Positions 1 through 64,000 of a DNA stretch of 64,000 nt are shown in pieces. Under the pieces are notes generated by a model, which had not been told where the DNA came from, ran no database searches, and was given only the letters and a program-made list of their open reading frames with translations. The DNA is from an uncultured bacterium (GTDB lineage: Bacteria > Abyssobacteria > SURF-5): assembly GCA_964607485.1 (NCBI GenBank), contig CAZSKP010000002.1, positions 11,907 to 75,906 on the forward strand. The letters are read 5' to 3'. Positions within the stretch are counted from its first letter, which is position 1. Every line of letters begins with the position of its first letter. Position numbers and translations under genes: made by a program.

Positions 1-220
1 ATATGCGACAAATAAAGAGATTATAGTAAATAATTAGGTGTCTGTCCCTATATTCTAAAGCTTTATCGCAATGGTCGAGCGCATGACAGGCCGTTCCGTG
101 AAGCTGAAGAAGTCGGGCCGACCACGTAATATGCGACAAATAAAGAGATTATAGTAAATAATTAGGTGTCTGTCCCTATATTCAGGTGTCTGTCTATATT
201 CTCTATATTCTTGTCCCTAT
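1..220 (+). repeat. 128-bp-period direct duplication (1-55 = 129-183) followed by degenerate (AGGTG)TCTGTCCCTATATTC repeats
   Basis: ATATGCGACA...TGTCCCTATATTC (55 nt) occurs at 1-55 and 129-183, followed by AGGTGTCTGTCTATATATTC and TTGTCCCTATAT at 184-221. Confidence 0.85.
62..154 (+). pseudogene. Duplicated 3' fragment of a probable REP-associated (RAYT/IS200-like) transposase gene
   Basis: Translates as FIAMVERMTGRSVKLKKSGRPRNMRQIKRL*, resembling the 'F..LE..LGR....K.GRP' C-terminus of RAYT-type proteins. The same tail ends at 24-26, so the parent gene lies left of the window. Confidence 0.5.
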
Positions 221-259
221 ATAAACTCGCACGTCGATTCGTACCGGTCCCCTCAAACG

Positions 260-961
260 CTACCACAACCTGCGGGGGGCCGTGTAGCGTTGGCGCAGGT
301 TTTTGTTGTGCTCTTTCGAGCCGTCGAGGTTTGCGCTCTTGAAGAGCGGGGGCTCGACGCCGTTTTTGACCATCCACCTTACGGCCGCAATCGTGATTTC
401 GTTCATGATGTATGAGCCCGTTATGGTCGAGGTCGGCCCGACCGGAATGTCGCATCCTTCCAGAGCTATGGCGGCGTCGCCGGGATCGCCCAGGTTGTCG
501 ATGATGACGTCCGCAAGCTCGAACAGTCTTTTGCCGCTTGAGTGTCTGGACGTGACCGATGTGGAGTGCGAGAGCGACGTGATGGCAATGACCCTGAGCC
601 CGCTCTCCTTTGCGACGGTCGCGACCTCGATGGGAAGCGGGTTCCTGCCGGAATTGGAAATCACGATCATCGAATCATGTTTGCCGAGGCGCACGGGTTT
701 CATCAGCGCCCGACCGTAGCCTTCGACCTGTTCGGCCAGTCCCCTGAGCGGGTCGATTATCGCGCAGACCGCCGCCAGCCCGCCCGCGCGGCCGTGGGCC
801 TCATACGCGACCGCCGCCGAATGACCGCTGCCGAACGTATGCACGATGCCTCCGTCTCTTATCGTCTCGCCCACGATGGTCCCGGCCCGGGCGATGGCGT
901 CGGCCTGGGTCGAACGAATTTCGGAAAGAAGCGCGATGACTTTGTCGTGATAAGAGTTCAT
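260..961 (-). CDS. SIS (sugar isomerase) domain protein
   Basis: FGSGHS, ISNSGRNP, AITS and GPTSTITG motifs; start at MNSYHDK. Confidence 0.85.
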   Translation of the reverse strand: MNSYHDKVIALLSEIRSTQADAIARAGTIVGETIRDGGIVHTFGSGHSAAVAYEAHGRAGGLAAVCAIIDPLRGLAEQVEGYGRALMKPVRLGKHDSMIVISNSGRNPLPIEVATVAKESGLRVIAITSLSHSTSVTSRHSSGKRLFELADVIIDNLGDPGDAAIALEGCDIPVGPTSTITGSYIMNEITIAAVRWMVKNGVEPPLFKSANLDGSKEHNKNLRQRYTAPRRLW

Positions 962-991
962 GTTCGTTCGTTCTCCTGAGAGTCTCAAACG

Positions 992-1969
992 TTACCCGCT
1001 CGAACTGCTTTTATTCAGATTTTCGATTACCTCTGAGTCTATCCGCACGCCTATCGATTCGAGTGCGATGATGACGGCGCCCGTCACGGGCTGAAACGCA
1101 GGCGCGAACACGTCGGCACGAGGCCGAATCTTCTTCACTTCCGAAGTCACGGTGGCCGTCATGACGCTTTCCTCGCGGAGGATGCCGCCGCTGAGCGCGA
1201 CCGGAAAACGCTCGCGCGCGCCGAACAATCCCAGCAGAACGGGCGAGGCAAGCTGCGCCAACCGCACTCCGCCGGTTCGAAGAATCTCGGCGGCGACCTC
1301 GTCGCCCGCCTGCGCCGCAGTGAACACATGCCTGGCAAGCGCCGCGAGTTTGTGACGCTTGATCGGAGGGGCGTAGAGACGCTTCTTGAGCTCCTGCACG
1401 TCGCCGAGCTTGAAGTGCGAGAGCATCAGCTCGGTGAGCATCGTCTCGCCGCCTCTTCCTTCGGAGGCTCTGACGACTGCGGCGAGCGCGTCCCTCGCGA
1501 GGTCGTATCCGCTTCCTTCATCCCCGACGAGCGGACCCCATCCGCCCGCGTACTCCTCCGCTCCTTCGGCGTTGCGGCCCTTGCAGAAGGAGCCCGTGCC
1601 GGACATTATCACGACGCCGTGACGGCCTTCCGTTCCGGGAAGTGCCGCCGCGAGAGCTATCTCGAATTCATCGGCGGCGATCACGTTCTCCGTTCCGGCG
1701 TGACGGGCGACGACGGCGAGCGTGGTCGGAGGCAGGTGTGGGCCCGCGACCACCGCCGCCTCAACTTTGTGGTCGAACGACTTCAGCGCTCGGGCCAGGG
1801 CGCGCTCGACCGCGGACTGTGCGGACTTGGAGGAGACGAAATTCTTATTTGCGGGACCGCCGCATCCGACAGAGAGGATGCGGCCGCGCTCATCGGCGAG
1901 CCGGCATCGCGTGTGGGTTCCCCCTGCGTCTATTCCCAGGACGTGGCGCATGCGGGCCTTTTCCGGCAT
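992..1969 (-). CDS. BadF/BadG/BcrA/BcrD-type ATPase, N-acetylhexosamine kinase-like
   Basis: LGIDAGGTHT, SGTGS and GGWGPLVGDEGSG motifs; adjacent to the SIS gene. Confidence 0.85.
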   Translation of the reverse strand: MPEKARMRHVLGIDAGGTHTRCRLADERGRILSVGCGGPANKNFVSSKSAQSAVERALARALKSFDHKVEAAVVAGPHLPPTTLAVVARHAGTENVIAADEFEIALAAALPGTEGRHGVVIMSGTGSFCKGRNAEGAEEYAGGWGPLVGDEGSGYDLARDALAAVVRASEGRGGETMLTELMLSHFKLGDVQELKKRLYAPPIKRHKLAALARHVFTAAQAGDEVAAEILRTGGVRLAQLASPVLLGLFGARERFPVALSGGILREESVMTATVTSEVKKIRPRADVFAPAFQPVTGAVIIALESIGVRIDSEVIENLNKSSSSG

Positions 1970-2057
1970 ATTGCCCGGAGCTAAGAATCATGCAAGTGTC
2001 TGCAAAAAAAGTATGTTAGGCACGGGCCGCTGTCCGAAATCGGTCCGTTTCGCCGGT

Positions 2058-2086
2058 TTGACAAAAACCTTAAGCAGTGGTATAAT
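2058..2086 (+). promoter_or_regulatory. Consensus sigma70 promoter for the 2161 gene
   Basis: TTGACA (2058-2063), 17-nt spacer, TATAAT (2081-2086), with TG of an extended -10. Confidence 0.8.
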
Positions 2087-2160
2087 TTTAACGGAGTATT
2101 GACCTTAGCTATATCTTTTGGCACTGGCTCAATATGGGTGTCTAAGTTCGGGGTCATTCT

Positions 2161-2871
2161 GTGGGTATCCGATTAAACGTAGTGGACAATCAGACGCTTC
2201 GTATGAGGCTCGACGTGGGCGAGCCCGCGGCGCAGCCCGTAGCGTTGCCCGTGAATCAGGCTGCGGTCACCGTCGCAGGACAGCAGACTCGGGCCATGCG
2301 TCGGCTCGATCTCCAGGTAGCGACGCAAGGCCAAGCCGCTGCGCCGCCCCCGACTCCAGACGCCGCCAATACGACAGACGGCCCCTCCATGGCGGCCCTC
2401 ACGCGCGGGGCAGCCGAGACCCCAACGGCTGCAGCTCCGACGGTTGCCGAGGCAGAGGCGCAGACAAACGCTGCGCAACAGAACCAAGGAGCGCCGGTCC
2501 CACGGGTCCGGAACTTCCGCTTCCTGACAGTTGCCGAATCGGTGCACGAACACGATCTTGAAGTCCGTTATGGCCGGCTCGAGCGCAGGCTCGAGACCGT
2601 CAACAATCGTCTGCAACTTGCGAATTCTTTAATGGCGCAGATCGATGCGCGGCTTGAGCGCGCCCGCCTGGAGCAAGACCTCGACTCGGTCACAAGCGAG
2701 ATAAGACGGCTCCGGCTGGAGCGTGTCTTCGACAGACCCTCTGCTCCTCCTGCGGCCGCCGAGCGCGCAGCGTCGGTCGAACAAACGGCCCAACCCGCGA
2801 GAGACGTTGCACCGGCGCCCCAGTCCGCCGCCCCTTCCGAACGCGCGCCCGTCCTCAACCTGCTCGCCTAA
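2161..2871 (+). CDS. Hypothetical protein (Ala/Pro-rich linkers, coiled-coil segment)
   Basis: 236-aa ORF, GTG start, directly behind a perfect promoter; heptad-like segment RLERRLETVNNRLQ...EIRRLRLER. Confidence 0.7.
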   Translation: MGIRLNVVDNQTLRMRLDVGEPAAQPVALPVNQAAVTVAGQQTRAMRRLDLQVATQGQAAAPPPTPDAANTTDGPSMAALTRGAAETPTAAAPTVAEAEAQTNAAQQNQGAPVPRVRNFRFLTVAESVHEHDLEVRYGRLERRLETVNNRLQLANSLMAQIDARLERARLEQDLDSVTSEIRRLRLERVFDRPSAPPAAAERAASVEQTAQPARDVAPAPQSAAPSERAPVLNLLA

Positions 2872-2952
2872 TCTGGCACGAACGCCGTACCATCAAAATC
2901 ATTAAAGGGCGCGTTGCCGAAAAAACGTTCCCCTTGGCAATTTTATCAGAAA

Positions 2953-3061
2953 TGTCATTCTGAGGAGTGAAGGGTCGCAGACCCGAGCAACGAAGAATCT
3001 CCCCTTTTCGGGCGAGTTTACGCTTGTCATCAAGGGATTCTTCGCTTCGCTCAGAATGACA
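2953..3061. repeat. Palindromic intergenic repeat, TGTCATTCTGAG...CTCAGAATGACA family (copy 1)
   Basis: Terminal 12-bp inverted repeat plus inner CGAAGAATC/GATTCTTCG stem; close homolog at 22231-22363. Confidence 0.85.
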
Positions 3062-3572
3062 CGTAGGCACTTGCCTCTAGAGGGCAGCAGGCCACAAACA
3101 GCCGATTGTTCAGTGTTACGGCGAAGTGTAGTCTATCCAAGCGGAGAGTAATTGTCAAATGCGGATTCTCTGAGAGGTTCGCGCGTTTTTTCTCCCTCTG
3201 CAAGAAGAAAGAAAAAAGGCTTTCGGAAGGAAAGTCGCAAAAAACAAAAGGGAACCTGCCCCGTATCAATCTTTTTCGGTCGGTCCAGCGTCCGCTTTTC
3301 TCCGACGTCCCCGCGGGGTGAGCAATGTGCACCCCAGCGGCCTTTACAAGTCAACGGGGCAGATTCGCCTTTTGCCTTAGGAGGGGATTAGGACGAATAA
3401 GAACGTGGGCGGGCGGTAACCCATGTCCCATTTTTTCAATTGCCCTCTCAAAACGCTTGTCTCCCAGCAAGTGTTTTTGAATGGGTAGCCGCCTGCCCAT
3501 AAATAACCTTGACTCTTCCCCTCATCAGGACTTTTACACGGGATGCTAAATACGATTCACTTTCTGAAAGGG

Positions 3573-3588
3573 AGCAAGCTATGTGCCA
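3573..3588 (-). promoter_or_regulatory. sigma54 (-24/-12) promoter
   Basis: Minus strand reads TGGCAC-ATAGC-TTGCT, matching TGGCAC-N5-TTGCW exactly; lies 258 nt past the stop codon of a sigma54 activator gene. Confidence 0.75.
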
Positions 3589-3715
3589 AACGATGGCTGG
3601 CCTAGTCATCATCTTGCCATAACCCTTGTGAGAATAGGAGGATACCACAATCGACCAGCGGAGGCAGACGCGGTGAGCACCAGCAAGTTTGCGCGGGAAT
3701 CGGCAGGAAAGCGGA

Positions 3716-3808
3716 ACGATGTGTTACACTGCCCCTTTCGGTAGGACGGTTAACCTATTCTAAAACAATAGCTTACGACATTGGGGGCAGATGTCACGAT
3801 ACGTTACA
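3716..3808. promoter_or_regulatory. Putative enhancer (UAS) pair and IHF-like site for the sigma54 promoter
   Basis: ACGATnnGTTACA occurs at 3716-3728 and 3796-3808; the second sits in a near-palindrome TGTCACG-ATA-CGTTACA (3792-3808); AT-rich TAAGCTATTGTTTT (minus strand) lies between them. Confidence 0.5.
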
Positions 3809-3845
3809 TTCAGCCTTGAGAGAATAGGGTCCTGGAGGACACGTG

Positions 3846-5228
3846 CTACGTGGCGCTCCTGCGCCTCGCGTAGGTGGTGTTATCGGGAATGCGGTACTTC
3901 ATCATCTTTCGATACAGTTTCGGCCGGCTGATGCCGAGTATGCGGGCCGCTCTTGTTTTGTTGCCGCCCTCGGCCTCCAACACGAGTTGAATGTGGCGTC
4001 TTTCCACCTCGTTCAGCGAGAGCGACGTGAGCGGCTGGCCCTCGGGTTCGGAGCTCACCTCGTGGAGAGCGGGTATTTCGCGCACGGTGATGAGGTTATT
4101 GTTCGCGAGAATCGTGGCGCGTTCGATAACGTTAGAGAGTTCGCGCACATTTCCCGGCCAGTGGTATCCTTCCAAGGCTTCGAGCACTCCGGTTGTCACT
4201 CGAATCTTGTCGGCGTTCGAATAGGGAGAGGACCTGATGAAATGGTCGACGAGAAGGGGGATATCCTCTTTCCTCTCGCGAAGGGGCGGAAGCGAGATGC
4301 GCATCACGTTAATCCGGTAGAACAGGTCTTCGCGAAACCTGCCTTCCGCCGTTTCCTCGCGCAGCTTCTTGTTCGTGGCGCATATGACGCGCACATCGAC
4401 TTCGATTTCCTTGATGTCACCCACATGCCGGAATCGGCCCGTCTCCAGCACACGAAGCAGCTTCACCTGCATGCCCGGGCTCATCTCGCTGATTTCATCG
4501 ATGAAGAGAGTGCCGGAGTCGGCTATTTCGAACAAACCGCTCTTCCGCTTCACGGCCCCGGTGAAGGCGCCCTTCTCGTGGCCGAACAGCTCGCTTTCCA
4601 GCAAGGTCTCGGGAACAGCGCCACAGTTTATCACCACGAAGGAGTTGTTCCTTCTGGTGCTGTTCTGGTGGATGGCGTTGGCGACGATTTCCTTGCCCGT
4701 GCCGCTTTCGCCCTCGATGAGCACCGTGGATTCCGTCGGCGCCACGCGTGCGATGAGCTCTTTGACCTCTTGCATGGCAGGGCTTTCGCCGACGAGGTTT
4801 ACCGTGCCCGCCCTGAGCTGAAGCTCATGATGCCTGTTGACCTTTTCGGTGAGCTGTTTCTTCTCATAGGCTTTTTGGACAACCACCTGCAGCTCCGAGA
4901 GCTGACACGGCTTTGTGAGAAAATCGTATGCGCCGAGCTTCATCGCCTCGATGGCCACATCGACCGTCGCCTGGCCCGTCAGGAAGATGATTTCAGCGTG
5001 CGGCTGATACTCCCTGACCTTCTTGAACAGCTCGATTCCGTCCATGCCAGGCATGCGGAGGTCGAGTATCCCGACGTCGAACGGCTCCGCCTTTATTCTC
5101 CCCAGCGCCGCGTCGCCCGTGGCTGCGAGCGTCACGGCGGCGCCGGCCATGCCGAAGCGTTCGCTGAGCAGGTTTCGGTAGGCCTCTTCGTCATCGACTA
5201 TCAGGAGTCTTATGGGCTTTTTTTTCAT
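3846..5228 (-). CDS. sigma54-dependent response regulator (NtrC/AtoC family; REC-AAA+-Fis HTH)
   Basis: REC (LIVDDE, ILDLRMPGMDG), GESGTGKE, ESELFGHEKGAFTGA, WPGNVREL, GNKTRAARILGISR; true start MKKKPIRLL at 5228. Confidence 0.95.
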   Translation of the reverse strand: MKKKPIRLLIVDDEEAYRNLLSERFGMAGAAVTLAATGDAALGRIKAEPFDVGILDLRMPGMDGIELFKKVREYQPHAEIIFLTGQATVDVAIEAMKLGAYDFLTKPCQLSELQVVVQKAYEKKQLTEKVNRHHELQLRAGTVNLVGESPAMQEVKELIARVAPTESTVLIEGESGTGKEIVANAIHQNSTRRNNSFVVINCGAVPETLLESELFGHEKGAFTGAVKRKSGLFEIADSGTLFIDEISEMSPGMQVKLLRVLETGRFRHVGDIKEIEVDVRVICATNKKLREETAEGRFREDLFYRINVMRISLPPLRERKEDIPLLVDHFIRSSPYSNADKIRVTTGVLEALEGYHWPGNVRELSNVIERATILANNNLITVREIPALHEVSSEPEGQPLTSLSLNEVERRHIQLVLEAEGGNKTRAARILGISRPKLYRKMMKYRIPDNTTYARRRSAT

Positions 5229-6763
5229 TTTTCCGAACGCTTTTTCTGCCTCAGGGGCAGCCGTACCATGAAGGTCGTTCCGGCGCCGGGTTTGCTGTCG
5301 GCGGAGATCGTGCCGTTCATCCGCTGTATTATGCCAAAGCAGATCGAAAGTCCCAGTCCGGTGCCTTTTCCTATTGGCTTGGTCGTAAAGAACGGGTCGA
5401 ATATCTTCTCGAGGTTCTGCTCGGAAATTCCCGGGCCGTCGTCGATGAACTCGATCACGACCCAATTGTCCTTGGCCCGCGCCCTGATGGTCACGGTCCC
5501 GTTTGCATCGACGGCGTCGAGCCCGTTATTGACGAGGTTGAGAAATACCTGTTCGAGCTGGTGGGGGTCGGCGTCGAGCTCCGGAAGGCCGGAAGGAAGC
5601 TGTACCTCAACCTTCTTGCCCTCAGAGAGGGCGCGGTTTTCCACCAACGCAACGGTTTCCCCGATCAGTTTTGTGAGGTTCACTTCGGTCGTCCGAATTT
5701 CGCTCTTGCGGGCGAAGTTCAGCAATCCCTGCGTTATCTTCTTGCATCGGGCCGCCTGTTCACGAATTGTATCGACGTGCTTGGAGAGCCTCTCCGACAA
5801 CTGTTCTGGATTTTCGGAGTAGTGCTCCATGAGAAATTGCAATTGCTCCGCCGTGCCGCTGATTATGCCGACCGGGTTGTTTATCTCGTGAGCCACACCC
5901 GCCGCAAGCTCCCCGATCGCGGCCATCTTGCTTGCCTGGAGCAACTGCGATTCCATCCGGTTTCTCTCGGTGATGTCCCGCGCGATTCCGAGCACGCCGA
6001 CCACCTCTTCACCTTTCCGAATGGGGGTAATGTTGATGAGCACCTCGACGAGCCGTCCGTCCATGGCGACGATTGCCGATTCATAACGTCGAGGGTGACC
6101 ATCGAGAGCCTTGCGGAAATGTCTTTCGTTCTTCTCGAGGTCGTCCTGGACGACATATTCGGAATAATGCCCTCTCTCTTCGGGGTCGAACCGGTAGCCT
6201 GTTATTTCCTGGCCCATCTTGTTGAGAAACGTGATGAATCCCTCCGCGTCGAGCATATAGATGATGTCGTTCGCGTTGTCGATGAGGCTTTGGAGATACT
6301 CTTCGGTTTCAGCCACCTGCGATTCAAGCGCCCTTTTCTCCGTGATGTCGTTCATCACGGCGAGCACTCCCTTGACCTTGTCCTCCTCCAGGATGGGGAT
6401 TCCCTTGAGATTGAACACGATGTCGCGGCCGAGGCGGTCTTTGCGATTGATGTTGGTCAGCTCCTTCGAGCGCTTCTCGCGGATGACCTGTTTGAATCTC
6501 TTCTCCACTCCCAGACCGCTCAGGTCCGACATCAGTTCGAAGATGTTCTGGCCGATGAGTTCCTCCGGCTTCCACCCATAATGCTCGAGTATGTATCTAT
6601 TGACCCGGACGATAACGCCGGCGCAATCGAGCACGTACACGCCGACTTCGATCGAGTCGACGAATGCCTCGAACATGGCCGTAATCGACTCGACCGAGGG
6701 CGTCGTCAAAATCCTCTTTTGCTTGGGCACGGACCCTTTTTGCGATTTCAGCGGTTCAGCCAT
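5225..6763 (-). CDS. Cytoplasmic PAS-PAS sensor histidine kinase (NtrB-like)
   Basis: Two PAS/PAC repeats, GVAHEINNP H-box, NLVNNGLDA, DDGPG, FDPFFTTK, GTGLGL. Confidence 0.95.
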   Translation of the reverse strand: MAEPLKSQKGSVPKQKRILTTPSVESITAMFEAFVDSIEVGVYVLDCAGVIVRVNRYILEHYGWKPEELIGQNIFELMSDLSGLGVEKRFKQVIREKRSKELTNINRKDRLGRDIVFNLKGIPILEEDKVKGVLAVMNDITEKRALESQVAETEEYLQSLIDNANDIIYMLDAEGFITFLNKMGQEITGYRFDPEERGHYSEYVVQDDLEKNERHFRKALDGHPRRYESAIVAMDGRLVEVLINITPIRKGEEVVGVLGIARDITERNRMESQLLQASKMAAIGELAAGVAHEINNPVGIISGTAEQLQFLMEHYSENPEQLSERLSKHVDTIREQAARCKKITQGLLNFARKSEIRTTEVNLTKLIGETVALVENRALSEGKKVEVQLPSGLPELDADPHQLEQVFLNLVNNGLDAVDANGTVTIRARAKDNWVVIEFIDDGPGISEQNLEKIFDPFFTTKPIGKGTGLGLSICFGIIQRMNGTISADSKPGAGTTFMVRLPLRQKKRSEK

Positions 6764-6812
6764 CGTCCTTACGGTTTCGTTACAAAGGTGTGCGTCGGCG
6801 AGGCGCCAGAGC

Positions 6813-8030
6813 TTACTGCTTCTGAGCCTGCCGGCAGGGCAACGTGAAGATGAACCTGGCGCCGGCCCCTTTCCTGCTCTCCGCCCAAATCTCTCCGCCG
6901 TGCATGAGCACCAGCTTCTTGGAGATGGCCAGTCCGAGGCCGCTGCCAGCGCAGACCGACGCGGCCGGGTCGGCCACCCTGTAGAACTCCGAAAACACCT
7001 TCTTGCAGTCTTCGGGGGAGAGCCCCATGCCGGAGTCGGCGACGCAGACTCGTATCCAATCGTCGGATCGCTCGGCGGTCACCTCCACCTTGCCGCCGCT
7101 TGGGGTGAACTTGAACGCGTTCGACAACAGGTTTTCCAATATGGTCAAGAGTTTCTGCGGGTCGGCCGAGATGCGCGATGCCTCGGGCGCAACGCGGACC
7201 GAAACCTCCATGTTCTTGTCTCGCGCCGCCCTCTCAAACGAACCGGCCGCCGACTCGATGGCGTCTTTCAGGGAGAACTCGGTCGTTTCCAGAGCCACCT
7301 TGCCGGTATCTATCTTGAACACATCCACGATGTTGGCGATGAGCTTTTGCAGCTCGCGGCCGCTCTCGAGGACGTTGCCCACATACTTGGCCTGCCTCTC
7401 GTTCAGCGCGCCGACCAGTTCATCCTGGAGCATCTCGGAAAAACCTATGACCACGTTCAGCGGTGTCCGAAGCGCGTGGCTCATGTCCACGATGAATTCA
7501 TACTTCAAGTGGCTTGCCTGCATGAGCTGTGTGGACATCGACTTGAGGACGCGCTTTTGCACCTCGATCTTTTCGTTCGACTCGCGGGCGGTCCGCGATT
7601 CCTTGGCGAGCTCGTCGTGCAGCTTCTTGACCCGCAGCATCGACTTGACACGGGCGACCAGCTCGGATTTGTCCAGGGGACGGCTCAAGAAGTCGTCCGC
7701 TCCGACGGCGATCCCCTTGACGCGGCTCTCCATATCCTTCAGGGCGGTCACCATTATTATGGGAATCGACCGCGTTTCGGGCCTGCCCTTCACGTGCTTG
7801 CACACCTCGAAGCCGCTCTTCTTGGGAATCATGATGTCGAGCAATATGAGGTCCGGCTTTTCTCGCGACACCCGCTCCAGCGCTTCCTCGCCGTCGAGGG
7901 CGGAGTCGATTGAATAGCCCTCGTCGTGGAGCTGAGCCCTCATCAGCTCGATGTTCATCGGGTCGTCATCGACAATGAGGATGCGTGGCTGGTGGGAGAC
8001 CGAGCTTTCCTTGGCCATGTGTGAGCTCAA
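6813..8030 (-). CDS. Hybrid REC-histidine kinase
   Basis: N-terminal REC (ILIVDDD, LLDIMIP), MSHALRTPLN H-box, NLLSNAFKFT, GSGLGL; start TTG 8030 or ATG 8018. Confidence 0.92.
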   Translation of the reverse strand: MSSHMAKESSVSHQPRILIVDDDPMNIELMRAQLHDEGYSIDSALDGEEALERVSREKPDLILLDIMIPKKSGFEVCKHVKGRPETRSIPIIMVTALKDMESRVKGIAVGADDFLSRPLDKSELVARVKSMLRVKKLHDELAKESRTARESNEKIEVQKRVLKSMSTQLMQASHLKYEFIVDMSHALRTPLNVVIGFSEMLQDELVGALNERQAKYVGNVLESGRELQKLIANIVDVFKIDTGKVALETTEFSLKDAIESAAGSFERAARDKNMEVSVRVAPEASRISADPQKLLTILENLLSNAFKFTPSGGKVEVTAERSDDWIRVCVADSGMGLSPEDCKKVFSEFYRVADPAASVCAGSGLGLAISKKLVLMHGGEIWAESRKGAGARFIFTLPCRQAQKQ

Positions 8031-8419
8031 CCTTTCATGGTTTCGTCAATGAATTTTCCCACGGCTTTGGGGAACTCCCTCGTGTCAATGGGCTTGGAGA
8101 TGTAGCCCGTGCATCCATGTCCGAGGATCCGCTCTTCGTCGCCCTTCATGGCGTGTGCGGTCAGCGCGACGACGGGGATATGGGCCGTGTTGGGATTCTC
8201 CTTGAGCTTCTTCGTCACGGTGAGGCCGTCCATCCCCGGGAGTTGAACGTCCATCAGGATAAGGTCCAAACGCTCGCCGTTCGCAACATCGAGCGCTTCT
8301 TGTCCCGTCTTGGCTGTCAAGACCTCGTAGCCTCTGAGCTTGAGCAGGTCCACCGCCAACTCCAAATTCATGGCGTTGTCCTCGACGACAAGAATGCGTG
8401 CAGGTGCCATCTCAACCAT
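8027..8419 (-). CDS. Single-domain response regulator (DivK/CheY-like)
   Basis: ILVVEDN, LMDVQLPGMDG, ALTAHAMKGD, ISKPID; start 8419 or 8410. Confidence 0.92.
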   Translation of the reverse strand: MVEMAPARILVVEDNAMNLELAVDLLKLRGYEVLTAKTGQEALDVANGERLDLILMDVQLPGMDGLTVTKKLKENPNTAHIPVVALTAHAMKGDEERILGHGCTGYISKPIDTREFPKAVGKFIDETMKG

Positions 8420-10907
8420 CTTCCTTTCTTGTCCCGGCAAGGCGTTCGACGCGTCTGATTTCGTTGAGGAAGTCTTGCTTGCCGAACTGGCCTTTCTTGG
8501 CTGCGGCCTCTACCTTCCCATTCAGCAAACCCTTTTCTTCTACCGTGAGGTCTTTTGCAGTGACGATTATGATGGGGATATCCTTTGTGCTCTTCTCCAT
8601 TTTCAGGAATTCGACCACCTCGAATCCGCTGATGTCGGGCATCATCAGGTCGAGAAATATCAGGTCGGGCTTCTGCTTGGAGGCAACCTCGATTCCCTGG
8701 AGGCCCGTGTACGCCTTGGATACGGAGAACGCCTGTCCCTCGAGCATCGCGGCCAGGAGTTCCACAAAGTTCTCGTCGTCGTCCACGACCAACACGTTCG
8801 ATATCTGTCCCTTTGTCGCCTTGCCGCGCAATCTCTCCAACCGTTCGAGCAGGTCCCGGCGAGAGACCGGCTTGACGATGTAATCGGCTGCTCCCAGGGC
8901 AAAGCCCGTCTCCTCGTCCTGCAGCACCGAGGTGATGAGCACCGGGATATCTCTCGTATCGGGAGAATCCTTGAGCTCCTGCAATATTTTCCAGCCGTCC
9001 TTGTCGGGCAGGATGATGTCGAGCGTGATGATGGCGGGGTGTATCGAACGAGCGGCCTTCATGGCTTCTTCTCCGTCGGCGGCGTGGACAACCTGGTAGC
9101 CCGCCTCCCCGAGATAGGTCGATATCAGCTCGAACGAGTGAGGGTCGTCCTCGACGACGAGGACGACTTCGTCGCCCCGGAGCTCTCTCGACCCGGCCGC
9201 AGCGTCCTCGCCGCCGCCGGTGGAGACGGGGGTCTTCCGAGGCTCTACCACATCTTTGTCCGACACGGGCAGCGTGAAGTAGAACGAACATCCCTTTCCC
9301 TTCTCGCTTTCAAGCCAGATCGAGCCGCCGTGAAGCTCGACGAGCTTCCTGGTGAGAGCGAGCCCGAGACCTGTGCCCTCGTACTGGCGGGCGTATGAAC
9401 CATCCACCTGCTGGAATTCCTGGAAGACCCGAGCCTGGTCGGCCTTATCGATTCCTATGCCGTTATCCCTCACGCAGAACTCCGCGTAACGCCTGAGGAC
9501 AAACTGGTCGTCGTCGGACATCTCAAAGTCCCCGACGACATCGGTGGATATCTCGACCCAGCCTTTGTTCGGCGTGAACTTTATCGCGTTACTGAGGAGG
9601 TTGTAGAAAATCTGTTTCAGCTTTTTCGGGTCGGCCGTGACGGTGACGAGCCGCGGCGAGAGACGTTGACGGATAGTGATCTCCTTCTGAGCCGCCAGCC
9701 CCTTGGCGAAGTTGGCGATTTCCGCCAGCATGCCCGCGACCGCGAACGTTTCCGGATGGAGCTGCATCTTGCCCGATTCCACTTTGGCGAGGTCGAGGAT
9801 TTCGTTGATGAGCTGAAGGAGGTGCTTGCCGCTGACGACGACATTTTCCGCATATCTGCGCTGCTTTTCGTTGAGAGTGCCGAACGATTGGTCGCAGAGT
9901 ATCTCGGAGAATCCGATGATCGCGTTAAGCGGCGTGCGAAGCTCGTGGCTCATGTTCGCCAGAAACTCGGATTTGAGCTGACTGACGGCTTCGAGCTCCT
10001 TGTTTGTCCGGTGAAGGTCTTCGTTTAGCAATCGGAGCGCTTTCGTTCGCCCTTCCACCTTTTGCTCGAGCGTCTTGCTATACTCCTCGAGTTCGGTCCG
10101 GTAGCGTTTCAGGTCTTGGGTCATCTTGTTGAACGAAGAGCCAAGGTCGCCGATCTCATCGTTCGTGTTGATCATGACGGGCTTATCGAGGTCCCCGCTG
10201 GCCACTCTCTCGGTAGCGGCTACGAGCTGCTGGACGGGGTTCACGATACGCCGCACGAGGAAAACGGTCATACCGATGGCCAGCAAGACGACCGTCACCG
10301 TGACGTTTCTGATCGTGCGCCGCGCCTGACTGATCTGTTCGTTCATCGCGTCGAGGGAAATGCCGATACGGGCCACGCCGATTTTTTCCGGGACGACCTC
10401 GGTATCGGTTCCGAAGATGACTTCCTCGCCGGAGCGGGACGGGCTTTTTTCCGTTATGATTGGAGCAGCGATATCGAAGACGGGCGTTTTCGTTTCATCC
10501 TCGGTGAACGACTGTATCTTAAGCTTGTCGGTTTTGAGCGCCTGCTCGGAGACTTCGTAGGCGGCCGTCGGGGAGATTCCCTTAATGTTGCGAGGAAGCG
10601 CCGGAGTGCTTGCCAGCGGCTTTCCTTCGTCGTTGTAGATGATGCAGTAGGCCACGTCAGTCTCTTTGATGAGTCCGGCGATGATGCTGGTAAATACCGT
10701 TTCATCGCCGGTCAACACGCCGTACTCGCTGACGGAGGCCACATTGCGGGCCAAAACGGCGCCTTTTTCTTTCAGATGGTCGGATATTTCATCGACTTGT
10801 CGGCGGACCAGAAACCAGCCGAGCACGGTGGCGGTCAGTATGACCACGAGAGATATGTAGGCGGTTATCTTGAAGCGAAGCCCCAACCTGAACTTGGGCG
10901 GGCGCAT
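8412..10907 (-). CDS. Membrane hybrid sensor kinase (TM-periplasmic-TM-HAMP-HisKA-HATPase-REC-REC)
   Basis: Two TM segments, HAMP (DEIGDLGSSFNKM), MSHELRTPLN, GTGLGL, two C-terminal REC domains. Confidence 0.95.
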   Translation of the reverse strand: MRPPKFRLGLRFKITAYISLVVILTATVLGWFLVRRQVDEISDHLKEKGAVLARNVASVSEYGVLTGDETVFTSIIAGLIKETDVAYCIIYNDEGKPLASTPALPRNIKGISPTAAYEVSEQALKTDKLKIQSFTEDETKTPVFDIAAPIITEKSPSRSGEEVIFGTDTEVVPEKIGVARIGISLDAMNEQISQARRTIRNVTVTVVLLAIGMTVFLVRRIVNPVQQLVAATERVASGDLDKPVMINTNDEIGDLGSSFNKMTQDLKRYRTELEEYSKTLEQKVEGRTKALRLLNEDLHRTNKELEAVSQLKSEFLANMSHELRTPLNAIIGFSEILCDQSFGTLNEKQRRYAENVVVSGKHLLQLINEILDLAKVESGKMQLHPETFAVAGMLAEIANFAKGLAAQKEITIRQRLSPRLVTVTADPKKLKQIFYNLLSNAIKFTPNKGWVEISTDVVGDFEMSDDDQFVLRRYAEFCVRDNGIGIDKADQARVFQEFQQVDGSYARQYEGTGLGLALTRKLVELHGGSIWLESEKGKGCSFYFTLPVSDKDVVEPRKTPVSTGGGEDAAAGSRELRGDEVVLVVEDDPHSFELISTYLGEAGYQVVHAADGEEAMKAARSIHPAIITLDIILPDKDGWKILQELKDSPDTRDIPVLITSVLQDEETGFALGAADYIVKPVSRRDLLERLERLRGKATKGQISNVLVVDDDENFVELLAAMLEGQAFSVSKAYTGLQGIEVASKQKPDLIFLDLMMPDISGFEVVEFLKMEKSTKDIPIIIVTAKDLTVEEKGLLNGKVEAAAKKGQFGKQDFLNEIRRVERLAGTRKEDG

Positions 10908-11043
10908 CGGAAAGTCATCCCCTCCGCATTGTTGTGCCTATTACAAACTACCCCGACTTTAATTATAGCACGAAAAACAATGCTGTTCAACAAAGCCGAA
11001 GAGCATGCATAAACCGCTATCCGCCGGAATTTTTCCAGTCGCG

Positions 11044-11775
11044 CTACGCACCCACCTGAAGCCTCTCCGCCAAAAATTGCGGCAGGCCCGACTCCCGCAC
11101 CGCCTTCATCGCCGCCTGGATATCGTATTCCACACGAATGAGTTCAACCGATATTTCCTCCGTGTCCAGGATGGCAAACGATGCCCTCGGGTCGCCGTCT
11201 CGCGGCTGACCGACGGAGCCCGGATTGACGAAATACCTGTCGCGGGCGGTCAACTCGTACTTGCCCGGAGACATGGATTCGTGGGAGGGTCCGCGGTCGC
11301 TGTAGATTGCGGGAAGATGGGTATGGCCGAACAGACATATCTGAATCGATGCACTGGGCAGATGTTGAAAGTTGTTCAAGGCGTCCATCAGGTCCATGAT
11401 GTAATCATCACGCGAGAGGGGGCTGCCGTGGACGGCGTAAATTTTTCCCAGAACCATCGCCTCATTCGGGAGGCCGCAGAGGTGGCGTCTCCTATCCTCG
11501 GACAGCCTCTTTCGGGTCCACAGTGCGGCCTCACGGGCCGCGGAGTTGAACCAGATCGGGTTTTCGAGCCCACAACACACGATATCATGATTGCCCATGA
11601 TCGAGGGGATGTCTTTCTCTAACACGAGGTCCAACACCTCACAGGGAAACGCGTTGTAGCCGACGAGGTCCCCTAGTGCAAAGATGGCGTCGGTCTCTCG
11701 ATTCTCCAGCTCTGCAAGCACCGCTGTGAGCGCATGCAGGTTGGAATGTATGTCGGATATTACGGCAAGCCTCAT
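11044..11775 (-). CDS. Metallophosphoesterase (calcineurin-like)
   Basis: SDIHSN, LGDLVGY, GNHD, HGSP, GHTH, NPGSVGQPRD. Confidence 0.92.
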   Translation of the reverse strand: MRLAVISDIHSNLHALTAVLAELENRETDAIFALGDLVGYNAFPCEVLDLVLEKDIPSIMGNHDIVCCGLENPIWFNSAAREAALWTRKRLSEDRRRHLCGLPNEAMVLGKIYAVHGSPLSRDDYIMDLMDALNNFQHLPSASIQICLFGHTHLPAIYSDRGPSHESMSPGKYELTARDRYFVNPGSVGQPRDGDPRASFAILDTEEISVELIRVEYDIQAAMKAVRESGLPQFLAERLQVGA

Positions 11776-13671
11776 CTATTCCTTCTTGGGCGAAAGAAGC
11801 TCTTCTATCGCCTCATGGTGCACTCTGTCAGCTTCCCTCAATGAGCCGGGCGCGCCCGAGGGACGGCGTTCCTTCTCGAGGGGCTTCGGATGACAGTCGA
11901 TGCAAGAGCCGGTGCGGAACAAGCCCGCCAGTTCCTCCCCCGTGAAGGGCCGCACGCCCTCGTGCGCCGAATCCTGAATTCGACCTCCGTGCTTACCCAC
12001 GAGGCTGTCGGGCGTGAAGCTCAACGGCAACCCGAGCCGCTTGAGGTCGGCGAATCCCTCTGTTCCCAGGCCCAACGCTTTCCTGTCCGAATGGCAGGAG
12101 GCGCATGTCCTCGACTCGGCGGTTACATTATGCGGTTGAACCGGGCTCATGGAAAACCCATACAGCCCGGCCGCCGTCGTGAAGGTCTGATTGAGCTTGA
12201 GCTGCCTGCCTGTTACGTCCAGGTGCGTCAGTATCGTCTGGCCGCCGGGAATGAAGGGAGCTATCCTCTCTTTTCGGTTAAAGCCGAGGACGGGCCTGTC
12301 CCAGAGCTGGAAGAGTTTTCGGCCCGTCCACTTGCCCTCCGAGCTTCGGGCCGGCTCGCCCTCGCCGACCCCGGCCGCCCAATCGACCGGGCTCACCCCG
12401 CGGTCGTCCCAGACCATGTGGCAGGCGTAGCATTGGGGAACGCCGGCGCTGTGACAGGCATAACACTCCAGCTTCTGGTGGCCTTTGTGCCAGATGTCGG
12501 CGGGCCGGCTCGGTTCGGACGCGTCTGAATACAGCACCGGGATAGGACGCCTCTCAACCATGATCTTTGTCCGCAGGTAGGGTTTGCCGTCCTCGAACTG
12601 GATGTTTTTAAGGGCGTCGCCGCGCTCGGTGCGGAAGTCGGGCGGCTTCGAGGAATCGCCATGGCAGCTCTCGCACCTCACGCCGACCTGATATTCCTCG
12701 TGGGAATAGAGGTTGCCGTCGCCGTGCACGTCAACGGTGTCGTGGCAGTCGATGCACGCCATCCCGCGCAGGTAGTGGACATCCGGCTTCACATGGATGA
12801 CCCTGGCGCCATACGCGGTCTTCTCTCCCGGTTCGGCCACTTGAGGTTCGAGCGTCGGGTCCGTCACCCCGAGACCCTCGTAGCTGAGGCCTATTCTCGC
12901 GCCGCCGTCGTTGTGGCACAACAGGCACTGCGAGCTGGGCACCTTCGTCGTGATTACGTGCATCGCCGGATGGCCGGGCTCGCTCTTGGGCACGGTCGGG
13001 TCTCCGCTCAGGCTCAACCCGTCCTCCTCATACAGAACATGACAGGCCGAGCATCCGGCGGGACGGAAGACGCCGGGGCTGGTCTTATCCTCCGTCCACA
13101 GGTGACACCTGAGGCAGGCGCCCCGGAGGAGACTGTCGGCGTTGGAATTCGACGCGGGCGGAAGTTCCTCCAGCCGCGCGACGGCGCCATCGGGCTGAAG
13201 CTTGTCCTGGTCGGATACTCCGCGCACTCCGTAGAGCGCGCCCCGGGTCTGCTGCACATTCCAGAGGTACCGGGTTCCCGCTATCTCGCCCGCCGCCGTC
13301 GCCATGAGCGAACGCCTCACCCTGCCGACGTGATCGCCGACGCCGTTGATTTCGACTTTTGAAATCGCGCCGTAATCGCTGTGACACTTCCCGCACGTGC
13401 GGTCGATGACTCTGAGGTCGCCCGGGTTGGCTATCAGCCCGGTGTGGGCCTCCAGCTTCGTCGCGCCCGAGGGACGGCCGTGATGACAGACGTCGCATCT
13501 CTTGTCGGCGCCCCACTCGGCGGCCATCTTCTGGTTGATCACTTCGATGCCCTTGTGACAGCTCAGGCACCCTTCTCCCCGGAGCGCAGTCTCTTTCTGT
13601 TCGGCGGCCGCCAGGCGGGCAACCAGCATCAGCGACGCGAAAATCGACGCCGCTAAGAGAAACGGCTTCAA
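11776..13671 (-). CDS. Secreted multiheme cytochrome c (12 CxxCH motifs)
   Basis: Signal peptide MKPFLLAASIFASLMLVARLAAA; CLSCH, CDVCH, CGKCH, CLRCH, CSACH, CLLCH, CIDCH, CESCH, CYACH (twice), CASCH, CIDCH. Confidence 0.92.
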   Translation of the reverse strand: MKPFLLAASIFASLMLVARLAAAEQKETALRGEGCLSCHKGIEVINQKMAAEWGADKRCDVCHHGRPSGATKLEAHTGLIANPGDLRVIDRTCGKCHSDYGAISKVEINGVGDHVGRVRRSLMATAAGEIAGTRYLWNVQQTRGALYGVRGVSDQDKLQPDGAVARLEELPPASNSNADSLLRGACLRCHLWTEDKTSPGVFRPAGCSACHVLYEEDGLSLSGDPTVPKSEPGHPAMHVITTKVPSSQCLLCHNDGGARIGLSYEGLGVTDPTLEPQVAEPGEKTAYGARVIHVKPDVHYLRGMACIDCHDTVDVHGDGNLYSHEEYQVGVRCESCHGDSSKPPDFRTERGDALKNIQFEDGKPYLRTKIMVERRPIPVLYSDASEPSRPADIWHKGHQKLECYACHSAGVPQCYACHMVWDDRGVSPVDWAAGVGEGEPARSSEGKWTGRKLFQLWDRPVLGFNRKERIAPFIPGGQTILTHLDVTGRQLKLNQTFTTAAGLYGFSMSPVQPHNVTAESRTCASCHSDRKALGLGTEGFADLKRLGLPLSFTPDSLVGKHGGRIQDSAHEGVRPFTGEELAGLFRTGSCIDCHPKPLEKERRPSGAPGSLREADRVHHEAIEELLSPKKE

Positions 13672-13743
13672 CTTCTTTCTCCCTTTAGAATTTGACGCAT
13701 GTGCGGATTTTCCATCCCGGGCGAGGAGGCCCGCCTCCGGAGG

Positions 13744-14739
13744 TCACTGCGGACCGACGTGAGTTGCCGATTCTTTGGCTTTGTCTTCCTGATACTTCTC
13801 CCATTCGGAGAATCGAAGCTTGACAACCTCGTACTCGCGTTCCTTATCGACATCCAGCGCGGCTCCGCCGAGAGAGGTGTACGCATATCCGAAGCGCGTA
13901 TCCATCAGCTTCGAGATGCATCTCGCCACCGACTCGGCATGCGTTATCCTGCGGACCAAATCTCTCAAGAAGCCCAGACGAAGCCTCGCAAACAGGAGCG
14001 AGATCTGGAGCAGGAGATAGTTTCCCACCGCTCCCCAACCGCCCTCTTCGTTTCTCAATATTTCCCATGTGAGGCGCACTATGTTTGCGAACTCCTTCTG
14101 ATAGCGCAAGTCATACATCGTCTGAACGTAATGCCGATTGTGAACCCTGAAGGGGCGGACCATGTGCATGTTGTTCTGCCTGAAGTTTCCCTCCCGAAAA
14201 TGCAAGTAGGCGAGGCGAATTCCCTTCTGTCCCTTCTGGGGATAGTAATGCGTGAGGTCTTCATCGAGCGTCACGCCGACCACATAGTCATACTTCTCCA
14301 TGTCGCATTTCGACACGAACTCGTCCACTTCGGCGGATGTAAGCAGCGGCATGTCGGCGGCCGCGATGAGCACGACGCTGTCGGCATCGGGCCCCTTGGC
14401 GACATCCTCGACGGCCTCCCCGCGCTGGTGCGACGGCAGCGTCTCCAAGAAGGTGTACCATATGTTTTCGTAAAGCGTGGACCGTTGCTCCAATATGTGA
14501 AGGGGCTTGTCCACCTTCGGAAAGTCGGGTCCCGGCGAAAGGGCTTCCTCCAACTTCTGCTTCGGGCCGACAACGTATATCTCCGAGATGCGCTCGGCAT
14601 TGGCAAGCGCCGACACGACGCGCGCGACAATCGGCAGGCCGCCGACGTCCAGGAACGCCTTGTTTGCTCCAAGAACCGGATGGCTCTTCCCCTTGTCGCC
14701 TGCGACTACTATCACTTTTACCTTTCGGAGGTCGCGCAT
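13744..14739 (-). CDS. Nucleotidyltransferase family protein (MobA/NTP_transf_3-like)
   Basis: IVVAG...NKAFLDVGG, AADMPLL, LDVD motifs. Confidence 0.8.
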   Translation of the reverse strand: MRDLRKVKVIVVAGDKGKSHPVLGANKAFLDVGGLPIVARVVSALANAERISEIYVVGPKQKLEEALSPGPDFPKVDKPLHILEQRSTLYENIWYTFLETLPSHQRGEAVEDVAKGPDADSVVLIAAADMPLLTSAEVDEFVSKCDMEKYDYVVGVTLDEDLTHYYPQKGQKGIRLAYLHFREGNFRQNNMHMVRPFRVHNRHYVQTMYDLRYQKEFANIVRLTWEILRNEEGGWGAVGNYLLLQISLLFARLRLGFLRDLVRRITHAESVARCISKLMDTRFGYAYTSLGGAALDVDKEREYEVVKLRFSEWEKYQEDKAKESATHVGPQ

Positions 14740-14995
14740 AGGTTTAATGGATTTTGAATGTGCGGTCCATCCCGTTTGCCAGTCAAAGGGGAAAGCCCGG
14801 AATTATTATACATTTCCCCGTTATGAGGCGCAACCACGGGGCGTGAAGCGAAATCGACGCTTGAAATCGCCGAGGTTTGTCTGGTATCATCCTCCTGACC
14901 GCAGGCCGGTTAAAGCGGTTCAACCGGCATTCGGAAAAGCTCCTCCCCCACGGGAGGGCAAACGAGGGCATTTGACCCTCAGAGGCGTTCACACG

Positions 14996-15760
14996 ATGAA
15001 AATATTCATGCTCGGACATTCGACGTTCAGGCTGGAGATTGACGATAACGTGATCCTGACCGACCCATGGTTCACCACATCCGGCCTCCTGTACAACCTG
15101 TTCTGGAGAAGGATCTATCCGCTTGCCCTCGGTCATGAGTCCATCAACAGGTGCGACGCAATGTTGGTCTCTCACAATCATCCCGGCCACTTCAGCCAAG
15201 ATGCGCTCAAACTCGCGCGCAGGCTGGGGACGGTGGTGGCGGGACCGAGGGGAGTCGTCGGACGCGCCAGGAGAAGCGGAGTAGCGAACTGCCGGGAACT
15301 GGGCCCCGGCGAAAGCTTCGACCTCCAGAACCTTCGCGTAACCGCCGTGCCGGCGATGCATCCGCCATCGAAGGATTCCATCGGCTTCCTCCTCGAAGGC
15401 AGCAAGAGCGTCTATTTCAGCGGAGACACGCGGTTCGACTGGAGCATTGTGAAAACTCTGCGCGACAGGCGGATAGACGTCGCGCTGCTCCAGGTATCCT
15501 GCTCGTTTCATGCGCCGTTCTATGGAGCGAACGGATTGGATGTCAACTACGCGGACGAACTGGCAAAGGCCATACACCCGAAACACGTAATACCGATGCA
15601 TTTCGATTGCGTCGGGAAATATCTCGACATCCCGACGAAAAAAAGAGTGAGCGAGCACAGCCTCGACGTCGAGGACGCCCTGAACAGCTTCAAGAGGAGG
15701 CTTGCCCGAAACGATATCGACTGTACCATCCTGTTCGCCGGAGACGAGACGGAAGTCTGA
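14996..15760 (+). CDS. MBL-fold metallohydrolase (UlaG-like)
   Basis: LGHSTF, TDPW, SHNHPGH, YFSGDT, IPMH; start MKIFMLGH at 14996. Confidence 0.85.
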   Translation: MKIFMLGHSTFRLEIDDNVILTDPWFTTSGLLYNLFWRRIYPLALGHESINRCDAMLVSHNHPGHFSQDALKLARRLGTVVAGPRGVVGRARRSGVANCRELGPGESFDLQNLRVTAVPAMHPPSKDSIGFLLEGSKSVYFSGDTRFDWSIVKTLRDRRIDVALLQVSCSFHAPFYGANGLDVNYADELAKAIHPKHVIPMHFDCVGKYLDIPTKKRVSEHSLDVEDALNSFKRRLARNDIDCTILFAGDETEV

Positions 15761-15805
15761 AGAAGACCGGCCGCACCCGAGGGCCCGCCGGCGACCCATC
15801 AAGAA

Positions 15806-16513
15806 ATGACCCAAGCCAAAATCGCATTGACGTCCGACTCCTTCAACGCGCGCGACGTGCGGGGCTCGGTCTGCGTCGTAATCGACGTGCTGCGCGCGAG
15901 CACCACCATCGTCGCCGCGCTGGCCAACGGATGCCCGAGCGTCATCCCGGTGGAAACGCCGGAGGAGGCGAGGGAAATCGCGCGGAAGCGAGGCTGCCTG
16001 TTGGGAGGAGAGAGAAACGGGCTTAAGGTTGAAGGATTCGATTTCGGCAACTCCCCCTTCGAGTACGGGCCGGAGAAAATCGGCGGGCGCTCCATCGCAT
16101 TCACGACAACCAACGGCACGCGCGCCATACAGGCCTGTGCCGCCTCGGACGCGCTTCTTGTCGCGTCGTTTCTCAACGGCACAGAGGTCGTCCGCTTGCT
16201 GGAAAAACAGAAAAAGGGCATCCTGATAGTGTGTGCCGGCACGCGGGGAAAGCCTTCCATAGAGGACACGGTCTGCGGAGGCATGCTGCTCGATGCATTG
16301 CATGTCCGGGGCGGCGGTGAGGCCGACGAGGCAGTATCGCTCTGGAAAGCTCACCGAGACAGCCTGGCGGCAATGATGAAGAACGTGAGCGAACACGGCC
16401 GGAGCCTGATTGAACTCGGGTTCGAGCGCGACATCGACTTTGCGGCCAGAGTCGACGAATACGGGTTGCTCGCCGTCAGGGAGGGCGACTCAATAGTGAG
16501 GAAGACACCGTGA
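15806..16513 (+). CDS. comB: 2-phosphosulfolactate phosphatase family protein
   Basis: VIDVLRASTT, GGERNG, FDFGNSP, TTTNGTRA, IEDTVCGG. Confidence 0.88.
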   Translation: MTQAKIALTSDSFNARDVRGSVCVVIDVLRASTTIVAALANGCPSVIPVETPEEAREIARKRGCLLGGERNGLKVEGFDFGNSPFEYGPEKIGGRSIAFTTTNGTRAIQACAASDALLVASFLNGTEVVRLLEKQKKGILIVCAGTRGKPSIEDTVCGGMLLDALHVRGGGEADEAVSLWKAHRDSLAAMMKNVSEHGRSLIELGFERDIDFAARVDEYGLLAVREGDSIVRKTP

Positions 16514-17727
16514 GCGAGAAGATAGAATTCAGGAAGAAACACAGATTGGCTCCCAGCCGCGCGCTGAGCGGCGCCGCGCTGGTGTTCGTCGCGTTCGCCG
16601 CCGTGCTGCTTTTCGCGGTCATGAGGCTGTCGGGCATCGGTCCGTCGGCCATAGAGAAGACGAGGCCCGGCGTCGCCGATGCGGAGCCCGCCAGCGAGTC
16701 CGTCTCGCGCTCACGCCGAAACGCCATCGTGACGGCCGCCGAGCGAGTGGACCCGGCGGTGGTGAGCATAGGGGTCGTCACCACCCGTATCGTGCGAGGC
16801 GTCAACCCGACGTACGACGAATTCTTCGATTACTTCTTCCGCGATTTTCTGCCGCCGACCCGGCAGTACAAATACAGGGAATCCATTCCGAACATCGGCT
16901 CCGGCGTGATCGTTTCGCCCGACGGCTACGTCGTGACCAACGAGCACGTCGTGCACGGCGCGGAAGAGATAACGGTCGTCACACCCGATGGCCTCACCCT
17001 TTCGGGCAAGCTCGTGGGAATACACGAGGCCTCTGACATTGCGATCATCAAGGTAGATGCCGACAACCTGCCGTATGCCCCGCTGGGCGACTCGGACAAC
17101 CTGATGGTGGGCGAATGGGCCATCGCCATAGGCAACCCCTTCGGCAACCTGATAGAAGACGCGCACCCATCGGTCACCGTCGGCGTCGTGAGCGCGCAAA
17201 AGCGGTCGTTCAAACCGGGGAGCGGAGGAAAGGTGTACGACGACATGATCCAGACCGACGCCGCCATCAACCCCGGCAACAGCGGAGGCCCGCTGGTGAA
17301 CGCGGACGGGCAGGTCATAGGAATCAACACGTTCATATTCACGCGTAGCGGCGGCTCGCTGGGGGTCGGATTCGCGATTCCCATCAACAGGGTCAAGAAG
17401 ATTCTGGAGGAAGTAAGAAAATACGGAAAGGTTCGCGACGTGTGGCTGGGGTTCACCGTCATCACCGTTGACGGAGAGACCGCCCGCGCGCTCGGACTGC
17501 CCGCCGGAGGAGCGCTCATACGGGCGGTCGAGAGGGGCAGCCCCGCCGATGAGGCCGGCCTCATGCCGGGCGACGTCATCGCGCGAGTGAACAACCGAGT
17601 CATAAGCGACGCCGACGATGCTCTGAGCGCATTCGGGAGCGTGCTGGTGGGCGAGAAGTTCTCGATCGACGCGTTGCGGAAAAACAACGAGCTGCATCTC
17701 ACGCTGGTGGCGCAGGAGAAGTCCTAG
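16510..17727 (+). CDS. HtrA/DegP-family serine protease with one PDZ domain
   Basis: N-terminal TM, TNEHVV, SDIAII, QTDAAINPGNSGG, C-terminal PDZ (GSPADEAGL). Confidence 0.95.
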   Translation: MSEKIEFRKKHRLAPSRALSGAALVFVAFAAVLLFAVMRLSGIGPSAIEKTRPGVADAEPASESVSRSRRNAIVTAAERVDPAVVSIGVVTTRIVRGVNPTYDEFFDYFFRDFLPPTRQYKYRESIPNIGSGVIVSPDGYVVTNEHVVHGAEEITVVTPDGLTLSGKLVGIHEASDIAIIKVDADNLPYAPLGDSDNLMVGEWAIAIGNPFGNLIEDAHPSVTVGVVSAQKRSFKPGSGGKVYDDMIQTDAAINPGNSGGPLVNADGQVIGINTFIFTRSGGSLGVGFAIPINRVKKILEEVRKYGKVRDVWLGFTVITVDGETARALGLPAGGALIRAVERGSPADEAGLMPGDVIARVNNRVISDADDALSAFGSVLVGEKFSIDALRKNNELHLTLVAQEKS

Positions 17728-17764
17728 GATTCAAGCAACCCCACCCAACAACCTTCCCCTGCTT

Positions 17765-17879
17765 CGTCATTGCGATGAGCAAGAAGCTGCAAGCTCGCGC
17801 GACGAAGCAATCCCGATGGCAAGAGGGTGACTCTCCGAGATTGCTTCGGTCGAGTCTGTGACTCTCCCTCGCAATGACG
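17765..17879. repeat. Palindromic intergenic repeat (CGTCATTGCGA...TCGCAATGACG variant)
   Basis: 11-bp terminal inverted repeat with inner CGAAGCAATC/GATTGCTTCG stem; sits between convergent genes. Confidence 0.8.
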
Positions 17880-17922
17880 CCGAATCATTTGGACAGCAGG
17901 CCCGTCAAGATCCCCGCGCTCG

Positions 17923-18651
17923 CTACATGCTCAAATCCAGCTTGGTGCGGCCAAAGATATTGATTGCCTCGCCGTTGATTGAACTCGCCCCGTCGGTCGC
18001 CAGGTAGAGCGTGAGGTCGGCGACATGGCTCGGAGGAATGAGCAGCTCCCCTATCCGTTCCTGAACCGTTTGCGGAACCATCTCGGTCTTGACGGTGCCG
18101 GGGCACACCGCGTTCACCGTGATGTTGAACGGCCCGAGTTCCTCGGCAAGCGCTTTTGTGAAGCCGACGACGGCGTGCTTGGAAGCCACGTAGGCCGTCA
18201 GATACATGACGCCTATCTTGCCGCTGCGAGAGGCGATGTTGATGATCCTGCCCCATCCCCGTTCAATCAGGATGGGCGCGACCGCCCTCGTGCAGTAGAA
18301 CGTGCCCATGAGATTCACCTCGATGACGCGACGCCATTCCTCGGGCTCGTAAACGACAAAGGGCGCGCCCTGTAAGATGCCCGCGTTGTTCACGAGGATG
18401 TCGATTCCTCCAAATTTCGACATCGTCTGTTCGACCATGTTCTGAACGTCTTCTTCGCGGGTAACATCGGCGCTCACTCCGACTGCCTCGCCACCGCTCC
18501 GCGAAATGTCCTTGACGACCTCCGAAAGCTGGTCTGAACTCCGGGCGGTGACGGCGACTTTGGCGCCCTCGCGTGCGAAGAGCAGGGCGATCTCCCGCCC
18601 GATTCCCCTGCTCCCGCCGGTGATAATCGCGACTCTGTCTTTCAACTTCAT
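17923..18651 (-). CDS. Short-chain dehydrogenase/reductase (FabG-like)
   Basis: TGGSRGIG, NNAG, YVASK, NAVCPG. Confidence 0.92.
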   Translation of the reverse strand: MKLKDRVAIITGGSRGIGREIALLFAREGAKVAVTARSSDQLSEVVKDISRSGGEAVGVSADVTREEDVQNMVEQTMSKFGGIDILVNNAGILQGAPFVVYEPEEWRRVIEVNLMGTFYCTRAVAPILIERGWGRIINIASRSGKIGVMYLTAYVASKHAVVGFTKALAEELGPFNITVNAVCPGTVKTEMVPQTVQERIGELLIPPSHVADLTLYLATDGASSINGEAINIFGRTKLDLSM

Positions 18652-18701
18652 CTTACTTATCTCCTATCCTCTCCTTACTCAGACTTCATTTTGCCTAGGG
18701 A

Positions 18702-18985
18702 TGGGGACTGTCCCTATTTACGGAATCCTACCTTTTGGATTCGTAGAATAGGGACTGTCCCCATCGCAGCCTCGATTGCGGCTATGCCGCATCGTGAAAC
18801 TGTCCGACAGTCGTGCATCTGGAGTCGGTGTCTTTCCCATCCCGTTTCTGTTGGCTCTTGTAGGGGCGCACGGCCGTCCGCCCCTACGCAAACATACGCC
18901 TATACTTTCAAATACGATTGTGACCGTTCACCAACTCCTGTAGGTGCGAATGAATTCGCACCTACACAATTTTCGGACTGTCCCC
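18702..18985. repeat. Cluster of REP-like palindromes (GGGACTGTCCC three times; GTAG-type hairpins)
   Basis: G(G)GACTGTCCC at about 18704, 18751 and 18975; GTAGGGGCG..CGCCCCTAC at 18860-18887; TGTAGGTGCGAAT-GA-ATTCGCACCTACA at 18939-18966. Confidence 0.75.
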
Positions 18986-18994
18986 ATCGCGCCC

Positions 18995-19810
18995 CTATAG
19001 AGACCGCAGAAAACTCAACAGCGCCGAGATGCAGGCATCGGGTTGGTCCAAATAAATCTCGTGCCATGACCCTTCGACCACCGATATCCGAGCGTTGGGT
19101 ACGGTCTTGCGTATTTTGACCTGCTCCTCCAGGGGTGAGATGAGGCTGGTCGCGGGAGCCAGAACGAGCGTGGGAACGCCGACCTCGGGCAATAGCGGCT
19201 CCACGTTGACGCCGGCGGCCAATCGCGCCAGGTTCGACAGCATCACGGGGCGGTTCTTGGCCCATTCGCTGAGCCCCCACTCCGCTTTCCCCTTCGAAGT
19301 GTCGGGATGGGCGGCGCCGTACCCCATGAGCCTCTTGGCCCAGCCGTCGCCCCCCAGTTTCTTCATGGCCGTGGGCCAGTCCTCTTCTCCCACGGCGAAG
19401 ATCTGTTGTATCTCCGGACGAATGGAGAGCGGGGTGGCCACCAGGGTGAGACTCTTCAAGAGTTCGGGCCAGCGCGCGGCCAGCGCAATTCCCAGGATTC
19501 CTCCCACCGATTCCCCAACGTAATGAACCGGGCCGATTCCGAGCGCTTCTATCACGCCCCGGATGTCGGACAGGAGTTCGTCCACACTCCACGCGTGGTC
19601 GGCGGCGGGATCTGCCGACTGTCCATGGCCCCTCATGTCCACGCGGAGAACTTTGTATTGCCGGGCGAGAGGCGGCACCCAATGGTACCAGAACCTGCCG
19701 CTGCGCCCGTATCCGTGCTGTATCCAGATGGTATCGGATTCTTCCCACGGATCGGTGAAATCGTCCAGCTCATAGTGGATACTCAGTCCGTTCGCTTCCA
19801 CCTCGGGCAT
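18995..19810 (-). CDS. Alpha/beta hydrolase
   Basis: QHG oxyanion motif, DMRGHGQS, GESVGG nucleophile elbow, C-terminal His (SWHEI). Confidence 0.9.
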   Translation of the reverse strand: MPEVEANGLSIHYELDDFTDPWEESDTIWIQHGYGRSGRFWYHWVPPLARQYKVLRVDMRGHGQSADPAADHAWSVDELLSDIRGVIEALGIGPVHYVGESVGGILGIALAARWPELLKSLTLVATPLSIRPEIQQIFAVGEEDWPTAMKKLGGDGWAKRLMGYGAAHPDTSKGKAEWGLSEWAKNRPVMLSNLARLAAGVNVEPLLPEVGVPTLVLAPATSLISPLEEQVKIRKTVPNARISVVEGSWHEIYLDQPDACISALLSFLRSL

Positions 19811-20123
19811 AACTGTTCCTCCTCACTGGCTCACGCATGTAGTCGTCATTGATACACTCTGAACTCTGGAGGCCGACGAAACCAAATGGAACGGCTGGGG
19901 CAGAGGGCAGGCCGCCATGTCACGTTTTACAGAAATCATCTTATACCACTCTCGTCCGCCCTCGCAAACTCTCGCGGCAGAGACCGCACGAAAGAGATTC
20001 AGTCATGCTTCTCCGCGGTCTTCCCGGTCGGTTGCGTCGGAAGCCTTGTTGCCTCTCTATGCGTCCTTTCTATATAATCATTGCGCTGTGTCCGAATGGG
20101 CCCACTCCGTTGGAGCGGTCGAG

Positions 20124-21119
20124 ATGGAAGAGAAGCCGGTCGTTGTTGTCGGCAGTATGAATATGGACCTGGTCGCGAAGGCGCCCCGGTTTCCCCGAGC
20201 CGGCGAGACCGTCGTGGGCGAGAGTTTCTACACGGCGTTTGGCGGTAAGGGCGCAAACCAGGCGGTCGCGATTGCGCGGCTGGGCGTGCCCGTCAGCTTC
20301 GTCGGATGTGTGGGCGACGACGCGCACGGCCGGGAGATCATCTCCGGAGCGCAAAACGAGGGGATAGAGACGGCTCACATCAGAGTGTGCGCGGGGCGCT
20401 CGACCGGCACGGCGCTCATCATCGTGGACTCTGGAGGCCAGAACCGGATAGTCGTGGTGGCGGGAGCGAACAACGAGCTCAAGCCCGAGGACGTGCAACA
20501 GGCGGAGGAGGCAATCGCCCGCGCGGCGCTCGTGGTCACACAGTTCGAGATTCCCATGGAGACAGTGCGGGAAACCGTCGGGCTCGCAGCCAGGCACGGA
20601 GTGCCGGTGATACTCAACCCGGCTCCCGCGTTGTCCGAATCGATTGAGCCTGCTCTGCTGAAACAAGTGGATGTGCTCGTGCCGAACGAAACGGAGGCCG
20701 AGGCCCTCACCGGCGTGAAGCAGGACGCCGCCGATTTTGCCGCGGCCGCGATCCAGGAACTCAGGAAGCGGGGAGCGCGAGCGGTGATCATCACGCTGGG
20801 CGAGAAGGGAAGCATGCTCGCAGATTCCGAAAAAATGTGCCGCATACCCGCCTTCAGGGTGAACGTCGAAGACACAACAGCGGCGGGCGACGCTTTTGTG
20901 GGCGCGCTTGCGGCGGGGTATCGCTCGTTTTCGGACTTGAAGGAACTGACGAGGTTCGCCTCCGCAGTGGCCGCGCTCACCGTCACGAAGAAAGGAGCGC
21001 AGCCCTCGCTGCCGAGCACGCGGGAGGTGGAGGAATTTCTTGTGGAGCATGAGCCGGCGCTGCTCGAGAGGTTTCGAGCCATGACGCGCCGCCGTCTTGG
21101 AGAGAAGAAGAAGCGATGA
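20124..21119 (+). CDS. rbsK: Ribokinase
   Basis: GSMNMDL, GGKGANQAVA, NPAP, NETEA, DTTAAGDAF; start MEEKPV at 20124. Confidence 0.92.
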   Translation: MEEKPVVVVGSMNMDLVAKAPRFPRAGETVVGESFYTAFGGKGANQAVAIARLGVPVSFVGCVGDDAHGREIISGAQNEGIETAHIRVCAGRSTGTALIIVDSGGQNRIVVVAGANNELKPEDVQQAEEAIARAALVVTQFEIPMETVRETVGLAARHGVPVILNPAPALSESIEPALLKQVDVLVPNETEAEALTGVKQDAADFAAAAIQELRKRGARAVIITLGEKGSMLADSEKMCRIPAFRVNVEDTTAAGDAFVGALAAGYRSFSDLKELTRFASAVAALTVTKKGAQPSLPSTREVEEFLVEHEPALLERFRAMTRRRLGEKKKR

Positions 21120-21165
21120 ACGGAACGCTCGAATGGATGCATGAGCATTCACTGGGGAGGAAAGG

Positions 21166-22182
21166 ATGAAAGCTGCGGTCTTGAAGGACAAGCGCACGAT
21201 GGTTGTCGAAGAGGTGCCGACCCCGAAGGCCGGCCCGGGCGAAGCGATCATCAGGGTCAAGTATGTGGGAATCTGCGGCTCCGACTTGCACCTTTACGCG
21301 AGCGGCCTGTTGCCGCCCGACACCGTCATGGGACATGAATGCGTCGGAGTGGTCGCCGAGCTCGGTGAGGGAACGGAAGGATGGAGCGTGGGCGACAGGG
21401 TCGCCCTGTACGGCGGCCTTTCCTGCGGAAAGTGTTTCTGGTGCAAGAGGGGCCAGACCAGCCTCTGCCGCGAGATGGGGGGCATAGGCCTGGGCGATAT
21501 GCCCGGCGGCTATGCAGAACTTCTGAGAGCTTTCACCTCGATGCTCGTGAGAGTTCCCGACGAGGTCAGTCTCAAGGATGCGGCACTGCTCGACCCCTTT
21601 TCCACCGCCTTTCACGCGGTGCACCTGTCGGGTTTCCGGCTCGGCGATACTGCCCTGGTGATGGGCGCCGGCCCGATCGGGCTGTGCATTATCCAGCAGT
21701 TGCGGCTCGCAGGGGCTCGACTGGTGATGGCGACCGAATTCGTGCAAAAGCGCGCCCAGGCAGCGAAGCAGTTCGGCGCGGACATTGTCCTCAGGCCCGA
21801 CGACGACGTTTTCGGAAAGATGTCTGAACTCACAGATGATATCGGAGTGGATTACGTGTTCGAATGCGTTGGAACGCCCGACACCGCGCAGGACGCCTTC
21901 ACCCTCGTCAGGCGAGGGGGGAAGGTTGTGATTGTGGGTGTGTGCATGGAGCCGGCAACCGTTCAACCGGTCCTGTGGGTGATTAAAGAGATCTCGATGC
22001 AGGCGACCCTCGGCTTTGTTCGGAGCGAGTTCGAGGGCTCGCTCGAGTTGCTCCGAAAGGGAGTGCTGAAAACCGACGGGCTTGTCAGCGAGACCGTTTC
22101 ACTCGACCGATTGCCCGATGCATTCGAGCGGCTGCTCTCGCCCAGCGAGGAAATCAAGGTGCTTGTGGAGTTCAACGACTGA
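21166..22182 (+). CDS. Zinc-dependent (MDR) alcohol/polyol dehydrogenase
   Basis: GICGSD, GHE, CGKCFWC-x7-C, GAGPIG. Confidence 0.92.
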   Translation: MKAAVLKDKRTMVVEEVPTPKAGPGEAIIRVKYVGICGSDLHLYASGLLPPDTVMGHECVGVVAELGEGTEGWSVGDRVALYGGLSCGKCFWCKRGQTSLCREMGGIGLGDMPGGYAELLRAFTSMLVRVPDEVSLKDAALLDPFSTAFHAVHLSGFRLGDTALVMGAGPIGLCIIQQLRLAGARLVMATEFVQKRAQAAKQFGADIVLRPDDDVFGKMSELTDDIGVDYVFECVGTPDTAQDAFTLVRRGGKVVIVGVCMEPATVQPVLWVIKEISMQATLGFVRSEFEGSLELLRKGVLKTDGLVSETVSLDRLPDAFERLLSPSEEIKVLVEFND

Positions 22183-22230
22183 AAGGACTGCCGTCGAAAG
22201 GAGGTTCCCGCTTAACGACCTTATCAGAAC

Positions 22231-22363
22231 TGTCATTCTGAGGAGCGAAGGGTCGCAGACCCGGGCGACGAAGAATCTCTCATTTTCAGGCGAGTTTGCG
22301 CCTATCAGCAGGAGATTCTTCGCGGAGTTTATCCTGAGCGCAGCCGAAGGACTCAGAATGCCA
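22231..22363. repeat. Palindromic intergenic repeat (close homolog of 2953-3061)
   Basis: TGTCATTCTGAGGAGCGAAGGGTCGCAGACCCG...GATTCTTCGC...CTCAGAATG, with an extra ATCCTGAGCGCAGCCGAAGG insert. Confidence 0.85.
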
Positions 22364-22646
22364 AATCGGCAAATGCGTTTTTGGCAACACACCGTGAACA
22401 TCGCGCGGTTGCGATTGGCTGCAACAAAGGGGAGATGACGAGGCTTCGCCGACTATTTCCCTTGAGCGGAATGGAGGAGTCGGGCAATTGATGGATTGGT
22501 GGTCGGGAAAAATGCGCAGCGAGCCGGCAGACGGGCCGCGGGGGGATGAACGACACCCCTTCCCCGCCTCTCGTCGAGGCGTTCGCCGGAAGGTTCCGGG
22601 GCGCAAGAAACTGCTGTAACGGATATCGATTCCATAGCTTAGGTTA

Positions 22647-22946
22647 CTACGACTTTTCGGTCACAACGAGCAGCCTGCCGCAGTACTCACAGTTGTGGAT
22701 GAAATTCCTGTAGCGTTGTACATCGTGCGATTCCGGATACACCATCTTGCACGCGCTGCAGATGCCGTCTTTCAACACTGCCACGCCGGTGCCTTTTCTT
22801 TCCTTCAATTTGTGATAACGTTTCAGGAGAGACGGGTCGAGGCCTTTCTCAATTCTTCGAAACGTCCTGGCATTATCGGTTCCGTTGCCGTTCGATTCCA
22901 GTTCGTGCAATTTCAAAAGCAGCTTGACTTGGTTATTCGTTTTCAT
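22647..22946 (-). CDS. Short C4 zinc-ribbon protein (zf-RING_7-like, without the long coiled coil)
   Basis: GVAVLKDGICSAC...CEYCGRLL; N-terminal LLKLHELE. Confidence 0.8.
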   Translation of the reverse strand: MKTNNQVKLLLKLHELESNGNGTDNARTFRRIEKGLDPSLLKRYHKLKERKGTGVAVLKDGICSACKMVYPESHDVQRYRNFIHNCEYCGRLLVVTEKS

Positions 22947-23039
22947 TTGCTCCCCCTCACTCGCTTGCGGAAACCGTTGGGTTTGCCTTTCCGGTCCACG
23001 TTGCGATTGTTTTGACGACTTTCCGGCGGTGTTGTCCTC

Positions 23040-23924
23040 TCATGGAATTCTCATCTCAGCCGACCTGAATATCGAAATTATCTCTTTCGGGCTGGAAGCT
23101 CCGAGCACGCTTTCGCAAAAGTTGTTGTGGCTTAAAAGCTTGGCTATCCTGGCCAACAGCCTCAAATGCACGTTTTCCGAGGAGGGCGGTCCAGCCAGCA
23201 GAAACGCCATGCAAACGGGCTCTCCGTCTATGGCATCGAAATCCAAACCCTCCGGTATCCGCATGAATGACACTATCATCTGCTCCAGGCCGGGCACGCA
23301 GGCGTGCGGGAGAGCCACTCCGCTTCCAATCCCCGTGCTCGCAATCTCCTCGCGTTCAACCAGTTCTGTCAGCATGACCTCCGGCTGCAAGCCCTTGCAA
23401 TGACCGGCTATTCGACTGACGGCTTCCTCCAGAAAGGCCCGTTTCTCCTTGACGCCGACGATATCGAATATGAGACCTTCGTAAAGAAAAGGCCAGACGT
23501 ATGGGCTGATATCTGTTTTGTTCGCGCCGTCAGAAGAGGGTTCGGGAGGCTGAAAACCCGTCTTCTCCAACGCCTGCTTCAATCCCTTCCACCCGTAAAG
23601 ATTCAAGAAGCTTGTGAGTTCCATGAAATCGGCGGAACTCATCGAATTTCCTTTCGCCACGTTGATGAAGTCCACCACCTCGGGCACCTGCCGAACGAAA
23701 AGCCTCACCTGGGAGTCAAGCCCGTTCACGATCGACAGAAGGTATCCGGATGGGACATCGAGCGCTTTTTCGATTTGCGCAATCCTCCTGGCACTCGGCG
23801 GCGACTGTTTCCCGTTTTCGACGAGGCTGAGATATGTCGGAGACACGTCGATCATGCGCGACAGTTCCCTGAGGCTGAGGCCGGCCGAAATGCGCAGAGT
23901 TCTGAGTATATATCCGAAATTCAC
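23040..23924 (-). CDS. XRE-family HTH fused to PTS EIIA (PtsN/Fru-type) domain
   Basis: GTG start at 23924 with AGGAGG RBS; LSLRELSRMIDVSPTYLSLVENG HTH; EREEIASTGIGSGVALPHA with phospho-His; HLRLLARIA. Confidence 0.88.
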   Translation of the reverse strand: MNFGYILRTLRISAGLSLRELSRMIDVSPTYLSLVENGKQSPPSARRIAQIEKALDVPSGYLLSIVNGLDSQVRLFVRQVPEVVDFINVAKGNSMSSADFMELTSFLNLYGWKGLKQALEKTGFQPPEPSSDGANKTDISPYVWPFLYEGLIFDIVGVKEKRAFLEEAVSRIAGHCKGLQPEVMLTELVEREEIASTGIGSGVALPHACVPGLEQMIVSFMRIPEGLDFDAIDGEPVCMAFLLAGPPSSENVHLRLLARIAKLLSHNNFCESVLGASSPKEIISIFRSAEMRIP

Positions 23925-23952
23925 GGCTCCTCCTGTTAACTGTTTACTAAAT

Positions 23953-23981
23953 ATTATATCCCCCCAAATCCAACTTGTCAA
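23953..23981 (-). promoter_or_regulatory. Consensus sigma70 promoter for the XRE-EIIA gene
   Basis: TTGACA (23981-23976), 17-nt spacer, TATAAT (23958-23953). Confidence 0.8.
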
Positions 23982-24115
23982 GTGAAATCGTACGGCAGGG
24001 CTTTTCTCAACAACAATTCGGCCGTCAACCTTATAAAGCATTTAATTACAAATAGTTATGGACCAAAAGGGTTGCGGGCTATGACCCCAGACAGCAGAGA
24101 CACATGTGAGTGTCC

Positions 24116-24206
24116 GTACGGGCAGGCCCCCGTGCCTGCCCTGCTGACCCGCGGATAATTGCGGTATTACGGGAAGAAACGGGCAGGCACGGGGGCCTGC
24201 CCCTAC
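24116..24206. repeat. Inverted REP pair (GTAG-type REPIN-like)
   Basis: GTACGGGCAGGCCCCCGTGCCTGCCC (24116-24141) and its near reverse complement GGGCAGGCACGGGGGCCTGCCCCTAC (24181-24206). Confidence 0.8.
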
Positions 24207-24356
24207 GGGAGAATTCCGGGTGGTGCGGTGGGAGGCAGGGGCGTATGCGAAATGTTATCGTATGGCTGGACGAGCAAGCGATTACCTTGCCGGGCACTAC
24301 ACGTGGCATCAGGGAGACGGGGATACTTTCCGCCGCATCATCCTCATCATCAAAAG

Positions 24357-24911
24357 TCACTTAACGATTTTCAGAACTTCGCGGAACTCTGCCGAATCGG
24401 ATCTCTCCAAAATCTCGTACATGGCCATTTCGACGCATGTCGAAACGGCGCCGGCTTGCTCCATCTTGCGCAGGCCGATTTTGTGGTCCTGCTTCTTTCT
24501 CGACCCGCATGCGTCGGCGACAACATGCATCCGATACCCGGCCTCGATTCCGTCCAGAACGGTCTGCTCGACGCATATGTGCGTCTCGATGCCGCAGATC
24601 ATCAACTGTGTCGCCGAATGGTTGGAAAGCGCGTCAACGAACTGTGGCTCGCCGAAGCAACTGAAGCTCAGCTTTTCTATCGGCTTCAGGTGGGAGAGCT
24701 CGGTTCCTATCTGTTCGACCGTCTGCCCGAGCCCTTTCGGATACTGCTCGGTCCAGATGATGGGGAGCTTCAGAATCTTCGCAAACTTGATGAGCTTCAC
24801 ACAGTTTTCGACGAATTCGTCCGGCTTCTTGAAAGCCGCCAGGAGCTTCTGCTGGTAATCGACAACGAGAAGTAACGCGCTGTCTCTGGCAAGCACTTGA
24901 CTGTGACGCAT
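24357..24911 (-). CDS. Isochorismatase-family hydrolase
   Basis: VVDYQ, TEQYPKGLG, EKLSFSC, GIETHICV. Confidence 0.9.
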   Translation of the reverse strand: MRHSQVLARDSALLLVVDYQQKLLAAFKKPDEFVENCVKLIKFAKILKLPIIWTEQYPKGLGQTVEQIGTELSHLKPIEKLSFSCFGEPQFVDALSNHSATQLMICGIETHICVEQTVLDGIEAGYRMHVVADACGSRKKQDHKIGLRKMEQAGAVSTCVEMAMYEILERSDSAEFREVLKIVK

Positions 24912-24933
24912 CGGGTCTCTCCTATCGTTCGCT

Positions 24934-25500
24934 CTATTCGCGGGGTTTTGCGAGTATTTCGAGCACCTTCAGTTCGTGGAACCTCTTCGATGCCGCCGAA
25001 CGGAGTATCGCGACGGTGTCGGCTCCCCTGCCCGTGCCCGCGATTGCCAGCACCTCTTCCCGTTCGGGTATCAGGCCCGCGTCGCAGGCTTCCATGACTA
25101 TTTCGCAGACGACCTTGACGCCCTGCCCCAGCCTTCTCAGGGTGAGCGCGATCAGCGTCGTCGGGAACACGCCCTGAAACTGCGTGGCCAGCGAGGTCTC
25201 AATCGAGTGGGTCAGGATCGTGCCCGTATAAATTTTCCCGCCCGCTTCCAGTATCTTCTTTCTGTTCGCCTCACTCAATTCGAGGTCGCTGGGAGATTTG
25301 AACCCGGCGCTGTGGGTCACCACCACCACGTTGGCCTTCGTGTCGGCGAGCGCCTCGGCCATGGCCGCTCCGGTGTCTCCGCACGTGCTGGCCACGACCA
25401 CGTGCCGGATGCCCTCGCGCACTGCCTTCCTTGCTATCTCGAGACAGCGCGACGTGTTGTCCGGGCCCGGCTTTTCGAAGTAATCGACCGTTCTCTGCAT
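24934..25500 (-). CDS. Pyruvate kinase alpha/beta (C-terminal)-like domain protein
   Basis: YFEKPGPDNT, VVASTCGDT, VTH..GF, GQGVKV..EI, GTGRGADT; start MQRTVDYF at 25500. Confidence 0.8.
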   Translation of the reverse strand: MQRTVDYFEKPGPDNTSRCLEIARKAVREGIRHVVVASTCGDTGAAMAEALADTKANVVVVTHSAGFKSPSDLELSEANRKKILEAGGKIYTGTILTHSIETSLATQFQGVFPTTLIALTLRRLGQGVKVVCEIVMEACDAGLIPEREEVLAIAGTGRGADTVAILRSAASKRFHELKVLEILAKPRE

Positions 25501-25554
25501 GTCCTCAACTCCGTTTCTTGTAAAGATTGAGCGCGGATTCTCCACGACGAACGC

Positions 25555-26499
25555 TCACCTGCGGCCGCAGAGTGTCTCCAGATGGGCGACGACCGAAGCG
25601 CCGAGGGCACGAAGGTCGTAGCCGCCCTCGAGCATCGAGATCAGCCTGCCGCCGGAATGCTTCTGGGATATGTCCACGCACATTTTGGTGAGCCAGGCGT
25701 AGCCCTCGTCGGTCAATTGCATCGAGGCGAGCGGGTCGTCCCTGTGCCCGTCGAAGCCGGCGGAGACCATCACGAAGTCGGGCTTGAACACATCCGCCAC
25801 CGGCGGAAGCATTTTCGTAAAGACCATCTCATATTCTCTGTCGCCGCATCCGGCCCTGAGCGGGGCATTGATGGTGAACGTCTCCCCTTTGCCGCGACCC
25901 CCCTCTTGCATGCTTCCCGTGCCGGGATAGTGCGGGTACTGGTGAGCGCTGAAGTAGAGGACCGTCGGGTCGTCGTAGAAAATCTCCTGCGTGCCGTTGC
26001 CGTGATGGACGTCCCAGTCGATGATGAGCACCTTCTCGATTCCCCGAACGCGCTGCAGATATGTGGTCGTGATGGCGACATTATTGAACAGGCAGAAGCC
26101 CATGGCGCGGTCGCTCTCGGCATGGTGACCGGGCGGCCTCACCGCGCAGAAGGCGTTATCGATTGTGCCTTCCAAAATGGCATCGGCGGCGGCGATGCCC
26201 GCTCCGGCGGCGAACAGAGCCGCCTCGAACGATTTCTCCGACACTGCCGTGTCGGGGTCGATGTGTTGCACATCTGGGCCGCAAAGGTTCTTTATCGAGT
26301 TTATCAATCGGTCGGTATGAACGGCGGCCACGTATTCCACGGGACAGCTCGAAGGAGACAGGTTGACAAGAACGTCTTTCAGGCCGGCGGCCTCAATGGC
26401 CTGAAGTATCGCGGCGAGCCGTTCCGGCCGCTCCGGATGCCACGAGCCGGCAAAATGTTCGTGGTAAATGGGGTGGTAGAGAAAGCCTGTTTTCGGCAT
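25555..26499 (-). CDS. Histone deacetylase / acetoin utilization (AcuC/AphA) family
   Basis: HPERPERL, RPPGHHA, GFCLFNN, DWDVHHGNGT, SAGFD, LEGGY. Confidence 0.95.
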   Translation of the reverse strand: MPKTGFLYHPIYHEHFAGSWHPERPERLAAILQAIEAAGLKDVLVNLSPSSCPVEYVAAVHTDRLINSIKNLCGPDVQHIDPDTAVSEKSFEAALFAAGAGIAAADAILEGTIDNAFCAVRPPGHHAESDRAMGFCLFNNVAITTTYLQRVRGIEKVLIIDWDVHHGNGTQEIFYDDPTVLYFSAHQYPHYPGTGSMQEGGRGKGETFTINAPLRAGCGDREYEMVFTKMLPPVADVFKPDFVMVSAGFDGHRDDPLASMQLTDEGYAWLTKMCVDISQKHSGGRLISMLEGGYDLRALGASVVAHLETLCGRR

Positions 26500-26512
26500 C
26501 TGATTCCAGAGA

Positions 26513-26668
26513 TACTACCCGGAGCAGACATTCGTTGTCATTCTGAGCGCAGCGAAGAATCTAGAAGAATGCAGTGCATTCGGACTAAACATGAGATCCT
26601 TCACTTGGGCCTGCGGCCCTTCGTTCAGGATGACAAGAGTGTAAAGTATTTCATGCTCCCACTAATTA
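26513..26668. mobile_element. MITE-like element (imperfect terminal IRs around a TGTCATTCTGAG hairpin); homolog at 54291-54430
   Basis: Core hairpin 26536-26635; flanks TACTAC..GGAGCA and AAGTATTTCA.GCTC shared with the 54.3 kb copy. Confidence 0.6.
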
Positions 26669-26764
26669 AGTTCACGGAACAAAACGAAGAATCGAGGAGC
26701 TTATGATAGCACACCGTCGCGGAAAAACGCAAACGTGGATGGGCTGTCTGCGGCGCTTCCAACC

Positions 26765-26793
26765 TTGACAAATGATGGGCCCGCCAATATAAT
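26765..26793 (+). promoter_or_regulatory. Consensus sigma70 promoter upstream of tRNA-Asn
   Basis: TTGACA (26765-26770), 17-nt spacer, TATAAT (26788-26793). Confidence 0.85.
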
Positions 26794-26879
26794 TGGACTG
26801 TTGCGAAGGTGCCAGAGGCGCGGTCAATATTCGATTTGTGGCGGCGCCGGGCTCTCTCGTTTCATCGATTCCGAACAAT

Positions 26880-26955
26880 TCCCCGGTAGCTCAGCAGGTA
26901 GAGCGGGTGGCTGTTAACCACTTGGTCGCTGGTTCGAGTCCGGCCCGGGGAGCCA
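26880..26955 (+). tRNA. tRNA-Asn (GTT)
   Basis: Acceptor TCCCCGG/CCGGGGA, D-arm AGCTCAGCAGGTAGAGC, anticodon loop CT-GTT-AA, T-loop GGTTCGAGTCC, encoded CCA; 76 nt. Confidence 0.97.
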
Positions 26956-27303
26956 CTACATGTGTGAGGGCGACCCTATCAAAAGCCAAATCCATTTCGA
27001 GCTTCTCAAAGCCCATCCTAATTTGACCTATTAGTGCCCGCATAAATGACGCCTGGGGCGTATCGCGGGACGGCGTATGTCACCGCACCGGACGCGAGTT
27101 GAGGTCGATCACGTTTCTGCGCAGCGTATCGAATCTGAAATAAGCCATTGATGTAGAGGCCTAAACTTGCAAAATTCGGCTTCAGCCATTATCATATATG
27201 CAGACAAGATTCGGAGATCTAGCCAGCTGTATTGCATGCTCGATCGGGTTAATGCATTCCCGGCGAGCACGAAGCATGCTCATCGGCACGGGAGGGGGCC
27301 CGC

Positions 27304-28386
27304 TTGGCTCAGATCGACAACATTCTTGCGGAGGCTTTGGAGATAGGAGCCTCCGACATCCACGTGTGCGCCGGCCTTGTTCCCACCATCAGGCTCTGGG
27401 GCGAGATCAAGCCGGTGGGCAATCATGAGCCGATTTCGTCTGAGAAGAGCAGGCAATGGCTCTACGAGATTCTGACCAACAAGCAAAAGGACGACCTGGA
27501 GCGCAACCTCGAAATCGACGTCTCCTACTTCGTTGAAGATTTGGGGCGCTTCAGAGTAAGCATTCACCACGAAGACAGGGGGCTTTCCGCCTCATTCCGC
27601 GTCGTACCTTCAAGAATCCGTACCGCCGAAGAACTGGGTCTTCCCGATGCCGTAAAGGAGCTTGCTCGGCTCCAGAAGGGGCTGGCCCTGGTCACAGGCC
27701 CGTCGGGTTGCGGCAAATCGACCACATTGGCCGCCATTATAGACCTGATAAACACGGAATCCCGCCGTCACATAATATGTATAGAGGACCCTGTCGAGTT
27801 CGTCCACCAGACCAAGCGGTGTCACATCGATCAGCGCGAGGTCGGCGTGCATACTCGAAGCTTTTCCTCCGCTCTCCGCGCGGCTCTCAGAGAGGATCCC
27901 GACGTTATACTCGTAGGCGAGATGCGCGATCTCGAAACCATTTCCATGGCCATAACCGCCTCTGAAACCGGTCACCTCGTGTTCAGCACCTTGCACACTC
28001 GCAACGCCGCCAAAACGATCGAGCGCATCATAAATGTGTTTCCACCCGACCAGATCGCTCAGATCAGGACTATGGTGGCCGAATCGCTTGTCGGTGTTGT
28101 GTCCCAGGAGCTGATAAGGAATAGAGAAGGCACAGGCCGTGTGCTTGCGCTGGAAATTCTGCTTCGCACGTCGGCGCTCGCCAAGCTGATACGAGAAGGG
28201 AAAACCTACCGAATTCCGATGCTTATGGAGACAGGCGGTAGAAGCGGCATGATATTGATGGATGCATATATCGCCGACCTGTGCAAGAAAGGTCTGATAG
28301 ACCCGAAGCATGCCTATGAAAAGGTGATCGATCAGGAAGCTTTCAGAGACGTGCTCCGGGCCAGAAAATCCCCTGCCGGCACATAG
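27304..28386 (+). CDS. pilT: Type IV pilus retraction ATPase PilT family
   Basis: GASDIH, GPSGCGKST, IEDPVEF, REDPDVILVGEMRD, GHLVFSTLHT, LIREGK. Confidence 0.9.
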   Translation: MAQIDNILAEALEIGASDIHVCAGLVPTIRLWGEIKPVGNHEPISSEKSRQWLYEILTNKQKDDLERNLEIDVSYFVEDLGRFRVSIHHEDRGLSASFRVVPSRIRTAEELGLPDAVKELARLQKGLALVTGPSGCGKSTTLAAIIDLINTESRRHIICIEDPVEFVHQTKRCHIDQREVGVHTRSFSSALRAALREDPDVILVGEMRDLETISMAITASETGHLVFSTLHTRNAAKTIERIINVFPPDQIAQIRTMVAESLVGVVSQELIRNREGTGRVLALEILLRTSALAKLIREGKTYRIPMLMETGGRSGMILMDAYIADLCKKGLIDPKHAYEKVIDQEAFRDVLRARKSPAGT

Positions 28387-28406
28387 ACGATCTGCGGGAG
28401 ACATTC

Positions 28407-29465
28407 GTGGCGGCAAAAATAGATGCATTCCTGAGATTCCTCGTCGACAATGACGGATCGGACCTGATGCTTGCATCCGGCTCAATGCCGATGATGCGAA
28501 TTCACGGCGACCTCATGGCGCTCGATTTTGGGAAGGGCAGCTCGATCCTCACGACGGAACTCACAAGAAGTCTGATATATGAAATACTGTCGGAAGATCA
28601 AATTCGGCAATTCGAGCGGGCGGGCGATCTGGATCTCGCCTATGAAGTGCCCGGCTGCGCACGATTCAGAACCAACGTATACAAGCAGACAAAAGGTCTG
28701 GGCATCGCTTTGCGAAATATCCCCACCCAGATCCGGAGCGTCGAGGAGCTGGGGCTCCCTCCCGGCGTGAAGAAACTCATACGCGCTACCCGCGGTTTCG
28801 TTCTGGTCACGGGTCCCACCGGTTGCGGCAAAACGACGACTTTGGCGGCAATTATCGATGAAATAAACCGCCAGCGCCGCGCTCATATCGTGACGATCGA
28901 AGAGCCGATCGAATTCGTGCACAAATGCCAGAGATCGCTGATCACCCAGCGGGAGGTGGGCCGGCACACGCACAGCTTCAAAAATGCTTTGCGCAGCGCA
29001 GTGCGGATGGATCCCGACATCATACTCGTCGGCGAGATGCGCGACCTCGACACTATTTCAATGGCGCTGACAACGGCCGAGATGGGCGCGCTGGTGTTTG
29101 CGACACTTCACACAACCGACGCGGCAATGACGGTCAATCGAATCATTGACGTGTTTAGTTACGAAGAGCGAAATCGCATAAGGGCCCTTCTCTCGGAGGC
29201 GCTGACCGGCGTGATCGCTCAGCAACTCGTCAAGAGAAGAGACAAAAAGGGGCGCGTGGCCGTGGTGGAATTGTTGATCGGCACGCCGGCCATCTCGAAC
29301 ACGATCAGGGAGGGAAAAATAGAGCAGATGGTCTCACTTATGGAGACCGGCAAGAAATATGGGATGCAGATGATGGACGAACATCTCCTGGACCTCGTCC
29401 AAAACGTCGTTATCGATCCCAAAGACGCTCGAAAATTGGCGGTTAACAAGGCGCGGTTCAGCTAG
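28407..29465 (+). CDS. pilT: Second PilT/PilU-family ATPase
   Basis: GSDL, GPTGCGKTT, IEEPIEF, DPDIILVGEMRD, ATLHT, PAISNTIREGK, GMQMMD. Confidence 0.88.
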   Translation: MAAKIDAFLRFLVDNDGSDLMLASGSMPMMRIHGDLMALDFGKGSSILTTELTRSLIYEILSEDQIRQFERAGDLDLAYEVPGCARFRTNVYKQTKGLGIALRNIPTQIRSVEELGLPPGVKKLIRATRGFVLVTGPTGCGKTTTLAAIIDEINRQRRAHIVTIEEPIEFVHKCQRSLITQREVGRHTHSFKNALRSAVRMDPDIILVGEMRDLDTISMALTTAEMGALVFATLHTTDAAMTVNRIIDVFSYEERNRIRALLSEALTGVIAQQLVKRRDKKGRVAVVELLIGTPAISNTIREGKIEQMVSLMETGKKYGMQMMDEHLLDLVQNVVIDPKDARKLAVNKARFS

Positions 29466-29764
29466 TTTTTGTCAGAAATGCGGATGTCCTCTATATCGGG
29501 CGCGATATTGTACCTCTTCTTCTCAAAACCACCCGAGCTCAACTCCTCCGAGGCATTTTCGAAATCAAAATCTTCCAGCAGCCTGTCAACTTCAGCGACT
29601 TGATCCTTACGAACCGATAGGACCTTCGGATCGACAATATATGAATCCTCTTCGTCGCAGTAGTTTACCACTCTTCCGAGTACAAAGATCTCCTTAATCC
29701 CGCCCGACTGCGAATCGCCACCCAATACCATACGCATTTTCACAAGATCACCCTTCGATATCAT
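29462..29764 (-). CDS. Hypothetical acidic protein
   Basis: 100-aa ORF from MISKGDLVK with GGAGGGGG RBS. Confidence 0.55.
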   Translation of the reverse strand: MISKGDLVKMRMVLGGDSQSGGIKEIFVLGRVVNYCDEEDSYIVDPKVLSVRKDQVAEVDRLLEDFDFENASEELSSGGFEKKRYNIAPDIEDIRISDKN

Positions 29765-29982
29765 ACTTCCCCCTCCTGTACCGTTTGCCCGGTTTTCAGT
29801 TCCAAAGCCCGGATACGAAGCATCCGGCAATAAGACTCAATGCATTGGGTCCCTCGGACATCATCGCGATTAACAAATCGGGACGACCACGGGGACCTTC
29901 GGCAGTCCGTGAAATCTTATTATTATTCCCGCCGAGAACACCGTTTATCCGAACAATTGCGCGCACGCCGCATATCCGGGAA

Positions 29983-30591
29983 TCAAACCTGGTTGGAGGA
30001 TATCTCCTTAGCGATCCCGAAAACGGCTACCATTACCCCCTCTTCGTCCTCTATCGGCGTGATGTTTAGCTCTACCGGAAATCTTTCCTTGTTTTTCGCA
30101 ATTATCTCTACCCTGTATCTTCCCGGGCCTTCCTGACCTGAAATTCTTCTTTCGAGATACTCATTCAACATGTCTCTATATTCCGGAGCGACAATTTTGC
30201 TGAAGTGCTCTCCAACCAGCTCTTCGCGCGTATAACCTATCCGCTTTTGAGCCACCCTGTTTACCAGGGTGAAGTTGCCCTTCTCATCCACCATATACAC
30301 GCCATCCGGCGTCTTATCCCTGACGCCCTCAAGATAATCAAGCTCGGCCATCTGCATTTTCAGTGTCTTGAAGGCGTCCTTTGCCAGCTCCATCAGTCTC
30401 AGACTTCTCCTTCTCAGGGCGTCTTCGTCTTTCACCGCACGGATGTCTATGGGAAATCGCATCAAAAGCTCCAGGGCCACCCTGACAATCCCTGATTCGC
30501 TGAGCCTGCCTCCCCGACTCTTAACATAGTCTACGGTGGACAGCAGATACTCCTCTTGCTCTTCCGATATAGAAAAAGTCCTTTTGAGCAT
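29983..30591 (-). CDS. Putative ribbon-helix-helix + PAS domain protein
   Basis: N-terminal KRTFSIS..EE......LSESGIVRVALE (RHH-like); C-terminal PAS/PAC (PDGVYMVDEKG..VN..GYTREELVG..VELNITP..GIAKEIS). Confidence 0.75.
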   Translation of the reverse strand: MLKRTFSISEEQEEYLLSTVDYVKSRGGRLSESGIVRVALELLMRFPIDIRAVKDEDALRRRSLRLMELAKDAFKTLKMQMAELDYLEGVRDKTPDGVYMVDEKGNFTLVNRVAQKRIGYTREELVGEHFSKIVAPEYRDMLNEYLERRISGQEGPGRYRVEIIAKNKERFPVELNITPIEDEEGVMVAVFGIAKEISSNQV

Positions 30592-30864
30592 TCCCCACAC
30601 CTCCCCGCTCGCCGCACCCGTGGGTGTACGGAACTCGCGCCTCCCTATCCTCCCCATATCCGCATTTATCATCATTGTACCCGAAATATGCGAGTCAGGC
30701 AATAGAATTTATTGCTCCGTTCCATGCGGCAACTACTGTCTTATTGCCAGAGAGCGACCTTACTATCTATGCAGTGGCGCTCGCCTTTTGAAGAATAATG
30801 CATGCTGATACACCCCTGCGCGACGGCGAATGACATGGAATACAAGCGATACTAACGCGTTAGG

Positions 30865-31311
30865 TTGGCTTTGGCTGCTGTTCGCAAGGCGGTTGTCCAG
30901 ATCGATCCGGGCGGCAAGCACATTTCAAACACGACGGCTGGCAAAGACGCGCAGCGAGCGGCCCAACGGATTTGGAGCAGCTTGAAAAACGAATTCAACG
31001 TGACCAGCTACAAGGAGATTTCCGCCCAGGATTCCGACCGCGCGATTCAATGGCTTCAGGCTCAGGTCGCGATGGCAAGACCCAAAATCCGCAGGAAAGC
31101 CCCCGATAAATGGAAGGAGAGTCTATACAAGCCGATCTACGCACGCGCGGGCGAGCTTGGGATTTCCAAAGACGACCTCTATCTGCTGGCGCAAGAGCGG
31201 TTGGCCATCAAGAAACCGATCCGATCCCTGAAGGAACTGACGCAGCGCGATCTTCAGCAGGTTCACTATGTTATGATCTATGAAGTCAAGAAGTCCGGGA
31301 GCAAGCCATGA
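30865..31311 (+). pseudogene. 5'-truncated fragment of an ORF6C-like (phage antirepressor C-terminal-type) domain protein
   Basis: WSSLKNEFNVTSYKEI...AIQWL pattern; no convincing start codon or RBS. Confidence 0.45.
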
Positions 31312-31352
31312 AATCTGGTGGTTCGGCTGGCATTGATAAAGGAGGTATACGC

Positions 31353-32126
31353 ATGGACATGTGGAAGTTCTTTGACATCACGCATCGGGAGCACATTCTC
31401 TGCAATCCGATGAGTCTTGAGAAACTTGAACAGCTTATCACACTTCTGCCTCTGAAACCTGGGGCACGCGTGCTTGATATCGCCACTGGAAAGGGCGAGT
31501 TTCTCATCAGGCTTGCAGAACGGTACCGACAAATGACAGGGACAGGAGTTGATTTCTCTCCCTACTGCATTGCTGATGTCCACAAGAAGCATCAGGAACG
31601 TGTTCCGGATGCCCAACTCCATTTCTTGGAGATGGACGGGGCCAAGTATGTCCCAGAGACCTTAGAGAGCTTTGATCTGGTAGCCTGCATCGGTGCGAGT
31701 TGGATTTATGGCGGGCATCGAGGGACGTTGAACGCGCTGCAGAAGATGGCAGCCCCAGAAAGTTGGATCGTTGTGGGAGAACCGTACTGGCGGCATGAAC
31801 CGGAAAGAGAGTATTTAGAAGCGACCGGAGTGACACGGAACGACTTCGGAACACATTATCAGAATGTAGAGGTCGGGCGAGAGCACGGATTGGAGGCTGT
31901 CTACACACTCGTAAGCAGCCAGGATGACTGGGATAGATATGAGGGGTTACAGTGGTATGCTGCGGAAACCTGGGCGAGTGATCATCGGGATGATCCAGAT
32001 GTGGAGACCGTGCTGAAGCGAGTGCGTGAGAGTAAGACAGCATATCTGAGGTGGGGACGAGAAACGCTGGGGTGGGCGATTTATGCGTTCAAGAAAGGGG
32101 GGCATAGCACATTTCTAGTTGGCTAA
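31353..32126 (+). CDS. Class I SAM-dependent methyltransferase (cassette-borne)
   Basis: AAGGAGG RBS, start MDMWKFF; VLDIATGKG, GVDFS, CIGASW, GEPYW. Confidence 0.9.
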   Translation: MDMWKFFDITHREHILCNPMSLEKLEQLITLLPLKPGARVLDIATGKGEFLIRLAERYRQMTGTGVDFSPYCIADVHKKHQERVPDAQLHFLEMDGAKYVPETLESFDLVACIGASWIYGGHRGTLNALQKMAAPESWIVVGEPYWRHEPEREYLEATGVTRNDFGTHYQNVEVGREHGLEAVYTLVSSQDDWDRYEGLQWYAAETWASDHRDDPDVETVLKRVRESKTAYLRWGRETLGWAIYAFKKGGHSTFLVG

Positions 32127-32182
32127 CGCACATTATTGGGCATACCCATGACGAGCCAGATGAGAAAAGAGGCATCACCGCC

Positions 32183-32250
32183 TCCGAACAAACCGTTCCA
32201 CCGGATCGGCGGGAAAAGGCGCCCGCCTCCCGGTGAACTTCACGTTGTCA
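32183..32250 (+). mobile_element. Integron attC-like recombination site
   Basis: R'' TCCGAAC, L'' GTTCCACCGG / L' CCGGTGAAC with one unpaired C, GGCGGG/CCCGCC stem, R' GTTGTCA; 68 bp; complementary GTTCGG at 31321. Confidence 0.7.
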
Positions 32251-32395
32251 GGCAGAGGGATGAAATCCAGGTCAACACCGCTTCCGGCCTGCCGGAACGG
32301 CAAGCCCTGAGCAACGTCGAAGGACGCATCGAAGGGCCCTCCGGGATTCCGAGGCCTCTGCGTCGGCCAGGTCGCTGGTTCTTCTTTGCGCGCGG

Positions 32396-33304
32396 CTACC
32401 GGTTGCAGACGGTTTCGAACGAGGCCTGCTCGAACTGGGCGATGATCTTGTCGAGAACCTCATCGGGCTGGAGCCCCATATCTCGGTACGATGAGCCCCT
32501 GCCTATCTTTTCCCACTTCGTCTTTGCCATCCGGTTGTAGGGCATCAGGTGCACGGGGCCCGCATATCCGGCGCGCTTGAGGCAGGCGACGATGCCCTCT
32601 ATTGAATCGGCGTCGTCGTTGAATCCGGGAATCACCGGCACCCGCGGGACAATGCGCGCGTTCCCCGCGCGCGAAAGGATGGAGGAGAAATTGCCCAGTA
32701 TCTTTTCGTTTGAGACGCCGGTGAGCTTCTTGTGGATGTCGGGGTCGGCGTGCTTGATGTCGTACAGGAAGAGGTCAACCAATTCCAGGAGGTCATCCAC
32801 GAGGTCCCGGTCGAAATACCCGCAGGTCTCGAGGGCGGTGTGAAGGCCGCGCCCCTTGACCGCGCGCAGAAGCTCGAACAGGAATTCGGCCTGGAACGTC
32901 GGCTCGCCGCCCGAGACCGTGACCCCGCCGCCGGAGGATTCGTAGAACGTCGTGTCGCGCGAAACCCGTTCCGCAACTTCGTCGGCCGACAGCTCCGCGC
33001 CGATCTTTTCCATGGCGCGGTTGGGGCAGGCGGCTGCGCATTCGCCGCAGGTGGTGCACGCCTTGTGGTCTCTGACGACGCCGTGCTCGGTCAGCCGGAG
33101 CGCATCCGACGGGCATGCCTCCGCGCACGCGCCGCAGCCGGCGCAGCGTTCCGCGAAGTAGGACATCTCCGGGTTCGGCTTCTGCGATTCCGGATTGTGG
33201 CACCACTCGCACCGCAGCGGGCAGCCTTTCAGGAACACGCATGTCCGGATGCCCGGGCCGTCGTATATCGCGTAGTAATGGATATCGAAAACGATGCCGC
33301 TCAC
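32396..33304 (-). CDS. Glycyl-radical enzyme activating enzyme (radical SAM with ferredoxin insert)
   Basis: [20 protein letters not shown], two CxxCxxCxxxCP clusters, [13 protein letters not shown] start at 33304. Confidence 0.93.
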
Positions 33305-33312
33305 GGGATGGA

Positions 33313-35892
33313 TCAGACTCCGACGTGTTCGGACCGCGAGATGATCTCGTTCTGAATCTCGCACCCCAGGTCCACGAAATAGGTGCTGTAGCCGCCGACC
33401 TTGACGATGAGGCTTCGATAGCTCTCGGGGTCCTTCTGCGCGGCGCGCAGCATCTCGGTCGAGGCGACGGTCGGCTGTATCTGCATGCCCCCCATATTGA
33501 AATAGGTCTTGACCAGCGCGACCCATTTCTTCCGGGACTCCCTGCTCCGACCGATCGCCGAGGGATGCAGTCGGATGTTCACGGCGCACCCGAAGATGTG
33601 CTTGAACTCGAGCGCGGCGACCGACCTGAGCACGCCCGTGGGCCCGCATTTGTCCACGTTGTACGGGTTGCAGCTTGCGGCATAGGGCATGGCGGCCTTA
33701 CGGCCATCGGGCGTCGCGATGGATATCCGGCCGTCATACGTGTGCGTGGTCATGCTGTTGACGAAAGGCACGAACGGCCCGTTCTTGAAGCTCCGGTGTT
33801 TGTAGGTCTCCTCGAACAGCCGTGTGCTCACCTGCCGCGCCAGCTCGTCCGATTCGGGGTTCCCGTTGCCCCACTTGCCGTCCACTTCCGCGATCATCCG
33901 ATAGACATGCTCGTATCCCACGAAGTTGTGGTCGATCGCCTCGAGCAGTTCCTTGAACGTCAAGCGCCGCTGCTCGAACACGAGCTTCTTGATCACGTAG
34001 AGCGAGTCCACCACGTTGGCGATGCTGTTCATGAACAGGATGCCGGACAGGTCATAGACGGCGCCGCCGCGGGTCACATCCTTTTTCTTCTCGAGGCATC
34101 CCTGCATGAATGCCGAGATGAACGGAGCGGGCAGCTCGTCGGCGAAAATGCGGTCGCGCAGGTTGGACGAATCGACAATCGTCTTGATCATGTTGGCCGC
34201 CTGCGCGATGAAGGCGTCCACTAGTTGCTCGAACGAAGCGAACGAGTCGGGGGCACCCGTCTTGACGCCGACGTTTTTGACGGCGCCGATGAGCGTCTGC
34301 GAGTCTCCGTTGCGGAGCGCCATGTCGAGCACGCGGCTGAGCAGGATGGCGGCGAAGCCTATCCCGCCGGTCTTCCCCGGCGCGAGCAGGTCGACGCATC
34401 CCGTGATCGCGCTGTCGCGCGCGTCCTCTTCCGTGAAGCCGCGCCGCTTCATCGCCTCGATGCAAATCTCATCGTTCATGAGCGAGACGCTTGAGGTGCC
34501 GTGATAGAGCACGTCCGCCACGGCCAGGTAGAGGTCCTCGGGCGTGTCCTTGTGGAATCGCACGACGACATTGACCGCGCTCTTCGAGCGTCCCGCGGCC
34601 TCGATCAGCACGTAGGTCAGCTCGTTCGTTGCGTCCCTGCCGTCGCGCGTGAGGCCCCCGAGGGTCACCGGCGCGGACCCCTCGTAGCGCTGGTAGAACG
34701 TGCCGATGAAATTCGATTCCGGGCGGATGTTGTGCGTCATGATCTTGAGCAGCAGTTCCTCGAGCAGCTCGCGCGCCTCGTCCCTCGTGATCTCGCCCCG
34801 CTCGACGTCCCGCTTGTAGTAGGGATAGAACATGACGTCGAGTCGGCCGGCGGAATGGACATTCGTGATGTTTGCAAGCTCGGTCGCGCTCGTGACGGTC
34901 CAGAACGACTGAACGGCCTCGCGGAAGCTCTCCGCCGGATAGAGGGGAACTCTCCGGCAGGCATCGAGCATGCGCGCGAGCACCGCCTTCCTGTCGAGGT
35001 CCGTCTCCGCGTCACGTCGTTCCTCAAGCTTTTCAGCCAGCCGTCTCGCAAAGATGATGACGCCTTCGAGGGCAATTTCAATCGACTGGAGAAAATCGCG
35101 CTCGTCCGCGGTCAATCCCTTGTCATTCGCAATTTTTTGCTGCACTTCCTCCTTCATCGCCAGCAGCCCGCGCCGCATCGCCTGCTCGTGGTCGAGAACG
35201 AGATGGCCCTGGTAGGTGCCGGTGACGGCGCCGGTGGATACGAACGTGTACATCTTCGAGGTAGTCGCCGGAAGGGCCGCGGCGAACTCGCGCATATCGC
35301 CCGCGAACAAGCCGGACCGTTTCGTCTCATCCCAGACACGCTCGGCCATGGTGCGGCCTTTCCAGTACGGCAAGAGCTCTTTCTGCAGGAATTTCTTGTC
35401 TTCGGGGTCGATGGTAAACGGATTAATCTCCCGTTCCTCCATCGTCTTGAGCCCGATCTTCGGCATCGCGGCCCCCACCGCTTTCGTGTTCTTCAGGTTG
35501 CGGTATAGCGCGAGCGGACCGTACCGCTTCACCATGTAGGACAGGAATCGAGCGTTCGACTTGAGTTGGTAGGCGGCCATCGAGCGCTTGTCCAGCTCGG
35601 TTTGCAGGACGCCGTTAAACAGCCCGCGCTCGATGTCGATCGGGATGCCGAGGAAATATTCGGTCCACTTGCCGGCGATTCGGTCGTCGGGGTCGACGCA
35701 GTGGGTCATGTTCTCAAACACGTGCTTCATCGCCAGCGCGACGCGGACGCCGGGCGAGAGGCCCGAGCCTTCGGTCTCGCGCCATTTCTCGGTGTAATAC
35801 CTGGCCCGCTCGACCGACACCCACACGATCTCGTCCAGGTATCTCTTCCGGAGCCTCTTGATTCGTTCGCCGGCTTCGTCTCGCATTCGCAT
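33313..35892 (-). CDS. Glycyl radical enzyme (PFL2/diol dehydratase-like superfamily, atypical motifs)
   Basis: Cys loop TGCVDL, Gly loop [25 protein letters not shown]; adjacent activase. Confidence 0.92.
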
Positions 35893-36062
35893 CTCGCATT
35901 CCCCCTTTTGTCAAGGGCGAAAACGCTACTTCCCGAAGAGAATAACAGTTCTCATTCCGTTGCAGTACGGACAGTTCGCGAACCGCCCGTATACCTTCCC
36001 TTGTACTGACCTGCGCAAATTCGTGTCACTTCGTCCCGCGCGCACATCCCCCTATTGCCGTC

Positions 36063-38492
36063 TCAGCCGTGTCCATATATCTTCCGGGCCACAGGATTGA
36101 ATGCCCCCAGTCCAATCAGATAAATCAATACGGCAATGGATAGCGACAGCGTGAATCCCCATTCCATGCTCACGAGCACACAGGTAAGAGATCCCAACGT
36201 CGTGGTAACTGCATTGATCCCCCAGGCCCAGGGAATTATCGTTTCGTCCACAAGCTGTGTCACGCGCAATCCGATCGGAAAAGGCATACCCATCAACATG
36301 GCCAGCGGCGCCAGAGCCAGTATGACCACCCCACAGCGAGCCGTTTGCGAGAGGAACATCAACTTTGGGATACAGAAGTTTATGAGCATCATTTCGCCGA
36401 CGATGGCCGCAACCAAAGCGAGAATCACCAGTATCAGAGAACTGGCGCTCGGTCGAGCCAATCGTTTGGAGAGCAGGCTTCCCACGCCGGAAAAAGCCAA
36501 GAGTGCCGACAACGTGACTGCCATCGAATATACGGGTCCGCCAACGAATACGGTATACTTCTGCAGAAGCACGATCTCCACCGTTATGAAGCCCAAACCC
36601 AATGCTCCGAAGTAAACGAATATTCGTCCCTTGTGGGGCACCTCGCGCAATTTGTCCCTTCGTGTCATCAAGGGCCCGATAACAAACACAGCGGCCAGTA
36701 TCAAGATCTGCACGAGACTTACAAGAAGCACTGCCAAGGCCAGAGGAATATGCTCCAGTCCATACCCTCCATGGCTTGCGGATGGATGAAAGAGCTGCTT
36801 CCAGCGATAGAAGCGAAAGAAAAATGGATTGTCATCGCTGCACGGGCGGATGTCGTAGAGGTAATCATCGATAAAAGCAGCGCGCTGGTTTATTGGGCTG
36901 CGAATAAGGCTGTTAAAAGCGTTGACTTGTTCCTGGTACGGGTCATAGAGAATATCAAAGCCCATATAACGAGCCCATCCACGAAGGGTCTTCACCTCCG
37001 AGATGGTAAATGGGACCTTCTTCAGAAGTGTCTCACCATAGCGAGTCTCAACTCCTTCAATCTCCTGAGTGGCAAATACCATAATTTGCCGCGAGGGATC
37101 CTCGATTCCTTCGCGTCGGAGAGCTTCTATTTGAGTCGACGCCAGCCGAAGCGTTTCCCTTGGCGGATCGAATACCCACCGATGTATTGCAAGAATGCCA
37201 TCATCCGTAAGATGCTGCCAGTAGTCCCGCATCGCTGCTGTCGTATAGAGGTAGTTCTCCGTTAATACATAGGCGCCCGACGATAGCGCTGTGTATGTGT
37301 CCACACCGGTTAACTGGATAACGTCAAACTTCTCCTCGGAGGCGGTGAGGTAATGCCTGCCCTCCACGTTTACCAGTCGTACGTCGGGTCGATGAAAGAA
37401 GAATCCATTGAAATCGGCATATCGATTCTTAATGACGTCTACTGTCACAGGATTAATCTCGACTCCCACGACTTGTCTCGCTCCGTAGTAAATCGCCGTC
37501 AACACATCCAGACCTCCGCCCACGCCGATCACCAGCGTCTGAGCGGGATTTGCCTTTACTACAAATGGAGCCACCCTCAAATCGTAAGCCAGTATCGGCA
37601 AGGATTTCACCTCACCGTTGGGGATTCTGTACATGTGAGTAGGAGCGCCGCCGTCCTGAAAAATCATGCGTGTGAACGGAAGATAGCCCGCATAATTGCG
37701 TGAGAGCATCATCTCCCATGACAAAGACAACTCCATAGGGTTCCCGACATCAATACGCGCAACCGTGTGCCAACGATAATAGTGCGGCTCCATCGCGGTT
37801 CGAAACATCTTCCCTGGGGGAGAGTAAACAGGAAAGATTTCATTCTTGGACGCCAACAGCGTCAGCAACGTGGCCAATCCCAGCGTGAGCATCGCCGCGT
37901 TCTTCAGCCTGCGACTATCTGTCTTCAACGCGTGAATCACCGCAACCAGCCCGGCCACGGCAGCGGCACCATAGATTGTTGCCTCGGCGCCCAGATAATT
38001 GACCCCCAAAATCGAAAGCAGGGCGCCTGCTCCCGCGCCCAGCAGGTCCGCGAAGTAAAACCTATTAATGGCCTCTCCGGCTCTGGAAATGAGATAACCG
38101 ATGCAGGTTCCCGCGAAGAAAAACTGGGCTCCGATGACTATGTAAAGCAAAAGCAGGCTATATACATTGCTGTAGTCACCGTATGTGTATGCGTCCATTG
38201 GATAGAAACGCACCTTCGTGGCCGTGAAAAAACCGATTACTATCGCCAAACTGAATGCCAGCGCAAAGCATCCGACCACTCGATTGTCAATCTCTTTGCC
38301 TGTAAAGCGCGGCGAAACGGTCAGATAGCTGCCGGCTGCCCCAAAACCCAGCAAGGCCAGACTGATAATGAGATAGGCAAAATGGTACCAACTCATAAAG
38401 GAGAACACTCGCGTGAGAGCGACTTCGACGACCAGAACGCTCATTGCCAAAAGGAACAATGCTACTGACGCCCTGCCGGAATCACGCATCAT
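36063..38492 (-). CDS. Polytopic membrane protein with spermidine synthase-like SAM-binding domain
   Basis: N- and C-terminal TM bundles; LVIGVGGGLD, GVEINP, EGRHYL, FDVIQ, ENYLYT, DDNPFF, WAWGIN; start MMRDSG. Confidence 0.85.
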   Translation of the reverse strand: MMRDSGRASVALFLLAMSVLVVEVALTRVFSFMSWYHFAYLIISLALLGFGAAGSYLTVSPRFTGKEIDNRVVGCFALAFSLAIVIGFFTATKVRFYPMDAYTYGDYSNVYSLLLLYIVIGAQFFFAGTCIGYLISRAGEAINRFYFADLLGAGAGALLSILGVNYLGAEATIYGAAAVAGLVAVIHALKTDSRRLKNAAMLTLGLATLLTLLASKNEIFPVYSPPGKMFRTAMEPHYYRWHTVARIDVGNPMELSLSWEMMLSRNYAGYLPFTRMIFQDGGAPTHMYRIPNGEVKSLPILAYDLRVAPFVVKANPAQTLVIGVGGGLDVLTAIYYGARQVVGVEINPVTVDVIKNRYADFNGFFFHRPDVRLVNVEGRHYLTASEEKFDVIQLTGVDTYTALSSGAYVLTENYLYTTAAMRDYWQHLTDDGILAIHRWVFDPPRETLRLASTQIEALRREGIEDPSRQIMVFATQEIEGVETRYGETLLKKVPFTISEVKTLRGWARYMGFDILYDPYQEQVNAFNSLIRSPINQRAAFIDDYLYDIRPCSDDNPFFFRFYRWKQLFHPSASHGGYGLEHIPLALAVLLVSLVQILILAAVFVIGPLMTRRDKLREVPHKGRIFVYFGALGLGFITVEIVLLQKYTVFVGGPVYSMAVTLSALLAFSGVGSLLSKRLARPSASSLILVILALVAAIVGEMMLINFCIPKLMFLSQTARCGVVILALAPLAMLMGMPFPIGLRVTQLVDETIIPWAWGINAVTTTLGSLTCVLVSMEWGFTLSLSIAVLIYLIGLGAFNPVARKIYGHG

Positions 38493-39293
38493 CACAATCT
38501 CCACTCGATAACCGATACGTCTTATGGTGGCAAAGATGTCCCTTGTAAGGTCCCATGCTATCCGACCCGAGTAGATAAAGCAAACCAAGACACGACAAAC
38601 GAGGCATGTATGTCTTCAGACTGTTCGGGACACTTTGCTATCGGAATTGGGTTACAGGATCGGCTTGCTTTGCAGTATCGTATAGCATCCCCTCTTTGTT
38701 TGTCAACCACCGGGTAAACTCCGTTTGACACTTCCTTGTTTATAAATATATAATTAAGTTCATTTATAGTCATATCGCAATCAGCATGCCCGCATGAGAA
38801 GAGAAAGCAATGAGAAAATCACTTGCAGCGGTTCTTCTGGTTGCGGCGCTTCCATAGAAACGGCGATTCAAGAGCGTCGCGGTCGGTCTTCACCCCATAA
38901 ACTGCTCCGTATATAATGATAGAAACTTGGGCCAGTGGTCGCTGAGGAAGGAGCAGTGACCAGTATTGTGCTGAGATCTGTAGCGTCAGGAATATCAAGG
39001 CCTTGTGCTCGGTTTGGATAAACAATGAGGACCTTTCCTCACCCTCCATGCGACCCTTTGGCTGGGCGTTTATCTCCAGAGCTCCGAGCCTGCGAGGTGG
39101 TAAGAATAGGTACGAAAATCGTCCAAGAAGGGGAGCCACCAGACTATATTGCTAAAGGTAACGTCTATCTCTTGCTGAAACCGCACGGGAAGACACTTGA
39201 ATTAGGTGGGAGCATCTTTTGGTTAGCGGGGCGCCTCGGCGTGCGGGTTTCGTCTGAAAATCACACTTATCTGAATGACAAAGAGATATTTGT

Positions 39294-39815
39294 TTATCCG
39301 ATTTTCCGGATTGGATCTGTGCCGTCCCAGTTCTCCGCAGCCTTGCGGACATATTCGAAAAAATCCCCTTTCGGGCCGCTGACGTCAGAAAGCTCAATCA
39401 CCGTGCCGGGATGCATTTCCGTATCAAAATAGACGAAGCGGCCTCCGGCGGTGAGCCCTTCGTGCCCAACTTTGAATCCCTGGGCAATCAGACGGTCATA
39501 GTCCTCCTGGTAGGACGTGGTCCAATAAGACATATGATGCAGCCCTTCGCAGCCTGATCTCAGAAAATCGCGGTACATGGAGGGCACATCGTTGCGCTGC
39601 TGGATGAGTTCAATCTGCAGATCTCCCGTATTTGCCAGTGCAATGCTCATTTCCAGGTCGAACGGTTCCCCGTGATAGCGGAAATACTCGAGGTGCACAC
39701 GTTCCGAATAGAAGAATGGCCCGATGCCTAAGACTTCGGTCCAATGCTTCAGCGCTGCCTCGATATCACGCACCACATAACCGTTCTGACAGACTTTTCC
39801 AAAAAAACGGCTCAT
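39294..39815 (-). CDS. VOC/glyoxalase family protein
   Basis: QNGYVVRDIE, QIELIQ, GLHH, YFDT, IEL. Confidence 0.88.
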   Translation of the reverse strand: MSRFFGKVCQNGYVVRDIEAALKHWTEVLGIGPFFYSERVHLEYFRYHGEPFDLEMSIALANTGDLQIELIQQRNDVPSMYRDFLRSGCEGLHHMSYWTTSYQEDYDRLIAQGFKVGHEGLTAGGRFVYFDTEMHPGTVIELSDVSGPKGDFFEYVRKAAENWDGTDPIRKIG

Positions 39816-39872
39816 AATCTCTTTGTCCTTTTGTTAGTATTCCTCGGCGGCGTGGTCGTTCTTGGGTTCAGC

Positions 39873-40670
39873 TCAACCTTTTAGTGATTGCCCGCCGTCA
39901 ACGATGATGGCTGTGCCGGTTATGAATTTTGCCTCGTCCGACGCCAGAAAGAGCGCCGCGTAGGCAACGTCCCATGCATCCCCCATGTGGTTCATCGGAA
40001 CGGCCGATTCGCGCATGCGGATCAAGTCGGCTCTATCCATTCCCGTCCGGTCCAGAATAGCCTCGATCGCCATAGGAGTGTTGATGAACCCGGGCATGAT
40101 GCAATTGCAGCGAACGCCCTGGTGCGCGTACTGCATCGCGATATCGCGTGTGAGACCATTCACGCCCGCCTTTGACGCGGAATATGCCACATATGGATAG
40201 GGCACGCAGCGGATCGCCGCCAAAGACGAGATGTTCACGATGGCGCCGCTTCCCTGCTTCTGCATGTAAGGAAGCACGTGTTTGCACGTGAGAAACATGC
40301 CCTTGAGGTTCGTTCCGACGACCTTGTCCCAATCTTCTTCGCTTAACTCGACCGGGCCGCCTCCCTCGCCTATGCCGACGTTGTTATGGAGGATGTCAAC
40401 TCTGCCGTAGGTCTCGGCGCATTTGTCCGCCATCCGTTTGCAGTCAGACGACTTTGTTATGTCGGCGCCGAATGCAAATGATTCGCCACCCTCATCATCG
40501 ATTAACTTCTTCGTTTCCATGGCCGACTCGAGCCTGTTGTCCACCAGCATCACCTTTGCGCCCTCACGCGCGAACAGGATTGCCGTCGCCCTGCCGTTGC
40601 CCATGGTCTCACCCGGTGTTGAACCTGCGCCTACTACGATTGCCACTTTGTCTTTCAAACGGTCGCTCAT
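39873..40670 (-). CDS. Short-chain dehydrogenase/reductase
   Basis: GAG...GNGRA, NNVG, YSASK, IMPG, VDGG; start MSDRLKDK. Confidence 0.92.
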   Translation of the reverse strand: MSDRLKDKVAIVVGAGSTPGETMGNGRATAILFAREGAKVMLVDNRLESAMETKKLIDDEGGESFAFGADITKSSDCKRMADKCAETYGRVDILHNNVGIGEGGGPVELSEEDWDKVVGTNLKGMFLTCKHVLPYMQKQGSGAIVNISSLAAIRCVPYPYVAYSASKAGVNGLTRDIAMQYAHQGVRCNCIMPGFINTPMAIEAILDRTGMDRADLIRMRESAVPMNHMGDAWDVAYAALFLASDEAKFITGTAIIVDGGQSLKG

Positions 40671-40747
40671 TGTGCATCTCCTTGGGATGATAGGCATCTG
40701 CAATTAACCGGATATTTCCGGCACGGAGAAGCCTTGTACCCAAAGCG

Positions 40748-41137
40748 TTAGCGGCTCTTCTGCTCTTCAAATTCTTCGATTGCTTCTTTGGCCACCTTCA
40801 GGGCTTCGATGGCCGCGGGGAACCCTCCATAGATGGCCACCTGCACAATCGCCTCTCCAACCTCCTCCTTCGTCGCGCCGGCCTGCAGGGCGTACAGGAT
40901 ATGGCTGCGAAGCTGCACCGGCCGGTATAACACCGTGAGCGCCGCTATGGCGCACAGTTGCCGGGTCTTCCAAGGGATCACGCTTCGCGAGTACAGCTTG
41001 CCGAGCACGAAGTTGCCGATCTCGGCGGCAAGTTCGGGATCGAAGAACGTCATCAGTTCCTGAAGATTCGCCACGCGCCCTTCGTTCATCCGCTCCTTCG
41101 CGGTCTCCCGCGCAACCTCATCGATTTTGTCTTCCAT
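40748..41137 (-). CDS. Carboxymuconolactone decarboxylase (CMD) family protein
   Basis: LYSR...KTRQL...QLRSH..ALQAG...YGGFPAA. Confidence 0.88.
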   Translation of the reverse strand: MEDKIDEVARETAKERMNEGRVANLQELMTFFDPELAAEIGNFVLGKLYSRSVIPWKTRQLCAIAALTVLYRPVQLRSHILYALQAGATKEEVGEAIVQVAIYGGFPAAIEALKVAKEAIEEFEEQKSR

Positions 41138-41198
41138 TAATAACTCCTTTGTCCATTCATTAATCTGATTCCGCCAACATTCTCAATGCAAGTCATGC

Positions 41199-41639
41199 TT
41201 AGTCTCCCATGGGGAGTTGAAACAATTCGACGACCACTCCATCGGGTCCATACATTGTGATTGCTTTTGCGAGTCCTGTATCCTGCGGGGGACATATGAA
41301 CTCGACCCCTTTTGCGCTCAGTTCCTGATAGGCGGCCTCGACGTCATCGACCAAAAACGCGAGATGGTGGATCGCATGGTCATAAGGCCTCAACTTCTTC
41401 GCAACGTTTTCGCCGCGAGGGTTCTTGAATTCAAGAAGATTCAGGCGCGCCCCCTTGCCTAAGAAGAGCACGTAGCGCATCTTGATTTCCTTCAGGCCGA
41501 ACATGGCCTGAATAGTGGGGTCGTTCTCCAATTCCATATCCATCATCACTTCGAGCCCCAGCAGGCCGCAGTAGAAATCCAGCGCCTTTTCCATGTCGCT
41601 CACGCTGATCGCAATGTGCTGCACTTCGCCGATCTTCAT
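41199..41639 (-). CDS. VOC/glyoxalase family protein
   Basis: HIAISVSDMEKALDFY, HHLAFLVDD, GPDG..VELFQ. Confidence 0.9.
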   Translation of the reverse strand: MKIGEVQHIAISVSDMEKALDFYCGLLGLEVMMDMELENDPTIQAMFGLKEIKMRYVLFLGKGARLNLLEFKNPRGENVAKKLRPYDHAIHHLAFLVDDVEAAYQELSAKGVEFICPPQDTGLAKAITMYGPDGVVVELFQLPMGD

Positions 41640-41655
41640 CTTTGGCTCCTTTCTG

Positions 41656-42651
41656 CTACGGAATCTCCATCACAAGCTTGACCTCGTCATTCGGGCCACA
41701 GAGCCGCTCAAAGGCTTCCGGCAGCTCGGTCTGAGAAACCGTTCGGCTTATTATCGGATTCACATCTACCTTTCCGCTGCTCACAAGTTCAATGCAATGG
41801 CGGAACTCCTCCATATCGCATCCATATGAGGTTTCAAAACATATTTCGCGCACAAGCAGAAGCGCCGGGTTTATGTTGATATTCTCCAGACAAGCGGCCA
41901 ATAGCAGCACCCTGCCGGCAAAGCCAACCATATTGAATGCCTCTTCCAGCACTCGAGGCTGTCCCGAACATTCCACGAGGGCGTCAACGCATGGATCGAG
42001 CTCTTCTCGTGAGATTTCAGCGAGGTCCTCCTCGACAGGGTCCACAACGCGGTCTGCCCATCGTTTTGCCGTTTCCCTTCGTCGACTCGATGGTTCGCTC
42101 ATCACAAGCCTGCGAACGCCCGCGTCCCTGAGCAGTGCCGCGACGAAGAGCCCGATCGGTCCGGCGCCAGTCACCACAACACCGTCGCCTTTGCCGATGT
42201 GCGCGCGCCGGATGCCGTGAAGGCTTACACCCATGGGCTCCAGCACAGCCGCCTGTTTGAATGTAAGATTGTCGGGAATCCGCGCGAGCATGCCCTCTTT
42301 TGCCGCCACATATTCAGAGAATCCGCCTCTCACGTCCAAGCGGGTCGGACAAATATGATGCCGTCCACGCCGACACCAGTGACATTGGCCGCACGGAATC
42401 CGGCCGAGAATCGCCACCCTGTCACCGATACGGAAACCTTCGATCTGTTTGCCGACCTCCACGATTGTTCCCACGCTCTCATGGCCCATCCTTACGTTCG
42501 GGCTGAGCGAGCCGTGTTTATACAGATGTAAGTCTGTCCCGCAGATACCGCACGCCGCCACCTTGATCAGCGCCTCATCGGGCCCTATGTGCGGCTCAGG
42601 TGCTTCTTCGACCACCAGCTCATGAGCATTCTTGAGCACTATTGCTTTCAT
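41656..42651 (-). CDS. Zinc-dependent (MDR) dehydrogenase
   Basis: GICGTD, GHE, CGQCHWC-x7-C, GAGPIG. Confidence 0.92.
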   Translation of the reverse strand: MKAIVLKNAHELVVEEAPEPHIGPDEALIKVAACGICGTDLHLYKHGSLSPNVRMGHESVGTIVEVGKQIEGFRIGDRVAILGRIPCGQCHWCRRGRHHICPTRLDVRGGFSEYVAAKEGMLARIPDNLTFKQAAVLEPMGVSLHGIRRAHIGKGDGVVVTGAGPIGLFVAALLRDAGVRRLVMSEPSSRRRETAKRWADRVVDPVEEDLAEISREELDPCVDALVECSGQPRVLEEAFNMVGFAGRVLLLAACLENININPALLLVREICFETSYGCDMEEFRHCIELVSSGKVDVNPIISRTVSQTELPEAFERLCGPNDEVKLVMEIP

Positions 42652-42760
42652 GATAAAGCTCCCGCTTCTTCATTATTGTTTCTGTTGCGCCGGTCATCGT
42701 TTCTCGCGCCTGTCGAGTGAGAATCCGACCGCAGAATTTGGGCACGTCCAACCCGCCGGC

Positions 42761-43468
42761 TTATTCGGCCGCTAACGCCCCTATCGCGTCGCGGTGGATG
42801 TTAATGCCGTGGATGCAGTAGCATTTGCCGCACTTGGCGCAGGCGGCGACCCCAAGGTCTCTTGCCTGCTCGCGCCTGTCAATCACGTTGAGAGGATGGA
42901 GGTGCAACTGCGCCAGCTTCACGAACACATAGGGGCCGGCGAACGGGTTCTTCTCGAAGTCATAGTTCGGGCAGGTCGAGTTGCAGGCGAGGCATTCAAC
43001 ACAGTGGAGCAGTTTCTTGTGAGTCTCCGACTCACAAATTACCTGTGGCTCCGAAAGGTTTTTCTGTTCGGGTATGTAGATCTGCAGTTCGCGAAGCGCA
43101 TTGAAAAACGCCACCCGGTCGACCACAAGGTCGCGGACGACGGGCATTCGGGCGAGCGGCGCGATTTTCATCTTGTCTTTCGCCTCGGTGAAGCATGCCA
43201 TTCTTGGCCGACCGTTCACCTCGACCGTGCAGAGCCCGCATTTGTTGAACCGGCAGCCGAACCGAAACGCCAGCGTTGAGTCGTCATTCTCGTAAATATG
43301 CATCAGCGCTTCCATCACGCTCGTGCGTTCACCGGCCGGCACGGCGTAATCAACCCACTTTGGCTCGACATCCGTCTCCGGGTTGTATCTCCTTATCGAA
43401 ATCGTCATGTTCATCGTTGCTTCTCCATGGCGGTGGATTTTCGCGTTGCCTCGCTTGTGTTTCGTCAT
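42761..43468 (-). CDS. SdhB/FrdB-like iron-sulfur subunit
   Basis: 2Fe-2S CRFNKCGLC...AC; CVECLACNSTCP; variant third cluster CAKCGKCYC; ATGA overlap with the flavoprotein gene. Confidence 0.88.
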   Translation of the reverse strand: MTKHKRGNAKIHRHGEATMNMTISIRRYNPETDVEPKWVDYAVPAGERTSVMEALMHIYENDDSTLAFRFGCRFNKCGLCTVEVNGRPRMACFTEAKDKMKIAPLARMPVVRDLVVDRVAFFNALRELQIYIPEQKNLSEPQVICESETHKKLLHCVECLACNSTCPNYDFEKNPFAGPYVFVKLAQLHLHPLNVIDRREQARDLGVAACAKCGKCYCIHGINIHRDAIGALAAE

Positions 43469-45144
43469 GAGCCCACCTCCACGCGACGAATTTCGCTCAT
43501 GCCGTCCTTCATCGTAACGACCATGTTCTCTACCGGAGACTTATCGTCGCGTTCCGGAAAATCCGAACGCACGTGCGCGCCCCGTGACTCCGCACGCTCA
43601 AGAGCCGACAACACGATCGCGTCGGCGGTGGCAAGCATATGAGACAGCTCGATTGCGTCGACAACTTCGCTATTGTGGGGTTTGGGTCCTGAAATTCTCA
43701 AGTCGGCCGCCTGTTTCTTTATGCTGCCTATTTCCTTAACCGCCTCTTCCAGACCATCCCGGTCGCGCAGCGGGCCGACCTTTTCCCACATTAACTTTTG
43801 GAGGGCTCGTTTCAAATGAACGGGGCGATGATTCCCCGATGCGCCAAAGAGCGAACGAACCTTTTCCAGAGCGTGCCGTGCCGTGGTTTCGTCCGCAATC
43901 CTGCGGTTGACGCTCTCTCTCGCGGCCGTCGTGCCCGCCCGTTTTCCGAACACGATTATCTCGGTGAGCGAGGTCGAGCCGAGCCGGTTGCCGCCCATCA
44001 CGCCGCCTTGCGCCTGTCCGCAGGCGTAAAGCCCAGGCGCGGCGCTCCGGCACCATTCATCCGTTTTCACTCCGCCCATATTGTAGTGAACCGTCGGCAG
44101 CACGTCCCACGGCTCCTGCAACTCGGCTGCTTTCTCTCCGTAAGCCCGCCGCACAATATCGAGGAAGACGCCGCCCACTCTTTTCATCAGCGCAAGCATG
44201 AATTCTCCCTCGGGCGCTTCCATGTTGGGCCTGAGGTCAAGGAGAAGCCCCCCGTGTTCGGTCGCGCCGCCGCGCCGGATTTCTTCCACTATAATCCGCG
44301 CGACCGCGGCTCGCGTCATGGGCATGATGTTCTCGAGCACAACATCTCCCTTGTTATTGAGCAATCGACCATGCGGGCCGGCCATAGCCGGTTCGCCGCA
44401 CGGAGCGCCGAGCATAGCGGGGGGATGCGTAATCGCAAACGGCAGGAATTGCACCTGCTCCATGTCCACGAGTTCCGCTCCGACGCGAAGGGCGAGCCCA
44501 AAACTGTCGCCCACTACGGCGGGCATGCAGTCAGTATGCGGATAATAGAGAGAGCCCGCTCCACCGGCGGCGATGATAGTGGCTTTTGCCAGCAAAGCTA
44601 TCGGTTCGCCCGAAATTTTCTGAACCGCCGCAGCCCCAACAACCTCACCGTCCCGAACGAGGAGTTCCGTGCAATATGTTTCCTCCAGAATCTCGACGTT
44701 TGCGCGAGCCGCCGCCGACCGCATCGCATGCCCCATCGATATGCCGACGGCCGGGCTTCCTATCGCGCGAGAACTCGTGTGTCCGCCGGGCGGAAACGAA
44801 AGCCTGTTCAAGACTCCGCCTTCGTCTCGCAAGAAGATATGGCCGAAGCCCTCGAACGTGATCGTCGCATCAAGCGCATCTCTCACGAGAGCCCGCACGA
44901 GCTTCGGGTCGTTCAGGCCTTCACCGCCCCGAATCATGTCATCCACGAACTGCTCTTCAGAGTCGCCGGTTGTCGTATCGGGCGACGTTGACATGACGCC
45001 GAGCGATATGCGCGTGTCGCCGTATCCGATCGGGTCCTTGGACACCATGACCACAGTCGCGCCCGTGCGAGCGGCTTCGACGGCGGCCGTCACGCCTGCC
45101 CCGCCGGACCCAATCACAAGCACATCTGATTTTCTTGCCTGCAT
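43465..45144 (-). CDS. SdhA/FrdA/NadB-family FAD flavoprotein (non-canonical active site)
   Basis: GSGGAG, HYNMGG, GGNRLGSTSL, ESRGAH.R.DFP; QFLP in place of QFHP. Confidence 0.9.
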   Translation of the reverse strand: MQARKSDVLVIGSGGAGVTAAVEAARTGATVVMVSKDPIGYGDTRISLGVMSTSPDTTTGDSEEQFVDDMIRGGEGLNDPKLVRALVRDALDATITFEGFGHIFLRDEGGVLNRLSFPPGGHTSSRAIGSPAVGISMGHAMRSAAARANVEILEETYCTELLVRDGEVVGAAAVQKISGEPIALLAKATIIAAGGAGSLYYPHTDCMPAVVGDSFGLALRVGAELVDMEQVQFLPFAITHPPAMLGAPCGEPAMAGPHGRLLNNKGDVVLENIMPMTRAAVARIIVEEIRRGGATEHGGLLLDLRPNMEAPEGEFMLALMKRVGGVFLDIVRRAYGEKAAELQEPWDVLPTVHYNMGGVKTDEWCRSAAPGLYACGQAQGGVMGGNRLGSTSLTEIIVFGKRAGTTAARESVNRRIADETTARHALEKVRSLFGASGNHRPVHLKRALQKLMWEKVGPLRDRDGLEEAVKEIGSIKKQAADLRISGPKPHNSEVVDAIELSHMLATADAIVLSALERAESRGAHVRSDFPERDDKSPVENMVVTMKDGMSEIRRVEVGS

Positions 45145-45327
45145 CTTCTCCGTCCTTTAGTGAAAGTCACGGAAAACTCACGCGAGAACTCCCTCTTGCC
45201 AACCTCGTTTTGCCGGCTCGATGTTCTCCAATCTCAATGTTCTTTCTTTGTCTTTCACCTCTTTCAACAAGAAACGAGAAACCCCGCGCCTTGCGCGGTG
45301 CCCTTTCCTCTTGCTCCTTCCCTCTTC

Positions 45328-45912
45328 TCACTTCCTTGCGGCGGACACGGCAGCGATAGCAGCGGCCGCAATTGTCTTGTCGTGTCCCTTGTTTTTCACC
45401 AGGTCCGGCGCGAAGCCGGGCGGCGCCAGCGACGCCAGAATCGGTCGAAGAATGCAGCCCAGGAAAACAGATGCAAGTATGCGCGAGTCACCTCCTCGAA
45501 CGACTCCCGACCGTTGTCCCTCCAGGATGAGCGATTCAATGGCGTCCACCGGATACCGTGTCTTCCTCGGCAGCTTCCACATATATTCGTCGACGTTGAG
45601 AAGAACAAATCTGAACGCGCTCGTCTCCTTACGATAGCTATCCAGCATCAGCGTGACAATATCCCGCAGCTTCTCGAGAGTGGGTCGACGCGAAACCGCG
45701 GCCGCCTCCATCTTGCTTACCAGCTTATTCAAGTAGTGCATGTGCAGAGACTTTGCAAGGTCTTCTTTCGACTCGAAATGCCGGTACAGCGCCGCCTCCG
45801 ATGTGCCGGAGGCGATTGCTATATCTTTGTTGCGCGCGCCATCATATCCTTTTTCGGCGAAGCAGCTCAATGCGGCCGACATAATCTTGTCCTTTTGACT
45901 GGGTCTTGGCAT
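45328..45912 (-). CDS. TetR-family regulator
   Basis: IMSAALSCFAEKGY...IAIASGTSEAALYRHFESKEDL. Confidence 0.92.
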   Translation of the reverse strand: MPRPSQKDKIMSAALSCFAEKGYDGARNKDIAIASGTSEAALYRHFESKEDLAKSLHMHYLNKLVSKMEAAAVSRRPTLEKLRDIVTLMLDSYRKETSAFRFVLLNVDEYMWKLPRKTRYPVDAIESLILEGQRSGVVRGGDSRILASVFLGCILRPILASLAPPGFAPDLVKNKGHDKTIAAAAIAAVSAARK

Positions 45913-45968
45913 TCACACCTCCCGGCCCGGGAGCATTCGTCCATTCCTGCCGTGCGTCGCGCCCCGGA

Positions 45969-46024
45969 TAAGTAAGTGACTAATAACTTACAATCATTAT
46001 ATTGCCAGTTGTTCATATTGTCAA
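45969..46024 (-). promoter_or_regulatory. Consensus sigma70 promoter of tetR with putative operator over +1
   Basis: TTGACA (46024-46019), 17-nt spacer, TATAAT (46001-45996); imperfect IR TAAGT...ACTTA at 45969-45990. Confidence 0.75.
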
Positions 46025-46037
46025 GTCATTCTCACGT

Positions 46038-46268
46038 GGAGTTTCCCCATTTTCCCCCGCGCATGTTTTCCATTCCGAAGCGATGTCATGCTGAGCGTCG
46101 CGAAGCATCTCGTTTTGCACCAACGCGATAGCAGATTCTTCGCTTCGCTCGGAATGGCGGTCTGCGACTGCGATCAGAGGTGGTAAAAGACTGTCATATT
46201 CAGAATCTCGTAGAAATTGGTGGTCAAAGACATTACAACTTTTGTGAACAAGTTCTTGGGGAAACTCC
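46038..46268. mobile_element. MITE-like element with 12-bp perfect terminal IR enclosing a TGTCATGCTGAG hairpin
   Basis: GGAGTTTCCCCA (46038-46049) / TGGGGAAACTCC (46257-46268); core repeat 46084-46158. Confidence 0.55.
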
Positions 46269-46373
46269 TCACTCTCATCTGAGATAATCGGGAAATAATC
46301 ACAACAGCCTTGTGGTGCCGACTATCCCTGTTGGCAACGCGATAGTAACGTCACGGCGACAGACTTTCTGCTC

Positions 46374-46415
46374 TTGACATTGGTACGAACATTATAATAT
46401 ACTTACCATTGTCAA
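46374..46415 (+). promoter_or_regulatory. Promoter and operator-like inverted repeat upstream of gntR
   Basis: TTGACA, 18-nt spacer, TATACT; bracketed by 12-bp IR TTGACATTGGTA / TACCATTGTCAA (1 mismatch). Confidence 0.65.
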
Positions 46416-46491
46416 TGATTTATTTGCTTCTCCTCGCGCTCTTCTGAAAACGGAATCTTGCTTGTATGTTTGCACGTATGGAGAAAAATCC

Positions 46492-47256
46492 ATGAAGCTC
46501 AAGAAAGGACCCATTCCCCTTTACTACCAACTTGAACGCGCCCTGCGCAAGCGCATTCTCTCTGAACGAAAGAACGGCGTGAAGGCTTTTCCCAATGAGC
46601 GTCAGTTGTGCGAGGAATATGGTGTCAGCCGCGCCACCGTCCGCCAGGCGCTCATGATTTTGGAGCGCGATCGCCTCCTCATCAGGAAACAGGGGCGCGG
46701 CACCTTCATTACGGAGGAGGATGGCAAAGGCGATCTCTTTGTTGCATATGGTTTCATGGATGACCTCTTTCTCTTCGGCTCAAAGACGACTCTGAAACTG
46801 CGCTCCCGGAAACTGGTGAAACCGGATGCGCAATTAATCGAAGATATGCGTTTGGATGAACATGATAACGTCTATTGTTTTGAAGGCATTCGGATCTTTC
46901 ATGAGATGCCACACAGCGGGCTGTTCCGGGCATGGCTGCCTTGGGAAATCGGGGAGAAGATAACGCTTGAGAATTTTAGCAGCCCCTTCCTGATTGGCGC
47001 CGTCGAAGATGCGGCATTGCAGCGGGTCACCAGGGCGCATCAGACAATGTCTGCTGCGGTGGCCACTTTAGAGCATGCCTCAGCCATGGGTATTGAAGTC
47101 GGTCATCCGATCCTGGTTCTCAAACGCATTTTTTTTACCGTCGCAGACAGAGCGGTCCAGGTATCCGAAACGCATTTACCCGGAGAGGCATACCGGCCGG
47201 TGACCATTCTGGAAAGAATGACACAGCAGGATTCTTCTCGTATTCATAAAAGATAG
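46492..47256 (+). CDS. GntR (HutC/UTRA-type) regulator
   Basis: PLYYQL, PNERQLCEEYGVSRATVRQAL, QGRGTF, C-terminal UTRA-like region. Confidence 0.92.
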   Translation: MKLKKGPIPLYYQLERALRKRILSERKNGVKAFPNERQLCEEYGVSRATVRQALMILERDRLLIRKQGRGTFITEEDGKGDLFVAYGFMDDLFLFGSKTTLKLRSRKLVKPDAQLIEDMRLDEHDNVYCFEGIRIFHEMPHSGLFRAWLPWEIGEKITLENFSSPFLIGAVEDAALQRVTRAHQTMSAAVATLEHASAMGIEVGHPILVLKRIFFTVADRAVQVSETHLPGEAYRPVTILERMTQQDSSRIHKR

Positions 47257-47266
47257 GAGAGGGGCG

Positions 47267-49015
47267 ATGAAGGAGCGAAGCGAAGAAATCAAGACACAAC
47301 AGGAGAAATGGAATGAGGCATGCGTGGCGAAGGCGCTCAAGAGGTTTCCGCTTCTGAGCGAGTGTCCGAGCCGATTCTATACTCCGCTTGACATGAAGGA
47401 GGATTTTGATTTCCTCGAGAAGGTTGGCTTCCCGGGGCAGTATCCCTTCACGGCGGGAGCGTACCCGTTCGACCCGATGGCGGGGCTGTCCAAATTCGCC
47501 GCCATCGCGCCGACCGGCGCAGCCACCACACGCGCGGCCCTCTATTCCGGCTACGGGAAACCGGAGGACACGCGCGACTACTATAAGAGCCTGCTCGAAC
47601 GCGGCGGCAAGCAGGGGCCGAACCTGGCGATGGACCTGCCGACGCAATGCGGATATGATTCAGACAATCCGCTGGTGGCGGGAGAGGTAGGCAAGGTGGG
47701 CGTTTCCATCGACACGCTGCGCGACCTCGAAGTCGTCTATGAGCCGTACCAAGGCGACCTGAACCTGGACCGCATCGCCTCGAACTTCACCATCAACGCG
47801 CCGGCCATTTATCTGGTCGCAATGTACGCGGCGCTGGCTGAAAATCGAGGTGTGCCTCTTGAGAAACTTCGGGCCACACCGCAAAACGACATTCTGAAGG
47901 AGTATATCGCTCGCGGCACGTACATCTTCCCCCCGAAGCCGGCCATGCGGCTGTTTCGCGATACTCTTGTTTTTATCAACCGGCACATGCCTCGTGTGAA
48001 CATTACCAGCATGGGCGGCTATCATATCCGAGAAGCGGGCGCGACGCGCACGCAGGACCTCGCCTACAGCATGGCGAACGCCATCGCCTACCTGCAGGAA
48101 GGCGTGAACGCAGGTCTCGACGTGGACTCTTTCGCGCCACGGTTCACGTTCAACGCGTTCGGCGGCAGCATGGAGTTTCTTCATGAGATCGCCTTCCAGC
48201 GCGCCGCCCGGCGCATGTACGGGAAAATCCTGAAGGAGCAATTCGAGGCGAAGGACCAGCGCAGCATGATCATCAGGCAGCCGATCACCGCGCACATCGG
48301 TCCCTCCGACACGACCATTCAGCGACCGCTTAATAACCTCTCCCGCGCCGTCATGGGCGCCATCATGGGCGCGCTTTCCGGCGGGACGGCCGCCCCGTTC
48401 CCGCCCTACGACGAGCCGCTCGGATTGGGCTGGAGCCTCGAAGCGCAGCAGCTCATGCAGGACGCCGGCCGGATACTCATCTGTGAGGCCAGACTGCTCG
48501 ATGTCGAAGACCCGTTCGCCGGCTCATATTGTATGGAGTCGTTGACCGACGAGACCGAGAGCGAGGCATGGGATGAACTCAAGAAGGTCGAAGAGCTCGG
48601 CGGCGCCGTCGCGGCCATCGAGAAAGGATACATGCAGAAACAGATCGCCAAGAGCGCCTATGAGCGACAAAAGGCCGTCAGTTCCGGCCAGAAATTGGTC
48701 GTCGGCGTCAATTGCTTTACCGGCGAGAACGAACTCGAGGTCGAGACGACCCGTCTGGTGCCGCATCCTTATGACCCGCAGCGGCGCGAGCGCGCTGAAG
48801 AAGAACAAATCGCCGCGCTCAAGCAAGTGAAGAGTAGCCGCAATAACGATGAAGTGAAGCGACTGCTGAAGGAACTGGAAGAACAGGCCCGGCAGGAAGA
48901 TGTCAATCTGACGCCGCACCTGGTAGAATGCGCGAAGGCCTATGTGTCGATTCAGGAAGTGTGCGACGTCCTGCGCTCGGTCTTCGGCGAGTATGAGTCC
49001 GCATCGATACTGTAG
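47267..49015 (+). CDS. B12-dependent mutase, large (substrate-binding) subunit, methylmalonyl-CoA mutase family, divergent
   Basis: GFPGQYPFT, DLPTQCGYDSD, GEVGKVGV, QNDILKEYIARGTY, GYHIREAG, DPFAGSY, VVGVN; no B12-binding domain. Confidence 0.9.
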   Translation: MKERSEEIKTQQEKWNEACVAKALKRFPLLSECPSRFYTPLDMKEDFDFLEKVGFPGQYPFTAGAYPFDPMAGLSKFAAIAPTGAATTRAALYSGYGKPEDTRDYYKSLLERGGKQGPNLAMDLPTQCGYDSDNPLVAGEVGKVGVSIDTLRDLEVVYEPYQGDLNLDRIASNFTINAPAIYLVAMYAALAENRGVPLEKLRATPQNDILKEYIARGTYIFPPKPAMRLFRDTLVFINRHMPRVNITSMGGYHIREAGATRTQDLAYSMANAIAYLQEGVNAGLDVDSFAPRFTFNAFGGSMEFLHEIAFQRAARRMYGKILKEQFEAKDQRSMIIRQPITAHIGPSDTTIQRPLNNLSRAVMGAIMGALSGGTAAPFPPYDEPLGLGWSLEAQQLMQDAGRILICEARLLDVEDPFAGSYCMESLTDETESEAWDELKKVEELGGAVAAIEKGYMQKQIAKSAYERQKAVSSGQKLVVGVNCFTGENELEVETTRLVPHPYDPQRRERAEEEQIAALKQVKSSRNNDEVKRLLKELEEQARQEDVNLTPHLVECAKAYVSIQEVCDVLRSVFGEYESASIL

Positions 49016-49044
49016 GATAAGTCCGAAGGAAATTCATTCCAATC

Positions 49045-50829
49045 ATGAAAGATGATCCCCTGCGGTTTTCGCTCAATGACGCAACGAGCAATCAGGCGTG
49101 CAGTCTGAACGAGCTGTTGGGTCAGCATCTGAGGGAATTGCTTGACCTGCTTGTTCCAATGGCAGGGGGCCGGGAACTAAGTGTTGACGGCTATAAGCTT
49201 CTGCATGAGCGGCAGAACCTTCATTCTCTTGATCAGGGTGACAGGGGAAGAAGCGAGTCACCCATCGACCCGCTGGAATTGTATGAACCACGAGTCGGCT
49301 ACATCCGCCGCATTTTGGAATCGCTTCTGAATATTGTGGAACTGGAATCGGACGGGAATCCCCTGAAGGTGGACAGCTTCCGCCTGAAACACCCGCAGCA
49401 ATGGCTCACTCCCGGAGGCGGTGCCGACGATATTCTCGCTCACGCAGCAACTCGCTGCAACCTGCAGTGCCGCTTTTGCTACAATGCCGGAGCGCCCGCC
49501 GTCCTCTCGCCGGCGCCGGGCGACCCGGAAGCGGAGTACCGCCGGCTGAAGGCTCGTATCGAGCATTACGCGCCTCGGGGAAAATTGAATTTGTTCCCCG
49601 ATATGGGAAGCCCGCGAGAAATGCTCGCGCATCCACAGATTGCGGATATTTTGAGAGAACTGCGCGCCAGAACTACCGAGGTGTTCCGCATCCCGACCAA
49701 TGGCGCCGCCTTAACGCCCTCGATGGTCGAAGCGCTCGCCGGAGTCCAGCCCGTGTATCTCGACGTGTCGCTGAACTCCTCCTCGCCCGAGCGTCGAAGA
49801 TGGCTGATGAACGACCATGCTCCCGAGGTCGCCATCGGCTCCCTCGCGCTCCTGCGCGCCGCAAGAATTCCATTCTCGGTGGTGATTGTGCCCTGGCCGT
49901 TCCCCTCGCACCGTGAGATGCTCAACGACCTCAAAGCCACCGCGATGTTCTCGGCAGCCTTCGACCCGACCCTCATCCAGCTCAGCCTGCCTGGTTGCAC
50001 ACGCGCGCTGGAGTGGGACTCTGCATTCGCGCTGGATGAAGTGTGGGATGAATTGAAGACGACCGCGCGCGAGCTGCGCAGGCAGCTTGACTGCCCGCTG
50101 GTTATTCGCCCGGGGCTCTACGAGGATTTCGACGACCCCGTAACGGTCAACGAACCGCTTGCGCATGGCGTGATGAAGAATTCTCCCGCAGCCAGAGCGG
50201 GTGTCCGCCCGGGCGACCGCATCATAAGGGTCAACGGTCTCGGCGTAAGCAAGCGACAACAGGCGCGGGCGCTTTTGACAACCGTCCACCAGAGCGACCT
50301 AAAAGAGGCTGTCATCTCGGTCGAGCGTGCCGGGACGGCTCTTGATTTGGCGGTCGGGCTGCGCGATTACGATTATCCCTACACGCCACAGACGGCGACA
50401 CACCTCGGCATTGTGTTCGCGTCGTCGGGTATTCCCCAAGAATGGATGGACAAGCTGAAGGACGTCATCGTCTCGCACGGCGCGAAGAACCCGCTGCTGC
50501 TGACCTCTCGGCTGGTGTATCCGACCATCGAGAGGCTCGTCGCGCGGAACGGGTTTGCCGATGTGAAGCTGCATATCCGGGTTCCTCGAAACGACTTTTT
50601 CGGGGGAAACATCTTCATGGGCGACCTGATGGTTGTCGAGGATTTCATTCGAGCGGTCGAGGAGTTCATAGAAACGGAGGGCATTCGGCCCGACCTGATC
50701 GTCATTCCCTCATCGCCGTTCCATCTGAGCAGGTGGGGAAGAGACCTGACGGGTCGGGTGTATCTGGATATCGAGCGCGCTCTGAAGATTCCGGTTGGCC
50801 TGGTCGAATGCGAGCCGATTTTCGATTGA
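49045..50829 (+). CDS. Radical SAM protein with PDZ and DUF512-like C-terminus
   Basis: CNLQCRFC (CxxxCxxC), PTNG, PDZ (NSPAARAGVRPGDRIIRVNG), NDFFGGNI..GDL..VED, GRDLTG. Confidence 0.85.
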   Translation: MKDDPLRFSLNDATSNQACSLNELLGQHLRELLDLLVPMAGGRELSVDGYKLLHERQNLHSLDQGDRGRSESPIDPLELYEPRVGYIRRILESLLNIVELESDGNPLKVDSFRLKHPQQWLTPGGGADDILAHAATRCNLQCRFCYNAGAPAVLSPAPGDPEAEYRRLKARIEHYAPRGKLNLFPDMGSPREMLAHPQIADILRELRARTTEVFRIPTNGAALTPSMVEALAGVQPVYLDVSLNSSSPERRRWLMNDHAPEVAIGSLALLRAARIPFSVVIVPWPFPSHREMLNDLKATAMFSAAFDPTLIQLSLPGCTRALEWDSAFALDEVWDELKTTARELRRQLDCPLVIRPGLYEDFDDPVTVNEPLAHGVMKNSPAARAGVRPGDRIIRVNGLGVSKRQQARALLTTVHQSDLKEAVISVERAGTALDLAVGLRDYDYPYTPQTATHLGIVFASSGIPQEWMDKLKDVIVSHGAKNPLLLTSRLVYPTIERLVARNGFADVKLHIRVPRNDFFGGNIFMGDLMVVEDFIRAVEEFIETEGIRPDLIVIPSSPFHLSRWGRDLTGRVYLDIERALKIPVGLVECEPIFD

Positions 50830-50841
50830 AGGAGAGGATGA

Positions 50842-51243
50842 ATGGAGAATAAGATCAGAGTTCTCATATCCAAGATTGGACTGGACGGGCACGACCGCGG
50901 GTCGAAAGTGGTCGCTTACGGACTGCGCGACGAGGGGTTCGAGGTAATCTATCTGGGCATCCGGCAGACGCCCGAAAAAATCGTAAGCACCGCGCTTCAG
51001 GAGGATGTCAAAGTCATCGGCCTGTCCATTCTTTCGGGCGCGCACATCCCGCTGACCCGGCGCGTCATGGACAAGCTCAAGGAAGAAGGCGTCGAGGACG
51101 TCACGGTGCTGGTCGGCGGAGTCATTCCCGAGGCCGACATTCCCGCGCTCAAGGAAATGGGTGTCGCCGAAGTCTTTACCTCGGGAACGGACATCGGCGA
51201 GATCGCCGGCGTCATCAGGCAGCGCGCGGGCTCGAACGCCTGA
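50842..51243 (+). CDS. Cobalamin-binding small subunit of the mutase
   Basis: GLDGHDRG (DxHxxG), GLSILSGAH, VGGVIP, GVAEVF. Confidence 0.95.
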   Translation: MENKIRVLISKIGLDGHDRGSKVVAYGLRDEGFEVIYLGIRQTPEKIVSTALQEDVKVIGLSILSGAHIPLTRRVMDKLKEEGVEDVTVLVGGVIPEADIPALKEMGVAEVFTSGTDIGEIAGVIRQRAGSNA

Positions 51244-51426
51244 AATGGGGGCGGCAAAATACCCCAACTGATTTATCTCTTCCCTACCTGGACAGATTTC
51301 TTCTTTTGATGACTTTTTGATGGAGATATGTTATAGAGTGGAGTATCGATTGAATCACGAAAAAGAGGCCGCTCTTCTTCACGGGTGCAAAGCATTGCCG
51401 GAGGGCGAGCTAAGGGAGGAAACGCG

Positions 51427-53022
51427 ATGAAACTGGAAGTGCTGAGTCCGATCGGAGAAGTAACGGCGGAAAAGCAGGCGTTGGCGAGCCGCGAAAAGAA
51501 TCTGGCGGGAAAGACTATCGTATTCTTTGGCAACGCCAAGCCCAACTTGAATATCCTGTTTGACAACCTGGAGAAAATGTTCGCCGCGAAATTCCCTGAG
51601 ACCAGGACTATCAGGAAAGGGAAGGAGAATGCGGCGTTCGCCGCCCCAGAAGAATATTTGAATGAGGCGGCCGATGAGGCAGACATGGTCATCTGCGGCG
51701 TCGGCGATTGAGGGTCATGCACGTCGTGGAGTATCCACGACTCTGTCGCGTTCGAGAAGAGGGGCGTTCCTACCATTACCTTGGTGACCGACCAGTTTCG
51801 TCCTCTGGCGGACGCGGAAAGCAAAGCTCTCGGAATGCCGCAGATTCCCCTGGCGGTCATGCCGCACCCGCTCGGCGGCCGAACGGAATCGGACGTTGCG
51901 ATTCTGGCGGAAAAAGCCTTCAACGATATTGTCGAGCATCTGAGCCGCAGTGGAGGGCAGATTTCAGGCGCCGTCGTTTCTGATTCGCCGCAGCAGTTCG
52001 TCATCGAAGGCGACTTCGACGCACTGCAGGACCTCTTCTACGAAAAGGGCTGGAGCGACGGCCTGCCGGTGATGCCGCCCACCGCCGAAAAAGTGAAAGC
52101 AATGCTTTCCGGCGCCGGTAGAGATCCCAAAGAAGTCCTGGGCTTGTTCCCTCCCGCGTATGCCGAGGCAACCGTTCAAAAAATAGCCGTGAACGCCGTC
52201 ATGGCCGGGTGCCTGCCGTCGTATTTCCCGGTCGTACTGGCCGGGGTGGAGGCGATGCTTGAGGAACAGTTCAATCTTTATGGGATTCAGGCGACGACGC
52301 ATCCGTGCGGCGCGCTTGTTATAGTAAATGGTCCGCTGGCACGTGAATTGAACATCAACTCGAAGGGCAACTGCCTCGGGCAGGGCCGGCGCGCCAACGC
52401 CGCCATCGGACGCGCCGTCAGACTGGCGATGCAAAATATTGGCGGCGGGATTCCGGGAGAGATGGACAAGGCGACGATGGGGCATCCGGGAAAGTACAGT
52501 TACTGCATGGCGGAAAACGAAGACGAGAGCCCGTGGGAGCCGCTGCACGTCGAGCGCGGATTCGACAGGTCCGTCAGCACCGTCACCGTGGCGGCGGCGG
52601 AAACGCCGCATAACATCAACGACCATGGCAGCACAACGGCGGAGGCCGTGCTGACCACCATTAGCGGAGCGGTCGGCAGCGCCGGCAACAATAACCTTTA
52701 TAAGGTTGGCGACCTGTTTGTCGTACTCGGACCGGAACATGCCGCCACCATCGCCGGCGGCGGGTATTCCAAAAAGGACGTGCAGGAATATATCTTTGAA
52801 CACGCGCGGGTTCCGATCGGCAAGATGTCGGAGGAGCAGTTGCGCCACATGCAGGCGGGAAGAGATGATTTTGTGGAACCTGACGGGACTTTGCGGATGG
52901 CCCAGATGGCCGGCGCCATCAACGTTGTCGTGGCCGGAGGACCCGGAAAACATTCGATGTGGATTCCCACGTTCGGGGTCACCTATTCAGTGACGCGGGC
53001 TATCCGTCCCAAGGAGGCATGA
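51427..53022 (+). CDS. Selenoprotein: UGSC-family domain fused to a DGLPVxPPT-type domain (Sec at 51709-51711), 531 aa
   Basis: AGGGAGGA RBS; the 51385 and 51781 ORFs are in the same frame, separated only by TGA in ...CGVGD-U-GSCTSWSIHD...EKRGVPT; SECIS-like hairpin 11 nt downstream. Confidence 0.88.
51723..51741 (+). promoter_or_regulatory. Bacterial SECIS-like hairpin
   Basis: GTCGTGGA-GTA-TCCACGAC, perfect 8-bp stem with G in the apical loop, starting 11 nt after the UGA. Confidence 0.75.
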
Positions 53023-53363
53023 AGGTGACCGAACCGAACGCAGAGGCGATGGCGCAGGTACGAAAGATGGCGGAAGAACACGCCCGCCAGGCCGGATACG
53101 TCCTGAATCCGATTGATTCCATAAGGGAGGCGACTCTGGCGGGATTGGCGCGCAATCTCGAACTATATGGACGCCCATTCTGTTCATGCCAGGTGATATC
53201 GGACGATACCCTCAGGGTCCGCGAGAAAGCCGACGAGGCGTCGTGTCCCTGCGCGGCTCATCGCGCCCAAATCGAGGAGAAAGGCTCCTGCCACTGCGGA
53301 TTATTCATGACGCAAGAGGCGGCGGAAAAAATGTTGAAGGCCCGAAGAGCATTCGGAGCATGA
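53019..53363 (+). CDS. Ferredoxin:thioredoxin reductase catalytic subunit-like protein
   Basis: GLARN..YG..FCSC, CPC, CHCGLF; ATGA overlap with the selenoprotein stop; AAGGAGG RBS. Confidence 0.85.
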   Translation: MKVTEPNAEAMAQVRKMAEEHARQAGYVLNPIDSIREATLAGLARNLELYGRPFCSCQVISDDTLRVREKADEASCPCAAHRAQIEEKGSCHCGLFMTQEAAEKMLKARRAFGA

Positions 53364-53406
53364 GGGTTGAAGCCCGTGGCTCCAAGGCTGCCGGGAGGAG
53401 AAGGAC

Positions 53407-54273
53407 ATGACAGGTGATAACCTGCTTGAGGGCGGGATTGACCTGCATACTCACAGCGGCCCAAGCCTGTATGACCGGGCACTTGACGATTTCGGTCTGG
53501 CGGCTGAGGCGAAAGTAGCCGGGATGCGCGCCGTGGTGCTCAAGGCTCACGAGTGCCCGACCGCCGGCCGGGCAGCCCTTGTCAATGCCAACATGGAAGG
53601 CGTTCTTGCCTGCGGGGGAATTGTTCTCAACCATTTCATCGGCGGGTTCAATCCGGTTGCAGTGGATGCGGCTCTGAAGATGGGCGGAAAAATCGTCTGG
53701 TTCCCGACGTTCCATGCGCAGAATCATCTTGCCCATTATGGCGCCGAGAGTATCACCCCCACCTCACATCAGATGGAGGCGCCGCCGACCGGCCTGAGCG
53801 TCTTAGACGAGAGCGGCCGGTTGAACCCGGAAGTTGAGCCGGTTCTGCAAACAATTGCCGAGCGCAAAGCTATCCTGGGGACGGGACATCTTTCAGCCCG
53901 TGAAATTCTCGTTCTCACTGATGCCGCTCTGGCCGCGGGGGTCGAGAAGATTCTCATAACCCATGCCGACATGTTTTTTGTCGGCCTGACTCTGGAAGAA
54001 CAAGTGAGCTTGGCGAGGAAAGGCGCGATTCTGGAGAAGTGCTACCTCGCCATGCTGCTCTCTCAGGACGGTGGCGCGAAAACCATGGCCGAGAGCATCA
54101 AAGCGATTGGAGCGAAGAGCTGCGTGCTGGTGACCGATCTCGGCCAGTCGGTTTTTCCGCATCCCGTGGCGGGAATGCTATCATTTATCGAAGCATTGAT
54201 GGCGGAAGGCATCAGCCGGCAGGAAATCAAAACGGTGCTGGCCGAAAATCCCGCTCGCCTGCTGGAGTTGTAG
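53407..54273 (+). CDS. Amidohydrolase/PHP-like metalloprotein (DUF6282-like)
   Basis: IDLHTHSGP, LKAH, VWFPT, GTGHLS, ITH, TDLGQ, NPARLL. Confidence 0.8.
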   Translation: MTGDNLLEGGIDLHTHSGPSLYDRALDDFGLAAEAKVAGMRAVVLKAHECPTAGRAALVNANMEGVLACGGIVLNHFIGGFNPVAVDAALKMGGKIVWFPTFHAQNHLAHYGAESITPTSHQMEAPPTGLSVLDESGRLNPEVEPVLQTIAERKAILGTGHLSAREILVLTDAALAAGVEKILITHADMFFVGLTLEEQVSLARKGAILEKCYLAMLLSQDGGAKTMAESIKAIGAKSCVLVTDLGQSVFPHPVAGMLSFIEALMAEGISRQEIKTVLAENPARLLEL

Positions 54274-54290
54274 GCCAAATCCCGAGGAGA

Positions 54291-54430
54291 TACTACTGGG
54301 AGCATAAAATATTCGTCATTCTGAGCGCAGCGAAGAATCTCAGAGACTGCGACGGACCCTGGCCAAAGAAGAGATCCTTCACTTCGTTCAGGATGACAGA
54401 AATGTGAAGTATTTCACGCTCTGAGTAATA
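54291..54430. mobile_element. MITE-like element, homolog of 26513-26668
   Basis: Imperfect terminal IR TACTACTGGGAGCATAAAATATTC vs reverse complement TATTACTCAGAGCGTGAAATACTT; core hairpin 54315-54397. Confidence 0.6.
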
Positions 54431-54545
54431 AGAGGCATGATTATTGACGATTTCCCGCGTGAGACTGTTGAAGTTGGCAAGGCGAAGCCACAATCTGCTG
54501 AATCAGCGAACTCAGATAAATGAAGAAACGCAAAGGGAGGCGACA

Positions 54546-55703
54546 ATGGATTTCCAATTGACCGAAGAACAGAGAATTTTCAAGAAGATGGTGCACGATT
54601 TTGCAGATGAACGCCTTGCCCCGCTGGTTGAGACCTGGGAGCGAGAAGGTTTTGTCCGGGATACAAAGCTGATATCGGAATATGCGGAGCGCGGCCTGCT
54701 TGGAATCACGCTTCCCGAACAATATGGAGGCGCGGGACTGACGGCATTCGACGCCATTCTGGCCGTGGAAGAGTTGGCCCGCGTGAGCTGCGTCGCCGCC
54801 GGACCGGTATTTGAAACCAGCTTTGGCCCGATTCGCGTCGTGGAGCAGTTCGGCACGGAAGAACAGAAGGAGCGGTTCATCCCTCCCTGCTGCACGGGAG
54901 AAAAATTCATGGCTGTAGGCATGACCGAGCCCGGCGCAGGCTCGGCCCTGACCGATCTCACGACGCGGGCGGTTCTCGAAGGCGACCACTTCGTGGTGAA
55001 CGGCCGGAAACGGTTCATTTCCGGCGGAGGCCATTCGGAGCTGTATATGGTTTACGTTCGCCTGAGCGAGAAGAAAGGGCACAAGGGAATCGGCGGGCTT
55101 GTGATTGAAAAAGGCTCGCCCGGCTTCAGTTTCGGAAAGCAGGAGGAATTCATGGGGCTCCGCGGGATACCGAGCTGCGATTTGATTTTTGAAGATTGCG
55201 TCGTGCCCAAGGAGAATCTCGTCATTCCCGAGGGTGGATTCGCCAACTTGATGCAGGCCTTTGACGTCGAGCGCTGCGGGAATGCGACCCAATCGCTCGG
55301 GATCGCCTGGGGCGCGCTCGAAGCGGCCAAAAAATATTCGCAGGAGAGAACGGCATTCGGCAAGCAAATATGCGAATTTCAGGCGGTTCAGTTCCTTCTG
55401 GCGGACATGGCAATGAAGGTCGAGGCGGCGAGATTGCTGATCTACCGCGCGGCGGTGAATGCCGGTATGGGCCTGCCGTCGATATTCGAATCGTCCGTCG
55501 CCAAGTGTTTCGCCAATGAAATGGCCAAGGAGGTCACCGATATGGCCCTTCAGGTCTTTGGCGGGTACGGCTACTCGAAGGAATACCCGATTGAGCGCAT
55601 GCTGCGCGACAGCCGCGGCTGGCCGGTCGCAGGCGGCACCGTGCAAATGCAGCGGATAAACATCGCTGGCGCCATGCTGGGGAGGCGATTCAGTCAGAGA
55701 TAG
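54546..55703 (+). CDS. Acyl-CoA dehydrogenase
   Basis: MDFQLTEEQ, MTEPGAGS, NGRKRFISG, ERTAFGK, QVFGGYGY; GGT motif preceded by Ala instead of Glu. Confidence 0.95.
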   Translation: MDFQLTEEQRIFKKMVHDFADERLAPLVETWEREGFVRDTKLISEYAERGLLGITLPEQYGGAGLTAFDAILAVEELARVSCVAAGPVFETSFGPIRVVEQFGTEEQKERFIPPCCTGEKFMAVGMTEPGAGSALTDLTTRAVLEGDHFVVNGRKRFISGGGHSELYMVYVRLSEKKGHKGIGGLVIEKGSPGFSFGKQEEFMGLRGIPSCDLIFEDCVVPKENLVIPEGGFANLMQAFDVERCGNATQSLGIAWGALEAAKKYSQERTAFGKQICEFQAVQFLLADMAMKVEAARLLIYRAAVNAGMGLPSIFESSVAKCFANEMAKEVTDMALQVFGGYGYSKEYPIERMLRDSRGWPVAGGTVQMQRINIAGAMLGRRFSQR

Positions 55704-55813
55704 AGCCCGCCTCACGGGATCTCAAACCAGTTTAAGAGTTGACCAAAGGAGAGCGACCGCGACAAAACCCGGCTTTAACGAGGGGGTGTGTGCCGAATCC
55801 GCAGGATGAGATT

Positions 55814-56623
55814 CTACTTCGGAGACATTTCAATCGATTTGCCCTGCCCCAGCGTGCCGTTCACGAGCGCTCGTGCCAAATGTGCGGCGGCCTTGGTGGG
55901 TTCGTCGGCCTCGATAAGACGACAATGACGCTCTCGTGACGGCGATTCCAAGCGCATGCACGTTATGAGCGGGTCCGGAATCGGGTCCATGGCCAGGTCA
56001 CTCAGCCGCAGATTTTCCATGGGTCTTTCCTTGGCTTTCTTTATGTCTCTCAGTTTCGGCGTCCGCAGTTCGCCCGCCTCATGGCTGACCGTTACCAGAG
56101 CGGGCATGGAACCTCGCAGCACCTCGTGACCGTCAGAGAGGACACGCTCCACAACGAGTCGATCGCCGTCAATTTCGATTCTTCGCGCCCACGATACGGC
56201 TGGGATATCCAACTGCTCGGCGATTGCCAGCCCCACACCGCCTGAGTTGGAATCAGCAGCCTGCCGACCAGCCAAAATGAGGTCGAAGCTCATGTTCGAG
56301 ATTGCGGAAGCGAGAATGGCGGCCGTCACGTGAGAGTCCGTCTCGGCTTTCCCCTCGATCATGCGGAGCGTATCAGCGCCTACGGCAAGCGCCTTCATGA
56401 GAATGGGTCGGGCGAGCTTCGGTCCAAGGCTCAATACTGAAACGTGGGTGTCCGCTCGCGCATCTTTTATTTTCAGAGCCAATTCGAGTGCGCTCTCGTC
56501 ATACGGACTTATTACGGGAGGCACACCCTCGGCGACGATTTTTCTGTTTTCAGAGTCGAGCTTGAAACATCTGGCCGGAGCCTCGGGATCGATCACCTGC
56601 TTCATGCACACGATGATTCTCAT
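55814..56623 (-). CDS. etfB: Electron transfer flavoprotein beta subunit
   Basis: IVCMKQV, PYDESALE, ALAVGAD, GRQAADS; start 56623 or 56635. Confidence 0.93.
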   Translation of the reverse strand: MRIIVCMKQVIDPEAPARCFKLDSENRKIVAEGVPPVISPYDESALELALKIKDARADTHVSVLSLGPKLARPILMKALAVGADTLRMIEGKAETDSHVTAAILASAISNMSFDLILAGRQAADSNSGGVGLAIAEQLDIPAVSWARRIEIDGDRLVVERVLSDGHEVLRGSMPALVTVSHEAGELRTPKLRDIKKAKERPMENLRLSDLAMDPIPDPLITCMRLESPSRERHCRLIEADEPTKAAAHLARALVNGTLGQGKSIEMSPK

Positions 56624-56638
56624 TCCCCCGCCCATCGC

Positions 56639-57625
56639 TCAGCTCCCTCCTGTTTTCAGTCTATTGACTGCGTCGATGAGCGGTGGCAGGATCGAGCGGT
56701 AGTCGCCGACAATACCATAATCAGCCATCCGAAAGATGTCTGCCTCGGCATTGTTGTTGATGGCGACTACGACCTTCGAACCGCCCATTCCGGATAGATG
56801 CTGGCTCGCTCCGGAGATACCTACGGCAATGTACACCTCGGGGCTGACGGATTTTCCTGTTATGCCAATTTGGCTGGAAGAAGGGACCCATCCTGAATCG
56901 CAAGCAGGTCGGCTTGCCCCCACAGCAGCGCCCAGCGCGCTCGCGAGCTTCCGAAGCATATCAAATCCCTCCGGACCGCCGATTCCGCGTCCTCCGCTGA
57001 TCACAACTTCGGCATCTTCCAGCTTGGTCTCGGAGGATTCTTCCACTACGTGATCCATGACCTCCCATTCCCGACCGGTCTCAAAGGGGATGTCAACCTT
57101 GATACTTGTTGCCGAGAGAGATTCATCGCGAGCCGGCATGCTCTCCACTCCGCGCCTGACTGTGACGACAGCAGGCCTGGTGTTGAATGAATACGTTGCG
57201 AGCGCGACTCCGCCCTGAACGGGTTTGGTCGCGACGAGGTCTTGCCGGTCGACACTTATCGCAATGCAATCGGTGACAAGCCCTCCTCGCACCCGTTCGG
57301 CGAGCCGCGGAGCAATATCCTGGCCCAGGGGAGTATGAGCAAAGATAATGGCGGCGGGGTCGTACCGATTACATGCTGTCTCGACGAATGCGACATGCCA
57401 TTCGGGACAATATCTCCGGCCTGCGGGCGGCGTCGCCGTGTAAATATGGCTTACTCCATACGCTCCCACTTCGTTCGCCATCTCATCGGTGGCGAGAGCG
57501 CTGAGTTCAGAACCCATGGCCTGCGCCACTCTCTTCCCGAGGCCTAACATCTCCACGGATGCGGCTATGATTTCCCCTGTGGGTCCGGGTTCACAAAATA
57601 CCAGCACAGAGCCTGTCTGACTCAT
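56639..57625 (-). CDS. etfA: Electron transfer flavoprotein alpha subunit
   Basis: SGGRG, GASRPA, QIGITG, GISGASQH, AIN, ADYGIVGD. Confidence 0.95.
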   Translation of the reverse strand: MSQTGSVLVFCEPGPTGEIIAASVEMLGLGKRVAQAMGSELSALATDEMANEVGAYGVSHIYTATPPAGRRYCPEWHVAFVETACNRYDPAAIIFAHTPLGQDIAPRLAERVRGGLVTDCIAISVDRQDLVATKPVQGGVALATYSFNTRPAVVTVRRGVESMPARDESLSATSIKVDIPFETGREWEVMDHVVEESSETKLEDAEVVISGGRGIGGPEGFDMLRKLASALGAAVGASRPACDSGWVPSSSQIGITGKSVSPEVYIAVGISGASQHLSGMGGSKVVVAINNNAEADIFRMADYGIVGDYRSILPPLIDAVNRLKTGGS

Positions 57626-57661
57626 TCTGCTCCCACCGCCTTTGCTCTCCTGCCGCGCTTT

Positions 57662-59239
57662 CTATTCATATTCATCGGGTGAGACATAGAACGAGGATTC
57701 GGCGGCACAATTCGGATCAAAGGTCCTCTTAATCTTCTTCATGTATTTGACAAAATCCAGTGAATAGGGCAGCGCCGCCTTCAAAGCTGATTCTTCGAAA
57801 CTGAGAGCGTTTTCCAGACTGTTTATGCCCAGCCCCCATTCCACTATTTTCTTGTCGCCTTTTTCCAGAAGTTCGGACGTTCTCTTGCATGAAGCGGGGT
57901 CGGCCGGGTCGTACATCGTGAGAATCTCCACATGAGCGCCGCCGTCGCCGTAGACTACTCCCCATACGGGTTCCGCGCCCGTCTCCATAATCTGCCCGGA
58001 CTCCCTGGCCTCCTCGACAATCTCTTTTTCGGATAGCTGGGTCAACGTTGACAGCGCGTCCACGGCCTCATCGCCGACGGGTGAAATGATGAATGATCCC
58101 GTCGAACGAAACGCCGCCCTCGTCATTCCCTGCCCTGTTACCGAATTGTTGAATAGCAGGCCATGGATGTGGTCGTCGAAGGGGAAGACGGTTCCATCGA
58201 CCTTTTCCAGGATCAGCTGAAAACATTTCTTCCTGTACTCCATCTCTCGCGGAGAACTGGCATCAAGCAACACCATGGTACAGAACATGGGTGCTCTGCG
58301 CTGTTCTTCGGGAACGTTCTTCATCAGCTCCCAGAGTTCATCGTTCGATTCAGTCGCCAAGATTGCTCCAAGCGCCGGATGCAGCCGCTGAATGCTGAAC
58401 GCGATGGATTCTTCGACCAACAGATGGAAAAAATCATTCATCTTCTCCCGGCCCGGAAAGACCACGCAATACACCGAGAAATTCTCCGGTATCGCCATCC
58501 CATAGACGGGTGGTCCGCCCGTCGTTTGCAACTTCGGCGGGCCGTACCACGGGTAGAGTTTTGTGGCGACCTTTGTGAATATTCCCATTCCTCCGTTGGC
58601 ACCGCCGTAACCTCTCAGCACTCCTCGAAGGCTCGGCCCGGGACCGTCGCCGCTTATCCAGCCCGCCCCGGCCCCCAGAGAACCCAGCCGCAGGATGTCG
58701 CCGTCGGGCAACACCCATTCTGCGCCCAGAAGATTGCGTCCTCCAAAGTCGGTGCTGATGTTTGTCGGGCCGCTTCCGAAATGCGCCGCAGTCCCGGCAA
58801 GAACGGAAGCGCTCGGCCCGGCGCCGAGCATATTCGGGCGCAAGCCCACTTTCATGGTTTCGAGGAAAAGCCTCGCCTGCGATACATACGGTTCCACGAC
58901 TGCGAACCTGTTCTTGCGGTCGATCTCCACGATCCTGTTCATTCTCCTCATGTCAATAGGCAGAAACGGTTCCGACGAAGTCAGCGCGGACGTTTCGAAC
59001 CCGGTTGCGTGCGCCCTGTATCGCACCCCGAACCGATTGCACGCTTTCACGATGGCCTGAACTTCCTCGACGGTTTCCGGCAGCACAACGGCCGGCGGCC
59101 GCGGCGAAAATTTCCCCCCGAAGATGAGCTCGTTGGCCCAGACAAAACAATAGGTGTCCAGTATCTCAGGTTCCTGAGTGATGTATTCCGGCCCGACTAT
59201 GTCCTCCAACGCCCGGTAGGCTTCCTTGGATAGACTCAT
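57662..59239 (-). CDS. FAD-binding oxidoreductase (VAO/GlcD-like)
   Basis: VVLPETVEEVQAIV, DMRRMNRI, VEP, EWVLPDG, G.MGIFT, KRTFDP. Confidence 0.88.
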   Translation of the reverse strand: MSLSKEAYRALEDIVGPEYITQEPEILDTYCFVWANELIFGGKFSPRPPAVVLPETVEEVQAIVKACNRFGVRYRAHATGFETSALTSSEPFLPIDMRRMNRIVEIDRKNRFAVVEPYVSQARLFLETMKVGLRPNMLGAGPSASVLAGTAAHFGSGPTNISTDFGGRNLLGAEWVLPDGDILRLGSLGAGAGWISGDGPGPSLRGVLRGYGGANGGMGIFTKVATKLYPWYGPPKLQTTGGPPVYGMAIPENFSVYCVVFPGREKMNDFFHLLVEESIAFSIQRLHPALGAILATESNDELWELMKNVPEEQRRAPMFCTMVLLDASSPREMEYRKKCFQLILEKVDGTVFPFDDHIHGLLFNNSVTGQGMTRAAFRSTGSFIISPVGDEAVDALSTLTQLSEKEIVEEARESGQIMETGAEPVWGVVYGDGGAHVEILTMYDPADPASCKRTSELLEKGDKKIVEWGLGINSLENALSFEESALKAALPYSLDFVKYMKKIKRTFDPNCAAESSFYVSPDEYE

Positions 59240-59254
59240 TGCCCGTCTCCCTTT

Positions 59255-60529
59255 CTATAGTGCCCGTTCGACAAGCTCGACAATGTCATATACGTCGATC
59301 GTCGCGCCGGCCTTGGCTCTGGCGTCGATGAAGTTCCGCTTGCACCACGGACAAGCGCTGACGAGCGCTTTTGCTCCGACAGTTGTCGCCTCCTCAAGCC
59401 GTTTGGCCGCGGTCCACTCTGCAAAGTCCGGATACGCTTCCTTCACGCCGCCGCCGGCGCCGCAGCACCACGCGTATTCCCTGATACGGCTCATCTCGAC
59501 GAGGTTCAAGCCGGGAATACTCCGCAGGATGTTCCTTGGCGCTTCATAGACGCCGTTTGCCCCGCATCGTTTTTTCTTCGGCGGATCATGCACGACCATC
59601 TGCCCATTGACCTTGACGTTCTTACCCTCCCAATGTACCCAGGGCTCAGCCAATCTGCCCAAGTGGCAGGGATCGTGATACGTCACGGTCAACGGAACCC
59701 GCGTGGTCAGCTTCATCTTCCCTTCCTCTATCAGCCGAGCTATGAACTCCGTGATGTGCAATATTTCCACTGTACGCTTCTGGCCGGTCTTGTCGTAAAG
59801 GACTTTGAACGCCTGATAGCAGTCGGCGCAGGGAGTGACGACTGTCTTCACTCCGGCCACCTTCCAGGTGCCAGTGTTATGCTCGGCGTACTTCATCAGA
59901 TCGCCCGCGTAGCCCATTTCATAGCTTCGCCCGCCGCAGCAGGTTTCTTCTTTGCCCATGATGCCGACATCGACGCCGGCGTCCGCAAGAAGGGTCAGCC
60001 CGCTCCTCGCTGCCGGCCACAACTCCGTGTCAAACGAATATCTGCAACCGGCATGATACAAGACGTCGGCTTTCTCCTTTGTCAGGTTCTTGACCGCAAG
60101 TCCTTCGGCCCAGTTTCCCCTGTCCTCTTTCGACTCCTGCATCATGTTGTCCTCTTGCTTGAGGCCCTCAATGACCAGAGCGTGCTCGGGAATGACCTGG
60201 CCTTCCTCGATACACCTGAATCTGATCTCTTGCATGACTTCATAGGGCTCGAGGTCCCTTTCGACCTTGCACGACACATCGCACCCGCCGCACATCTGGC
60301 ACTGGTAGATCATGTTCAGAAACGTATCCCCGATGGACGTTCGTTCTTTGAGGAGCGACAGGCCCGCGATCTGTCGTCCACCGGCCGACCAGCCATGGAA
60401 GTTGTATCGTTCAATGCTTGGACATACCGTCAGGAAGCGCGAGTCGGACATGACCTGATGCGGCACCCACTTGCAGTATGAACATCGCGTGCATCGCATG
60501 ATGTCGTTTTCATAATTCTCTAGAGGCAT
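59255..60529 (-). CDS. Fe-S oxidoreductase with CCG domains (GlcF/HdrD-like)
   Basis: CTRCSYC...CP, CQMCGGCDVSC, ETCCGG, YHDPCHLGR, WCCGAGGG, ACPWC. Confidence 0.9.
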   Translation of the reverse strand: MPLENYENDIMRCTRCSYCKWVPHQVMSDSRFLTVCPSIERYNFHGWSAGGRQIAGLSLLKERTSIGDTFLNMIYQCQMCGGCDVSCKVERDLEPYEVMQEIRFRCIEEGQVIPEHALVIEGLKQEDNMMQESKEDRGNWAEGLAVKNLTKEKADVLYHAGCRYSFDTELWPAARSGLTLLADAGVDVGIMGKEETCCGGRSYEMGYAGDLMKYAEHNTGTWKVAGVKTVVTPCADCYQAFKVLYDKTGQKRTVEILHITEFIARLIEEGKMKLTTRVPLTVTYHDPCHLGRLAEPWVHWEGKNVKVNGQMVVHDPPKKKRCGANGVYEAPRNILRSIPGLNLVEMSRIREYAWCCGAGGGVKEAYPDFAEWTAAKRLEEATTVGAKALVSACPWCKRNFIDARAKAGATIDVYDIVELVERAL

Positions 60530-60560
60530 TTCCCTTCTCCTTATGGAGCTGAGCGGTGGT

Positions 60561-62024
60561 TTAGAAGCACAGCTTGCCCGGATTCATGATTCCATTGGGA
60601 TCGAAGATGTCTTTGAGCTTCTTCTGCATGATTACCGCCTGGGCCTCGCGGCCGTATGCGATTCGGGCCCATGAGCCGTAGGGGCGAGAGAAAAACGCGC
60701 CCATGCCGGCAAAGGTCTCGCCGCCTTCTTCAACAAATTGCTTCGCCTTATCCGCCTCTTGCCGGTCGCTGATGTCATAGCTCAAGCTGAACTCCAAGTG
60801 ACAGTTCGTTCCCTGCGTCGTCGGCTGAATATAGACGCCCAAATTTCCAGCCGAGAAACGGTATCTTCCAGCGAGCCTATATGCCGCATCGACAAACTCC
60901 GCGCACCGGTCAAGAGTCGTTATGAAGAAAATGTCGCTGCATCCTGCCCCACCTTTGAGCTTCCAGCCCGGGTCTGCGCAGGGTCGGGACAATGCCGCCG
61001 ATACATCTTCTGCGGTCGCCCCGGGAACGACGCTTTTCAATTCGAGTCCGCACGATTGAGCGACCTCAAGAGATTCCTCACGTTGATAGGCCACCTTCTC
61101 CTCGGGCAACAATCCCGCTCCATCAATGCCCAGCAGCAGAATCCACGCGGGCAGCTTCGCGCGCAGCGTTCCGATTTCCCCGCGGTCCTCTCCGAGGATC
61201 GAAGCCAGGTTGAAACCGCTCAGTATCAGCAGTTCTTCGCCCAGTCTCTTGTAACTAATCCTGTATGCCATTTCAATCAAGGGATCGACGTCGTCGGAGG
61301 GAACAAGGAACATCGACTTGATCTTAGGCAACGGCCTGCATCTGATGGTGGCCCATGTGACAATGCCCATGGTTCCCTGAGCGCCTTGAAGCAGCCTGGT
61401 GAAATCTACCTGCGACGGCCCCATTCCCCGTACCTGGGCGCGGCCGACCTCCCATTGTTCTTCTATCGAGCCCGGTCCGGCGGCCGACCCGGTCCGCATC
61501 AGGTCGCCGCAGCCGTACACCACTTCGACACACAGCAAGGGGTCCTGTGCTTCCCAGTGAAATCTGGGCGTGGTTATCGGAGTTCTCTCGAGAAAAGCCG
61601 TCACCACGGATTTCGAGCCGCGGGGAACGAGCGGCATCAGTGGCGCAAGCCCTTCCTTTTCCAATGCCGGAATCAGTTGGCCAAAAGTCACGCCGGGCTC
61701 AATCATGGCGACCCGGTTGCGCCTGTCGATGCGGATGACTCTTTTCATGCCGCCGAGGTCGACAATCACTGCCCCACCCGCGCCAGGCACCGTATCCCCA
61801 TAAGAATGGGGCGCGCCCGAACTCATTGGAACCAGCGGCGTGCGCGTTTCGTTCGCCCACCTGACTATGGCCTGCACTTCTTCGGCGTTCCCGGCCCTTA
61901 CGACCGACCGGGGCCTCACCCGGGGGGCAAAACTGAGGTCGCCGGAATGCTCTTTCAATATGTCTTTGTGTTCCAGCAGGTTTTCTGCGCCGACAATGCC
62001 CGCCAGGGCTTTGTTTTCAGACAT
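60561..62024 (-). CDS. FAD-binding oxidoreductase (VAO/GlcD/E-like)
   Basis: EEVQAIV, VDLGGMKR, IEPGVT, GAQGTMGIVT, FDPNGIMNPGK. Confidence 0.88.
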   Translation of the reverse strand: MSENKALAGIVGAENLLEHKDILKEHSGDLSFAPRVRPRSVVRAGNAEEVQAIVRWANETRTPLVPMSSGAPHSYGDTVPGAGGAVIVDLGGMKRVIRIDRRNRVAMIEPGVTFGQLIPALEKEGLAPLMPLVPRGSKSVVTAFLERTPITTPRFHWEAQDPLLCVEVVYGCGDLMRTGSAAGPGSIEEQWEVGRAQVRGMGPSQVDFTRLLQGAQGTMGIVTWATIRCRPLPKIKSMFLVPSDDVDPLIEMAYRISYKRLGEELLILSGFNLASILGEDRGEIGTLRAKLPAWILLLGIDGAGLLPEEKVAYQREESLEVAQSCGLELKSVVPGATAEDVSAALSRPCADPGWKLKGGAGCSDIFFITTLDRCAEFVDAAYRLAGRYRFSAGNLGVYIQPTTQGTNCHLEFSLSYDISDRQEADKAKQFVEEGGETFAGMGAFFSRPYGSWARIAYGREAQAVIMQKKLKDIFDPNGIMNPGKLCF

Positions 62025-62073
62025 GAACAGTCACCTTTCTCTCATATCCATCATCCCACTCACTATACATTGT

Positions 62074-62089
62074 AAAACTCATGAGTTTT
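62074..62089. promoter_or_regulatory. Perfect 16-bp palindrome, putative operator of the FAD/Fe-S/ETF operon
   Basis: AAAACTCATGAGTTTT lies between a minus-strand TTGACA (62122-62117) and the 62024 start codon. Confidence 0.6.
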
Positions 62090-62217
62090 CAAATATATAT
62101 CACACGATGCGCGATTTGTCAAGAAGAAAATCAAGGAGCATGGCCTCGCCAATATCACAGCATCATATCTTAACTCTATTAATATAATGATAATAGGACG
62201 CCAAATGGATTTTTGTC

Positions 62218-62246
62218 TTGACAACGCTAACTCTTTTGGATACAAT
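62218..62246 (+). promoter_or_regulatory. sigma70 promoter of the MerR-TetR regulator
   Basis: TTGACA, 17-nt spacer, TACAAT. Confidence 0.7.
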
Positions 62247-62308
62247 TTGGGCAAAGGCGCATGCAGCATACTGTATAGCAACTGCATGTCTATACTAAGG
62301 AGCATTAG

Positions 62309-63235
62309 ATGGTTCAAAGCATCGAAACCGGGCGGAACTGGATGCGGATAAAGGAACTGTCTGCAAGGGCCGGAGTCAGCCGGTACACCGTGCATCACTA
62401 CTTGAAGGCGGGGCTGCTTCCTCCGCCCTTGAAAACAGGCCGCACAATGTCCCTCTATAGCGAGGTGCACCTCGAATGTCTCAGGTTCATCCGCAAGCTG
62501 AGGGAAGAAGAGGGAATGCCGATAGCCGCCGTGCGCCAGGAGGTCAGGCTCCGCTTCGGCGATCATTGGAGAACCGCGGGGCAAGCAACATCGGGCCTCG
62601 ACGCAACCGATCGAAGCATCGGGCCAAGAGGAAGGCACCAGCGGCAGAGGATCGTCGAACGCGCCCTTGAGCTCTTTTCGGAAAGAGGGTATCACCGTAC
62701 ACACGTGAGCCACATCACCGATTCCCTGCGCATATCAAAAGCAACATTCTATCTTTACTTCGAAAACAAGCATGAACTTTTTGTCGCCGTTTTCGACTAT
62801 CTCATCCAAATCCTCACGCGCACCGAAGAGAAGATAGCCGATGAAACCGACGTGATCATACGCATGCGCGAACGAGCCCGCGCGTACTTCGCCTTCTACA
62901 AGAGATACCACAGAGTCTTCGACATCATCCGAGCGGAATCCATCGGGCATCAGGGTAAGCCCGAGCTGAGCATTCAGGCCATCTATCGAAAGATCATCGA
63001 CCCGGTGGCAAAAGATATTGAGAAAGCCCGGCAGGAAGGACTGGTGGCCGACGTTCCGGTGGATCCCGAACTCGCCAGCTACATGCTCGTGGGCTCCTTC
63101 GATTTCATATGCTATCGTCTCTTGATGGACGACAAGTACTCTCTTGACAAAATTCTGGACAATTTTGGGAAATCCCAACTGAGCTCGATGATTATCGGGC
63201 GGTCTGTTCAACCGGATTCCGGCAAGTCTGACTGA
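62309..63235 (+). CDS. MerR-HTH / TetR fusion regulator
   Basis: MRIKELSARAGVSRYTVHHYLKAGLLPPP (MerR), then IVERALELFSERGY...ISKATFYLYFENK (TetR); AAGGAG RBS. Confidence 0.9.
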   Translation: MVQSIETGRNWMRIKELSARAGVSRYTVHHYLKAGLLPPPLKTGRTMSLYSEVHLECLRFIRKLREEEGMPIAAVRQEVRLRFGDHWRTAGQATSGLDATDRSIGPRGRHQRQRIVERALELFSERGYHRTHVSHITDSLRISKATFYLYFENKHELFVAVFDYLIQILTRTEEKIADETDVIIRMRERARAYFAFYKRYHRVFDIIRAESIGHQGKPELSIQAIYRKIIDPVAKDIEKARQEGLVADVPVDPELASYMLVGSFDFICYRLLMDDKYSLDKILDNFGKSQLSSMIIGRSVQPDSGKSD

Positions 63236-63521
63236 GTTGGAGCGAAAGCGGGCATGCATACAGAGTCTTTTTCTGGTTTCGCAGGCCCATAAAGGTTAAC
63301 CCCTCCGCCCCCGCTCGACCGCTGACCATTCCTGATTCCAGAAATGTCTTGGAGCTCTGGGGCTATCAACAGGGAGTGCTTGCGGTTCCCTCGTCGTTTA
63401 TTTCGGGGATGGCTTGCATTTCGGCAAATAAACCGATATATTCAGCATGTCCCTCCTTTTCGATGTTCTCTTTGAAGATTAACCCCAGCGCGGCAAATTC
63501 GTGTGGTGAAGGAGAGTTGAG

Positions 63522-64000
63522 GTGGGATACAAGATAGGCATCGACGTTGGCGGCACGTTCACCGACCTGGTGTATACCGACGGGGCCGAATCAATCGGTG
63601 TCCTGAAGACGCCGACCACTCCGGAGAACCAAGCGATCGGCGTACTGTCGGGGCTCAGGAAAATCGCGTCCACCGAGGGGTTGGGGCTGGAGGAATTCCT
63701 GAAGCGCACCGAACTGATAGTGCATGGCACGACCGTCGCGACCAATACCATGCTGGAGTTTAACGGCGCCAGGACGGGACTCATCGCGACAAAAGGGTTC
63801 CGCGACGACATCGAAATAAGGCGCGGGTTCAAAGAGCGCATTTTCAATCCCCGCCATCCGGCGCCCACTCCGATTGCCCGCAGGAGGCACAGGCTCACGG
63901 TAAACGAGCGCATAGACCGCGAGGGAAAGGTGTTGGTTCCGCTCGATGAAGCCGAAGTCGCGCAGGCGGTGCGAAAGCTCAAACAGGCGGATGTGGAGTC
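63522..64000 (+). CDS. Hydantoinase/oxoprolinase family (HyuA-like) protein, truncated by window end
   Basis: GTG start; translates as MGYKIGIDVGGTFTD...KTPTTP...VHGTTVATN...GLIATKGFRD; absent from the ORF track because no stop is reached. Confidence 0.92.
   Translation, partial: MGYKIGIDVGGTFTDLVYTDGAESIGVLKTPTTPENQAIGVLSGLRKIASTEGLGLEEFLKRTELIVHGTTVATNTMLEFNGARTGLIATKGFRDDIEIRRGFKERIFNPRHPAPTPIARRRHRLTVNERIDREGKVLVPLDEAEVAQAVRKLKQADVE

Follow-up and report, generated by a model that had tools for sequence, protein, structure and literature searches.

The 64,000-nucleotide stretch of DNA analyzed here (the window) carries eight co-oriented plus-strand genes at positions 46492-55703, and Pfam and NCBIfam profile searches assigned each to a family, confirming by position and profile match the genes named in the original prediction. 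We divide the array into two modules. Module A (46492-51243) comprises a GntR/HutC-type regulator with a UTRA domain (46492-47256; PF00392, 59.7 bits; PF07702, 73.3 bits), the large (substrate-binding) subunit of a split adenosylcobalamin (AdoCbl) acyl-CoA mutase (47267-49015; PF01642 MM_CoA_mutase, 450.5 bits), a radical SAM protein with an internal PDZ domain (49045-50829; Radical_SAM, 47.1 bits; PDZ_6, 37.8 bits), and the small B12-binding mutase subunit (50842-51243; PF02310, 89.2 bits; TIGR00640, 163.4 bits). Module B (51427-55703) comprises a 531-amino-acid UGSC/Unknown_1 fusion selenoprotein (51427-53022; UGSC, 158.4 bits), a [4Fe-4S] protein resembling the catalytic subunit of ferredoxin:thioredoxin reductase (FTR) (53019-53363; PF02943 FeThRed_B, 81.6 bits), a DUF6282 protein (53407-54273), and a butyryl-CoA-dehydrogenase-like acyl-CoA dehydrogenase (ACAD; 54546-55703; three ACAD domains in Pfam). 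Upstream of the GntR gene lies a sigma-70-like promoter match (TTGACA-18-TATACT, 46374-46403, plus strand) that fits 11 of 12 hexamer positions, a consensus match alone and not evidence of function. Because the gaps in the array are short and no plus-strand terminator-like site was found within them, one transcript across all eight genes is possible.

The mutase was described in the original prediction as divergent, and its large subunit is indeed the weakest of five full-length MM_CoA_mutase matches in the genome (450 versus 541 to 759 bits). It falls far below the cutoff of the methylmalonyl-CoA mutase (MCM) equivalog model NF006944 (393 versus 876), and its best solved relative is HcmA (4r3u, 2.3e-100), followed by human MCM. 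Thirty-six orthologues have in common the motifs YSGYG and IARGTY and an insertion of ~20 amino acids, and a quick tree sets this clade apart from the genome's four other paralogues (branch length, 1.04; SH-aLRT, 100). In the small subunit, DGHDRG corresponds to the DxHxxG His-on motif, with D15, H17, and G20 invariant in 15 orthologues. These features define a distinct clade of two-subunit AdoCbl acyl-CoA mutase linked to a radical SAM gene, and not an ordinary methylmalonyl-CoA mutase. HcmAB (PDB 4R3U) likewise has a separate large subunit and a small B12-binding subunit, but HcmA has Ile/Gln where the window mutase has Tyr/Arg, and the Asp of HcmA is Ala in the window mutase. The YSGYG signature and the insertion are the clade's own relative to the HCM subclass (HcmAB, ActD/MatB); within that subclass, the available text of PMC5719088 describes the alkylmalonyl-CoA mutases ActD/MatB as split enzymes that accept long alkyl-substituted malonyl-/succinyl-CoA. 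The window mutase belongs to the same fold family as methylmalonyl-CoA mutase (1REQ, 2XIJ) and has its YH and QNDILKE motifs as well as its Tyr/Arg pair; unlike those enzymes, it scores below the equivalog cutoff and has no MeaB gene in its cluster. The absence of MeaB from the cluster had been noted in the original prediction; the genome carries one MeaB gene elsewhere, on contig C36. A Glyoxalase_4 gene is present in the window (39294-39815, minus strand), but no epimerase can be named because this gene has no NCBIfam match at 1e-10.

The radical SAM gene sits between the two mutase subunit genes. The CX3CX2C motif is invariant in the protein alignment, the DUF512 Pfam score is 21.5 bits (below the 25-bit cutoff), and the closest folds are 9cg2, Mmp10, and 9cg1. 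We regard the protein as a putative class-2 cobalamin-dependent radical SAM enzyme with a DUF512-like C-terminal domain. Like Mmp10 (7QBS), csDUF512 (9CG1), and pfDUF512 (9CG2), it has a CX3CX2C core followed by a C-terminal domain; it differs from them in an additional N-terminal region of ~120 amino acids, in its subthreshold DUF512 match, and in that cobalamin binding is putative. According to the accessible portions of PMC11659888 and PMC13331322, csDUF512 carries a PDZ domain too; in the window protein this domain is not N-terminal but internal, with the radical SAM core before it and the DUF512-like domain after it. The word "mutase" does not occur in the accessible portion of PMC11659888 on DUF512 proteins, and relative to that literature, as far as it is accessible, the tie of a DUF512-like radical SAM protein to an acyl-CoA mutase is new.

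The first gene of module B contains a single in-frame TGA (51709-51711, plus strand). Because the frame passes this codon and continues to 53022, the gene encodes a fusion: a UGSC domain with the motif U95-G-S-C98 (residues 1 to 173) and a conserved C-terminal domain of ~350 amino acids (residues ~186 to 531). The earlier description of a UGSC selenoprotein stands as to the recoded TGA, and the fused domain adds to it. The TGA aligns with a Cys of the CxxC motif in full-length homologues (GDCGxCTSW), an identical TGA is present in the orthologues of two related genomes (G004 and G009) and in a Robertmurraya homologue, and the genome encodes SelA and tRNA-Sec; on this evidence the codon is recoded as selenocysteine. 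A candidate SECIS element, an 8-bp hairpin in the centroid structure (51723-51741, plus strand), begins 11 nucleotides past the TGA and is conserved in G004 and G009, although its folding energy is no better than that of shuffles (z, 0.30) and its codons are also protein constrained. The AF2 model of the fusion (pLDDT, 87.9) has a flavodoxin-like N-terminal domain. For the C-terminal domain, we found no Pfam match, no fold relative, and no invariant Cys across 16 sequences. The protein has the U-G-S-C motif of the UGSC-containing family, passes PF24696 and NF041046 (136.7 bits; cutoff, 125), and has the fusion partner and no structural difference relative to the UGSC/Unknown_1 protein named in 2008 (Zhang and Gladyshev, PMC2398784). 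The function of the family is still termed uncharacterized in the accessible part of a 2026 review (PMC13188914). What is new here for UGSC/Unknown_1 is its FTR-like, DUF6282, and ACAD partners and its acyl-CoA context.

The start codon of the FTR-like gene overlaps the UGSC stop codon (ATGA), so the predicted coupling of the two genes is real, and they adjoin in G004 and G009 also. None of the six Cys residues of FTR catalytic subunits is missing from the FTR-like protein, which also retains their His, its CSC...CPC...CHC aligning with the CPC...CPC...CHC of solved catalytic chains. Given these residues and the translational coupling to a Sec-x-x-Cys protein, the ferredoxin-driven selenol/thiol step proposed earlier is reasonable. 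The CxC...CxC...CHC spacing is that of the FTR catalytic subunit (1DJ7, 7BZK) and of the single-subunit form 4TPU; unlike in these systems, we saw neither a variable subunit nor a rubredoxin domain with the window protein, and its presumed partner is a Sec-x-x-Cys on a flavodoxin-like fold rather than thioredoxin. Assignment to the double-selenoprotein form of FTR was rejected (NF041072, 56.6; cutoff, 160).

The next gene had been called a DUF6282-like metallohydrolase. Its DUF6282 membership is clear (PF19799, 232.2 bits), but an amidohydrolase-fold metal hydrolase is only possible, as the protein resembles dihydropyrimidinases only weakly and only at its N terminus (E, 0.06). The gap between this gene and the ACAD gene holds a dispersed repeat (54288-54421). 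The earlier call of a MITE stands in the sense of MITE-like: the genome contains 47 other matches to this repeat, of which many show 71 to 84% identity over 80 to 160 nucleotides and the rest are short (26 to 55 nucleotides). The ACAD scores 360 bits against the AcrC model (cutoff, 640). It is 95% identical in G004 and 90% identical in G009, compared with only 31% for the ACAD of the G005 cluster, and judged by these identities it travels with module B. The EtfB/EtfA genes, convergent with the array (55814-57625, minus strand), are a plausible electron acceptor for this ACAD.

We surveyed both modules in the window's family sample of 10 genomes (G000 to G009), which is also the scope for unlinked co-occurrence in one genome, and in wider sets of loci reaching at most 10 kb to each side, many on short metagenome contigs. 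Among the 10 family genomes, the radical SAM orthologue (E < 1e-200) is present in G000, G004, G005, and G007, and the UGSC fusion is present in G000, G004, and G009. In G004, from a sister genus, none of the eight genes is missing and their order is unchanged, with an AMP-dependent acyl-CoA ligase gene where the window has the repeat; because G004 belongs to a different genus, the junction of the modules is not a one-off accident. G005 has the order GntR-large subunit-radical SAM-small subunit, and behind these genes lie an acyl-CoA ligase, NMO, and an ACAD that is unrelated; G007 (large subunit-radical SAM) and G016 (radical SAM-large subunit) keep a shorter part of module A, and none of these three carries module B. 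G009 has the reverse, with UGSC-FTR-DUF6282-ACAD behind a ResB-like gene and no module A. Across 80 metagenome loci from the radical SAM alignment, 42 contain the large mutase subunit, 39 the small one, and 49 at least one of the two, whereas UGSC, FTR-like, and DUF6282 genes are found in none. GntR homologues lie upstream of the mutase in G004, G005, and 6 of these 80 loci. The 78 distant UGSC-fusion loci all lack the mutase as well as the radical SAM and FTR-like genes; ACAD is present in 8 of them and DUF6282 in 6, at most 2.5 kb from Unknown_1-domain genes.

We consider it probable (roughly 0.65) that the stretch combines two modules, each conserved and separable from the other, and that both belong to anaerobic organic-acid/acyl-CoA catabolism. 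They look like separately inherited units placed side by side, and a single obligatory eight-gene pathway, as the original prediction had it, is unlikely: the halves are joined only in the window and G004, and 94 to 97% complete genomes (G005 and G007 versus G009) carry one half without the other. This largely agrees with what the original prediction had named as grounds for its own refutation. It is correspondingly doubtful that all eight genes serve one catabolic route, in which selenol reduction and hydrolysis would prepare a substrate for the mutase and ACAD/ETF would oxidize the product. The full synteny in G004, the co-orientation and short gaps, and the one upstream promoter-like site without an internal terminator-like site are consistent with such a route, but the combination is absent from all 80 and all 78 wider loci, and the ACAD goes with module B and not with module A. 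Both modules accompany the same families elsewhere (ECH, PrpD, CoA-transferase III, TRAP/TctC, and ACAD), which could also mean that they form two branches of the same type of pathway. Around the radical SAM gene (n = 84), neighbors include ECH (37 loci), PrpD-family (22), CoA-transferase III (18), NMO (16), carboxyltransferase (14), TRAP DctM (12), and ACAD (10); around the UGSC fusion (n = 78), they include TctC (15), CoA-transferase III (8), ECH (7), PrpD (6), and, in this tally, ACAD (5). Elsewhere, both halves are embedded in the same kind of cluster, a point in favor of one route: a Robertmurraya locus reads PrpR-ECH-PrpD-UGSC fusion-DctM-DUF6282, and the radical SAM/mutase pair is flanked by sets of ECH, PrpD, and TRAP genes. 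Literature searches returned no description of the eight-gene set, in agreement with the earlier statement that no described pathway contains it.

Within module A, the mutase could be the organism's plain methylmalonyl-CoA mutase of propionate/succinate metabolism, with incidental neighbors. It matches general mutase models and retains the carboxylate-binding Tyr and Arg, yet this reading is very improbable: the genome encodes a fused paralogue (707-amino-acid frame) with canonical YAGF and ARG motifs and a higher score (749 versus 450 bits), the mutase is ~40% identical to the genome's own MCM-like paralogue, and the distant equivalog cutoff, the clade's own signature and insertion, its long branch in the quick tree, and the tight linkage to the radical SAM gene all speak against it. 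Unlikely as well, though less so, is that the radical SAM protein is a mutase accessory factor whose PDZ domain recognizes a subunit and which modifies it posttranslationally or loads or repairs its cobalamin. In the closest radical SAM clade (at least 48% identity), a mutase subunit is present in 21 of 23 loci and adjacent in 20, with the radical SAM gene between the subunit genes; by family, both proteins would bind cobalamin, and the nearest folds include the protein-modifying Mmp10, which acts on methyl-coenzyme M reductase. However, among the 16 loci flanked by 5 kb or more on each side, a mutase is absent from 4 and adjacent in only 5, and in many loci the radical SAM gene directly follows ECH, carboxyltransferase, or NMO. 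MeaB is present in 9 of the 84 loci, and the window's genome encodes three PduO-type and one CobA-type adenosyltransferases; therefore, no cofactor-handling gap demands a new factor.

For the favored two-module arrangement, we infer the following chemical steps; what the analysis itself establishes is the families, the motifs, the recoded TGA, and the distribution and synteny of the genes. A Tyr/Arg pair in methylmalonyl-CoA mutase holds the substrate's free carboxylate. In alignments with solved MCMs, these two residues correspond to Tyr93 and the Arg of IARGTY, and the module A mutase would rearrange a substituted succinyl- or malonyl-CoA. The radical SAM protein would act on an intermediate of the pathway in a radical step that depends on cobalamin; action on the mutase itself is less likely. 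In module B, reduced ferredoxin would pass electrons to the FTR-like [4Fe-4S]/disulfide protein, which would reduce the Sec95-x-x-Cys98 center of the UGSC domain; this domain would give two electrons to the fused Unknown_1 domain, whose need for reducing equivalents we assume and where a carboxylic acid would undergo a reductive step. DUF6282 may catalyze a hydrolysis, the product would be activated by an acyl-CoA ligase (which G004 has but which the MITE-like repeat replaces in the window), and ACAD with the neighboring ETF would oxidize the resulting acyl-CoA. Glycine, betaine, and D-proline reductases use a UxxC selenoprotein that receives electrons via a thiol-disulfide relay for reductive bond cleavage in a carboxylic acid; we found no sequence or fold relation between them and module B, and the comparison is an analogy only. 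Thioredoxin-reductase-like genes occur in 4 of the 78 UGSC-fusion loci, and in one aerobic-type locus (L081) such a gene lies beside DUF6282 and Unknown_1, at the position occupied in the window by the FTR-like gene.

The original prediction placed eight co-oriented genes on the + strand at 46492-55703, and family scans found all of them. The first four, which we call module A, encode a GntR/UTRA regulator (46492-47256), the large subunit of an MM_CoA_mutase-family enzyme (47267-49015; 450.5 bits), a radical SAM protein with a PDZ domain and a below-threshold DUF512 match (49045-50829), and a B12-binding small subunit (50842-51243). The remaining four, module B, encode a UGSC protein (51427-53022), an FTR catalytic-subunit-like protein (53019-53363), a DUF6282 protein (53407-54273) and an acyl-CoA dehydrogenase (ACAD; 54546-55703) whose N-terminal, middle and C-terminal domains score 107.7, 86.8 and 142.1 bits.

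The proposal that these genes form a single pathway held only in part. All eight are present in unchanged order in a genome of one sister genus (G004), with an AMP-dependent acyl-CoA ligase gene added between those for DUF6282 and ACAD, but in the genomes and loci sampled the halves are joined nowhere beyond this genome and the window. Among 10 genomes of the same family, the UGSC fusion occurs in the window's own genome, G004 and G009 (5 of the 61 genomes searched overall), and a close radical SAM orthologue occurs in the window's genome, G004, G005 and G007. In G005, the order GntR-mutase-radical SAM-B12 subunit precedes genes for an acyl-CoA ligase, an NMO-family protein and a hydrolase, and for an ACAD that shares only 31% identity with that of the window; G005 lacks UGSC, FTR-like and DUF6282 genes. 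G007 has mutase-radical SAM, and G016, a distant lineage whose phylum is represented by only two genomes in the collection, has radical SAM-mutase. G009 carries UGSC fusion-FTR-like-DUF6282-ACAD downstream of a ResB-like gene, with an ACAD 90% identical to the window's; this genome, at 94% completeness, yielded no radical SAM orthologue.

When metagenomes were scanned with an alignment of 18 radical SAM sequences, 80 loci emerged, of which 42 contain a mutase large subunit, 39 a small subunit and 49 either one. In the radical SAM clade nearest to the window's (at least 48% identity), a mutase subunit is present in 21 of 23 loci and lies within 300 bp in 20; the more distant clade has one in 28 of 57 loci, within 300 bp in 15. 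Where at least 5 kb is available on both sides, the proportion is 12 of 16. Co-occurrence of the two halves, for which the original prediction proposed a neighbourhood search, did not appear in this wider sampling: UGSC, FTR-like and DUF6282 genes are absent from all 80 metagenome radical SAM loci, and mutase, radical SAM and FTR-like genes (the last sought to an E value of 0.01) are absent from all 78 distant UGSC-fusion loci of species genomes, 6 of which contain DUF6282 and 8 an ACAD. The original prediction was to fall if its halves never met elsewhere and were transcribed independently; since we see them joined only in the window and in a single sister genus, the result comes close to that outcome. 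The likeliest reading, to which we give a probability of about 0.65, is that two conserved modules of uncharacterised function, separable from each other, have been brought together in one lineage. Sequence scans, which are weak evidence, gave a near-consensus promoter match upstream of the GntR gene (46374-46403) and no terminator-like site on the + strand in either of the two longer gaps. The sequencing runs listed as containing the stretch are four DNA runs from one sediment study, with no RNA run among them.

The TIM-barrel of the large subunit identifies it as an AdoCbl acyl-CoA mutase (PF01642, 450.5 bits against a cut-off of 22.1; TIGR00641, 482.4 bits against 303.8). The small subunit (TIGR00640, 163.4 bits) carries the DxHxxG His-on motif as DGHDRG, and D15, H17 and G20 are invariant across 15 orthologues. 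The description of this mutase as divergent was borne out: it scores 392.9 bits with the methylmalonyl-CoA mutase equivalog NF006944, for which the cut-off is 876, and it is the weakest to the model of five full-length MM_CoA_mutase matches in the genome (450 bits versus 541-759). These five matches and one fragment lie on contigs C2, C3, C4 and C57, and the B12-mutase repertoire of the genome is large, since it also includes one MeaB and four adenosyltransferases (three PduO-type, one CobA-type). Among the mutase paralogues, one shows the canonical YAGF/ARG pattern and another shows FAGL/AQK.

In the methylmalonyl-CoA mutase (MCM) of P. shermanii, Tyr89 and Arg207 bind the substrate carboxylate, and in HcmA, Ile and Asp replace MCM residues and serve hydroxyl recognition. 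The closest solved relative of the window's large subunit is HcmA (4r3u, 2.3e-100), slightly ahead of human MCM. Y93 of its YSGYG motif and the Arg of IARGTY align with the Tyr and Arg of MCM (1req_A, 2xij_A), at positions where HcmA has Ile and Gln, and an Ala takes the place of the Asp in the STDFD of HcmA; the Ile and Asp expected of a 2-hydroxyisobutyryl-CoA mutase are both replaced. YSGYG, the Arg and an insertion of ~20 amino acids are common to 36 large subunits encoded at radical SAM loci. In a quick tree, with rows chosen by linkage and BLAST cluster and with this genome's paralogues as the only outgroups, a branch of length 1.04 (SH-aLRT 100) separates these 36 from the four paralogues. 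The split HCM-subclass mutases ActD and MatB act on long alkylmalonyl- and alkylsuccinyl-CoA (PMC5719088), and a substituted succinyl- or malonyl-CoA is therefore the candidate type of substrate for the window's mutase.

The radical SAM protein has a CX3CX2C motif (C138-N-L-Q-C142-R-F-C145) that is invariant across 18 sequences, and its core matches PF04055 at 47.1 bits. A C-terminal four-stranded Rossmann domain of the cobalamin-binding type follows the core and makes the protein a putative member of class 2 (DUF512/Mmp10). This relationship was detected by fold only: the DUF512 Pfam score is 21.5 bits (cut-off 25), and a profile search of solved sequences brought up chains of PDZ and generic radical SAM type, with no DUF512 entry among the best 60 of 78 matches. 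At least 8 of 120 listed homologues carry a precomputed PF04459 match. In 2024, DUF512 was found to bind cobalamin, and enzymes that carry it methylate cobalamin with SAM, their reactions being unknown (PMC11659888, PMC13331322 and PMC12931638). Sequences of these enzymes number about 6000 and crystal structures two, and the review PMC13331322 poses the question of which reactions they catalyse.

Genes that recur in 84 radical SAM loci encode ECH (37 loci), PrpD family proteins (22), CoA-transferase III (18), NMO (16), carboxyltransferase (14), TRAP DctM (12) and DctP (9), ACAD (10), MeaB (9), acyl-CoA ligase (8) and OAD-beta (4). Together they have the composition of a cluster for anaerobic dicarboxylate/acyl-CoA degradation. 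The wider result, beyond the frame of the original prediction, is that a radical SAM protein of putative DUF512 class is widely linked with a distinct acyl-CoA mutase clade. One putative DUF512 clade gains a fixed partner and a recurring catabolic gene set, which narrows the search for DUF512 substrates to dicarboxylyl-CoA chemistry. In mostly open-access literature, we found, among the papers listed, no description of a link between DUF512 radical SAM proteins and acyl-CoA mutases and none of an association of radical SAM and PDZ with methylmalonyl-CoA mutase, and no paper on the PrpD/mutase/radical SAM/TRAP/carboxyltransferase gene set.

The radical SAM protein may work either on a pathway intermediate or on the mutase. 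The position of its gene between those of the two subunits favours the mutase, as does its PDZ domain; a role in the pathway is favoured by the radical SAM loci that have no nearby mutase and by the presence of MeaB and ordinary adenosyltransferases. A complex prediction with radical SAM residues 120-594 and the small mutase subunit scored 0.00; run without controls, it counts neither way. We rejected the idea that the protein substitutes for MeaB or for an adenosyltransferase, since no substitute is needed: nine of the 84 loci encode MeaB, and the genome has a single MeaB gene besides the three PduO-type enzymes and the CobA-type enzyme.

In the reading of two separable modules, the second begins with the UGSC gene, in which a single TGA (51709-51711) is read through and the frame continues to 53022, giving a 531-amino-acid fusion of the UGSC domain with a C-terminal domain of ~350 amino acids, Unknown_1. 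Family models (PF24696, 158.4 bits; NF041046, 136.7 bits, cut-off 125) and the motif GVGD-U-GSC-TSW identify the protein as UGSC. The TGA lies at an identical offset in the G004 and G009 orthologues and is also present in a homologue from a cultured Robertmurraya; full-length homologues have Cys in the same column, within a GDCGxCTSW (CxxC) motif. SelA (479.9 bits) and tRNA-Sec (67.1 bits) are encoded in the genome. An 8-bp hairpin that starts 11 nt past the TGA is kept in the orthologues, but it proves little by itself because the same bases encode conserved residues, and its folding energy does not stand above shuffles (z 0.30; 118 of 200 equal or better). The TGA is a predicted selenocysteine codon.

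Both the UGSC family and its Unknown_1 fusion were described in 2008 from ocean metagenomes, where UGSC ranked with the selenoprotein families of highest abundance (PMC2398784), and a 2026 review still treats the family as functionally uncharacterised (PMC13188914). The UGSC domain is modelled as a flavodoxin-like alpha/beta fold with Sec at a helix start. The C-terminal domain is strongly conserved (QATTHP, GQGxRAN, AENE, GPEHA, GGPGKHS) and has no invariant Cys. It matches no Pfam family up to an E value of 1, with UGSC the only match in 16 family members, and no relatives of it were found by sequence, nor by fold as far as testable. A profile of the fusion compared by sequence with solved structures gave nothing credible (best E value, 0.038), and the ESM Atlas returned only the C-terminal domain's own family. 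A single-protein search of genome contigs found no relative of the fusion; an alignment-based search did. The family is very large: of 8000 candidates scored, 7157 had an E value of ≤0.001. Its members come from Pseudomonadota, Chloroflexota, Methylomirabilota, Bacillaceae, actinomycetes and one haloarchaeon. Most of the database relatives listed are ~413-430 amino acids long and start past the Sec codon, so the gene is routinely mis-called as truncated in public annotation. In a same-class relative (L011, G010:C6, about 9832-12197), a UGSC fusion with 37% identity has another UGSC gene, a stand-alone one, directly after it; the in-frame stops reported are one TGA in the former and one TGA plus one TAG in the latter.

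The start of the FTR-like gene overlaps the UGSC stop codon (ATGA), and the two genes also adjoin in G004 and G009. Its product matches PF02943 at 81.6 bits, and its CSC...CPC...CHC motifs align with 7bzk_A and 1dj7_A, with the six Cys and the His in place. DUF6282 (PF19799, 232.2 bits) is a family without known function, and no paper naming it was found in the mostly open-access literature searched. The ACAD falls below the equivalogs for AcrC (acryloyl-CoA reductase; 360.3 versus 640) and 3-sulfinopropanoyl-CoA desulfinase (354.4 versus 600). The gap between the DUF6282 and ACAD genes holds a MITE-like dispersed repeat (54288-54421) that has a short inverted motif at its ends and 47 further matches across the genome contigs; in G004, this position is taken by the acyl-CoA ligase gene.

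Neighbours in the 78 UGSC-fusion loci include TctC (15), CoA-transferase III (8), ECH (7), PrpD (6), SDR (6), ACAD (5 in this tally), amidase (4) and thioredoxin-reductase-like proteins (4). At locus L081, a thioredoxin-reductase-like gene lies directly 5' of DUF6282 and a stand-alone Unknown_1 gene. The chromosome of Robertmurraya sp. 2P01SA, a cultured Bacillaceae strain, encodes the Sec form of the fusion with an in-frame TGA (L018:9995-11608), in an operon that reads PrpR-type activator-ECH-PrpD-UGSC fusion-DctM-DUF6282-dehydrogenases-thioesterase-MaoC. Since the Sec form sits in a tidy operon of a cultured strain, genetics on UGSC is feasible, and Robertmurraya is a possible genetic model for this orphan selenoprotein.

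Electrons for module B would come from ferredoxin via the FTR-like protein in anaerobes and, elsewhere, from NAD(P)H via a thioredoxin-reductase-like protein. The UGSC domain would be the partner of the FTR-like protein, and its U/CxxC centre would relay the electrons to the fused catalytic domain; DUF6282 may act as a hydrolytic companion, and the product may pass to ACAD/ETF. A second result is a plausible electron donor and companion for UGSC: the selenoprotein gains as candidate donors the FTR-like protein in anaerobes and the thioredoxin-reductase-like protein elsewhere, together with a recurrent companion in DUF6282 and an acyl-CoA context.

A more ambitious proposal, which we think unlikely, is that the split mutase of YSGYG type works with the PDZ-DUF512 radical SAM protein as a dedicated two-enzyme core, at the centre of an anaerobic pathway for substituted dicarboxylates that is so far undescribed, and that this core is functionally joined here to a ferredoxin-to-FTR-like-to-Sec reductase system (UGSC/Unknown_1 with DUF6282). 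Such a pathway would run through TRAP uptake, CoA transfer, PrpD/ECH, a cobalamin-dependent radical step, 1,2-rearrangement and carboxyltransferase decarboxylation. If the two-enzyme core is real, it would provide the first physiological reaction of any bacterial DUF512 enzyme; if the coupling to the Sec reductase is real, it would reveal a role for an orphan selenoprotein family that ranks among the most abundant.

Three other features of the window lie on the - strand. An SdhA/SdhB-like pair (42761-45144) has the thiol:fumarate reductase models TfrA/TfrB as its best matches, below their cut-offs. A CCG-domain protein (59255-60529) matches the C-terminal half of TfrB and is accompanied by two FAD_binding_4 (GlcD-like) genes and EtfAB, with which it could form an ETF-linked dehydrogenase complex. 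An 841-amino-acid open reading frame (36063-38588) matches no Pfam family at 1e-5.
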